A stretch of 64,000 bases of DNA, taken from assembly GCA_036172245.1 (NCBI GenBank), contig JAYWIR010000013.1, positions 1,550,001 to 1,614,000 of the forward strand, read 5' to 3'. Made by a program: the position numbers and the translations under genes. This stretch comes from Raillietiella orientalis (lineage: Eukaryota). Shown here in pieces: positions 1-64,000 of this stretch; the stretch's first letter is position 1; each line of letters begins with the position of its first letter. The notes beneath the pieces are model-generated. The model searched no databases and was not told the origin of the DNA. It worked only from the letters and a program-made list of their open reading frames with translations.

Positions 1-1125
1 TGCACTATTCATTGTGTAAATTCATTGAAAATACTGAGTAAACAAATCCATAGTTAACAAAAGTTCCTTCCCAGTTCTGAATTTTGTATCAGTAGGGAAT
101 TCGAATTCATCTGCTTGGTTTATTTTTCAAGTGGTATTTGGATGAAGTTTTGTAATAATACATTGAGTACAGCCAAAATTTTATCTGTTTTGCAATTTCA
201 ATGGGATCAGTGCATTTGCATTAGACATTTCTAAATGAAGTTCACATCTTGCATTTGAAACCATTTACCCTACTGTTGCAGCTGATTATGGAGTCTGTTT
301 TGTAGAACAAGATAAGGGATTTGCAGTTATTTTTCAAGAACACAGACAAAGGTACAAATGCGTACCAATTGCTATCTCATAATTTCATAAAGTGTGGGAA
401 ATACATGGTGTTAAAATAAGTATGCATTAATCGAGATTATTAAACATGCATGACATAGGGTGCAAAGATGTGAAACAAAAGTGGAAACTATATAATGAGT
501 AAATGTTTATGTAGCTGAGAAGATGAACCCACTTAGAAATTCAGTAAATTTAACTGAGTAATCATACAATCAGTTAATTGAAAATTATTCATGCTCCACT
601 TTCAAATACACGAGAGGTCGAGGGTTTTCCACTGACCATAATACGGATTTTTATAAAAACGCAAATAGAAGAAGAGTTAAGTTGTTATTATCATCGAGAT
701 GGCATTTTCAGCTTGATGAAGTCCTCAGCACAGAGGACAAAATGTTTAACCTTGGAAATTATAATATGGACAACAAAAACACAATAACAGTACATTATAG
801 ATTGGATTTATTTAAAATGTTGAATGTGAGAAAAAAGACTCCTAACAAGAAGGAATACCATGAATTAGGGAGATTTAAAGTAAGTTGAATAGTTATAATA
901 ATTTGTTTATTTTTATTACTCATTGATATCAATGACATAGTTATGTAAGCCCCATTGCATAGCATCATCTGTTTGATTGCTTCACATGGATGAACTGATT
1001 ATTTCTGCTCAAAAAGGAAATTGTTTTTTGAAACCAGATTTGTCTTTTATTCTTATGCAAACAAATACTTACTCTGACTATCAGATAGCAAAGTTTCTTG
1101 TAGTCATTCTGATTTCAATATATAT

Positions 1126-4100
1126 ATGAATTTAGTTATACCTGAAGTAGCAGTCACAGCTGCAGCCATTCTTGTGAAAAGTGAACCAGGTGTTATGCAG
1201 ACAGTTCATCCCTACTCCTTGCCGACATATTCCTCCCATTCCTCTGCAGGAATTCATGCAGGATCTACTTCTGGCCCTTTGCATGGTTTGGCTACAATGC
1301 ATAGCCAGTCACATTCTCCTCAACTTCGGCATAAAGTCAGCATATTCATTGAGTCAAGTTGTTTTATTAAATCATTGTAGATTCCAGGTGCTGTTATTCC
1401 TGCAATGGGATCAGGTCCTGGTACCCAGCCTTTCCAGAGATTAAAAGTTGAAGATGCTCTGTCGTACCTAGATCAGGTGAAATTCAAATTCTCCAATCAA
1501 CCACAAGTATATAATGACTTCTTGGATATCATGAAGGAATTCAAAAGTCAAAGGTTTGGGATTTAGTTCTGTCATACAGAGATCTGAGTATGTTGTATAT
1601 TCAGTATTGATACTCCAGGAGTAATTGAACGAGTATCTAATCTTTTCAAAGGTCATCCTGAACTTATTGTTGGTTTTAACACATTTCTCCCTCCTGGTTA
1701 CAAGATTGAAGTTAGTATATATATATACGTATATGTATATTTTTCTTGGTGATGTATTAATTATGTTCAGGTTTCTACAAGCACCCCTGGACAGATGACC
1801 CAGACTGTGTACACACCTTCAGGGATTCATACTCAAACTCATACCAACCCTAGCCCTCCAGTCACTTCTCCTTTATCAACTCGTGCTACCACGTTACCGA
1901 TTTCAGGAAGGTCTGTTATGAGAGTAACATTTATTTGAGACTGCTGTATTGTTCACAATAGTGGAATTGCACAAGCAGCAAGTTTCCCTGTACCAAACAA
2001 TAGCCTTGCAGCATCACCTCTAGCAGCTCCTCCTCAGAATCAGCCTGTGGAATTCAACCATGCTATAAATTATGTAAATAAGATAAAGGTATGTTTTGTG
2101 TAGAAAAGCTTTTTGCACATTGTGTTTGTTGATAATTTGGTTAGAGTCGTTTCCAGGGACAGCCAGATATCTATAAGCAGTTTTTAGAGATTTTGCACAC
2201 TTATCAGAAGGAACAGCGTTGTCAGAAAGAAGGCACACTTCCCATTACAGGAAGAACACTTACAGAAGCTGAGGTGTATGCTCAAGTTGCTAAACTGTTC
2301 CAGAACCAAGAGGATCTACTTCTTGAATTTGGACAGTTTCTTCCAGATGCAACAAATGGGTCATCCACATTGGTAGGTGTTGTCACCATGTTGCAAAAAT
2401 CGGAAATACTGTCATTCAGGGAGATGCTTGGAACTCCCTAAAGGCTGCTAAAAAGGCAACAGGTAAAATTACCAATGACCATTCAGTGAGTGCCAAAAAA
2501 ACACCTGCCAAGCCTGTACCAGCTGCCAACAATGTTTCCCATTTGCCCACTTCTGGATCACCCACCCTCATACCAATGTCTACAGTTGTCAGCAGTCCCA
2601 CCACCACAGTTCCGGTGATAACTACTGCCAAGACAGCTCTTCCTTTAAAAAGATGCCATGGTACTTCTAACATGGTAGCAGGTTCACCTGCAGTTAAACG
2701 TGCCAAAGTGCACATGCTGAAAGATGTGTCTTTATCTGAGGCGGGACGATATGGCACTTTGAATGAGTATGCGTTTTTTGATAGGGTAAGTGTCTATCAA
2801 TAAGCTGAAAAGCATAACTAATTTTTCTGATAGGTGCGCAAAGCACTTCGAAGTACAGAAGTATATGAAAACTTTCTCCGTTGTTTAGTGCTGTATAATC
2901 AGGAAGTAGTTTCACGTACAGAGTTAGTTCAGCTAGTGCAGCCTTTCCTTGGAAGGCATCCAGAGCTGCTTCGTTGGTTTCGCAGCTTTGTTGATCTTCA
3001 GGATGATACAAGTGCTTACTCTGTGGAATCATTGCCTGGCTCGTATGCCAAGCAAGAGAGAGTTAGTAGTGACCTGGCCATGGAAATAGATTATTCAACA
3101 TGCAAACGACTTGGAGCCAGTTACTGTGCTCTTCCGAGGAGTCATATTCCTCCTCGCTGTTCAGGCCGAACACAGTTATGTCGTGATGTCCTGAATGATA
3201 CTTGGGTTTCATTCCCTTCCTGGTCAGAAGATTGTCAGTTTGTGACCTCCCGCAAAACACAGTTTGAAGAGTATGTTTACAGATGTGAGGATGAGCGCTT
3301 CGAGGTAAACAGTATGATACAAGAATGCATGGAAATGTGTGCGCTTTTTTCTTAGTTGGATGTGGTCATTGAGACCAACTTGGCTGCTATCCGTGCATTT
3401 GAAGGTTTGCAAAAAAAATTTACTCGAATGGGTCCAGAAGAAGCTGCCAAGGTACACTTGGATGATACCTTGGGAGGGACATCGGCCGTTATTCAACAGA
3501 GAGCAGTTAAAAGAATTTATGGTGATAAGGCAGCGGATGTGATTGAAGGCTTGAAACGCAATCCGGCTGCCTGCATACCTATTGTCTTACGTCGCTTGAG
3601 GACCAAAGATGAAGAGTGGCGTGAAGCAAGGAAAGGATTTAACAAAACTTGGAGGGAGCAAAATGAGAAATACTATTTGCGGTCCCTAGATCATCAGGGA
3701 ATTACATTCAAACAAACAGACATCAAAAATTTGCGCTCTAAAGCACTGTTGGCCGAGATTCAAACTCTTTGTGAAGAGCAAAGAGAGCAGTTGGAAGATG
3801 GAGCTGGTGGTGATAATGTTCATGGCCCTCATCTTGTTATGTCGTATCCTCGTGAACGGCAAGTTCTCACTGATGCGGCTCATCTCTGCATTCACCATGT
3901 GAAGAGACAGACGGGTATCAACAAAGAAGAGAAGCAGAAGATAAAGACTTTGTTGCGTCGTGTGTTACCTGATTTATTCCAGTACCCACGTCAGCAATCT
4001 AGTGATGATGAATTTGATGATGACGAATTAGAAGATTGCTTTGCCCAAAGCAGTTCTCCACAAAAGTCTGCTTCTCTTGATAAGGGTGCTGGAGGAGATG

Positions 4101-5272
4101 CATTAGATATTATTGTGAACGGAAATGATGGTGTTTGTGTCCATCCAGATGAAACTTATGTGTTCTTTATGGCCAATAGGCACTGGTATGTGTTCTTGCG
4201 TTTGCATCAGATTCTCTGTGAAAGACTGGGACGGATCCATCATTGTGCTCTTCAATTAATAGAGGAGGAAGCACAGGATGGGTGCTCTCAAAAGGAGTCC
4301 ACTGCTCTTGCATTGCGTCTGAAACCCAAAAGTAAGCATGCTAAGACTTTTTTTTTTTTTTCTTGCATTTACTGTTGCACTTTTTGCAGATGAGATAGAA
4401 GTGGAGGACTATTATCCCACTTTCTTGGAAATGGTACGAAATTTGCTGGATGGAAACATTGAACCTGGAACGTACGAGGATGCCTTGCGAGACCTTTTTG
4501 GCATTCATGCATATATTGCATACACTCTGGACAAAGTCATTGGCAATGCTGTACGACAGTTGCAGCATCTTATTCTTGACAAGCTCTCCCTGCAATGTAC
4601 TGAGCTGTTTCAGCAAGAGCAACGGAGAGGTGCTACAGGAGGATCTTGTAGTACTGCATATTATAGGCAGAGTGCTGAACAGAGTTATCAGAAGTGTGCT
4701 GAGCAGTTGCTTGGTGATGAGGGTTGTTTTAAAGTGTACATTGTGAGTTCAGTTTTGTAGGTTTCAGGGTCAATGCTTTTGTTTTCAGTATAAACAGGAG
4801 TGTCAGATGACAATGGAATTGTTGGATGGCAATTCCAGTACTTACGATACACCATTGCAAGCAGATCGTTTCTCTGAATATTTAGATAAGTACATGTTGG
4901 ATGCAGACTCTCCTTACTTGTCTCAGAAACCTGTGTTTCTAATGCGCAATTTACGTCGAATGCTCTGGGCATCTAGGTAGGTTCACATAAATGATCAGCA
5001 TTAGTCATTTTTTCTTTTGTGTTTTTTGTTCCTTTATTTTTTTTAGAAAATGCCACATTGCCAATGATATTCATGTGCATATGCAGCCCCATTCTCTTCA
5101 TATGAACTTCAGTGGCAGTAGTCAGAGTCTTTTGTACAAAAAAGGATCTCTCTATGCTGCACGCCAGTGCCACCATATTATCAGTGAGCGTTTACGCAAA
5201 CGGTTTCATTTGTGGCATTCCCATTGGTTGAACACCAAAGTGACAGATAATAATGCCCTCATTAATGTATGA
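1126..5272 (+). CDS. Sin3A: Paired amphipathic helix corepressor Sin3A; 5' end uncertain
   Basis: Exons: 1136(or ATG 1126)-1335, 1381-1553, 1605-1710, 1771-1910, 1962-2088, 2145-2372, 2420-2785, 2834-3304, 3356-4331, 4390-4742, 4789-4976, 5047-5272; all GT-AG and phase-consistent. Motifs: PAH1 [17 protein letters not shown]...[33 protein letters not shown]2 [19 protein letters not shown]3 [21 protein letters not shown]-interaction domain [12 protein letters not shown]...[14 protein letters not shown]. An AG acceptor at 1134-1135 means the true start may lie upstream. Confidence 0.96.
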
Positions 5273-5548
5273 ACTGGCTGCTCAGCCATGTGGATTAGTT
5301 TGTATCCAGTAGGACAAGCATGTGTATAAACACTGAAGCCACCACCCATTTCCCACTCCCCTAACAGAGCTCCTTATTTGTGGCTAAATCATTTACCACG
5401 TCGAGTGGCTGTGAATTGAAAAGTGCCAAGTTTTGCTAGTCATGAAAAAAACTTTTCAGCAAACTTGGTTTTTATTGAACTGAGAATCAAACTCTAGAAG
5501 TGGAGGACAGGCCCCTTACTTTCTAGGAGATTCCAACATTCCGTCCAA

Positions 5549-5554
5549 AATAAA
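5549..5554 (+). terminator. Candidate polyadenylation signal for Sin3A
   Basis: AATAAA about 280 nt after the Sin3A stop codon. Confidence 0.35.
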
Positions 5555-5599
5555 TTACCTGATTTCCTAAGTCATTCTCACTCTCGAAGTAAAGATCAA

Positions 5600-6275
5600 A
5601 AGCCTAGTCTCCACCAAACGTCCCTGCACAGACATACCCAGTTTTCGACGTAGAACACGAATGCGCGCGCACACAACCGCGAGAGGCAGTAAACACAGAA
5701 CAGGTTTGCATACTCGGCCAAAAAAAAAAAAAAAAAGGAAAAAGGATGCGAATGTGGAACTTTGAAATTTAAACTTTCAATTTCAATTCTGATTTGCGGA
5801 TTCGTTGGGAAACTTTCGGAGCGGGTGTTGACCAAGGTTTTTTTTTTTTGCATCGCATGCACTTGGTTCCACGTATCCACGAGCCGCGGAGAGCGCGTTG
5901 CGTGCTGAATGGCGGGGGAAAGAGAAAGAAAGAAAGAAAAAGGAAAAAAAAGGGAAGCGAGCGCTGTGGCAGCGCAACCGGCTGCTGCGCGGGGGGAGAT
6001 AGGTTTTCCCAGGCCACTGTGTACCTTGTCGCCCGAAGACCAGCCAACCGCGTGCTGCCACACCGTTGCCGCTCTGCTCCTCACGTCGGTCGAGCGCGGC
6101 TCGGCGGCGACCTTTGCGGAATGCAAGAAAAAGACCTGATCATTTGATAGGTGATGCTGACAGAGTGTGTGATGGCTGGGTAGCTGCCACGCTCGTTGCA
6201 CCTCGGCATGCGTTTGCAGTGTGGAGACCAGTTCTAAGCAGGGAGTGCGGTTTCCGGCAGCCTCCGTCCAGTACG
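5600..6275. promoter_or_regulatory. GC/CpG-rich promoter region of the Canopy gene
   Basis: Abrupt rise in GC and CpG directly upstream of ATG 6276, compared with the CpG-poor Sin3A body. Confidence 0.5.
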
Positions 6276-7094
6276 ATGAGGTGCTGCTTCTCCGTGTCCA
6301 TTTGCCTGATCTCTGTGGCAGTGGTGGCGGTGTTGTGTGACAAGGAATTAAAATGCCTGGGTGAGTAGGTTCGGGCCGCCCTCGTAGTCGTTGGCTGAGG
6401 GTAACGGCCCTCTTGCTGACAACGTGTGACGGTGCGTTCACACATTCCGTTCGAAATGCTGGGGTGTGTGCCTAATCGTTTCCTCAGTCTGCCAGAAGCT
6501 GGTGGAAGAAATCGAGGCCGAAATCGACTTGGTGGATCCAAATAAGAAGGTCAACGTTGGCACCTTCCGGTTGGACCATTCAGGTGATCAACGGAGCGAC
6601 TTGGTAGGGTTTTTTTTTTTTTTTTTTTTGCATACATACACACACACACATATATGTATATTTTCCTTTTAGAAGCAATATGCTCGCTCCGCAATCCATC
6701 TGATGGAATTGCTAGAATCCGTGTGCGAAAATTTCAAAGATTATGCAGAAGCTACATACAAGAAAACCGATCAGAGGACTCTAATACGGCTGGTTCGCAA
6801 TGATGGGAACATGAATCCCGATACCAAGGACGTCAATTTCGTGCAGACCGATGATTTGAATACCAGGCTCAAGTTCTACGTACGTAAGCCAGCCGTAATT
6901 GCATTTCGAAATTTTTTTTTTTTTTTCTTCCTCCCCCTTTCCAGTGTGAAAACATCATTGAAGATTATGAAGATGACATCACTCGCCTGTTTCGCAACAA
7001 TACTCCCGACGTGGACGTGCAGTTGTGTTCCAAAACTGCTCACCTTTGCAATGTTACTACACCTTTTGAAGATCCTTTGAAAGAAGAATTGTGA
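6276..7094 (+). CDS. CNPY2: Canopy-family (CNPY2/seele-like) saposin-like ER protein
   Basis: Exons 6276-6360, 6488-6603, 6673-6879, 6945-7094. Signal peptide MRCCFSVSICLISVAVVAVLC; KCLVCQKLVEEIEAEIDLVDPNKKVNVGTFRLD; YARSAIHLMELLESVCENFKDY; LKFYCENIIEDYEDDI; C-terminal KEEL ER-retention motif. Confidence 0.9.
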
Positions 7095-9658
7095 TGAAAA
7101 ATGAATGCATTTTCGTACAACTCTGTGCCGTGTACGCACCTACACGTCTTGTGCGCGCACCAAGCGTGCCGATGCAGATTACAAATCTATCAAAATTAAA
7201 TCAAGAGTGTTTTAAAAGGTGTATCTTGTTAATGTGGTGTCCAGAGTACTTAACTTCATTCGTTTACCTGATCAAGTTGTTGCCTTTCACAATGGTGACG
7301 TTGTTTATTGAATATAGCTTTTTTTTTTTTTTTTTTTTTTATAATACACCGTACGTCATTTATCATTTGTTTTTGCTCCTTCATACACACACACACACAC
7401 ACACACCCATGTATCATATATATGTGTAAAGATTTAAAGTAAACTGGAGTGATTTAACCAGTAATAACATAAATTAACATGATATCAAGTGTTTTCAAAT
7501 GCCATTCTGCTACTCTGTGGCTTGTGCAAGAGCGCATGAAACAAATGTGATATGGGTGCAATTTTCACAAGGAAAACAAGTATTCAGTGATGGAGAACTT
7601 GATTCATTCTTTCAAGAAATCCCTCAGCTTGATAAAGGAAAAAGTCGAAATGCATTGTTTATTTATTAACCTCCAAAGTGCTTGATGAGTACACCTCCAT
7701 GAAACCGAAATGAAACAGTAAGGCTCACGATTTGCAAGAGCAGTGACTGCAACAACGACGAAAAGCAAAAGCAGAGCAGTCCATTTTTTAACGATTCTGA
7801 AGCATCAGTACATGCTAAGGACAAAGGGTAAGTTTTCAGTTTGGTTGACACAGAAGAACCACCAGCAACAGTAGCAGCAAACCATCAGACTTGGGGACAG
7901 GCAGCACTTCTCAGAAATGATGATTCCCCCCCTCCCCTTTGGGAGCATTTTCAAGCTGCACTTGATGGATAGGGGGAACCTGCTCCCCTGTTTGCCCATG
8001 AACCTACATCTAATGAGCCAGAAAGCATGTCATGTTTTTCTGGCTCGTGAGATGAGGAAGGCTATGAAGCATAAATAAGATTTCTTCCCTGTTGTTGCAT
8101 GTCAACAAACTCTACGAAAATTCCATTTTTCCACATACTATCCTTTGGTTGCTCATGTGAATTTTCGAAAATCAGGTGCCTATGACGCCAAAACATATGC
8201 ACCAGGTATGTTTCCTAAAGACTGCACAGTGCTTTTGTTGCACAATTTCTGCAAACCTTGTGATTGACAGCAATGTTTTTCACCTTCTAATCAAACTGAA
8301 TTAATTAACGCTGCTCTTAAATTGAGAACCATCTGCTCCTACAACCTGCTCTGAAAAGCAAGACATAGATAGGTTGTGAGTGCCATTCTTAGTTTCTGTT
8401 GTTAATGGTGGACCTTGAAGACATCATTCTTTCCCTCATAGCACGGGTGTCGGAAAAAACTGGGCAGTCTTCATGACTAACTCAAATAAATGACGAATCA
8501 CGTAGCAATACGTGAAAAACCGGAAGCTCCTGTCTTGCTATGGAGGAGACATCCAGGCACTTGTGGCAGTGAAGCAGCAGTCTTCTCCATTCGTGTTTGG
8601 AGTTTTCACTGTTCAAGCTTGTTTGCTTCCAACTTGGGTCTCTTGTGGACCACGTCGCCGGAACCATCGCCCCGAATTACTTCTGAAGCTTGGAGAGGAG
8701 GCTTGAGGGAACATTCTTGATAGCTACTTAAGCCTTTAGATAGATCTTGTCTTCGATGGGCCCAAAAGGATATTATGTGTTTTCTGCCTCTTCGTCCAGA
8801 GTTTCCCAAGGCGGTTCCAGCTGCCCTTATCTGTCTTTGTATGTGTGCGCCTCTCTTCATTCCAAATGTGTAGTGAATCGATATTCTTTGAGTCACATCG
8901 ATGGAAAGATTCCACGAATCAGCATGCGGATGCACTTCCTAAACAACAGATTAGTATTAGTGTTTGTTCTCTCTCCCATGAAAAAACATGCGCAAAGTCT
9001 TGCGCGAACTTCAAGGAGGAAAAGCTCGTTTTGGATCTCCACCGAAACTACTTGCCCACCTGGCTGCATTGACAGCAGTGCTGACGAACAGTTTTCTGTA
9101 CACACTTCGTTTTTTTTTCTTTTACGAAGCAACGATATTCAAAGCTTTCCAGTTAGAGATTATCACCGATCGGGTTGCATCTCTGGCACCGAGGGCGACT
9201 GCTGTTCACATGATACGGATATGGGCCCTCGGCGCCGCACTCCCTCCGTACTTTCAGTGATAATTTAGCTCTGAATCGGGAACGAGACGGTGCTGCTTAC
9301 AAAGGAGGGAAGGATGGTGGTGGGGGATGCATCAGCATCTGCAGATGGAGACGGACACAACCTTTGCGGTGCGATCTGCAGTTTCTCACCTTTCCAGAAT
9401 GCAGTTCTTGCACAAAGCAGGTTTTGGCAGATCCGGGGGCGCGGAAAACGGGACGAAGAGGAGATGACAGTCACGGATGCAATCACATGGTTTGCTAGGG
9501 TGGCGCATTATCTGACCTTTTTCTTACTTACACAGGGCCGCGGCTAAAGCCCTGGCCCTTTTGATAGCCAGCTCTTGGTTCTTCCAGTATTTCATGCATT
9601 GCATCATCCAACCTTTCAGTAATCTTTATTCTTGCTTCAAATTCTAAATTTTCAGCAC

Positions 9659-9955
9659 GAGCTAGCGCAACCTTTATTTTCTGTTGCAGATATTGGCAGT
9701 GACCGAGTAAAGTAAAGTCAATGACAATTCAGTTAATGCTTTCGCAATTAACAATAACAGTATTTTTCATTCATTTAGGGCTTTTGGAATGCTCGGCTAA
9801 ACCCTATGTCCTGCTTTGTATATTAGCGCATGAGATTGCTCATATATCCACTGGCCATGCATTAGCGATGGTTAGTTATATGGTAGGGCTGGTCGCTACT
9901 ATTATTATTAACCCTCAGATTGCTAGCACCATTTTGCTAAGTGGTGTAACGCTCA
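9659..9955 (+). pseudogene. Frameshifted, intronless bacterial-type M48 (BepA/YfgC-like) metallopeptidase fragment; candidate endosymbiont-derived insertion
   Basis: Reads ELAQPLFSVADIGSDRVK / VNDNSVNAFAINNNSIF / IHLGLLECSAKPYVLLCILAHEIAHISTGHALAMVSYMVGLVATIIINPQIASTILLSGVTL across two frameshifts (~9710 and ~9765). It has the NAF, GLL and HEXXH motifs in M48 order. Confidence 0.7.
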
Positions 9956-9959
9956 GGAT

Positions 9960-12900
9960 GGTTAAAAAACATGGAAACGGGGCGCAGTTACCGGAGGTAG
10001 AGCCTTGCAACCGAATCATCTCCAAACTGCGAGTCACTCAGTGAGGAAGGTGCCCCCGGCGGAATAGCGTTTCCTTATCAAAGGTGCGGTCAGTTGCTTA
10101 GCGAAATGACCCGCTTTAGTAGCAACGAGCGACATCAGCATAGTTTTTTTGTTTTCTTTTGAGTTTTTCTCCAAAAGCATCCTAGCCGACGGCCATTCGG
10201 CACAAGCGTGTAGCAACGGTTACCGCCCGCCCGTAGGAGTCCGGTGCCTGGATGCCGGGATCGATACGCGCGGCTCCCTTCTTTGATGTACCACACTCAC
10301 CGACGGAAGCAATGATCAGATCCCCCCGTGTCTGACCCTGCAGAGGTGCTGGCACGGAAGAGGAACCGATCAGGAGTTTGCGCTTTCGCCTGTATCCATC
10401 CCGAAACCACCGGACCGCGCAGCACACGGACGTTCGAATGTGTTCACTGGGAAGACTCGCCTCCAGGAAGGACGAGTGCTGCTGTCTTGGCAGCAGCAGC
10501 AGAGGACCCAGAGCACGGCAAGCGTACGGGAGGCGAGCGACCGCACGTGCAGGGTGTGTTCCGTGTTCGCGTGGTGACTCGATCGAATTCCTGGCCGCCG
10601 CCTGCCTCCGGTTGCGATGGGAGAAGGGGGCACGTTCCAGCCTTGCACTCCCCAGTCCAGTTCGATCCAAAGCCGAGCAAGAAAGGAGACGAGCAGGATT
10701 CCCCTCCAAGCACGTCGCGCTACGTGCCTCGTCACCGGACCGTCCCGCGGGTGGGAGCGAACCCGTAATCGCGCTGTCGACTGCTGTACGTCGGGGAAAA
10801 GGCGCACTCAGCCGAGCGGGGGGGGGGGGGAGATAAGTGAAAATCCCGCTAACCAACATCCTGAGTGTTCCGCATTGGGTGCACTTGTTGTTTTATCTTT
10901 TTTCCATCCTGAGTGGAAGGGAGATTGGGAGGGGGGGGGGGAGAAGAGAACGCACTGCGGAGGGACCGGCGTTCAGCAAGCGCGCGCGTCAGAAGCGTTC
11001 CAACCGTGCGATTGCTGCGACGTCACCCCTGCGGTTGTTCAACAGATGTCACGGATGTGCCGAGGGCAACTTAGCTCCTCGCTCTATGGAGCACGGAAAG
11101 CCTCGCCGCCGCTCTGCTCTTCATCTTCGAACGCGCTCGTCGCCATGGAAACGTGCGCGCTCCAGCTTTCTCGCTTTCGGTGCGAGCCTACCGGACCCCT
11201 ACGCCTCTGTATCGCGTGCTCGCTGCACGCTCCGCGCCTTCCAGCCGGGAGCGGGTGGAAGTTACGCTAGGGATAGTAGCCGAGCGGAAACAGCTGTCTC
11301 TCTCCCGTTGCCCGGCGGTCGAGCGACCTCGCAGCGATGCGCGCCATCGGCGAATGCTGTTTGGAGCTCACCGGGGCACCGGGGGCAGACAGAACCCTCC
11401 CTATCAGTTGGGCACACGTGCAGAACGCCCACCACGTTCTGGCTGCCGCAGCGTTGCCTTTTCTTGGGCACTCCGTTAGCTCGATTTCCTTCCGGGAATC
11501 CCGGAGGCACTGCGGGAAAGACGAGTGGCCTCGAGAGTGGTCCCATTCGCGGGTGCCACAGGTGCGCGTAGCTCAGCGAAGCCAATCGATGCCGAGAGGC
11601 AGGCAGCTCGTTGCGGCGGCGCCTGTAGGAAGAATTCTCCAAGTTCTCAGACGGTGCAAGCAGCGCTGGGCACGGAGCGGTTGCTTGCATTTCCTTCATG
11701 GCGGCGGAACGTTTAGTTGCGCGGGGACTCCGCAGATGGCAGGTCTACGCTGCCTTGCCCCAGAGGTGGAGCGAATGGAAGTACACTTCAGTTGCAGCTC
11801 ACTCTCTAGGTCAATGACGGTGGGCTAAAGGCTGATTGTCGCGCTCCTTCCGTTCCCGTTCCCGTGGGAGCGATCTTTCCCGGAAGAGGCTACGGCCTCT
11901 CCGAGAGCAAGGTAGCATGTTGCTTCGTGCATCTCGCAGCCTGGAAGGAGTGGTAAGATGCCAAAGGTGCGCCGCAAAGGTACCTTCCAGCGCTCGCCCT
12001 CTTTCCAGTATCCTTCGCAGCGGACATCCTTTTTTTGAAAAGAATTCAGTGGAAACCTCCCTTGGAGGTCCGCAGACCTAGGCAATGGCTGCTGCTACCT
12101 TCGGGGTGCTCGCCCGGTCCAGTCGACGTGCATGAGAGACGATGCCCTCTCAGCAGACGGCGGAGGGAGTTTCGCTCCTCCCCGTCGTCGTCTGCGCGGG
12201 AGAGTGTGGGTTACTGCCGCGTCCCGAAGCAAAGATAGGAAGGAAGGGCGTTGCCCGGGAAACGAGGAAGGATAGCGATTCCCTCTGGTTTCTGCGTGGA
12301 GCGAACCGTCCGCCACTGGTTGTCTGGAACCAGTGCCTAGGAAGCTCGGCGCTTCCTAGAAGACGGCCGTAATGCCGCCCAAGTGCGAACCTGGAACCCA
12401 TAGTCTCTCATCCACCAAATCCAGGAACCTCCCTCCAGCTTGAAGCAACAGCTCGAAGGGCTTCTCGCCTGGACCACGTGGCCACGAGCTCGCGAGACTG
12501 CCTCGTTCACGAGGTATTCTCAGTCCATCCTCTAGCTCATGCAGTGCGGCATGTGGCATCTCGCGGGAGGTGCTCCAACTACGAAACGTTCTTCCTCAAG
12601 TTCTCCGCTGCTTCGCTACGGTACATCGAACGCCATCTCCTCCGCGCGCATCCTGGAAACCGTTTCGAACCCAGTTGCTTCTCCGATTCTCTCCATCGCG
12701 CAGGATCCCTGGAGGCTTGGCTCCACGGAAGCAGTTTAGGTGAGGCCTTTTCGACCAATCGGAGCAACGAATTTTCCCCAAAGTCATTGTCGATTCTTTG
12801 GAAATCTACCGCCTGCCTAGGCGTCACTTCAAGATCCTTTTGAGAACTCTCTTGGAGGGGGTTCGCGCGCAACGACTGGCTTTCTCCCGTGGGTCACAGC

Positions 12901-15300
12901 TGTCTTTCAACCTTGTGTCTGCAGGAAACCTACACTGTATGGAGACCAGTTCTCCAGAAAGACATCCGTGCTCCCGTCGGGCGGCTGAAAGCATTCGGAG
13001 GATTCTCTCTCTCTCTCTCTCCGTCTTTCTTTCGTCGGGAACACTCCCCGTCCTGTACACTCGCGCTGACGCCCGCCCACTGCACGGATTCAGCCGTCGT
13101 CCTCTGCTGAAAAGCAAGGCTCTTCCTCGACCCGCTTCGATCTCAAGGGAAACCGAAGCTGCGTGGCTCACCGTAACCGTGGCTCAGTGGAAACGGAGGG
13201 AGCAGGTGCCCGTGCACGCAATGCGTTTGCCGGCTGGGGAGAACACCAGCCGCCGGCGCCGCCTCCGATGCCGAGGCACCTAGGAAGAGCGCGGAGCGGC
13301 AGGAATTCAGGCCCAGCTGCGCCAGCGCTTGTTCTATGCGCCGTTCCCTGAGGATCCCGCGTTCTTCTCGGGCGGACTGTCCGACTGGGATTTCTCCAAG
13401 GCGCAGCATCGCGCGCACGAGGTCACCGGAAAATCCTCTGGTTGCATCCCTCCCTACACCTGGCGGTCGTGAAACTCGACCTTCAGCTGCCGGTGTCGCA
13501 TCTTGGTGAGGCAAGAAGTGGCTGCAAAGGGAAGGCAAGAAAAACCGTCAAGGGGGGAAATCACCCCCACCCCACTTCTTCTCTTCTCCAGGAAACGGAA
13601 GCGGCAGCGGAAAAAAACGAATGAACGAACACATGGAAATTTTTTGCAAGAGGGAGTCATTAAGGTGCTCGGGGTGTCAGGAACTGATGACGGCTTGAAA
13701 GACCGGCTCGACGGGGCCAACGACGAAAGGCGTGGCTCGGGGGGCGGGAGCGATGGATTCGCTCACGTGAGGGGTCTGTTCTGCCCCTGCCAGCGATACC
13801 GAAAAGAGGAACGCGAGCGCGTGCCGAGGGAAAGCAGAGGTGCGCTCTCTCCAGGGGATGATGCGTTCGCCCGCGGGCGTCGCGCACTTGGGGGGTTGCG
13901 CAGACGCGTGAGCAGTGAAATGAGGTGGGGTGGAAGCGGCGACGCCGCGAGCGCGCGCTCGCGGATGACGCAGAGGCGCTTCGAGTATTCCGCCTCCTCC
14001 CGAATCTTCGGCTGCCCTGCGAGTCAGGCTCGGAGTCACGTGACTCGACAATCATTCCCTCCGACAACGACAACCCCTGCATGCGTCTTCAAACACGCCT
14101 GGAAATTTTTGCCCCATGAAAAACCGTCTCAACTTTCCAGTTCTCTCGTAAAGGAAAAGTCTTCCGTTCCCTTGGAAAAGGGAGAACGCAAACAAACATG
14201 CCGACCCGGTTTGGGCCAATCGAGTTCGGCGGTTCTCACTCGAACAAGAAACAGGAAAGTTTTGCGAATCTCCGACCCCTTGCGGACCCCTGGTCGAAGT
14301 CCAGGTCGCAAACTGCCCTGTTGGTCTGAGTCCTGCACGGAAACTTCGTCGTGATTCCCAGGGAACTTTTGCTTCGTCTCAACATCACACGCCTGTCTAA
14401 TCAGCTACACGCTAAAGATGCACTCTTCTTTGTCGGTTATCTATGTGTCACCAACCAAACAACTCACTTCCACTTCCTGAACAGACTTGGGTCTTATGTG
14501 CTTAAAAATTCTTTCCGTTACCTGAAATCTCTGTGGAGTGTTCATGGCAGCATTCAACTGAAGAGCACAAAATAATCTTACAGCAACTCCGACTGTCTTT
14601 CGTTCGTGCTAGCAATTAAACAGATAATTACCATATTACCTTAGCACGGTCGACGTACCGCAGCTGTTCCACGAGTAACCGAGAAAACCTTTTCCTGTGT
14701 TACTCATTAGAAAATATCTTCAAGAAACGGTTCCTGTAAACTTTTTCCCAATTCCTCATCCTATTTCCTCAAGCACAACACTTCCAGTTCTCAACACTTA
14801 CCAACCAAGAATTAGTTCTCAAAATTTTCCCCTACTTACATTAGAATGCCAAAGTAGGCATTATTTGGGTTATTGAAACCCTTTCCAAGCTCAAGTCTAA
14901 CGACTATCATGTATTTACTAAGAAATAAACGACCTTATCCTCGTTGACCCTCAATAACTAGAAATATCCATTTGCCAGCACATCATCACTAAACAAGACC
15001 CTACATGCAACCACCCACAAAACCAATCCCATTCACTCGTTGACATCCGAGAAATAAATATCGATTCCCATTTAACTTCACTCCGATAGAAAAGACCACA
15101 AACCTACAAGTACTCTACAAGTACCTATTCACCATCTCTTTTTCAACACAAGCCTCCAATACCGATAATCTCATACTCCCAAAAAACACAAAATCCCATA
15201 ATTATCATTGTCAGGTTCAACTTCCTGGATCAACATGATCGCGTCCACCTTGCCTAGACACATTTTCCGGTACATGCCAACATCGTGTTACGATGACTAT
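9960..15300 (-). mobile_element. Heavily decayed L1/Tx1-like non-LTR retrotransposon, possibly near full length
   Basis: Relic motifs in the expected order on the - strand. Endonuclease-like LQES...SMYRSEAAENLRK...GGRFLDLVDE at 12870-12400. RT-like KEMQATAPCP...ELPAS...SRPLV...LQTAFADG at 11700-11340. SIERGAKLPSAHP at ~11070 is the degenerate RGVRQGCPLSP position. The ends are approximate and inclusion of 14350-15300 is tentative. Confidence 0.6.
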
Positions 15301-17137
15301 AACGCGACGTATAGATTATTTTATTATTATTCACAGAGACGTATTCCATGATTATACTATTCAGCCAACCGTTCTCAAATAAGTTTGCATTTAAATCTTA
15401 TTTCAATATTAATGAACATTCGTGCATCGAAGATCAACATATCGTAGTTCACCTTATCCTGTCTTATGTTGCGTCTTCATTGGAACTTCTAATTAATTTT
15501 TATTAAGAAAATTACTTACTCTTGAAATGAACTATTCCTGAAAAATCAAAAGAAGGATATACACAAACACTAAAGTTCCTCGCAGCTTACCAATTACCAA
15601 GCAAATTCACCTAATATTTTTCCCCAGACTCAAATCATGTAAAGGTAAGTCCTCTTCCCCTTCCCTATCCCTCAGTTATCGATCGTCTATACTAAAAGCA
15701 CCTAACTCTATTTTGCAAACGTCTTATTTCTTCGCAACACAAATAAAACTTACAATTACATGGCATAATTAACGAATGGCAACACTGCCTCGACTCGTTA
15801 AATTACAACTGCCGGCGCACAGTTGCCAAACTCTCTTAAGAATTGGCTACTTAATCATTTTTATACTCAGAATCGAATTCTCTCCTAATCGGATGCCATT
15901 AAAATGTCACTTGATACGAGTCAACAGCGAATCCTATGTAAAACAAATTCTCAATAGCCTTTCCAGTAAACTGAAATCCCAAACTGAATTCGAAAACAGC
16001 CTATTTGAAACTGAAATTAAATATAATTTCCAGTGGCACATCAGCCAGGAAATCTGCGCCGTAAATGCAATCTTCAAACTGAACTGATTCTTGATTTTTT
16101 AGACAAATAAACGTGAAGTGAATGTAAATCATGAAACGCAAATTTTAAATGCAGCGACTCTTAGTGAATGAGAAAACGACTTTGCAAGCTCTTATTTTGC
16201 ATTACATAATTCTCGTTTTAAAGTATCAATATACAGACACATTGAAAAAACTAAAAATCACATCACTGACAGCAAATCATCACTACTCTTTACTTAATTT
16301 CCGATAATTACACTATGATTAATTTTGATTACTTATTACCATATTATAGGATATCACTATTATGTGCGTTTATGGTTTTTACGACTGTCTCTCTCCACGA
16401 TATGAATGTTATATGTATGAATTTGGTTTAATAGTGAGGAAGTAATATGTTTGTTTCACACAATAACCTCGAATCCATTTTTAATTATAAATTTGATTTT
16501 TATTAGTATGTGAAAATACTATAAAGTGAAGAAAAAAAAACATAAAAACAATAGCTTTGTCATTCTAAACTTATTTTATGAACCCTTTGTGTTGAAATGC
16601 AATCTTCTGGCTCCCACTCTCCGAATGGCGGCCTCCTGTTCTCCTGTCCGAGCGTCGGCGGTGTTTTCCGGGATCCTCAGCAGGAGCGGCCACCAGCTCA
16701 TGGCGGTTGGAGAAAAACGTGGCGCGGCCACGCGCATCGACGATATGCGCTCACTCTGCTCTCAAGAAAAACCTTCCAGTTCCTGGATCCTTCAATGGCC
16801 TAAAGTCCCTTATTTCTTGAATCCCTGTCCTCCCAGTGAAACCGTTCCTTTCTTCTTTTCTTTGTATTTGAAATTGTTGTCTTATTTGCGGGTTCTATAT
16901 GGTCAGAAACGGGTCATCGAGCGTTTCTCGCCTACACAACGGCCGACATTGATGAGTACGTACCAACAGGTGTTCTTCGTGAACGTTAACTTCCGAAGGT
17001 ACCTGGAATCGCGGACCTGAGCCGTGTTGTCATCGGTACTTGCCTTTTCTCCCCTCTGCTTATGGGAGCGAAGATAACGTAAATCCATCAGGTCCGTTTG
17101 AGCCATGTCGTTGTTTCCGGAGGACACGAAGTTACAG

Positions 17138-17140
17138 ACA

Positions 17141-17178
<38 letters not shown>
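17138..17178. repeat. Compound (CA)n(GA)n microsatellite
   Basis: Directly visible. Confidence 0.9.
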
Positions 17179-17400
17179 TAACGGGAGACGACACCACCCT
17201 CAGTCGGAAAGCTGGTAGACGGTGGAAGCTTTGCCAGATCAGAGGCGTGCTACCAGATTTTTATTTGTTAGGCTTTCGCACAACTGCCGGTGCGTATCTA
17301 TGGATGCGCAGCGATGCACCCCTGTAACTCTCTCGAAAAGTGCGCTCACCATCAGTGTGATCGGCAGCGGATGGGAGTACCATCCACGGAGGCGGGTGCA

Positions 17401-20400
17401 TCACTCAACCTGCTCCTTCTTCTTGAAATTCAGAGATTGGATCACTTTCTGCCAGTCGCTGCGGTTCTCTATGAGTGAAGCCATCACGTCCGTGGCGTCC
17501 GCCAGCTTGGCTTTCTCGTCTCGGTTCAGGACCGCCCTGATGACGGTTTTTTGCTTTGGGCTTAGAGTGCGCGGGTAGCTTATGCGGAACCCGATGACCA
17601 GGTCTCCGTGCGCTCCTGGTTTTTCGTAAACGGGCATGCCTTCTCCTTTGATGGTCTTGAGATATTCGTTGCTGAAGATGAGGATTTAGTGGCATAGGAT
17701 GGTCCAGTGAAGCAAAAACATCGGAAACTCATTGCGCTACGAAGATTGCGCCTCTACTGTACTCAGAGGAGGGTACGGACTCAGCAGGAAAAAAAAGACG
17801 ATCAGCTTTGGGAAGCTCGCAGTGAGGAAGGGAGGACTTCGTCCACAAAAGCCAAGGACCTATCGTGGAAGGCAGACGCAGTCGCAAGCTCCCTCCGGGC
17901 CAAGCGACGATTTCACCTCAGGATGACGGAGGAAGAAGCCGTTTGCTGTGCCGCGAATGTGGGTCTCAAAAGAATTAAGGAGGACCTCGAATTCTTGTCA
18001 AGTTCACAGAGGTCTCGGCGATTTGCAGAGATGGCAGCAGCGCCGTGGATCAAGTGGACGGAGCCGCACAGTGCGGGAGCCGTGGGAGAGATTTCCGAAA
18101 CGGATCCTCACCCTCTCCTTCGCGTCTTTACACTCGATTTTCCGAGGGGAAGCCAGCCGCGTGAGGTCAGCTTTCCGTGTACCAACTCGCATCCCAAAGG
18201 AATCCGTGAGGCACGGCAGGACAGCAAATAGAAGCAGGATAGCATAGAATGCTTTTTGACTTAGCCTTCTACAAATAGAAGGCCAAGGCAAAAAGCATTC
18301 TGTGCTACGACACGGAGGAGTCCTAGGAGCGGACGCAGCAACTTCAGGGGAGAGAAACTCGTGAGTGGCTGGGGGCACCGAGCTCCTCGAGCATATCGGT
18401 TCACTTGCCAAGAACTCTTCGGCTTGGTATTCGCGGTGAGCAGGAATAGGGACAGCGATCCTCGCGTCTTCTCAGGACTGCGAGCCTGATCCGCCCGCTG
18501 CGAAGCAGACGAGTGAGGCTGCCTGCAGCAGTCCCCCGGTCCAATGGTGTCCAATGCTAACGGGATGCTCTCTCGTTAGCATTGGACTCCGCTAGGTTTC
18601 GGGCTCTGCAACCCCTTCGCGGGTTTCACGCAGGCAGGGCGAGTCCGGCGCATGGACCCTGTTCCTCCACAAGAACAGCGACGCTGATGGTAGCGGGCAG
18701 CGGCTCATCCTCTGCCAAAACGCGACCGAAGAGGCTCCTGGACGCTCAGGGTCCCATCTCGTGTCTCCAGCGAGCACGAGGAGGTACCGCCCCTCTGCAT
18801 GTGCCGGTTCCGTGTTAGCTGGGAAACGCGCGCGCAGCGGCCCACGCTTCCTTCTGGGGGACCCGGAGGGCGGGCGGGAAGGCGCACTTCGGGAGGGAGG
18901 GACGCGTCGTTCCGCGAGCAGGAGCGCACGCATTACCTGACAACGTTGTGGATGAAGATGGGCAACTTGCGATTATCCAGAGTGGTGATAGTCAGCTTGA
19001 AGCCGGCAAGGGCGCTCGACAGGTCAATGTCGGCGGTGTATTCGAGGTTATCTCCCTTCCTGGAGAACCAAGGATGCGGTTTCTCAGCAACAATAAAAAC
19101 GAGGTCACCTAGGGAGAGCTTCCGTTGAGCATCTTGCAGATGTCAAGATGACCTTACAAGCACTGGGTTTCCTACCTTACCTCAAATTTCTCGCAGTGCT
19201 CGCAAATTTTCGAGCGCGCTCACGGACTCCCCTCTAAAAAATAGACTGTGCGGGATTTTGTCATGGTGCTGCGAAGGCAGAATCTGTCAACCATCGCGCC
19301 AGCCTTGCATTTCTTGAGTTGCGCTTCAAGCGACGTCTTCGGCTTTGGTTGGACTGGTCCAGCTTCGTCTTTTTTTTTCTTTTTTCTTCACGTGAAGGCT
19401 TTCTCTTGTCCAGAGTCGTTCCTTAGCGAAACCTCAATGCCGGACGGTAGACGAAAAAACGCCACTGGTCTGAAGGGTTGGGATTGCTTGCACCGGGTCG
19501 CGGTAGTTGATGCGCTTAAGACACGCAGACGAATCCGATGAGTCTCCAGCTATAACCTTTGTCTTCACGGAAGGATTTCCTGGAAGAACGTTCGCGCGAC
19601 AAGTCAAGATCCTGGTCCAGTCAAGTGGCCAGAAAAATCGATGATCGATGCCTTTGTTCGGAAAGAGGTTCTGAGGAGATTCCTGGTCAGGTCAACCGCG
19701 TCTCCTGAGAGCGTGGCTCCACTTCGAGCTCCGAGGATCTCAGGAGGTCAGAAAGACACTGTTTCAGCCACATGAGAGCACCTTGGCCGTCGATAGTGAC
19801 GCACTGCTCCTCCACATTCGGTCGGGACGCGGCATCCGACTGAAGTTGTGGCTTCCCTCCACATGCCGCCTCCAAGGATGAAGTGCACTGTGGTTCCTTT
19901 CTCGTGTGGTTCCTTTCTTGAAACTCCAACCGTATGTCTCTATGTACTTCACCTCAACTCCACTCCTCCTCCTCCTCCTCCGAGATGCCCGTGGTCAAAG
20001 TGTCTTCGAAAGCCGCACTTTTCCCGAGCGCTTCTACCCTGGCAGCTATGGAACTAACCGTTCCGTTCTCCTTTACGCTATATTGGGATGGCTGATGATC
20101 ACCCAAGCCTATCTTCTTCTACCCTCGGAATCTCCTCTCTGGAATGGCACTATCGTTTCGGAGTGCAAGCAAAAGAGACTCGCATTTCCTCCTGGATCGT
20201 TCCGTTTGGGGACTTTCCTCTTGCTCGAATCCCTGCCGGCGACTTTCACTCCGGGAAACTCAGGGAGGCGCTCGCATCGCGGAACTCCCTGAACTCCATG
20301 CTCTTCGGGACCCCTGCACGCATGGCACCCGCTCGGCGGCGGTGATGGAGATCCGCAGCAGATGCGTTGTTGGTAGTGTGGAGTATCCGGCCGGATACTC

Positions 20401-23400
20401 CACACTTCCTCGAACCATGCTTCGTTTTCAAAACACTCCTGCCCTTTAGCTGTTGTCTTCCCTCCTTCTCGAGGAACGAAAGTTTCTTGAAGTCCAAGAG
20501 GCGACTCGATCAGCTCCTGCCTCACGAGTCGGCTTGCGTTACCACGGTGTTTCCAATCGTCGTCCCCTAACCTGAATCCTAGGAATTCCTCATCTCCCCG
20601 AGCCCTATCGCATCGAATTCAGGTGTCCCCAGGAGAGCCGACGGCTCTGCTTGAAAGAGGAGATGAAATTTCCCGTTTTTTCGATCCCTCTACCAGGATA
20701 CAAGGATTGGTCCATGGTCCGAAAATGCGGATGGAAGAGGCTTCCTTCTCGACGAACGCACTCAGCGGAGTAGACGGTTCCTGCTGTCGAGGCTGGCTGG
20801 ATGAGGTGACCAACTCCGGAAGAGCCATCCTCGTTCGTCTTAAGGGAGAGGACGCTCTCACTGTGAAAATCAGCCAGGAGGCCGAAAGATGAAGATCCTG
20901 TTCTCTGCTGCCGGCTCTCGTATCTGTGCTTCTTTTTTTTTTCTCCCAGTTTTTTTGATCGAAACCGACGTTGCCGCCATCCTCCTCTGTTGCCAAGCTT
21001 GCAATCCGAAGCATCAGCTTCTCTTCGGAAGATGCCGCAAGTGGAAGAGGTCCATATTCCGCTTCGCCTTCTCACCTTCTGGATTCTTCCATCGTTCCAG
21101 AAGCTCGCGGATGTGAACGATGGAACAAAGGTAACCCTGTTAGAAGATTTTCCCTGGACCTCAGTCGTAGGGAGGGACTTCGTGGTCCCTTCTAATCGCA
21201 ACCTGGAATCTTGGCGCACCACATCACGAGGAATCTCTCGCTCAGCCATCTATGACTGCTATGGAAATTCAGGGAATCTGAGGGACTTCAGGCTATACCC
21301 GATACGGAGACTCCTTCCCCTTCCAGTCTTTCGCTCCCTCCTCGTTTTCCAGGAAACGAAACATCACTCCTAAGGGGAAGCCGAAAACCCCTCCACCGAA
21401 CGGGGAGTTTGTTTTTTTTCTTTCCTTTCTTCAATTTCGATGAACGACGTTCCTTTATTCAAGGAAACCTACTTCTTTTCCCATAGCTATTCACGCCTCG
21501 CTGTTTCTTTGTATTAGATGACCGTTTCTTGTTTTCATGACGACGGAAGGGAGATTGAGGTCCGAGGAAGAAAAAGGAGAGGTGGGTCACTGTAAAAGGA
21601 GACAAAATCGCATGCGCACTGAATGCACGGATCGGTGACGGAGTGACCGTCACTTCCAGTACATAATTTCTTTGGGAGCCTCCTCGGATTTGTTTCCCCT
21701 CCTCTTTTCGAACACGTTCGCGCTATAGTGATGAGGAATTCTCGCTGATCACCTGGAGTCACGTCTTCCGCTTGATCGCCTCCCTCTTTGAAAACGATTT
21801 CTGCTCCAGTCGGTATCCCAGGCTTCAGAACGCAAGTGAGGATCTTCTCTTGCCTGGAAGTGCTTTTGCCGTCTCCGTTCAGTACCTACAATTTCATGGA
21901 CGATCAAAAAAACCACCCTGTAGGCGCGAACTCGTACGTGACTAGGCTATCACAAGCAACAGCAGAAGCAGCACAGCCAGAAGCCACGGTCACCGAAGTC
22001 GGTCATGTCCCAGCGCTCCCGCTCCCGCCCTCCGGTCGCCACTGCCATCTCGTTCTTAGCTATGTCCTTGCCAGGGCCTCGCTCTGTGTAGCGTTCCCTT
22101 TGAGAGGGCAAGCGATGGCACGCAGTGCGTTGCGCGCTTTCCGGGTGCACTGCCTCCTCCTCCTTCTCCTCCTTTTTCTTCCCCGTCCCGAGGCTTCTCA
22201 GCGTTCTCGAGACAGGATAGCCACCACCGGGAGGAGTTCCTCGGCTTCCCCTTTTGCGGCTTGATTGTGTAAGTTTCCCTTGGAGCCCGCAGCTGCTATT
22301 CCTTCCTGGGATACGCTACTTTCGATGGTAGCGGGCAGAGGCGTATCCTCTGACAAAACGCGACCCAAGCGGCTCCTGGGCGCTCAGGACCCCATCTTGT
22401 GGCTCCAGCGAGCAGGAGGAGGTACCGCCTCCAGATGCAACCCACCTCTCCCACTCCAGAGTTGCTTCTGAGGTTTCTGGAGCCTGACAGTCAGGAGTAC
22501 CAAGTGGTGTTCATCGAAATTGAAGAAAAGAAAGAAAAAAAACAAATTTAAATTGTTTTTGCTGTTGTCGCAGGTGGGAAAGTTTGAAAAAGTCCTCGAG
22601 GAATTACCGTCCGGTGTACAAGGGTGTGCTGAGGACAGGACCCCGACGGTCTCGGATCTGATTATCCGTCTGCGAACGTCCTCCTTGTCCTCCTCTCATG
22701 AAGGAAGCTCTGCGAATGCAAGGGCGAGTAGCGCCACCGCTCTGCATGCCGGCCTCACCCAGAAATTCTAATCTTCGAGTCTTCACTCCGCTTCGCTCCT
22801 AAACTCCGAAAACCCGACAGATGCGTTTTCCTGGGGTTGTGGGAAGGAGCAACGCTGAGAGAGGAAGCAACCTCGTGCGGTTCTTTCGGTGCCGAGTCAC
22901 GGGCCACGAAGGGACGACGACCACGACAGGAACAGGTGCGGAATGGTTCGATACGATAGGGAGAATACGAGACCGGAAGACCGAATCCCAGGTGCACCCA
23001 CTGCAGTTTCTTCCTCTTTCGTTTTGCCTTGCACCGTGTGACCTTCTTTGCCGCCCATCCAACTCACAGAATTGGAGAAACAAGGAAAAAAAAGAGGCCA
23101 AGAAGTTTTTTTTTTTCTTCTTCTCCGAAACAGCTGGTTTGTTCTTGAGTGTCGAAGCTCTCGCTACCGTTTGTGAAGAGCATGCACATTTCTTTGGAGT
23201 GCAAGAAACAAGCGTTCGAGGGATGTTCCTATTTTGCCGAAGGAATACAAGCAGGCAACTCAGCAGCAAGGTCAGGCGCGTGCGTATGGCATCGGCATGG
23301 CGGGAGGGATTTCCTTCGCACGCAGGTATAAGAACGCGCGCACGGCTTCGATCCACAAACAATTGCACACGAAAGATGGTTACTCGGTAACAGAATCCAG

Positions 23401-26400
23401 CAGAATGTATGTCAATGCATCAGCCACATCCCACTCTATACGTGGATGTGCTCCTGGCTAAAAGGAGAAAGGAATGACTATGGCTCGCAAGTGCACAACC
23501 GCAAGATTCGCAGAGGTCCGATGGCACGCGTATCTCGAGAGCCTGGAGTGCTTCGGGAACAAACACCTGCAGGAATTCTTCTTCCAGTCCTCGAAGCGAA
23601 GGCAAAGTTGCTGCTGTTGCGCCGGTTCATGAATTAGGTCGCCTCGCAACCGGCATGGCATCTTCCTCAAGAACCGAAGGCTTCCCCAAACCCATGCCCC
23701 TTGCGTATCCTACAACCCAACCTTCTTCTGCAAAAAGAAAAGTCCTCAGGCATTTCCCCAATGTTTCACACAGGGAGGATGCACCGCCTTCCCCATCTCC
23801 CTTTCCTCCCCATGTGAAAGAGGTGCTCGAAAGATGCATCGGTCCATCACTGACGAGTTCGGTGCATACGATGGTTGTTGATTTGCGTGAGGAAGCCAGC
23901 GAGTGCTCATTAAAGAGGTTAAATGGTTCCGAAAACGTGTCGTACCTGACGAGTCACCTTAACCTTCTTCATGCACCCTCTGTAAACTTCTTCCAGGGTC
24001 AGATACAGAGTGGAACTCACGTTGGGTCCTTTGACTTTTTGCGGTCTTCCTGCATGAGATCCTGGCGGCTTGAAAGGCGACTTTACCAGGTCAGCATACG
24101 GATTGTTCGAACCGAAAAATTCACTACGAAGGAGACATCAGTGTGTGTGCAAAAAAAAGGGCACTTGAACAGCTTCACGGTTCGCTTTCGGCTTTTTTAT
24201 AGACGCATGTACCTTGAGAGTATCATCTGCATCCTTATCGACGTGAAAGCAAGCGCCGCATCATTACGCTGGTCATACACACAAAGCTTTTCTTCACGAT
24301 GCCTGCTGCTACTAACAGTGCTGTTGTTGTCTCTCTAAAGAGAAGGCACCCTGACTTTGCAAGAAAAGTACGGAACGCATCCAGTTCCCGGGCGGTGATG
24401 ACTGTACCACGGTTACTCCCTGTGAGTTTCCACGTTCCTGTGCCGGACACGCCATCGCATAAAGAAGCCTCCGCAAACCAATAGACCTAAGCTGACAAAC
24501 CTGACCGGAAATAGCAAGGTATTCTCCAAGACAAGCCGTCCCACTGAACGAGAAAGCCTAGATCCTTGTTCTGCCGTGGGAAATTTGTTACCCACAAGGA
24601 GCGTCAAAAACGGAAACTTTGGGAAGGTGGAGAGCAGAGCAAGGAGAAATCACAAGATGAAACAAAAGAACCACACCCAAATACATGAGCTTAATTTGTT
24701 TGGTGCCTTTGATTCCCTTGTACGTGGTCTTTTTTTTTTTTTTTTTTTTTTAGAGACCTTTTCGAATGTATTCCGATTCCGACCTATTCGGATAGACTTC
24801 GAATGTATTCCTCATGCGAATAACCTTTGCTTGCCTCGCAGACCGCCCAGTTCTGAGCATCTCCTTTAAGGAACAAAACACTGAAATATCCTTTTCTACG
24901 AGAGCTATTCAACGCCTCTTTCTATCTGATTTCGATACTGCTGTTTCCGTCTTACGAAATGAAAGTTTCGCTGTTATGGCTGCTGTATCCGCCGCTGAAG
25001 CGAAGTGTTTGGAATGAGAGAAGATTTCGCAGCAAACACGATCGTTTTACATCGTGGTTTCTTGTCGTTTCCCTCGAAACGTTGAACTCTCAAATGAATC
25101 TCTGCTGATAAGCCTGCGGGTTAGTTGGAATTTTCATGTTACGATGCTTTACGAAGTACTCAGAGTGACAGGTATGGAACGCAATCGCTTGTTGCTGCAT
25201 CCAAGCCGCCAATTCGACCTGAAGTCACAGCAATCGGGAGTGTCCACCTTTTATTGGTAAAAATCGTTCAAGAGATAAGAAACAAACGCACGCCCAGAAA
25301 AAATCTCTAGCATGAAACTCGCAACACAACCGATTGCGGCCACGCCCTCAAGTAATTTGTTAGTCACAGAGGCTACGCAAGGAGTCTTTGAAAGGGAAAC
25401 ATTTGCAAAAAGCACACATTAAATCTAGGTAAATGACATTACGCATAGGTCTTCTTCCAATCTTGATGATAAACGTATGGCTCGATAACGCCTTGCCTCA
25501 GGGGTATTCCTGTTTTCAATCCTTCCTCTCCATACTGGTCGTAAATCGCCCTGTACAAAGAGCTATGGAGGACGTCGTATGCCTCGGAAATCTGCAGCAG
25601 TTTGTTGATAGTAAAATCATGGTCCTTGCTGGGCTGGTTCAGGAGCTGGGTGTAAAAATGAAGAGCCAATGTCCTGTATCTGAAAGGAGTTACTTTGAAA
25701 CAGAAGTAGCATTTTTCTCTTGGGACTGGTACGGACTTCCATGATTCCGTCACCGGTTGAGAGGTACTAGAGTGCAGTAGAAGAAGCGTCTTTTTAGGGG
25801 GGGAGGGGGGGGGGAAAGTGATCTTAGTTTTCTTCAATGAATTCACAAATCTATCCAGAATTTTTCTGGCAAATAAAGTGCTCGTAAAGTGATTGTGTCG
25901 ATTGATGCTGCTAATATCAACGTAAGTGGAGTAGCATCCATCCACTACTCATCCATTGCAAATAAAGGAACTTGAGAGGAAAAAATTCTGCTTTCACAGA
26001 AACTTTGAATATCCTGGAACTGGTACTCAAAATGAATTATAATTATTTACCCATTTCTGAATTCTTTCATAAAATGTGGGGTTTATATTATAAGAGACTT
26101 ATATTGTTTTTAGCCTATCGATGGGATCTTAATGACGATAATTACAATAACATACAAAACCCCATTCATCAAAATTATTGATTTCATGGGGGAAATACGT
26201 GTCGGACAAAGGAAAGCATTTACCTGGGGATTTTTTTGGGTTTCTTAGATCACAACCTTGCTTTGAAAAGTGGGATCCGGTATACTTCCGCTGGTGTGTG
26301 TATGTGTACATACAGATAGATAGATAGATATGTGTCTGTGTGTGTGTGTCACATCTAGGCAACAGAATTGACACGCAAAGCGAATGTTTCGAAAATGCTT

Positions 26401-26551
26401 CAACGACATACACAATTGGAGAGAATGCCGTTCATTTTTAGATTTAATTACTCTTGGGAACCAAATTAGAATTCAACACTTACGATTTTTTAATGTCCAC
26501 ATCAGTGGATGATCTATTCAAACCAAGAATTTCATAATAATCTATTCCCAT
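17401..26551 (-). CDS. DNAJB13: DnaJ homolog subfamily B member 13-like (radial-spoke Hsp40)
   Basis: Exons 26551-26484, 25679-25443, 24123-23946, 21885-21753, 19108-18937, 17671-17401; all GT-AG and phase-consistent. Reads MGIDYYEILGLNRSSTDVDIKKSYRTLAL...EAYDVL...IYDQYGEEGLKTGIP...YVYH...EFFGSNNPYAD...LYLTLEEVYRGCMKKVKVTRQVLNGDG...GDLVFIVAEKPHP...GEGMP...GDLVIGF. The 3' end may be extended by splicing. Confidence 0.9.
18590..18800 (-). mobile_element. L1/Tx1-like ORF2 3' fragment in DNAJB13 intron 5
   Basis: AFWQRMSRCPLPSASLFLWR resembles the pre-zinc-finger W...P.k...FlWR motif. 18686-18796 is clearly homologous to 22324-22430. Confidence 0.55.
19600..21250 (-). mobile_element. Decayed LINE endonuclease-region relic in DNAJB13 intron 4
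   Basis: LSWGHLNS (degenerate GDFN, ~20620) is followed by RQELIESPLGLQETF and a degenerate SDH-like segment (~20090); GC/CpG-rich with many frameshifts. Confidence 0.4.
22250..23700 (-). mobile_element. L1/Tx1-like ORF2 3' half relic in DNAJB13 intron 3
   Basis: RSRARVLIPAC...LLVFLRQNRNIPRTLVSCTPKK (LS..GR..LI...FLW...PK pattern), then AFCQRIRLCPLPSKV at ~22330. Confidence 0.5.
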
Positions 26552-28739
26552 TTTCCTGGGATTGCATAGACTTCAGAACATGCGTTGCCACTTTATTTTA
26601 TTTGAAGCAGAAATTATATTTTGAATAGTTGGTGATTATTGGTCCTCACCTCCAACGCACAAAAAAAAATACAGGGCATCATTATGAAGGGAATCATGGT
26701 ACGAGAATGTTATTCAATACGTAAATCGAGGCCTACAAGCATTCTTTGATTCGTTAAACACAGACATTTGCCTTTACTCAGTTGAGTAGACTCTCACGAA
26801 TGCAATACACAGTCAAAACTTATTTTAATCCTCCGGCTATTTCAGCGCTTTTCCATAACTGAATGCTTTACATCAAAAGTATTCCAGAAAGTAACTAGAT
26901 TGCAATGAATTACTGATTTAAGTAGATGTAACCTTATGCTTTTCCCTTGAAAAACATTTGCAGTTTCGAATGATTGCTAAGACAGCCTGTGTGCAAATGC
27001 AGTTAATTTTTCGAAAATTCTGAATTGCAGGAATTAGTTAATTTCTTCATAACAAAAAATGAATTTTGACGTACTAATTCAACCACGAATCCAGTGCATG
27101 ACTTTTTAAGCTTTGTTTCATTGAGGCTGCCAAGGGTATGCTTTATACTCAATGCAACATGAATTTTTTATTCAGGTAAAAAACTGGTTCTTTAACATTT
27201 GATATCGGCAAAGGTCTGTTGAGATTGAAGGACAAGACATGAATACATAAAAATCTATCACTAGGTATCAAAACTTTACAAAAGTACGCCTTGAAGAAGA
27301 AATTTATTTCATTCTTCGTATTTGGAAGAGTATATTAGTGTTGTCTCAAGAAAAAAAGAAAAAAAAAGGAAAGGTGATTCCAGATTCACATGGAAAAAAA
27401 TTTTGATTTGCCTACTTATATGGAAAGAATGACAGCGTCTGTTTGCTTTTAGATAACTGGAACCTAAAGGTGTGATCATCAACAAGTAAGTAGGCCATCA
27501 TGTATTGGTTTTGGTCATAAGCTCAAGCTGATCGGAAAATTAGAAGAGATACCGAGTCTGTAATGACACAATTGATTCACCTTGAAAAACACGATTTCGT
27601 GAAGGAAGAAACAAAACAGACAAACTGAAATGCTGCTTTCTTTTACCACTTCCAGAGAAGACGGACCATTAATCTTTCGAGCATGATGAGCATGATTTTT
27701 ATTAAAAAAGGACTACAGTTCAAGCAAAGCTCACAACAGATGTCATTTGTTTATGGCTGAAGTACTCTTAAGGGTTTGTACTTTATGTTTACCTTGCTAT
27801 TCGAGATGAGAGTGCAGAGAAACGGTTGATAGGCAGAAGGGAAAATACGAAATTAACATAGAAGCAAATAAAGTAACCTCTTTTAAGAGTTCTTCACCAT
27901 CTGGTAGGAGCAATTGAAGAACAAAACTCTTCCATATAAAACTTTTCCAGGAAGATGTGAACATGAATGAGTGAACATATTTAGAAAGAGATTGTCTTAA
28001 GAACAAATGAAAAATATGAGAAAAAATAAACCCAATATTTAAACTGAAGTTTCTCCACCCAACGAGCTAACATGATAATATAACTGAATTGATCTTAATT
28101 GTTTCGTGAGAGCAAGGGAACACCACGAGATAAGGTCCAAAAAGGAAATTCTTTCGAGACTGATCTGTCGATGACTTCAGCCACTAATTGAAAAGTGCAT
28201 TTTACTATTGGATTTGAGTGTTTGATTTTTACAAATGATTCAAAGTGTTACTTCTCACTGTCTACTTGACATGAGCATGTGTATCGATGTCTTACTTCCC
28301 TCTGAATATGACAACAAAAACTCTCAGGTTTTGTTTTCCTTTTCACCTTCTATTTGAACTTGAACTTGGATTATTCTTGTGATACTCCCAAAAAGTAATC
28401 ATCGATTACGCATGCTGGCGTCTTGGAAAATCCTGTCATGAATCCATTCACAGTTGCTGTCCTGGGTCAGTCCAACAAACAAGGTCAACCTGTCTAAATC
28501 CTAAAGTTTTGTTCATTGCGGATTGCAGTGAATATAATCAAATAAGAATTTAAGTTATGCGACTACCAGTTAATCTGACACTAAGATACCGAGTCATCGA
28601 AACGGTGGCATGATTGATTATATCTGCCTTCGGTTATGCTCTTCAGATACGATTTCTCTATCCGAGGACTGAAACTTATCCGTCAATCGAAAGCTGAAGA
28701 AATGAAAGAGACATAATGACATAAAGGTAAAGGCATGAT

Positions 28740-28940
28740 GGTCAATTTATGCGCGTGGTTAGCGGTCAGGAAGCTCATGTTTTTTGTTCGAATGAGCAGT
28801 CTGGATCCGGACGCATCCTTGAAGTCTATTTCATGAAAAAAATCCATCAATGTCCCAAGACAACAACATATCTAGACGATGACGTTTGCAGAAAATTAGG
28901 CCAAGCCTCATTATTTCTAGACTTGAAAGGTGGAATCTAA
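28740..28940 (+). mobile_element. Possible very decayed LTR-type reverse transcriptase fragment
   Basis: YLDD in CPKTTTYLDDDV; flanking similarity is weak. Confidence 0.2.
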
Positions 28941-30599
28941 AAGAGTTCTGGATTGAAAGAGTTCTAGCTTCTGTTCTAAAACTGAGAGTGGTAGTGGAAA
29001 ACTAATAATCAGACTCCACATCCAATAAATTAAAGGACACTCCTACTTACAGTTAGATGAACGTTACACCATTCAAAAAACGAAGAATATTTGCTCTAAA
29101 CGGATGTCGTACATCAGGTGGACGTGAAAGACATCTTCAAGGCTCTTGAATTGGCACCTGTTGGACTTCAAGAGTGAAACCAGCACCTCATCCAACCAAA
29201 CCAGAGGCAGATTTTGTGGATGTGCATGATGCTGACTGAGTTTCTTAGCAAGTTCCCCGTGTGCGTTAACATGGCACACCCTAGTTTCCAAGATTCCATT
29301 TCAGCTTATGTTGGTCTACTGCTTACCTACTGCTACTTAGGGATATGGCTGAACCAAAGCAACCTTTTATATTACATATTCCACCTATGAAAATCCGATT
29401 GAAGTACAGAATTTTAATCACCCAGAAAAAAAATTGCATCAACGAATTCGTATTTCCAAGTTTTTTAAGTAGCTCTAGTTTGTGTTTTCCCTATACTTTT
29501 GTAAGATACTGTATGCTAGTATAAAGTATAGAAACTAATAAAATGGAACAGCCCAATTATCAGGGGTATAATATTTTGCGAAACAAATTCCACTGAACTC
29601 TGCATCATAACTTCGAAGTTAGCATGTTGCTACCTAGCAACATGCTAAGAACCGGTAGCATAATGTCTTTAGGGACAGATATTTGGTATTCTCATTGAAC
29701 AGCCACTGACCGATTGCAACACTGATAAAAGATTCCAAGTCCTATAAGCTGTTGGGGCAGTTTGAGTGACAACGTTTATGAAAGATAAAATACTATTTGG
29801 AAGTTTTAATACATACAGTCACATATTCTTAAGAAGCATGGATCATTTCAAAGGAAGAATAATCATTCTTGATACCATTCTTCAGGGTACTTGTGAAGGG
29901 TACACTCATCAATCTAATCTCCAGGTAGATCAAAAATTCACATATTCCTACAAAACTGAGTGTAGGGTGAGTACGCAGAAAAATAGTTGCTTTTTTTCAA
30001 TTGTCTAATGAGTGTTCTTGAATTTTTTTTAATTTCCGAAAAGATCAGCAATACGCAGGCAAAGACAGAAAATCTTGCGTATCCTGGTAACACTGGCTGA
30101 CTAGAACTTTGGAGTTGCAGCCATCCTTGTTGCTCATTCAGGGCACCGTTTTAACGCTGCTTAATCCAAATGGAGCTTCTTTAATCCGATGGCATCAGTC
30201 GTCACAGGATGCTTCTGGCAACATTTTCACATTGAGTTGAGAGTACCAAACTGTAATTGCTACCTGATCCCTTTGGAGGCACGGTTACGCTTCAGTTCTT
30301 GCAATGGCTTGAGTTACGTCGTTACTGATGTTATCATATAATGTTCTGTGACTAGAGAGGGAATAGCTTAAGTTTTCGTTTATTCTTGTGGCACTTTCTC
30401 GATGCTCGCTTAGCAGACAGATTGCTGTTCCTAGTGCTCTCCTCCTCCTCTTTTATTTATCTGGAAGTTTCATTTCTTCACGAGCAATCGCTTCCACGCG
30501 TGAACGTGGTCATTGATTCACAAGCTCAACTAAGTTCTGCGCTTAGTGTGTTTGCTATTTCCTGACAACTCACTTTCTCAAGTAACACTGGAAGTAAAG

Positions 30600-31400
30600 T
30601 TGTGAAGAGCAGTCTGGTAGCTCAGCATTCTTTCTGAAATTTCTCTGCATGCCATTTTGACAAGTGATCGTACTAAAGGTTACAGGATTTCTGTCAGCAA
30701 AAAGAGGGTCCAGTTGCAACAGCACGCAAGTGACTCTTTCATCTTGTCTCCTGCTTCTCAGAAGGATTTGAGGAACTACCGCCCTTTAGGAATATCGTCT
30801 TGGCATTCCAGATGGATTTCTAATCCATCTTGTTTCCGGGATCTTCAAACTTTGTTACTTAGACAAAGTGTCTTCGGTGGGATTTGAATGAATTTATGCA
30901 TTCTGCTCTTGTGCGTAGGACTCTGTGTGCTTGTTTGAATACTCTTACCGCAGAAGCCTGACCCACCGAATTCATGTGCACGCTTTGCGTTTTGGGAGAA
31001 AGGCTAATTCTATCAAATGTTTTAAAAGCACCACACATGCTCGTGCATTTTAGTTTCCAATACAGTTGGTGAAGTGTGTGAAAAAGCAAGTGGTGCTGTT
31101 TCTGACGACCTACAAGTTTGCTAGCCGGTTCCTCGGATTCAATCTTAATTCAATCATCAAGAACACATGGAAACTTTATCATAAGTTTTTGCAAGTCTTT
31201 TGGAGCAGACTTGGCTTAGGAGAAAACTGCTTTACAACCCTTCTTGATGAAAAGGAGACGTTTGAGAGACAATCATGCTCGCTTCCCGCTCTTTCTGCTG
31301 TATTCCTAGCTTACAGGTTTTTTCCTTGTAATCGTAGTTAGAGTTCCAATGGACCCTTTTTCAATGATGATCTTCCATACTGATGATACGCATCTTTAAA
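30600..31400 (+). mobile_element. Decayed non-LTR RT fragment
   Basis: QKDLRNYRPLGI (the nyRPIs motif), then LLRQSVFG and GRLILSNV (Q.GF...GR.I.dN positions). Confidence 0.5.
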
Positions 31401-31899
31401 GATGGTATTTCCAATGGTTCATTTCTCACACATCTGTGTATCTTATGATCGCAAGCTCAAACTAGAAAACAAGATTCATGACATCTTGATTTATATTAGA
31501 ACTCGAGATTTCCAAATTTCGAGAACATTCACCGTTTGTAAGGCAGAAACAGAAATGTGCAAAACCTCATAACTTATGACGTTAATTTTTTTATTTTTGC
31601 TTTTTATAACGAAAGACTAATAAAATAAAATCGCTTAATTGAAAAAACTGGATGCATTCGAATTTTTGGATGGAATCCTGCAATTTCTCACGTAGTTGCA
31701 TTTCTAGTCAGCTGGCATGCTTGATACATAAGGGCACAGTCTTTCTGGTGTACTGCACTATCTCTTGCTATTCTTAAGTAACTTTGAAGAACTGCAGGAA
31801 GAAGCCTCTCTAAAGAACTATTTCAAAATAAGAATCACCATTACACTGAATAAAAATTCGTTTACCCAAATACAAATTCGGACAATCGAAACGTTCCCA

Positions 31900-32400
31900 G
31901 AAAAACTCCCAGATCGCAGAGTGTTCTCTCTAAACATCCATAATCTCCCATCAGTGCGAACAACGCTCTTGCAGAAACTAGCAATGTACTGTATTCCAGT
32001 GTTCTCAAATAATCGATGTAATATGATAGGTATTGCTTAATATTAAGTTGCACTTGGGTGCTCTGGGGTGACGCGAAATTCATCAGCATGCAAATTATGA
32101 CCAAAGTAACCACCGGGTACATTCTGCAAACCTTTGAAGAAATATTCGAAATCAGCATTTTATATAGACGCAATTGCCTTGAAGCCATTGACACTGGTAT
32201 CAGCATAGGACATGAGCAGTCGGCGTACACTATTCGAACCTGAAGCTTTATTTTTACACAAAACAGCGAACCCTTGTCACACACTAAGCATAGGACCTAT
32301 TCGATCACCCAATGGAGGTGATGTATGTCAAGAAGACATCCGTCTCTGTTGATCACCAAATGCTCTTTGCCTCAGTGCTTTCAGTTCATTATGCGGCTCA
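31900..32400 (-). mobile_element. Decayed non-LTR RT fragment
   Basis: SV*QG (VRQG with CGA>TGA) at ~32275, followed by LLMSYADT (YADD position) at ~32200. Confidence 0.45.
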
Positions 32401-34576
32401 TTAAGCTGCACAATAAAGGTCAACATAGGTGATACAAAAAAATTCTTCGACTAGATAATGAAAATCAGCAAAAATGGTCAACCAGAAAAAAAGTGACAAA
32501 TCAGTTTGCTGTTTACAAACTTATCCCCCATAACAAGGACCTAAGGAATACTCTGCGGAGCCGCAAGTGTGGGGGTGTCTTAAGGTCAACATTCATAATA
32601 TCAGATTCCATTATGAATACACGAAGAATGAAAGGCAGCCGGCGAGTGAATGTTTCGTGGAGGGGAGAGAGGGAGAGGGGAGGGGGAGGGGACAATAACT
32701 ATTGAGAATGCTTTTCTCGATTGTTCGTGAGCTCACTGTCTGAACGAAGTTACTTTTTTTGCATGTCCTTAGGGCAGTTACGTTCTAATCTTGAGAATGC
32801 AGGAGTGTGCAAAGAATTTTTTTTCAATGTGCTCTGTCATATAGCTTCTGAGTGTGAATTGTTTGAGGGCAAATACAGAGTTTTGTTTTTATGATCTAAA
32901 ATGACACAAAATCTATGAAATCAAGGGTGATACATCCTTTCTCTACAGTGAAGCAGAATGTGCAGTAGGATTTTTATGATGATATGTGGGTATTTCATAG
33001 ATGATAATACCCTCCATTGTTTTGTTTTGTTTTTTTGCCTTAACTGTAGCATCATCAATCGATGTCTCAGTAGCACAAACAAAAGCATTACTGAATTCTG
33101 AATGTTAATTTGGTTGTATTTCGTAGTATGTGAACTCTTCTATTTTTTTCCGATTTCTGCTTTCTTTTCTACTTTTACTGTCATTCATTCTGTATGTTTT
33201 CAATTGCTAGGCCAAATTAATCTCAATAGTAATTCAGTGTAATCTTACGACGCCTAATCACGTTTCATAATTCTTAAAGGGGTCTCTTCAAAAATATTCT
33301 TTCTTCTCTACTGTAGTCTTGTTTGTTTTTTCGCAGTTGTTTTGCAGACTCTCAATACTGAATGTATGCCAATGTTTTTTCGTAGTTGTTTTCGATGTTG
33401 TGTTTTTTAATGACAGAAGACTTTATTAAAAGTTTTCGAAACGTATGCTGTCACAACGAATCTAAGCTATTCTCTGGGGAATAAGTAGTTTTACACAGTT
33501 CAGAAACCTTAAGATATTAAAGAGGCATTATATTTTCCCAGACAGTGCCAATGAACCCAGCTTTTTAACAAAAAATATAACTTTCAATACAGTGACCTTT
33601 GAAAATTCGAGCTAGCAGCTCACCTTGCTTATAGTTGAGGGAAAGTGTCAGTGTTACAAAGTCTCAGAAAGAGCCTGAGAGTAATTGGAAAACAAAAAAA
33701 ATGTTTTGTCAAAAAAAAAAAAAAATGCAAGTTGAATTCGTAGTACTCCCAGTTGGCATTGGTTAGAAAATTTCATTTCACAATCTATACAAAATTGTAA
33801 TGACCAAGTGATACTATTCATTGTAAAATGGAAGGTAATGGCGATTTATTACGAAGATCATGACTCACATAGAATCAAAATCAAAAAAATAGTCTGGAAT
33901 ATACTCACAACACAGTCCTAAATGCTAAGACCCATCTTATGTACGTTACCACTTCGAGATGGACATGGAGAGAGATTTGTTTCGATCAAAAAAGCATTGC
34001 ATCTTGTCCACGTAACACAATTCAAAAAATTCAAAAGGGAACAATTTCATTGAAAATGAAAGCCAAGTCAAGGAAAAGCAGCAACAGAGTTACGGAAAAT
34101 TTTGACTATTCAAATAAAGGTAGAAGGTTTATAAACATAGGAGACAGGACTATATTAATTTCATGTAAAACATATATTGGACCCTGTAAATTATGGTATC
34201 CATTAGGGTACCATAGTTTACAGAATCCAATATAAACATGTATGCAAATGTGCACTTAAATGCTTTCCCTCCCTTGAGCTTTAGGTTGCTAAATATTGTA
34301 ATCGGGGTTCCGAAAGTAAGCAAAACAAGCAACTACTGTGCTTCCATCAAATTAGATGCCAAGTGAATGCAAATAATTAACAGGAATCAAAACTTTTGTG
34401 TGCAAGATGCACTGAGCAATCCCCTAGGCTCAGAATAACAAATTTATTCAAATGATTGCGAATATATATTATATCATGCTCATGGTGACTCGTAAGCTCA
34501 TCAGTTCATTATTATTTTCACCATGGAAAAATCTGATGTTGATTTCAGTACCATATTTCCATTAACATCACAACTT

Positions 34577-37500
34577 TCACTGCTTCCTTTTTCTAAGATG
34601 AATGGGAGACCTACACCCTGTTAAGTTTATCTGGAAATACCAGAAACACACTTATAATAACCAACACACATAAAATAGCAAACATGAAGAACTAACTCTA
34701 ATTACTCTTACTATTTTAGGTGAAGTAGGGGGCACATAAAGATGCTTGGATGGTGTTTTACTAATTAAAATAGGACTAGATTTCTTGCTTTGCTGGGGAC
34801 TGCAATTTTCTTTATTCTCACACAGATCTGTTGCTTCCTGGGAAGATATTTCGACTTTATAGCGCTTTGCCCGGAGAGCGTTTGCATTCTGGAATTACAG
34901 CACAGTTAGGAACATCTCATCTACACGGCCTACACATTTTACTTTGCCATTTTTCCGTTTACATTTGGTTGCACGTGTGGTCTCCAATACTATGGTACAA
35001 TCTTTGGAAACGCTTTTTTCACCATGTGTGGTGTGTTGAGTATCTGATTCTGCATCTAATACATCAGCATCCATGACACAGCTTTTTCTATTCTGCTGTT
35101 CCGATATGTCATTTTCCATCTATCACGCTGTCAAACATGTATTTCTCATAAATATTCTAACCTGTACATCCTTTTGAAGTTTATTTCGTTTTCGTAAATG
35201 TGGGTGGGATACTGGTGCTACCTGGGGAAATTTTTCGTTTGTTTACATTAAGCCATCAAAAATCCACTTACTGTTATTCCAGTAGATTGCTCTCTACACT
35301 GCTGCTGCAAATTTACTTGTTTTTCTGGTAAATGGCTTGTTGTCTCTTGTCGTCCTTTCAGCTTCAAACATAGTTCTGAGTTCTCCTTCTTCAATTTCTC
35401 ATTTTCCAATATTAAAGCATTCCATAGCTCTTCAAAATGCATCTTTATTTTTTCCCTTTCAAATTCGAGGGCCATATCCAAGGTTTTCTCATAATGTTCT
35501 TCCAAGTCTTTTCTTTCTTGCTCCTGTCTAGCCCTTTGGAAAATGTTACTCATCACTGATGCATGATATACATACTTATGATTCTCTTGCATTCTGATAA
35601 TGATTTTTTGATAACGAGCAGCTACCTCCTTGCGTATTTGCATTTCTTTGTCACATGTGCAACTTTGTAAAACAGTATTACCTTGGTTGCAAACATCAGG
35701 CTTCACATGTTTTATTTCATCTTGCATCTCAATTGATTCTGAGTTACTCGTAAACATATGAACATTGAACATTTGATACGCACCATCCTGAATAGCTGAC
35801 AAAAGAAAGGTATCTTGCTCATTTGAAATAAATTCAGGAACTTTTTTTTGTACTGCAGTTGAACATATTTGTTTTGGAACCTCCCTTGCTTTCTGAACTG
35901 TTATCTGGAACGAGATGTATCACAATTTTCCACTCCCATTTTGACACCTTAGAAGCCAGGGCTGCAAATTGGAGAACACGGAATGTGTCATCAATTGTAC
36001 TTGGGGTCACTGACACATTAGCAACCATGGCTAGATGACCAAAACCACGTAGGTATGCCTTGAACAGTTGGGTCAGCTTTGAATCTCGATATGGTGCAAC
36101 TGCTTTTGGTTCACGATGCTGGTTTTCTCGTAACTGATGAAGGCACCTTCCCAGCACCATGAGGGATGCATTGATGTCCGCAGCTTCCTTTAGACGATCA
36201 TCCTTGGTTTGGGCTTTGTCACTCCTTTCCAGTCCGGCTAAGTCACAGAAGACAAAACTGAAACAATTCATATCTCATCAATGCAGAAGAATAGTTCAAT
36301 AACCTGGATACACGAACATCAGCTGCTGAACATTTCTCCCTTGGAAATTTCATTATACGGATGCTGAAAATGCAATGGGAACGAGATGAGCTGTGGTTTA
36401 AGGCAGTAGAGGCAAAATGCAAATTCTGATTAGCAGCAAGCAGCAACTGCCATATTTCCTCTGCACTGTCCACAGGCAGCCATGTCAATCCTAATAGGGA
36501 GATACATATCTCCTCATTACAGTATATTTTACCTTTGATGTAGGTTCTTTTCTGATCATCCTCACCAAGCTGCAATGAAGACTGCTTTTTTGTGCTCTTC
36601 TCTTTTACAAAAAGATCGTAAATAGTTTCTTTGTAGATTTCTGCCATAGATATCCAGACACTGAAGCGAGCACTGCTTTCTGCTAACATTTTGATCAAAA
36701 TTAATGTGGGAATGTAACAATGAATGAACTTGAGTACCTAATTGAGTAAACTTGGTTGAAAATAAATTAGATGCCCCTCTGCAATTCTAAACAACCAATG
36801 AACTGATGTAAATAGCAATTTTTAGTGTGTTTACCTTGAGTAATGATCCACTCAATAACTTTTGTTTTGTTTTCAGCAGCACTTGCATTTGAGCATCTGA
36901 AAAATGCAGAAAGCTATCAAACTTGTCAGGAACTAAGGATTCCATGCACTGTGCACACTTTTGTAGGGCATACATAATGTGTCCCACAGCTAATGGCAGG
37001 ATTCCAGGCTCATTGTCTGTACCTAGAGAGGAAATAATTAGACAAGTTGTGAAGTTATAACAGCACTGACCCATGAAGGTGAATGTTTTCCCACTGCCTG
37101 TCACACCATAAGTAAAGACTAATTCATGGGAACCTTGTAGCATGCACTGAACTTGAGGAGCAACCATTGCCTCATATATTTCAGTCTGAGTTGACTCTTC
37201 TGAGAAAACTTTGGTAAACACAAAACTAGAACTTTAGGAAATATAAAATAATGGTTAAAAATATGCAAAGCATTATCTAAAAGAGAAAATCCTCAAATTA
37301 ACTAATCAGGTTTAATTCAATAAAATATAAGGTTAAGTTCTATTAATTTATTCTTAATTCAGAAAGAGGTTTTGATATGTAAAACAATGAAGGCAAGCAG
37401 AGGAGTTTTTTTCTTAAAACAGTGCATAGCCAACCAGGAACATAAATCAAAAAAACAACAGCTGTGAGCAGGCAAACATAAATGCTTGATGTTGATTCTT

Positions 37501-39290
37501 GTTGATTACTATTCCACTATTGCAAACAATTCAAAGAGCAAATAAAAAGTAAAAAAAGAAAAATTTTCATATCAGAATTATCTAAAACTGGAATTTGCGG
37601 ACTTATGTCACCTTTTTAGACTATACACATCACATTGCAAAGGAGAAGCATGATTATTATAGACTAAGCCATAAAGAGCAGCATGCACATGGAAGGAACC
37701 AAAAAAAAAAAAAAATTCATTTATATTAGAGTGCACACCAAATCAGCTAGTATTGCACAAATGAACTTCTGAATATACGATGAAATATAAGTATTAAAAA
37801 GAAATTAATGAAGAAAACTGTAGCAACAGCTATAGTTAAGGTTTAGTAGTCATATGCAAGTGAATCTAGAGGTTGGAACTTCAGTATGAGTGCAGCAATA
37901 ACACAGAATTTGATTGTAAACAATGAGAAAAGTTTGTATCAAGTATTTTACAATATCAAAAGTTGTTTTACATACCAATGAAGTGCAAAAAATAATTAAA
38001 AATTGCAGTTAATGTTTTACATGGCTAATTTCGAGTTGTCAGAGTGTGTGGCATTAGAAAACACACAAAGGCATATTCACACACAAGAATATGAACAGAT
38101 ATACCTTAAATCCATCATCAAACACAATAGTAGACTGAAAACCAATCTCTGGACAAAAAGGTCATTAAAGGTAATGTGTTCACAGGAAAATCAGTCAACA
38201 ATGTAATGATAAACTGAATGGACTCTACGTTAAAAATATGGAGTATGAAATAGCAACCACTCTTCAGATAAATTGATTACTAAAGTGCTTGTAGCAGTAT
38301 GGTCATGACAAGAGCTATGAACATTTACAAATGATGTATTAGTCTGAAATGAACAATAAACAGGTACTGATAAAGTTTTAAACCAGAATAGGGCACTGAA
38401 ATAACAAAGTGGTCCACTACACAACTGAGGCTATCCTGAAGGAAAATCCGGAAAAAGTCATAAGTAACATGACACTGCTTGGACTGCATAATTCATGAAG
38501 TACAAAAGTTTAGCTTTAATAGGAAAATTAGGAAACGGCAATGAATTCACTGGAATGCATGTGTGCCTACTGAAACTTAATAAGTGGCACGAGCAGTTTT
38601 AATGAACAGAAATCGACTTTTCATCGTATAAAGTGAGCATATGTACAACTAATGTACATAAAAAAATTATTCCCTCAGTTTAATAAATTGAACTAGTTTC
38701 CGGAAATTCACAATAAAATCCCCGATATGGAACTTTTTAGAATATGGATTATCGTCCATTAGCTGAGGAAAACATGGAAAATCAACTTTTCTGATCCAGT
38801 CACAAAACATTACAACTTTTAAAACTGATTAGGCATACATTCCAACGTTAATAATGTGAAAATTATACATGAAGTGCAATTCTTTCGCTTTTAAGAGCGA
38901 ATCAAATGCAAATTATATTAAATCAAAACTATATTAATCTGCAATCAGTTTTATTTACCTTTTCAATACTTTATCATCACATGATACCTTTACTGTTAAC
39001 ATGGATCCATTTTCAGTAATACAATACTGCACAGTCTGGAAATATATCAAATAAAGTTTCTAACTAAAGATGTCATATCATACATTTGTACCGCTAGCTG
39101 AATCTGGTGTTTCATTACTACGGATTCTCAGAAACACTTTAAGATCATTTCTAGATTTACAAAAAACTTCATCATATAAATTTTTGATTACACCGCTGCT
39201 AATCAAAGTGCTGTGTAAGGGAGCTGTGGTATCCTTAATGTGAATTTCTGAGAAACCTTCACGTCTAAGGGTGATACTCGTTGCATCCAT
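34577..39290 (-). CDS. KIF20: Kinesin-6 family motor (KIF20A/MKLP2/Subito-like)
   Basis: Exons 39290-39084, 39035-38959, 37225-37071, 37022-36835, 36786-36738, 36682-36533, 36490-36304, 36257-35948, 35904-35272, 35221-35162, 35119-34943, 34888-34712, 34630-34577. Motifs: KVFLRIR, P-loop FTYGVTGSGKT, loop-6 insertion before FSVWISMAEIYKETIYDL, NHSSSRSH, CDLAGLER, PYRDSKLT. Coiled-coil tail with a KEN sequence; AATAAA on the - strand at 34448-34443. Confidence 0.92.
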
Positions 39291-39399
39291 GTCCTCATTA
39301 CGCCACAAACAAAGTTAAAAACACGAACTAAACTACAAAAAGAAAGCAAATTTACTAACACCACACTTACTAATAAGTGTTTCAATTAACATTCCATGA

Positions 39400-39470
39400 T
39401 AAAGCCAATAACACTTCAAACAACTCACCTTTTTTCGTTTGAATATCCCGAAAAAATTTCTAGCCAATCA
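39400..39470 (-). promoter_or_regulatory. Candidate cell-cycle promoter elements of the kinesin gene
   Basis: AGCCAAT at 39403 and 39462; TTTGAA (CHR-like) at 39438 (+) and 39420-39415 (-); GTGAGT donor of a probable 5'UTR exon at 39428. Confidence 0.3.
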
Positions 39471-41667
39471 CAGCAATGTACATAAACAGGGTTGCATGGT
39501 CAGATTCATACTGAATAAAAATTAAAGGTCAATATTTCCGCACTATTTCCATCCTTCATGTATAATGTCAATGATGCCCTTCTTGATTCTTCCTCCATGT
39601 TTATGAAGTAGTCGAATATTCTAGGATTTTATATGTGACTGATTGTCAAGCAATACTTTTCCCAATTTGAAATGCTTAATACTTTTGAAGAAAAAAAAAA
39701 ACTCCCATCATCCCCCCAGTCGAGGATTCGAATCTTCTAAATAGGAACATTCCGTAGCATATTCCAGTGAAAATAAGCCGTTCATTCCTGAGATATGGTA
39801 TAAAATCCTCATTCTACCCATGAAAACGTGATTCTAATCATTGTTAATTGCTTTACCAAGCAAGCTGAGGAAACATGAACACAAACTTTTCCTATCTGTC
39901 TTTTAAACATTGTATTGTTTTTCAAGTTTCTGAAGAACTAAAAAGCCAAATACGATTATAGGAAATTTTTTCTTCATTTCTTGATGCACACTGAAATAGA
40001 AACAGGCAAATCAAGTGTTCATTCAGACTTCAAAATTCTTGTCCTCTTAAAACTATGGAACGAGAAAATCAAACATATTACACGAAGAAATGAATGGAAG
40101 TAATGAAAGTAAATGCTAATTTCATATGAACATTTCTAGATTGAAGTGAAAGTTGCAACAGTGTTCAATATTCCCTGAATTAACTATCTACAGCGTATAC
40201 TTGTTTCAAAAGTGTAGAAGCCTAATTTTCTGCTCTTTCTATATGGATCATACATATTATTTACAAAGATTCACGAAAAACTGGAAATCGTCTTTCAGCG
40301 ACCACAAAACCACGAAAACATGTTACTATTTTGTAAAAAATGAGCTTTCCAAAATATTTTATCTGTTCTTTTTACTATGCATATTATTTTTTGTTCTTGA
40401 TTTAATTGTCTATCCCAAAAAGTAACAATCCTTAATCATAAATCAGGCACATTTTCCGGAACCTAAAAATGGCTCAGACGGAACGCAACTTGAATTTTAT
40501 GAATAGTTTTCTGAAAACACCATAAGCAGATGAAGGCATCTCTGTAGTTACAATTACATTTTAGAAGCAGGCAGCTCACATGGATGGTCTATTTCTTGAG
40601 ACAGCACAATGGGAGCAAGAGAAAAACTGGAAATGCACTTAAGGAAACAGAATAGAGATATTTGGGACTTTCATCTGAGTATCCTAACATTTAAAAATAC
40701 TGCAGGCAAGACCCTGCGTTCAATTCACCTCTTCGTTTGTTTAAAATAATGGGAAGATATCCTTTGAACACGATTCAAGATTTGTGTCTATGCAATAAAA
40801 ATGCAACCATATTATTTGAAATTGTATATGTAATCTATTACTCAACATACGATGATCTTTAACACATTTACAATGATTTGAAATGTCAAAAGCACTTGAC
40901 TTCCTCAGTTCGTCATTAACATTCTCAACGTTGGAATCGAAGTAAAGAGTTCATACTTTAGTTCTTCAAATTTAACAGAATAACCTCAGCAGCAATAAAC
41001 TAAGGGAATATATTGATGCTCTTTTGACATGCAGATTTTTAATGATTCATCAGGAAAGAAAATAGCTAAACTAGGGAGTATTAAATTTGCACTCGCAAAT
41101 GCAATTTTGTGAATCATTGATCCATTAGGAAAGTTCATCATCTCATTTCTATTATTTCTCAATTGTATTGTCTCACAAAAATGACTGAAAGCAGAAAAAA
41201 AACAGAAAATAAAAATAAAATGAAGAGAGGACATGATTGCTTTTTTGAATTTTAGGATTCAAATAATCAGTAAGCATTTCTCTAATACGGCACTTCATGA
41301 ATTTCACGAAAGTAAGCATCGTCTGTATTAAGGAATGGCTAAGTTCCCATTGGGCAAGCATATGTTTCAGACTGGTTAGTTTTAAAAATATGTGTAGTAC
41401 AGAATGTCAGGTGTCTATTCTGAAACATTAGTATAGAAAATTATGACTTATATGCGTAAACCACACTATAAAACAAAATGCAATTTCTTTTAAAGATTAA
41501 ATGCTTTCCTACCACTAAGCAAAAAGGTAAAATGGGACTCTCAATAATGAATTGGAACTACTGATTGGAGATTCCCTAGTAGAAAGTCACTGGTAATAGT
41601 AAACCTTGTTGCAGGACGAAAACACCTACATGTCTTCAAAATAAGAAAAAAAGGGAATAGGGGAAGC

Positions 41668-41741
41668 ATCATGCATTTAAATTTCCGGATTCACTCTTAT
41701 GAATCATGCATTTAAATTTCCGGATTCACTCTTATGAATCA
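41668..41741. repeat. Perfect 35-bp tandem duplication
   Basis: ATCATGCATTTAAATTTCCGGATTCACTCTTATGA x2, followed by ATCA. Confidence 0.95.
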
Positions 41742-42649
41742 AATCTTCGACTCTGCTGGGATTGTCTGTGGTTAAAACAGATGCTTTGTTGTAAAGAATA
41801 CTTTACGGCAAAGCTTCCACGTAATTGCATTACTTACTTGCAGCAATATTTGGGGTTCTCACAATACTTTCGAATACACGAATGTATCTGAGCAATTGTG
41901 GTTGCCTACTAACACACCCTTCACAAAATAACAGTAAGTGCATCCTGTAGGACAGTATTAGGTTACCCTTAATTTATTTACTTTCAATAGTAGCCGGAAC
42001 GAAATATTTCTTTCTGTAGACAACCGTTAACGGTTGCGCGATTAAAACAAGTACGATGATATGTGGTCTCTGACGATGACTCTACTCCGCTCTCGGATGA
42101 CTGTGGTCTCTCAGATGAATTCTGAATATGAACGTGGAATCAAATAGAACCATAGCAGTGAAAACAGGTATTTGTGTTCCTTTACTCTTCCACAAAAGAA
42201 ACTGCACATTACAGAGCTGACAAGCGAAACTAAACAAACCGTACAATGAAACCGTACTTTTCCAAAATTTGTAACACAGAGATGAAAAGCAACACATAAT
42301 TAACAAAAACTTCAACACTCCCAAGAAGGTTATGCCAATTGCATACAAGCAAAATGGCTTTTGAACAGAATCAACAGGCAAGGCAGGTCTTTACTCCTGC
42401 ATCCAATTCCGTTATTCTTTGTTCTTCAAACATAAACAAGATTTCAGATACAGTCAATGGCACACACAGAATTATGACTTGTAAAGCTATCCTTTTAACA
42501 TCATTCATCAACACACCAAACTTTATGTCCAATAATACATTTTTCTTCAAGAACATGTTTTTATTTTATTTTCTCCAATAACATCTGCAGGCAGAATTAT
42601 CCATACAGTTATCACAGTCATATTGCAAGCAGATGATACTCTGCTCTTC

Positions 42650-45600
42650 CTACCAAACATGAAATTCTTGGATCTCGTTAATAATGTGGCTGGCAGAATG
42701 CAATGCCTGGAATGCAGTATTAAACATTCACCAGAGTATGCATAAAACAGCAGACCTTCATCATGTCTACTGCTTCCTTGCGCCGAATTGTAATTGATTC
42801 TGATTCCTGCAAAAGTTCATCAATCTCATCTACCTTGTACAAATGGGTAACCAATTCTGACTGCAGATTATCTTTGACAAAATTCACAAGAAAATGCATT
42901 ATGGCTTTAGGCACATTATCTTTAATGGATTTGCGAACAATATGGAAATATGCCTTAATAAGCCGTTCTGAAATCATACTGAGAACACCCTTTCTTAATC
43001 TACCATTTTTACCAATGATCTCACATTCTTGTTCCTCATATTCAGAAAGCTTCCTACTTGAGTTCACTGAGGCATGTGATGATAACGATTTCTGTACATC
43101 TCCAGAATCCTCAGCAGCATCTGAAGTCTCCAGCCTACTTTTATTTCTGTTGGATGCCGAAGCACTTGTAAAGCTTGTGGTCACTGCTGTTTCCTTGCCA
43201 CTTGCATCACCAGCTGCCACTATATTGCTGGGAGTCACCACTGACCCTGGAAACTTATGCTGAAGAAGGATTCCTAATATCTTCTTGGCTGCAGTTCCCC
43301 TGCCTGTCGACTGGGTATCATCTGTAGATGTACCTTGAATGGATGCCTTTGATGAGGGGTTACTAAGAACAGCCTCTTGAACAACATCTTTCATAAGAGA
43401 AGAAACCAGTGCTGCCTCCTTATGAAAATCAGGATGTTTTGTATTAATGTATGCTAATTCAATAGCAATCAAATTTGTAACCTACATACACCAGTCACTT
43501 AATTACACTTCTATTTTCAGTTATCCTACCATTGAGTTGGTAGGTGCAAGCCTTTTCTGAAGCAGCTGAGACACAACTTCAATAACCCTTTCACGTAATC
43601 TTGGGAACCGAATCATCTCCTGTTGACCCTCGATTCCAGAATGCTGAATAATTCGTTGCATTTCTGCATGAACCAATTCCACACAACGGAGGGATGGTTC
43701 TTCTAAACACTTCACTTGCCTCTTTACAAGCAGATCAAAAGATACCTGCAAGTAAATAATGAAAAACAAATAGCTGTACAGATGTAAAGAAACCTCAGGG
43801 ACAAATAAAGCTGGTCTTGTCCCTGTGGCATTTCTGATTGCTGTCAGGATGTCCATGTTGCTGAGGCCTGCCATTGGAGAAATCTTATCCAAAGCTGAGG
43901 CAAATGACTCGTGGAAGATGTAGCAGATGCGAGCTCCGCCACACCTACAACACAAATAGGACACAACTACTACTGCAAAATGCATTTTACAGCTGGGAAG
44001 TCTCGATATTTCTGGAAGTTCCATCAATTGTAGCACAGTATGCCGTAGCAAACTTGGTGATAATCTGCAGTAAAGTCTGATTCTGGTCAACAACTGCATC
44101 CCCATAAGTATTAAGGAGATAGGTATACTGAGACTGCAACAGATTAACACGAGTCTACAAAACAAAACATTTTCAATCTACATTGCAGGATGAACCATTT
44201 TTTTCAAAAAGACAAAATCCTACTAGAAATCATAAACATACAAAAACTACACCCATGCAAAGAAAACGATTCAACCATGCTAAGCAATCTGATTAGAAGA
44301 TCAGAAGTTTTATGAGGGAATTACAAAACTTAAATGCGATCTTCATGTAACTGGCCAATTTACACATATAGCATATCCCTTCTTCCTTTAAATGATTGCT
44401 GTGGAAACTTTACGGCAAAATGCAATTTGCTGATCGTGTTTCAATGATATTAGAGTGTACACTGTTACAGCCATGTGTTAGTCTCCATAATAGTGATTTG
44501 ATCCATACCAATTGATCTGATGGAATTTCCTTGATCTACAGCAATACATAGGGACACTACAATTCAAAGAATTATCCAACTGTAATAGGCATCTCATTAT
44601 TGGATTAAAATTAAAGACGTATTTAAATACGTGTTAAATTTCAACACTCATTTTTTTTTTTTATTGTATCAGACACATCCGTGTGAGTGATAAACAAAAG
44701 CAGGTGAACTCATTCTAAAAATTGGACTATCTGATGATACAATCTTATGAACACAACTGCAACAAGCTTCGTAAGAAAAAAAACACGTGGACATTCACAA
44801 GGAACAACGAGCTGTGACAGACATTTATACTCTAAGATCTGCAAAATTCTAGCAATAAGCATGATTTTATGTTTTCAGATAAAAGCACACTTTCTAGATG
44901 TTTGAAAATGTTTCAAATTAGTGGTTCGATGAGACATGCTCCCTTGTAGAAGGAATTGTGCATATAAGATTATGAAGCCTCTTGTAACTTACAAATTCAT
45001 TCTTCCGACTATAACAGATTTTATTTCACTGAAAAATAACAATACAAGTTTAACCTTTAATTCTGGCAGACAATCCCTGATATGGTGCAATAAAAGTGTG
45101 CTAAGAGTTCTAGCCAGATATGGTGTCCCATTTCTTAATGCTAACATGGGATACTTTTTATGCAGAAATTTAGCTTCATCTTTCAACTGCTCTGCAATAC
45201 TCTGGAATTCAGACAAATACATCATCGTCATAATTAACTTTTTGGAGATTATTCTGATATGCTAACATCAAAAAAGCAATTTGGGCACAAGTACAAAAAT
45301 CAATCACCTTTTTATTTAGAGTGTCCTGATGTGAGCGATTCACCACTCCAATTATACCCAACTTCACAGGGATGATCCGTCCACAAAGAACATCCACAGC
45401 ATCCGTTCCTGAAAATAAACACGTAGAAACAGCAAACAAACACTGAACAACCAGCATCCATCAAGTCCAGTTTTGTAATCACAGCCAACGTTCGAGTACC
45501 ATCTGGGTCAACTTCTCTTGCTAATTTTAAACTTTCGCTGGTGGCCATATCAGTGTTAGCAGCAGTGACGCTCAAAATGATGGAGTTGGGATTTGTAATG

Positions 45601-48600
45601 TACTTTAATATTAAATTTTTTATTTGCATTTCAATATCATCTGGCTGATCCCCAACCGGAACCTAAAACCATATCTAAGATTACAATTCATATTTCTCTC
45701 TCCCTCTCTCTCTGTATATATATATATATACATATATATATACACATACATACATACATATATATACACATACATATATATATACGTACATATACATATA
45801 TATACATACGTACATATACATATACACACACGTGATACTTCGATAAGCACTTGGATGGTTTATACATATACATACGTATTCATTTTACTTAGTATTTGAG
45901 GTGGATTGTGAACTTGATGCTAGGAAGGAACTATTCAATTTGCAAGATTTATTGCCTACCAATGATTTGAAAAATAGCACATTTGAAGAATAAGCACCGA
46001 CTTTAGAGGATTCACTATATTATTTACTGTAGTTAAGGGCAGCTGACTGATTGGACACATATTCATAATTAATGAATACAAATTACCACATCTGCAACAA
46101 CAATTTCGAAAATTTTCTCATGAAATTATCATTTTGCAAGGTTTATAGGAACAACGGTATTCAGTTCAAAAGCAAAACGTCATTGAACGCCTTCCATCCA
46201 AGTACTGTAAACTGGTTTTATTCATGTTATTTATTAGATTTCACCTCCAGACATCATTAGTATTGTGAAATACAGCATGTGAACTGAGAAACATATTAAA
46301 CTATTTACAATCTACAACAACAACAGCATGGCTTTCTCGCACATAGGCATGTTTTTAGCGTATTTGGGGTGCATTCTTTTCTGCAAAATTTCTGAAACCA
46401 GACACTTCTAACAGTTGACATGCTGTCATAGAAGCAATAACAATTTCGAAATTCCTTATAAAGCACAAGCGGAGCAAAATGATCATCGGAAAATTGTAAT
46501 GTTTCCAATGAGAAGCACTAGGCCATCCTGATAATCCCGTGGATGCTCCCCATGCAGGATGACACAAGGAGCTGGATACACCAGCAGTCCGGAGTGACTT
46601 TGTGTGATACTGAATCATGGACATGATAATGACACCTAAACCATTCTCGGGTGCTTCGTTATGTCAAAAGGATCTCTGGCAGCTTCGCATTCAGGACCTG
46701 CGAAGTGTAGAAGAACCACTGCGATTTCGTGTGGTCCAGAGTAACGAAGAACATTCGCCAACTAATAGACAAAGAACAAGGCACCAGCACCTTCCAAGAT
46801 GCCACCGACCATTACGCTAGTAGTGGATTTAATCCACTAGCGATTGGGACAGTGCTCTGGAGGAGTGATATACCACTGGACACTCAGGATAACCCCTCAT
46901 GTTCTTCCATAGAGGCATCCTGAGTGGTTCCAGAATGAAGCTCTTTACAAGAAGAGAGGAAGAAATCTGCAGAGCATGTGGTGGAATAGATACAAGACAT
47001 CACATCCTGACCTGCCCTACATTGCAAGCCAAGTGGACAACCCTGAAAAGGGTCATCGGACTATTTCAACGCCTCGACCATAGAGGTCTTGGCAGGGATG
47101 TTCCAGGGAACTGGAATGGTTCCCCACTATAACCCCATAGTAAGAGTGACCATCGCCCTTTTCATCACCGCCATTATTGTGCGATGGTGGAAGATGAAGA
47201 CCACGAGGACCACCCTATCTGCCCTGGACGTCCTGAAAGGGCTCATCCATAGGGAGATCAGCATCAGAAACTGCAGACGAGTGCAGGCCTGGAACTACAG
47301 ACACATCCTGAGAAGGACTGGAGAAAGAACCTAGGCCCAAACGACACCCAGGTGATTAAGTGCAGTGAGCTTTTCAGAGACCCAAAAAAGCAGACTTCAA
47401 GTGAACACCAGTGAAGTGAAGTGCAGTTTTTGCGCAATTTGTATGAATGAGATTGTAGTTTGAATGAAAAAAGAAAATAAATTCACCCCACTCCTTGTGG
47501 AACTTGGGGAAACAAGAAACACTAGGCCATGCCAAAACTTTAATTACATTCTGCTCCAGATGCTTTCTCACAAACATTACTAAATACTTATGTGATCTGA
47601 AAATAATGAGGTTTAGCCGACTACTTATCATGGCTTTCAAATATTTCTACTAAACATTACACTGGATTTTATCTTGTAACTATTCCAGTTTTTTGGTTTC
47701 TTAAAAAACCATTTGTGCTTATTCTGTTGTTTATACAAGTAGACCTTTCTTGAACTACGCACCATAAGGGCATATCCAACACCAGGAACATGCAGCTTTT
47801 GAATTCAATGAAGTTGAAACCCATGAACAAGACCAACTAAATCGAAATAATTTGTATAACAGCAAACATGATGAAATAAAAGAGAATAAATCGTAATCGA
47901 ACAAACACTTGTGAAAATCTGTGTTTGGTTCAATTAATTTCGAGTTTCATTAATTTAAGAGTTTGCATATTATATGACAGAAGTAAAATCAAATGAATAA
48001 TCGGATATCAAAATTATCAACTAATAAAACGATAAAACATTACAAAAAAATAATAAAATGTCACAAAACAATAGAATGTGAAGCACTAAATGACCACTTT
48101 ATAAACACTGCTTGAGAATAAAGGAAACTTGATTGAAATTGATTATAAAAACACATCTCATAATGTATTATTATAATGCAACTTATTCCTGTCAACATCC
48201 TCACGAATCAAGACCAACAGCAAAGACAACAAGACCGACTTCTAAGCATAGGATCATCAATAAGACAGAATTAGTTTACGAAAAAACGAAAACAAATTAC
48301 ATTTGGCATACTCGCTCACGAATCTGAAGAAACGACACAATGACTCTCAAAGACTAAATAATATAAGCAACAACAATCAAGTATTCAATAATTACCAAAT
48401 TCATTTCTTCAAATGGGGTGGCCTGCACTCCTACAGAAGGAGCTGAAGCCGCAAACAAATCTCTCATACATATACCATCAAAAACAATCCCATTTCCACA
48501 GTGCAACCACATATGTAACATGAATTCACGGGTTGGGTTTACATGAGGTTCAACTCATGTGCATGTGATTGCACATCAACCAAAAGATCAGTGCTTGTCA

Positions 48601-49476
48601 AAGTTCTCACTTTACAAAAAGTATAAATTCCTTTTTATTTTCTCGTACATACCTTTGTCAACCCTGGTGTATCAACTAAAGTGAGGTTGACGACTCTTGG
48701 GGAGAAAATTTTCAGATTTATGGGTTCATCAGAAACTCCTTTGTTTCTACCCGCCTTCCTCTCTGTCTCCCTTTCAATTTCTTCACGAATCTCAGAGAAA
48801 TCATAGAATACTTCCGCATTATGCAAGAACCTTCCCCATTCCTTGCAGCCATCTGCACCTTGAAAAAGAAAAAAAAGACCCTGGATGATATTCTTCCCCC
48901 TTCAGATCAAATTAATACCTCCATCTGAGCAATCCTCATCACTTTCTTTTAGAGAAGTATGTATAAGTTGGAGAATAATCGGGCATCTCGTAATGATGCC
49001 AGTTCCCCTTGGAAGAAAGGAATGACCCACCAAATTTTCGAGCACTGAACTTTTCCCGGAACTCTAGAAGCAAGTAGGAAATAATCAGTTTTCGAAAACC
49101 CATTTGCAGAGTTCCACCATTTACCACTGCACACAAAATTATCGCCATTTGTTCACTGAAAGCATTTTTTTCGAATACCCCGTCAAAGAGTGGTCACGCA
49201 AACAAACGAAAACAAAACAAAACAAAAACAGAGAGAGAGAGAGACTAAAACTGCAGTTTACAAGTAGCCATGCTGTTCAGTCATCGTGAGCAGGAAACCA
49301 AAAGGAACTCAAGAGTCTAAAATGCAGCATGCACAACAGATACCATTGCCAAACAAACACAATGCTGCCCGTACCTGTGCTCCGACAACCACGATTTGAG
49401 GCAGCTGCACGTTTTCAGCTCCAACAACTGAAAAGGCGTCCTGTAACTTATTTATCACCGATATGAGCACTTCCAT
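42650..49476 (-). CDS. DNM1L: Dynamin-related protein 1 (mitochondrial/peroxisomal fission GTPase)
   Basis: Exons 49476-49375, 49063-48919, 48858-48653, 45662-45452, 45408-45308, 45201-45055, 44154-43991, 43944-43794, 43745-43530, 43481-43013, 42967-42756, 42706-42650. Reads [15 protein letters not shown]...[85 protein letters not shown]; ends EFHVW. No PH or proline-rich domain. Confidence 0.96.
45695..45878. repeat. Complex (CT)/(TA)/(TACA) microsatellite in Drp1 intron 3
   Basis: Directly visible. Confidence 0.9.
46511..47530 (+). mobile_element. 5'-truncated L1/Tx1-like LINE with target-site duplication, antisense in Drp1 intron 3
   Basis: ORF2 C-terminal zinc finger [23 protein letters not shown] at ~47477; flanking direct repeats AGAAGCACTAGGCCAT (46511-46526) and AGAAACACTAGGCCAT (47515-47530). 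Confidence 0.8.
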
Positions 49477-50799
49477 TCTTCCGCGTCAGCAGAGTTTGCC
49501 GTTCCACAACAGGAATGGGAGATCCCAAGTCAAAAACCACGTGTTCTTTAGACCACCTTCACTCATTCGGTGCTGAACACAGTTCACTGAAAAGGTGACC
49601 TGAACGGGCATCACCATCGAGCGATTCCTCAATAGCAAACATTCTTTCGTCAAGTTCAAAAGTGGACCTCCGGCATACTTTATCCAAGCACTCAAAATAG
49701 AATCCAGATCTCTACTGCCAATCCTTCCCAAACTTTCGCGCCCGGGTTCACGAGTTACTTTCTCGGCCTAACGAACCCAAACAAACGCACGGGATTCGAA
49801 ACTTTCCGTTCTTGCCCCCTCGCCATCATTCGCACATACCTTCTGGGAATTTCAAACTCCCGTCGAAAGTTACCTGGACCTTTCTCAGCAGGGAACGAAT
49901 CGGGCAGATGGCCCGCACAAATACGCCTCGCGACCAACGCACGCGAAACTGCTCGTTCGCAACTTACGTTTGAATCGCCAACTTTGCAAACCGCGCGCAG
50001 GGTTACCCTCGTCTTTTCGCTCTATTTGTCCAAATTCCGGGGGAACCGAGTCGTTGCTCCCCGTGAAACTCGGACGAGATCCTTCCGCGAGAAATCTTGC
50101 GAGGAAGAAATGCGCAGCCTACTACGGCAGAGGCTGATCTTCAGGCGTTTCAGATACTTGCACCTGAAGGCACAGCTGACGATAGATGCAAATTCGAACG
50201 GAAACAATCCTCGATAGCAAGACTGACGGAATCTCCCACTCATCCCTTGAAGTGAGGGCAGGGAGACACCAACATGTCCCGAATTAACCACACTAGCACC
50301 CTGTTCCGTCTTACGCACGAAGGGAGGCAAACAGAAGGTCCGTGTCAAACAGACAGGTACATCCATTGCACACCGCAAACGGGTCTGGCGAACAATGGTT
50401 CACCAGTATCGATTCAGCCATCCATCCAGGGCATTTCCCAACATGCGACACAATCAACATGAAGCACTCTTTGCATGCTGCGAGCTGCTAGTGTCGCTGC
50501 GTACAAGTGAATAAAGCGTCGGGTGCACATTCAACGCCATTATGCAGACCTTCCTCCTTAGCACCGATCTATATGAAAAGACGACGTTTCGTTGACTTCC
50601 TGTTGAATCAATTCTCCCTTGGCTTCTGTTTCGCCGCAAAATGCTCGGAAATGCAAAGTTATGTGGATATCTGCAAGGCAAACTTTGTCCACATTACTAC
50701 GACCTGTTTGTTTAGTCACTAACCTTCCCGATGAGCACCAGCATTGAAGGATTTGAGCTGAGCAGTCTTTATTGGTTTCCTTTCTCAGTTTCTCGCCGG

Positions 50800-52950
50800 A
50801 ACTCCGTAGAAACTCTCTCGAAGACCTGTTTCCCGCTTCATGCAGGTCTTCAATCCGAGAAGTGAAAAACCAAGGCAGCTCGATCGTTTGTCAATTTCTC
50901 ATTTGAATAACTTGCGATGGTGGATAAACCTGGATGCATTTTCTGAACGCTGCGTGCCTTGGTATATGCCAAGTGATCAGACGATACCAGCTCGTTACCA
51001 AACACAGGGGATGCTTCGAAGTGGATTCGAGAATAAAACAACAGATGCAAGAAGAGACACATTTAGAAATGTGCTGAGAACGGACTTTGTCTTCTTCCTC
51101 TTCTCATCGGGACGCGTGTTGCTTCAGAAGAATTGCATGCAGAGTCCGACGATTTATCGCGTAATCACGTTTTCCACAATTCGGAAAAAAATGGTAAGAG
51201 AGTACACGCTCTTCATTGCAATTGCAGGAGAGGGCACGCTGTTAATTGCTATACCGGAGCAGGCATGCTCTGAGTTTGGGGGAAGCGATTCCTAGCAGCT
51301 GCATACTGAGCTGTGAGTCATCAGCTGTTATCTGTTTCTCCTTACTCAAGCGCTGCTTTTGAGTTTGTGGATGGACAAGAATTGTGGGGCGAAAACTGAC
51401 CGTTCCCTCTGTTCTGCTCTGCCGTGACGCGTCATAGTGGTTTGCCGTAGGTTGTTTCTGTTCTCGATGTTGCACACGCACAGTGCCATACACGTTCGCC
51501 TGTTGTTTCCTGGAGAGTAATATGAGCGATGCCCACGAGCTCTTCATCGAGTTGCATCGGGAAACGAGAGATGTGCGTCGAGAATGCGGGACACACGTGA
51601 TGCAAAGTAGAATTGGTAACCGGTCGGTTTAGAAGTTGCAAGGGACGTTTTAGAAGTGTGGACATCCCCTGAAATTTCCGCATGATGGATGGATGGACCG
51701 GTAGCTGAAGACAGAGTGGATGACTGTCAATGACCGGCAATGACTGTCTTCAGCTCCTGCATCCTTTGGTTGCCTCAATTCCCTTTTTTCTTTAAGCTCT
51801 GTTCTCCCCATGGAGCATTTGTTTTTAAATGCTTGTGCTTTGCTCTGCGACAATCTTCTTTGTTTCTTCTTTGTGACCGCTCTTTCATCGGCAACCTATC
51901 AAAGCCATTAGAATAAAAGTTGAAGCTTGCTTATAAGGAGGGGTCATGCGCAGCGCAGATTGCAACTTAGTACTTCCACCTTAAAGTGTGATTAAGATTA
52001 TGCAAATTTCTTGCTTGTGAAAGTGAACTGTCATTTCATCATTCCAAGTCACTCATTCTTTTGTTTCACTTTCGCTTGTTGATTCTCGTGAAACAGGAGG
52101 AGGATTTTTTTTTCTCTCATAAATGAGTAACTTACGTTTGTTTGTTTGTCTATTGTGATCTGGAATCTCCTGGTCATCGTCCATAACGGAGGTATTCTTT
52201 CTAAGTTTCGACTAGGTGATGCTTTCCAGATTTGTAGATAAATGCATCCATATGAATTGAACGTTCCTCCTGATTACTGCCTTCTGGAGTGAGCACGCAA
52301 TCGGCTAGTCCTGAGAACTATTTCGCAACTCCGGCCAGCATTCAGAAGGAAAGTTGGGTCGTCGGCCTGAGTGTTTGCTAGTCTTTCGAAAACTGCATGG
52401 CATCGGTCATCTGGGAGGCACGACCAAGGAAGGAGGCAAATTATCGCAAGGTTTCACCTTTTTCAACCCGAGTGAGCTAGTCCAGTTGCGAGCACCGGTA
52501 TGAGTCGCGAAGCAAGCCACACGCTGACGTACTTGTTCGGTTTCCGAGAGGCCAGAAACGGGAAAATCCTACGGAACCCTTGGGAACCCTCACAGGTATA
52601 TGAACCGGTCGAAGCGTATTTTTGTGTGTGCCAATGCACCCAGTTCCACAGAGTCCATTCGCATGCTGAACGTACTGCCTGGGTCGTCCGCTGCTATACG
52701 TGGTTGTCGGTGTGTCCGGAGGTGCGACCCCGTTCTCCTGGGCTGAATGGTGTATTGCAAAGATGGTGGAAAGATTTATTGAACCATTTTTTGGAATGTA
52801 CAACACCCCGTGAACTTCCGAGTTTAGACAGATTTACCAGAATTGCCTTCGAGTCCTCATCATCGATGGATGCATCCTACCACCAACGCCTTGTACTTTC
52901 TCCGCCTCTGTGGTAAACGAAGAGCAGATGGCCTTTTTTGACTTCCGAAA
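50800..52950 (+). mobile_element. Decayed L1/Tx1-like ORF2 relic (endonuclease end plus RT start)
   Basis: RQLDRLSIS...MPSDQTI (LDR...SDH positions, 50870-50990) and RSPGLNGVLQRWWKDLL...ELPSLDRFTRI (SPG.DG...LP.S, 52730-52850). Confidence 0.5.
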
Positions 52951-53229
52951 TTAGAAAAAGTTCACTCAAAAGCAGCTCTTCCGCAACAGCTGAAAAGTTG
53001 TGGTCGGGATTTAATTGCAAGGTTGTACTGAATGCAGGAAAGATGCCTTCTATGAACATAACATGAGATCATCCATTCATTTAATTCTGGAAAATTAATG
53101 ATACAAGGCGCTTCTCAAAAGTAAAAACCGATCGGATATAAAGAACAAATAAGAGAAACACGAATGTATTCGTGTTCTAAACACATGCATCCCCATCTTG
53201 TTTTTCTACGTAGTTTTTATTTTATTCCC

Positions 53230-54560
53230 AGGCACTTCCGATACCATGGAGGAAATTTTTTGGAACCGTCGGCATGAAATGACTCCGCCTGGGAGTTCAG
53301 CCGGTTCGGCAGCGATGCTGCTTTCCACTCCTCACTTTCCCGCTTGGATCGTTGAGCCACTTCTTGAGGTGCAGGGAGACGTGGCACTGGTCACTGGGCG
53401 CGAGATCAGGACTGGGTGATCAAAAGGTTCCCGTTTGACTTTCTGAATTGTCTGGAAAGTGCAGGCAGCAGTGGTGGGCGCGCACCTCAAGATTTGGCTT
53501 ATGGGTTTGAATCTTCACGACCAGTGTCAACGCCGAGAAATGGGGTGGGTGGGGGTGCGTCGTGAGTTTCGAGTCCTTCCCGCTAGATGACGCTGGTTGA
53601 CCTGGAGGCATAGGGTGCAGTATTGGTGGCATTCCGTTGACTCCACAAGCTGGAGCTTGCTGGCGAATAGGTTACCTTTGGTATGTAGGTAAACCCCATT
53701 ACTGCAGGCATTGCATTGCGTCGGGGCACCGTAAAAAAAGGTGCCTGCACGTGCAATGCCAGCAGTGCAAGGAAGGCGAGCACATCCGTCAGGTGTGTCC
53801 CCAAAATACAGTCCGGGGCAAAAATAAGTAGTTTAATAGAATATCTTGTTTACAACAAAATGGAAGATTTCTTGTTTTAAGGTAAAACTAATATGACAGA
53901 AATATATTTGTAAAATTTAGGATTTAATTATGCCTAGAGCCGTTAGTAATGATTTTTACATGTGATTTAATATTGATTAAAAGAATGAAGTATATATAAA
54001 TTTTAAAAGTAGAATGGGTAGTATTTAATTTTAATTGTAAAAAAATTGAATTAGTGACTATTTAATCCGCACGGAACGCGAAGTGTACGGTAAAACAATT
54101 AAAAAAGTAAGCAGCTCGATCCGCCGCAGAGGACGCGTCTACCGAGCCAAAGACGAAAGCCAGCTCCGAGAACCCGGAGGAAAACGCCGAGAAGGTCGAG
54201 GACGACGGCCAAGAACCTGGATGGCAGGTAGTCGAATATAAGAGGTATAAAACGAATATAATAAAAAAAATAAAGAAAACCTTTAAAAAGGAAGGAATAA
54301 CAACTCGCGAAACGCCACGTGAAAAAGCAGCGTCGCGAAAAAATGAGAGATTGCCACGTGGTAATCGAACGCGTTGCCGCGATCGGCCAGGGTGGCAAAC
54401 TCGCACTCGTCGCCGCCTCGCTCCTCTTACAGTGACAAAGACGAGGAGGAGAGCGATGCGCCGGCGTCCGTACCCTCGGACTCTTGTGTGGAGGCCGGAA
54501 AGGCACCTTCCCTCGGCCTAGCACCCCACCGGAAGACTGGACGCAAGTCCAAAAATCCGC
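53230..54560 (+). mobile_element. L1/Tx1-like ORF1 (gag-like) relic
   Basis: LWYVGKPHY followed by two CX2CX4HX4C knuckles (CRHCIASGHRKKRC, CQQCKEGEHIRQVC). A low-complexity tail with GWQVVEYKR lies in the same frame. Confidence 0.75.
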
Positions 54561-55999
54561 GGAGAATCATTTCCTCCGCCGAAGGGGAACAGATGCCCTC
54601 CGGAAGCGGAGGTGCGATGAGCGTGGGAAACTCGCGGGACTTATTGCCCGTGCACATCCCACGTTTATGTTTACTGAAACCAAGTCGATTCTCACGCATA
54701 CGTGAGACAACCACAGAAAGAATGATGGTATGACAAGCACCTCCTCCTGTAATATTCATTCCAATAACGTACTTGTGGTAATGTAAATGCGGCTTCTAGT
54801 CTGTCTTGTCTCCTGTCGTTCTATGCCGAAATGTTTATCCAAGTAGACGTGGAATACTTCTGGAAGGTGCTTGGCACAGTAGCTGAGCTTTAGGCTGCTT
54901 TTTTGCAAGGGATTCGACGTACGGTATTATGCCTCTGGGAACTTTCCATTTCTCCTCTACGGAAAACGAGTACTTGAAATACAGATGATCCAAACTGGAG
55001 CGTGCACGGTACAATTAATTTGAGTTAATTTGAAATCGTTTAGAATATATTGTACCAGTGTGCATACAAACTGCAATTTGTGTTGAGACCCTTGGTTGCC
55101 CTGTACCGCGAAATGCATGTGTGATACGTTTGTTGAAGTTCCGAAATTCAGCAGTCGTTCAAGCAGAACTCTGCAACAGTCGCTTCTTTTTATTTTTATT
55201 TTATTTTTTGTCAGTTAATCGGTTTTCGTCACAAGTCGGTTGCTTTTGGCAAACAGGTATTTTTTCTTTTTCGACTTATGCGTGTTCTGGTTTGGAACAA
55301 TTTGCCTTCTCTGAATGGTTTCCTGTGTAGATGTAAGCAGCTTGTCAGTAGTGAATTTTACTATGTAAATTCGTAATGTGCTATTTTAAAAGTTTGCTAT
55401 TGTATAAAGTTGATCTTTGCAGCAACCATATCCATACAGATATATTCTATAATTGAAGGCGTTTCAAAGGCAGTGATTAATTTCATAAAGTAGTATTAGA
55501 AATTCCCATCCTCTTAACCAGCTAGGTATCAATTTATGTAAACTGCTTGTCACATTATGCTAATTAGATGTAAATCCACGGAAGAATACAGAGAAGATGT
55601 AAAAAAAACCACTGTACTTATTTGCTCCTTCAGTTTTTTTTACACACAATGTATAATAATTTAACTGTATTTGATAAATGTAATCAGCTTCACTGTAACC
55701 ATAAGGGAGGGTACTCTGTGAAAAGATTAATCTGGAAAGACCAATATGAGAAAAATCAGGTACAGACTACTAACTCATTTTATTTGAATGACTTTATCGG
55801 AAATCTTATTGAAAAGTATTTCTTCTTTTGTCTCCTGACTTGATCAGGTGTGCGTTTTCTGCTACACTTCAATACCAAATTTGTGAAAGTTTCGTAGAAT
55901 GACTCCTAATTCACAATGGACAATGCCACTGCCTTCAGTTTGCAATTTATGACGATTTCCTCCAAGAAAAATGGTTTCATTATGCACCACATGTATGCC

Positions 56000-56900
56000 T
56001 TCATTAAGGAAAAAGCGTCTCGTTTCTGTGCTTAGAGAACCTTGAAGATCAAATAATAAAAGAGTTTTTAAAAGTGTAAAGAGGTACCTGCAGGTCGCCA
56101 AGTTCTGCAAGATATGTTGTGCAAACCTGGTGAAGTAGGCACAAAACAACAACCATATCCTTGTAGAATTATTCGTTCAAATTTGTCAAGTGAATAGACT
56201 TCAAACCAGATTCTGGGCCAGCCTAGAAAACAGTTGAAGGATTGAACATGACTATCAGTCTTTCTTTGTTATGATAAATTACCATTCATTCCTGTTGTAG
56301 CATAATGAACATCTATTGGATGTGACCAAACACTCTTATTGTTTGTGACTGGCACATCAATCTGTGTCTGCCCATTAGTTTTCCCCTGGATTAATTTCCA
56401 TAAGTTTCCTTAAGATACAAAACACTTCACAGATTTAGGCGGAAAATGCTCACCAGAATAAATACCAAATTTGCAAAATAACTGTTTAGATGCAAATTCA
56501 CTAGCACCTTCTACTTGACCAATGATGTGAATCTCTGCCATATTAATAGCTCACCAAAATTGTGCCAAAGATTCTAGTATTCCGAAAATTGATCCAACGG
56601 GAATTCGATTTGTTTGCCATTCATAATGTTCAAATGCGAAAAATGCTTTGTTTCGTTTTTTCCCCGTTGTTTGTTGTGTCGTATCTTTGCACGTGAGAAG
56701 CTGCCAAAATCGCTATTGATTTTCCTTTGATGGAAAGGCGGGTTGCACGATTTGCAAACTTAACGATATTTTCATAAATGGAGAATAGTTCGACTTCAAG
56801 TGGTCGTGCCAAGCATAAGGGATACCGTTGCACAGGGTTGGATAGATTTATGCCCTGACTGTTCCTGCTGAATTGAATAGGCCAAAATAGACCACGCAAA
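56000..56900 (-). mobile_element. Decayed LINE ORF2 post-RT fragment
   Basis: ATRLSIKGKSIAILAASHVQRY matches the LS..GK..i...l.s...Y pattern of L1/Tx1 ORF2. Confidence 0.4.
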
Positions 56901-59900
56901 ATCCACCCATCATATGCATCTCAACCGTACCTCACTGATCTGACAGCTGGGATGAAGCAGCCTCTGCCGTTTGATCGATTTGGCCATCAATCTTTCTTTG
57001 TTTTCCTAGTATCGTTTGGCATACTGGAAGTATGTTTTATAATTCTACAAGGATTTGAACGAATTCTACAAGGATTCAAAATATTTTCATACAAACTTCG
57101 AGATATATGAATCACTACTCATAGCATGTGAACTCTTCCATGAATGTTACAACATGAATGCCTAACATAGTTAATACTTGAGAACTACGAAGTCGAACAG
57201 CAAAACTGAGGCTGACCGGCTTACTTTGACTCTGGAAAGTATTTTTCTTTTTTTCAGGTTCTAGAAATTGACTTTCTGGTAGGAAGGATTTTTTTTTTGG
57301 CTTCCAATGAAAAGCAACATCCCTGAAGAATGTGACAGACGACTTTATGGATGACTCTAAAAATAAACCAATTAAGGAATTGGTTCTGAGAGGCAATTGT
57401 GCTCACCTTGGTATATCTCAAAATTGTTAGGAAACAAAAATTGCATAATGTCTTTCACTGATCACAGGCCGACTTTGAGTATACTGAGCTTACTCTTTTT
57501 GCACTTTGGGTTGTATTCATTCGAGAGAATATTCTTATGTCCTTTTTATTCCGTGTCTTATCCGATTGAGACCCTTTCGCATTTTATAAGAAATGTGACA
57601 GTCGATCGTAGGTACTGACACTTGGCAATTAAGATCATCTCATTTCAGTCAAGTTGATCATGTGCGGAAATTAGCTGTAAATTTCGTAATGCTACATCTG
57701 ACGATTTTAGGAGTATGAATAGGAATGAATTCAACGTAGCAGCCCTGTTTACATCCCATTTTATATTAATTAATTGAATTGCCGTGTCGTGTTCATTATA
57801 AACAATGCTCACACTAGAGTGAACTGTCATTAAAAATGTTTGGAAGCGTTGTAAAAAATATTTTCTTGCTTTAGTAATTTTAAAGTGCTTCTCACAGGTT
57901 TCACTTGTCGAAAACCTGCATTTAATTTGCAGTTTAAAACCCTTGTTAGAGGTATGTCTAATGAATGGGTCGTTCCGAAACTTGAAAACACCTCAGTAAA
58001 ATTACATCATTGCACGTCTGCTTTATATCATTTTCAAATAAAGTACACAGGCAACATGAAGCATAAATGAACGAGCCCCTAAAATTTGAAGTTACCAGAT
58101 ACTCTATTATACTTTCTCTAAACTTCATTTCCAAGATATTGGGAAACACATGGAAGCAACTTAATAGTTAATCCATATACTGAGAGAACGAGGAAATGAA
58201 ATGATACACTTCCTTCTCACGTGCCTATGCATAGATTGAATGTTGCATTCACTCCCATTTGGATTAAGATATATATGTGTGTGTGTGATGCGTGTGTGTG
58301 TGTGTGTAACCATTATAAATTTTTACTCATTCAAAAAAAACTAGATTATATCAAGTAGATTTAAAGCGATAGAGTAAATACTCGATAATATAATGCCTTC
58401 CAGTCTCGTTTGTTTTAGAATATTAAGAACATTTTGAATAGATCGTTGTGCTTTATTTAAAGAGTAACCTTCGTTTGCGAATGACACACAGAAGTAGTAT
58501 TTGCACTCATAGTTCGTAATGAATGACGATTTATTATGTCAATGTTAATGCCTCTGACAAACCTCCGTGATTTCAAGTAGAGCAAAAAGAGTCAACAAAT
58601 CAGATTATTGAAAATCATTAATCATTTAAAAACATCCATTAATTATTTTCCTACAAAGTTAATCTTGAGGAGTCACTTGGTTTCGGTGCTCTTCCTAGAG
58701 TTTTTTTTAAAAGCACAAGAAATATATACATACACATTGTGGTCATCCGAGAGTAAAATTTAGACAAACTCTAAAAAACGAGTTATTGGAGATCCATGAA
58801 CTATTTGCTAATCAATTAATGGATGATCTAAAGACATCTGAAAGAAGGCAATAATTTTCATTTATTTTGCTGAAAATTGGATTATAGATACCTTTTTTTG
58901 TAATCTACCCAAGGAATGCATGCCTGATTTCTGAAGCAAGCAATAAGCTCTCATTAAGTGTTTATGGTATACATGTAAGCACTGCTTGCTAAGATTTGAG
59001 TGTTCTACTAACATCTCTTTTAGTGTACTGATTTTGCTTGAGATGGTTGGGGAAAAATTCCTCTTTAGCCTATAATGCATTGTGATCAGCTAAAGATAGA
59101 TTGAAGATCTTAATATCGAAATCTAAATATTTTTTCCTTGCAATCTGTATTAGTATTGAGCTACTGCGGATTTGACACAGACCAAAGGGTGCTGATGTGA
59201 AACACTTGCTTTCTTTAGTACAGCAGAAGTTGCATCAAATGATCTGTTAATTGAAATCTAATTTCTATTGAGAACACTAATATACATTGCGAATTAAGTA
59301 TTACTCTTTAGTGTTAATTTGGCTCCATTGCACGAATGATTTCTCTGGATTGCATTGTGTTCTCTGTCGGCATTTTACTTTGAATTAGGTATGTATGTAC
59401 ATTTTTAGAGCCTTTCTAAAGGACCTAAACCATTTGAATGGGTTGATCAAAGTAAATCAAAGATTGACATTTCTAAGATTACATAATTTTCAAAGTTCAT
59501 CATGCTAAATACGAGTGTAGATATTGTTGAGTACGTATTCTATAGTTATAAAATAGCATATTCATATTCACTGGTTCCGCTGTAAACTAATTGTATGGAA
59601 TTTTTTTTTGATTATGAATAGTGAGCGCTATCATCATGTTACGTGTACCAAAATGCTACTAGCTGGAAAAGGAAGTTAACAGTATACATCTAGAAAAATC
59701 AAAGATGAGGATATTTCACTGTTTTTTTCTTGTGGTTTTCATCGATTATCCCGACAGCAAAAAGTTTTGAAATTTCCGTTTTCCTCACTGTACAAACTTG
59801 TTGGAACGTAACATTCAGATTATCGTGCTGGCTTTCCATAATCTTAATATCATTTAACATCCGAACTATGTACATAACACAATAGCTATACAATAATCAA

Positions 59901-60099
59901 TTTAATTTAACATTTGAACTTTCCATTTTTTGGTTCATTTTGTGCGATCGTCGTATCCGCTTAGTTTAACTAGAAGTGATTGAGAATTGTATACTGAGAA
60001 TGGCATACTTGGAAGATAAATGAATAATTATTTTAGTTCCTTTGGACTGAGCCGTGTACTCGTTTGTGCTGGCGAGGACAAAATACCGTGGATCACGGA

Positions 60100-60300
60100 A
60101 ATTGTAGTCACGGATTTGATGAGAATCGTTTCCTGCTGATGTGTTGAGAAGCAACGGTGGGTAGGAGTCCTTGCACAGTTGAACTGCCCCTGGCAATTAA
60201 TGATGCATAGCCCATGTACTTGCATTGAGTAATTCTCAATGCATTTGAATCCCTTTGTAGAAATTTGTCGAAGTAAACTGCGCCAGATTGCATAAGGATT
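60100..60300 (-). mobile_element. Possible decayed LTR-retrotransposon integrase core
   Basis: QFTS followed, across a frameshift, by KFLQ...LRITQ...GYASLIARG (QFTS..F...gI....aYhp..nG pattern). Confidence 0.3.
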
Positions 60301-61496
60301 TTAAAAGTCGTGAAGTTTTCATATTAATGCTGCATTTACATTAGCTAGAAAAAGCCAAATCTTCCAAGATCGAACATTTCAGGACCGATTCGTGGATACG
60401 TGTTTTCGCGTAAACAGATTCCAGTTAGCTCATTTTCAATTTATGATAGAAAAAGTGCACATTTGGATATCCATTGGTTTGTATTTTAAGTTTGCATAAA
60501 TATGGAGATTCCCTTTTATGTGAATCAATTACAAATTCTTAACTAACTGTGCTTAAGTAACTGTTTTTCTGTACTCCAGTGGCATATGTAATATTTGTGT
60601 ATTTTTCAGCTGTTTATTTACATTCCATGCCATAAATTATTAAATTTTGATCTCTGAAAAAGAATTCTTATAGAAAAAACAATGGTCAGAGTTGAAAATG
60701 ATGTTGTAAGTTTCATTCTGTTTTAACAATTTCAAAATTATTTGCTGCAATCTTTGTATCAACTTCACTAAAAAGCTATCAGTAGTAATGCATTTTAAAC
60801 CAAAAATCAGCAGAAATTTTGAATTGTGTAAATTGTAAATTTTAGAAGTCAAAAGGGTTTGACAAGTAATTTTAACAAATAGAATATTTACTTGTAAAAT
60901 AAATACATAAATGCACTGTCACAGTACTGATCCTTCCTTGAAGTACAGTAGGTGTGTCTATTGTGAACAGGTGATTCATGAACTGGAACTCAAGCATGCC
61001 ACTTTATTTCAGTTTTTGAGTGAACTGAGCAAAATGTTTCAAAAAAGCAAACTCAAAGGTTCAGTGAGTGTATGCATGAAAAAATGTATGTAGTCTAATT
61101 TCATTCACTTGACATGATTTCATGAATACCAATGTGATTTAGATGATGGTAGAACAAAGCCTAAATTAGACAGATCACAAGGGTCTGATCCAGAGTATAG
61201 CTGCTTATTACGTGCTCGTAATGGGAATCACAAAGTGGCAACAGTTGTAAGAATGTAAACTAGCAATGCATGTTTTGCAACTAAAATACAAATTAGGTAT
61301 ATGCCAAAGATATCAACAAGTTTCAACTTGCCTACAACAACTTATTAAAAGGTAATCTGGACTCTCTAAAAAAAATAAAGAAACCCAAACAAAAAAAAGC
61401 AAAGGAGTCATAGAAAAAGAAACTTGGAAGCACTGTTAAGTATTATTACTGATTAAATAAAAAAGGCTTTTAGTTTCTTTAATGCTCATTCATTGA

Positions 61497-63649
61497 TCAT
61501 AATGAGGTAAACAACTGGGATAAAAGGTTACTCAGTTTAGGGCCAACTTTTATTCCTGTCTGTTCACAAGATAAATTTGCCAATAACATACTCTTGTCTT
61601 TATCAGAACTGCACTTATTATATGCATCCAACAAACATTGTGGTGTTGGATACAGATCTGTTATAAGTTTTGCTTTCCTTGCTGTCAAACCATGACACTG
61701 TATTAACTGCTTAGCAAATGTTTCTTTAACTGTAAGATGCTGCAATTGTGAGCATGATCATTTAAAAAATCACAAACAGCTGAAAAAGGCTTACTTTGTT
61801 TTTCAAACTAGCCTGATTAAAAGTATCAAATAGCAATAGATTATGATCATCCACTTTTCTAGGTGTTTTCCATCCAAACAAACAGGTGCTCTGTGAAGAT
61901 TTATAATAAATACAAAGAATTATTTTGATCTTACAGAATATTTGGATTGTAAGTATTTGGATAGTCCAATTATATAGGCAGCTGTTTCCTTGAAACTTTT
62001 GGTCTCCTTGACTAGAAATTCATCCACAACATTCACATTCACTTTGGCCTGAGTTAAAGTTGCCTCAGGTAATCTTGCATGCTTATGGTTCTCAATTAAG
62101 TAGATAATTTTTGGAATACCACAGTTTTTAAGCCTGAACTTTGCATTCAAAATTATAATTAGCATATAATACATAAAAATAAGTTAACCTTTTGCTCATG
62201 ATATCGCCCATCTTTAATACTCATTGCAAGATCATCTAATCTTTTGCGTTCAATAACTATTGGTAAAACCAATTCAGCTAGGCAAGTTGCATCAGAAGAC
62301 AGGTTACAGCACACCCACAAAAAGTCTCCAACATTGAGTTTACGAACATTGTATTTGATTTCATGTTTCTTCAATTCTTCCAAGATGCTAGAGTGTTTCT
62401 TTCCAGTAACAGACACCCTATACTCATCAGATAAAAACTGCATCCCTTTTAGACTCACTTATCAACCACTTCTGCTTGGTCCACATACAAAATAATTTCA
62501 AATTGTCCAGGTGCTAAAATGATATCAGGCTTGGCAGACAAGTTGAGATTCAAGTTTGATCTTGTTGCATTGCAAAAACCAATGTTTTTCAAATGTGAAC
62601 GTTCTGCCACAAACTGATCAGATGAGTAATCTTGAATAATCTCACAATCTGAGTCTGAATCGGCATTTCCATACTGTGAAGTAGGAGGATGACTACTTGA
62701 TCCACATGTAAATCTATTGATGGATTTTTCTGGCAGTGTAGCTGCAAAACATCATTCTCATACCAGTGATTGCATTACATGAACTTTTGGAAATAGAAAA
62801 AAGTACCTTGAATTTAGTTGCAACAATTATTAGGTCACTAGACAGTAATTTGTGGTAATAGTCTACGTACATGCATCAGATTCCACATGTAAGTTTCTAT
62901 TCCATTTATGTTTAGCATTGCACAAGGGCTGAGGAGATAAGTTCATGTCCTGCTTACTCTAAATGCACGAAAAAAGGAAAAACTTCGATTGACAAAATTT
63001 GGGTTTTCTTATCATACCTCTAAACCATTAATCTTTGAACATAATGGTAGTGACTTGCTATTTTCTTCAACTGATGAACAATAAACTTCCCTATCTCCTA
63101 TACATGTACCACTAGAACCTAAGGCAATGAAACAAATACATTTACATTCCTCTAACTTGAAGTTGTAAGAATATATGATTTTGGACAATTTTCATCCAAC
63201 TATGAAAGCAAATTCATTCAAGTACCATTCTCTTTCAAATGTTTTTCAAGTCTCTCATCAATCATGGTGCAAATTTCTGTCCCAAAATGTTCTAAGATCC
63301 TGCATTCTTGTCCACTTTTCAAATTTAATGGAAACTTACTTAGTGATTCCAAGGCCTGAAGTGATTCATCACAAATATGAGAAATGAAATTTCAAACTTG
63401 GTAAGCTTAATGCTAGGTTTTCAATTTACCTTGCTGAAGGCACAAAATCGCTTTGGATTTTTACGCCTGGCTTCATTTCTCCACTCTAATAACCAAGAAG
63501 TGAACCATGGATTGACTGTATTATTAATTCTTTTGCATTTTGATCGAAAAGGTATTCGATTCTCTTGCTTTGTTTTTCCCTGAAAGGAAGTTAACATCGA
63601 ATGCTTTACTATACGGAAAACAGCAAAATACTTTTCTTTTCATTAACAT
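61497..63649 (-). CDS. MUS81: Crossover junction endonuclease MUS81
   Basis: Exons (63649-63632 tentative), 63579-63430, 63355-63226, 63118-63018, 62958-62871, 62741-62459, 62417-62189, 62138-61935, 61890-61795, 61739-61497. N-terminal NPWFTSWLLEWRNEA...ALESLSKFPLNLKSGQECRILEHFG; ERCC4 nuclease VRKLNVGDFLW...IERKRLDDLAMSIKDGRYHEQKFRL; C-terminal HhH FAKQLIQCHGL...YPTP...VGPKLS. Confidence 0.93.
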
Positions 63650-64000
63650 GCATACTCTTCATAACTTTACACAAGCATTGCATTGCTGAGCATTTCGAAA
63701 ACACTGGGGCAGCAAACGATTATATGCGTTAGCTGCCCCAGTTCGAAAAACCGCGTTTACATAACCTTAACAGGTTTACACAGCACTGCTTTTTAAACGA
63801 TATAAAATTGCAAACAAGGTCTTGATCATTCAAAGACAGATTCATTTAATGTGTGAGCATTTTTGAGATCCTTCATAAAAAGTCAATGAAAGATACTGGA
63901 TTTTGTCGATATTGAACGCAGTTTTTTTTCATACTAATTATAGATGATTACAACAAATTCAGGAGAAAACGAGCAAACTGAAAGTTAAACATCAATTATT

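Follow-up and report, generated by a model that had tools for sequence, protein, structure and literature searches.

A segment of about 300 nucleotides in a contig of Raillietiella orientalis (JAYWIR010000013.1 of assembly GCA_036172245.1) reads, in broken frames, like part of a bacterial M48 peptidase. This raises the question of whether bacterial DNA has been integrated into the chromosome of an animal host and, if so, from which donor. We analysed a stretch of 64,000 nucleotides of this contig (positions 1,550,001 to 1,614,000), here called the window, to which all other coordinates refer; the segment lies at 9659 to 9955. The initial annotation had proposed a transfer from an endosymbiont of the Rickettsiales such as Wolbachia. 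Our analysis leads to the reading that positions 9610-9956 are, with high probability, a genuine and non-functional nuclear Wolbachia transfer (nuwt).

The M48 piece and its lesions

The window was compared by blastn with 16 Wolbachia loci taken from species-representative genomes. With all 16 loci, positions 9659-9956 aligned with nucleotides 100-437 of the M48 coding sequence at E-values from 8e-62 to 6e-32. The alignments contained 42 gap columns and the limits of homology were sharp, at 9659 and 9956. When five full-length Wolbachia M48 proteins were searched against the whole window by tblastn, three collinear segments in three frames were found at 9659-9712, 9717-9767 and 9766-9954. Together they span residues 34-145 of 429 with a summed E-value of 5.7e-29. 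The same five proteins had no match above noise in the rest of the 64 kb, and no further M48 exons or gene parts appeared there. The features of this piece are the following.

9659..9956, plus strand: decayed part (codons 34-146) of the gene for the BepA-like M48 metalloprotease of Wolbachia, which has about 426-429 codons; a pseudogene (blastn, tblastn, Pfam)
Between 9712 and 9713, plus strand: 5-bp deletion, first frameshift, which brings a stop (TAA at 9713-9715) into frame (MAFFT, ORF table)
9763..9767, plus strand: run of five T residues, four in Wolbachia, second frameshift (MAFFT)
9829..9843, plus strand: zinc-binding motif HEIAH (HExxH) of the M48 domain, still readable (translation of frame 9703-10044, Pfam range)
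9862/9863, plus strand: 36-bp in-frame deletion, 12 codons lost just after HExxH (MAFFT alignments)

The Pfam profile PF01435 (Peptidase_M48) matched the frame 9703-10044 with an E-value of 5.8e-6 and 26.7 bits against a cut-off of 20.3, and the match was limited to profile positions 50-100 of 186. This score above the gathering value and the HExxH motif place the piece in the M48 family. The NCBIfam models gave sub-threshold scores only, 16.2 bits for HtpX and 11.7 bits for BepA (NF052400, M48_BAM_BepA, cut-off 570), as would be expected for a quarter of the gene. The HEIAH motif and the N-A-F and G-L-L motifs are common to the relic and the Wolbachia gene. The matches by blastn, tblastn and PF01435 bear out the bacterial M48 fragment that the initial annotation had placed at 9659-9955.

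A 64-residue piece of the translation was searched against 5.8 billion proteins, with longer candidates allowed. Among 67 candidates, 46 proteins matched at E <= 1e-3. All were M48 proteins, most of them of about 426 residues with TPR repeats, and every named one came from Wolbachia or from a metagenome-assembled genome called 'Rickettsiales bacterium'. Metazoan OMA1 was absent from the 46 significant matches. The identities lay mostly at 59-68%, which is too low because the window carries a deletion. The preference for a BepA-type protein of the Rickettsiales or Wolbachia over animal OMA1 is upheld by these searches at the DNA and the protein level.

We then looked at the distribution of the gene. 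In a family-wide search around one Wolbachia entry it was present in 85 of 98 genomes and free of internal stops in nearly all of those that carry it. The DNA of the window matched the M48 locus in 53 of the 98 at E <= 1e-17. In two genomes (G087, with locus L098, and G081) the locus consisted of broken remnants only, in several pieces with internal stops; the gene is therefore dispensable in some strains of the Wolbachia family.

The three reading frames quoted earlier exist in the window. The frame of 9623-9715 ends with HELAQPLFSVADIGSDRVK and a stop, the frame of 9711-9800 begins with SKVNDNSVNAFAINNNSIF, and the frame of 9703-10044 contains FIHLGLLECSAKPYVLLCILAHEIAHISTGHALAMVSYMVGLVATIIINPQIASTILLSGVTL. 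The two frameshifts that had been reported were traced by MAFFT to the 5-bp deletion at 9712/9713 and to the extra T in 9763-9767, and the 36-bp deletion had been missed. Positions 9871-9918, for which an intron had been considered, align without a break to the Wolbachia gene, and therefore there is no intron. One open frame, a complete catalytic domain and a C-terminal TPR domain, which would mark a working protease, are all lacking. The relic keeps 112 of about 426 codons, without the remainder of the protease domain or any TPR domain, and encodes nothing useful.

The uvrB piece and the probable Wolbachia donor

A second bacterial piece, 48 bp of uvrB that the initial annotation did not contain, directly adjoins the M48 piece.

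9610..9657, minus strand: 3' end of Wolbachia uvrB, about the last 18 codons, with the UVR motif AENLEFE..ARIK.ITERL (genome and family-wide searches, pairwise alignment)

When the first 20 kb of the window were searched against five Wolbachia genomes, positions 9610-9656 matched wCori (G004) at a locus distant from M48 with an E-value of 1.6e-4. This locus holds the last codons of uvrB, which end in MHAENLEFEEAARIKSIIERLSNVP and a stop. The stretch 9610-9657 matched the uvrB end in all five Wolbachia genomes, and in about 30 of the 98 family genomes it matched a locus separate from M48 (E 3e-8 to 9e-3). The match sits at the end of a uvrB reading frame with the NLEFE motif in 13 of the 14 loci that were fetched. 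In pairwise alignments with L102-L104, 46 of 48 bases were identical, apart from deletions of 6 bp and 2 bp. An extension of the piece below 9610 into intergenic DNA of the donor was considered and not adopted; matches up to about 9602 and 9591 in two genomes and weak alignment extensions gave hints only.

The uvrB of the type closest to the relic (L102-L105, L108, L109 and L031) ends early, with ARIKKLL(KG) and a stop, because an A run is one base shorter. Other types end in ARIKSIIERLSNVP and a stop. The reading ARIK.ITERL of the relic resembles the longer form.

The uvrB piece stops 1-2 bases before the M48 piece and has the opposite orientation, so that the two lie head to head. The distance between uvrB and the M48 gene in the five Wolbachia genomes is 49, 417, 310, 405 and 456 kb, and the M48 piece of the relic begins within the coding region of its gene. 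The junction thus reflects a rearrangement rather than the gene order of the donor. The relic at 9610-9956 is accordingly a composite of two unlinked Wolbachia fragments.

The donor was placed with a codon alignment of the window and 55 distinct family sequences, which were left from 83 after the removal of 28 exact duplicates. L017 (Terriglobia, with a match to the TPR part only), L098 (masked or a pseudogene) and L099 (partial) were left out of the M48 tree. The nucleotide identities to the window fragment in this alignment were as follows.

251/298 (84.2%): L061, the closest of the 55
250/298: L053 and L006
About 82%: the type that includes P0005, assigned to group B by its source
67-71%: the divergent Wolbachia-like sequences L074-L077
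63%: L078
48-57%: more distant family members

Relatives that are not of the Wolbachia type thus did not exceed 63%. In the tree, calculated under GTR+G with support given as SH-aLRT/UFBoot, the window was nested in a clade of 47 Wolbachia-type tips (93.7/84), and the next deeper node separated this clade from the distant members at 98.3/100. The phylogeny of the bacterial M48 family accordingly puts the fragment inside the Wolbachia-type clade. Within it, a placement next to the A- and B-type tips, as their sister, was weakly supported (32.3/65, from 298 bp), and the terminal branch of the window was long, with 0.18 substitutions per site. The signature SAKPYVLL was found in the window and in 7 of the 46 Wolbachia proteins; among these 7 are the ones that bear the names of Andrena labialis and Glossina morsitans, whose Wolbachia we take to be supergroup A.

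The donor could instead have been a bacterium of the Anaplasmataceae or Rickettsiales other than Wolbachia, such as one from a sister genus. The long terminal branch, the weak placement among the Wolbachia types and a closest identity of just 84% would fit such a source. However, the identity drops to 67-71% with L074-L077, to 63% with L078 and to 48-57% with the distant members, and the fragment falls within the 47-tip clade. It also has SAKPYVLL in common with Wolbachia proteins, and the uvrB piece is identical to Wolbachia loci at 46 of 48 bases. We regard a donor outside Wolbachia as highly unlikely.

Host surroundings and decay

The relic lies in non-coding DNA of an arthropod chromosome, with a canopy-like gene about 2.5 kb upstream of it, and is bordered on both sides by DNA with host genes in the same 64-kb stretch, a statement that is true within the assembly only. 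The genes recognised around it were the following.

2327..4977, plus strand: exons of host Sin3, a paired amphipathic helix protein (ORFs, Pfam Sin3a_C at 4323-4977, homologues)
6430..7091, plus strand: canopy-like gene (DUF3456), which among the recognised genes lies closest upstream of the relic (PF11938 in three ORFs, E 8.7e-7 to 1.3e-13)
25439-25948, downstream: host DnaJ-like ORF (ORFs)
35248-36737, downstream: host kinesin motor ORF (ORFs)
42720-44177, downstream: host Drp1/dynamin-1-like ORF (ORFs, homologues)

The best 120 listed homologues of the Sin3 exons were all from arthropods, as far as proteins were named, with identities of 49-67%. For the Drp1 exon, the best 120 listed were named arthropod proteins except for one fish Drp1, with identities of 33-56%. 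In a tree of the window and 34 Sin3 sequences, from which P0048 was dropped for its split match, the window stood on a long branch of its own, apart from the insects, decapods and chelicerates in the sample, and we therefore refer to the host simply as an arthropod. The Sin3, kinesin, Drp1 and DnaJ-like genes were unusually diverged from all arthropods in the databases. These comparisons suggest a host lineage that evolves fast or is thinly sampled.

Against the five Wolbachia genomes, no other credible Wolbachia DNA was found in the 64-kb window. Hits at 34436, 35425, 45716 and 62051 covered 33-50 bp, were AT-rich or of the (TA)n type and were judged to be chance matches. A (TA)n/(TACA)n repeat at 45716-45790 matched a Wolbachia genome spuriously, at an E-value of 3.8e-6, and short AT-rich Wolbachia matches are therefore no evidence of transfer.

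The initial annotation had described the piece as wedged against a LINE relic, which we did not recover. The 126 stop-to-stop ORFs of at least 55 residues in 4323-17324 were compared with domain families, and none had a reverse transcriptase or an endonuclease among its matches at E <= 0.01; a badly decayed relic could escape such a search. Rfam gave no match in the whole window. The region 8000-15000 had no self-match elsewhere in the window, and no tandem repeats were seen around the relic. The two exact junction patterns had 0 and 0 matches in metagenome contigs.

Directly to the right of the relic, a 4.4-kb block at 9957-14400 has a G+C content of 55-63% and a CpG observed/expected ratio of about 0.9-1.16. 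Its long ORFs in all frames gave no Pfam domain, and neither tandem repeats, copies elsewhere in the window nor plasmid matches were found for the block; a CpG island and an unknown repeat are among the things it may be. At 17000-24000 lies another G+C-rich stretch (50-60%), in which numerous ORFs overlap on the two strands and no gene is obvious. At 26000-48000 the G+C content is 31-40%, compared with 50-60% at 17000-24000, and the composition of the window is very patchy.

The piece had been called AT-rich, and this was confirmed in steps of 50 bp, with a G+C content of 30-44% over 9600-9849 and of 50-66% on either side. Compared with Wolbachia, the fragment is nevertheless rich in G+C, with 40.3%, compared with 32.9-34.9% for the Wolbachia genes in the corresponding columns. 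Changes from AT to GC outnumbered those from GC to AT by 19 to 4, which is not significant alone (binomial p 0.067), and in a narrower set by 23 to 8 (p 0.22).

The changes private to the window were then sorted by codon position. Compared with 18 A- and B-type sequences there were 27, distributed over positions 1:2:3 as 6:7:14, and compared with all 42 Wolbachia-type sequences there were 12, distributed as 4:4:4. Seven Wolbachia-Wolbachia pairs, when pooled, gave 98:26:212. The share of second positions was thus 26% among the private changes of the window and 7.7% in the Wolbachia pairs (Fisher p 0.006), and in the three comparison sets this excess had p-values of 0.006, 0.025 and 0.014, which are approximate because the pooled Wolbachia pairs overlap. 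The excess at second positions and the raised G+C content agree with neutral decay in the host. Three indels, a stop and these signals of relaxed constraint show the relic to have evolved as host DNA does. Half of the private changes are at third positions, and some of the 16% divergence therefore goes back to evolution within the bacterium. It follows from this bacterial share that the donor lineage is poorly represented among the sampled genomes.

Contamination of arthropod assemblies by Wolbachia is common, and reads of a live Wolbachia that were misjoined into a host contig would place bacterial DNA next to host genes without any integration. A chimera with a live symbiont would, however, have given intact, near-identical sequence with bacterial neighbours. 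The piece at hand comprises only about 350 bp, lies deep in the 64-kb sequence and has host genes to its left and right. Of the 98 family genomes, 85 have the M48 gene, nearly always without an internal stop; the copy here shows two frameshifts, a 36-bp deletion and a stop. Even the closest of the 55 distinct sequences differs from it by 16%, its G+C content is raised, and the relic fuses genes that are 49-456 kb apart in five Wolbachia genomes. An artefact of assembly is therefore very improbable. We infer integration from how the piece has decayed, from its composite make-up and from its place in the contig, because a usually intact gene is broken, the divergence amounts to 16%, two unlinked genes are fused, the 350 bp lie amid animal genes, and the changes are of a relaxed-constraint kind.

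We also considered that the relic was co-opted, with a role either as a non-coding RNA or through a short peptide in which the HEIAH region is retained. Over 113 codons the frame 9703-10044 has no stop, and low-level transcription is reported for some nuwts (PMC4299567). This open frame begins and ends in sequence that is not homologous to the Wolbachia gene, and what it could encode lacks the region of the third zinc ligand, the rest of the domain beyond profile positions 50-100 of 186 and the TPR domain. In addition, private changes occur at all codon positions and the window has no Rfam match, which together leave co-option with hardly any probability. A host exon of an OMA1-like mitochondrial M48 protein with 9871-9918 as an intron can be dismissed almost with certainty: HExxH and the Pfam match are common to all M48 proteins, but none of the 46 significant matches was metazoan, the 84% nucleotide identity to Wolbachia runs unbroken across 9871-9918, the reading frame is broken twice and the 64 kb hold no further M48 exons, so that protein search, tblastn and blastn all speak against it.

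Origin, meaning and comparison with known transfers

For the nuclear Wolbachia transfer that we favour, the following course may be envisaged. Wolbachia DNA would have been freed in a germ-line cell and captured at a chromosome break via end joining. The two pieces may have been ligated together at insertion, or they may be what internal deletions and rearrangements have left of a larger insert. Since its insertion the DNA has decayed neutrally: indels and a stop codon have arisen, bases at all codon positions have been substituted, and the G+C content has drifted somewhat toward the higher value of the host.

A more far-reaching proposal, which we put forward with little confidence, is that the relic goes back to an ancient infection of an arthropod lineage without a close sequenced relative, in line with the low identities of its Sin3 and Drp1, by a Wolbachia lineage outside the sampled A- and B-types, and that the junction is the remnant of a much larger insert. 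If a Wolbachia lineage of this outlying kind was involved, the locus could help to date and type a symbiosis in a lineage without a recorded one.

As a fossil record, the relic indicates that the germ line of the ancestors of this host was exposed to Wolbachia and that bacterial DNA has been fixed in the chromosome for long enough to gather about 10% or more private change. Such relics mark the history of infection. For contamination filters it follows that a Wolbachia-like stretch of this kind should stay in the assembly and not be removed as a contaminant. The relic adds no new mechanism, and the kind of transfer is well known.

The source gene of the larger piece is the Wolbachia BepA-like M48 protease of about 426 residues with PF01435 and TPR repeats (NF052400). 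The relic is homologous to its codons 34-146 and has about a quarter of the gene, with two breaks of the frame and 12 codons deleted. A similar course is known for organelle DNA. NUMTs arise when fragments of mitochondrial DNA are taken up at chromosome breaks, frequently with several unlinked pieces strung together, and they then undergo neutral decay. The process proposed for the relic is the same, whereas its source is a facultative bacterial endosymbiont and not an organelle.

The closest comparison is with other nuwts. In PMC4299567 they are put at about 20% of the sequenced arthropod and nematode species and at 80% of the known Wolbachia hosts. Cases include Drosophila ananassae, Brugia malayi, the Wolbachia-free Sirex noctilio and the 'genomic fossils' of Dictyocaulus viviparus; PMC3849323 also belongs to this literature. 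Small decayed remnants without a current infection are reported for the woodwasp (PMC8962096) and the lungworm (PMC4046930). Like the relic, nuwts are Wolbachia DNA on a host chromosome, fragmentary, rearranged and pseudogenised by indels and stops, and like the relic they mark a past or present infection. The well-known nuwts range from kilobases to a whole genome, whereas the relic is very small with about 350 bp, and it is a composite. Recent nuwts are near-identical to the resident strain, whereas the relic looks old and differs by 16% from the nearest sampled Wolbachia.
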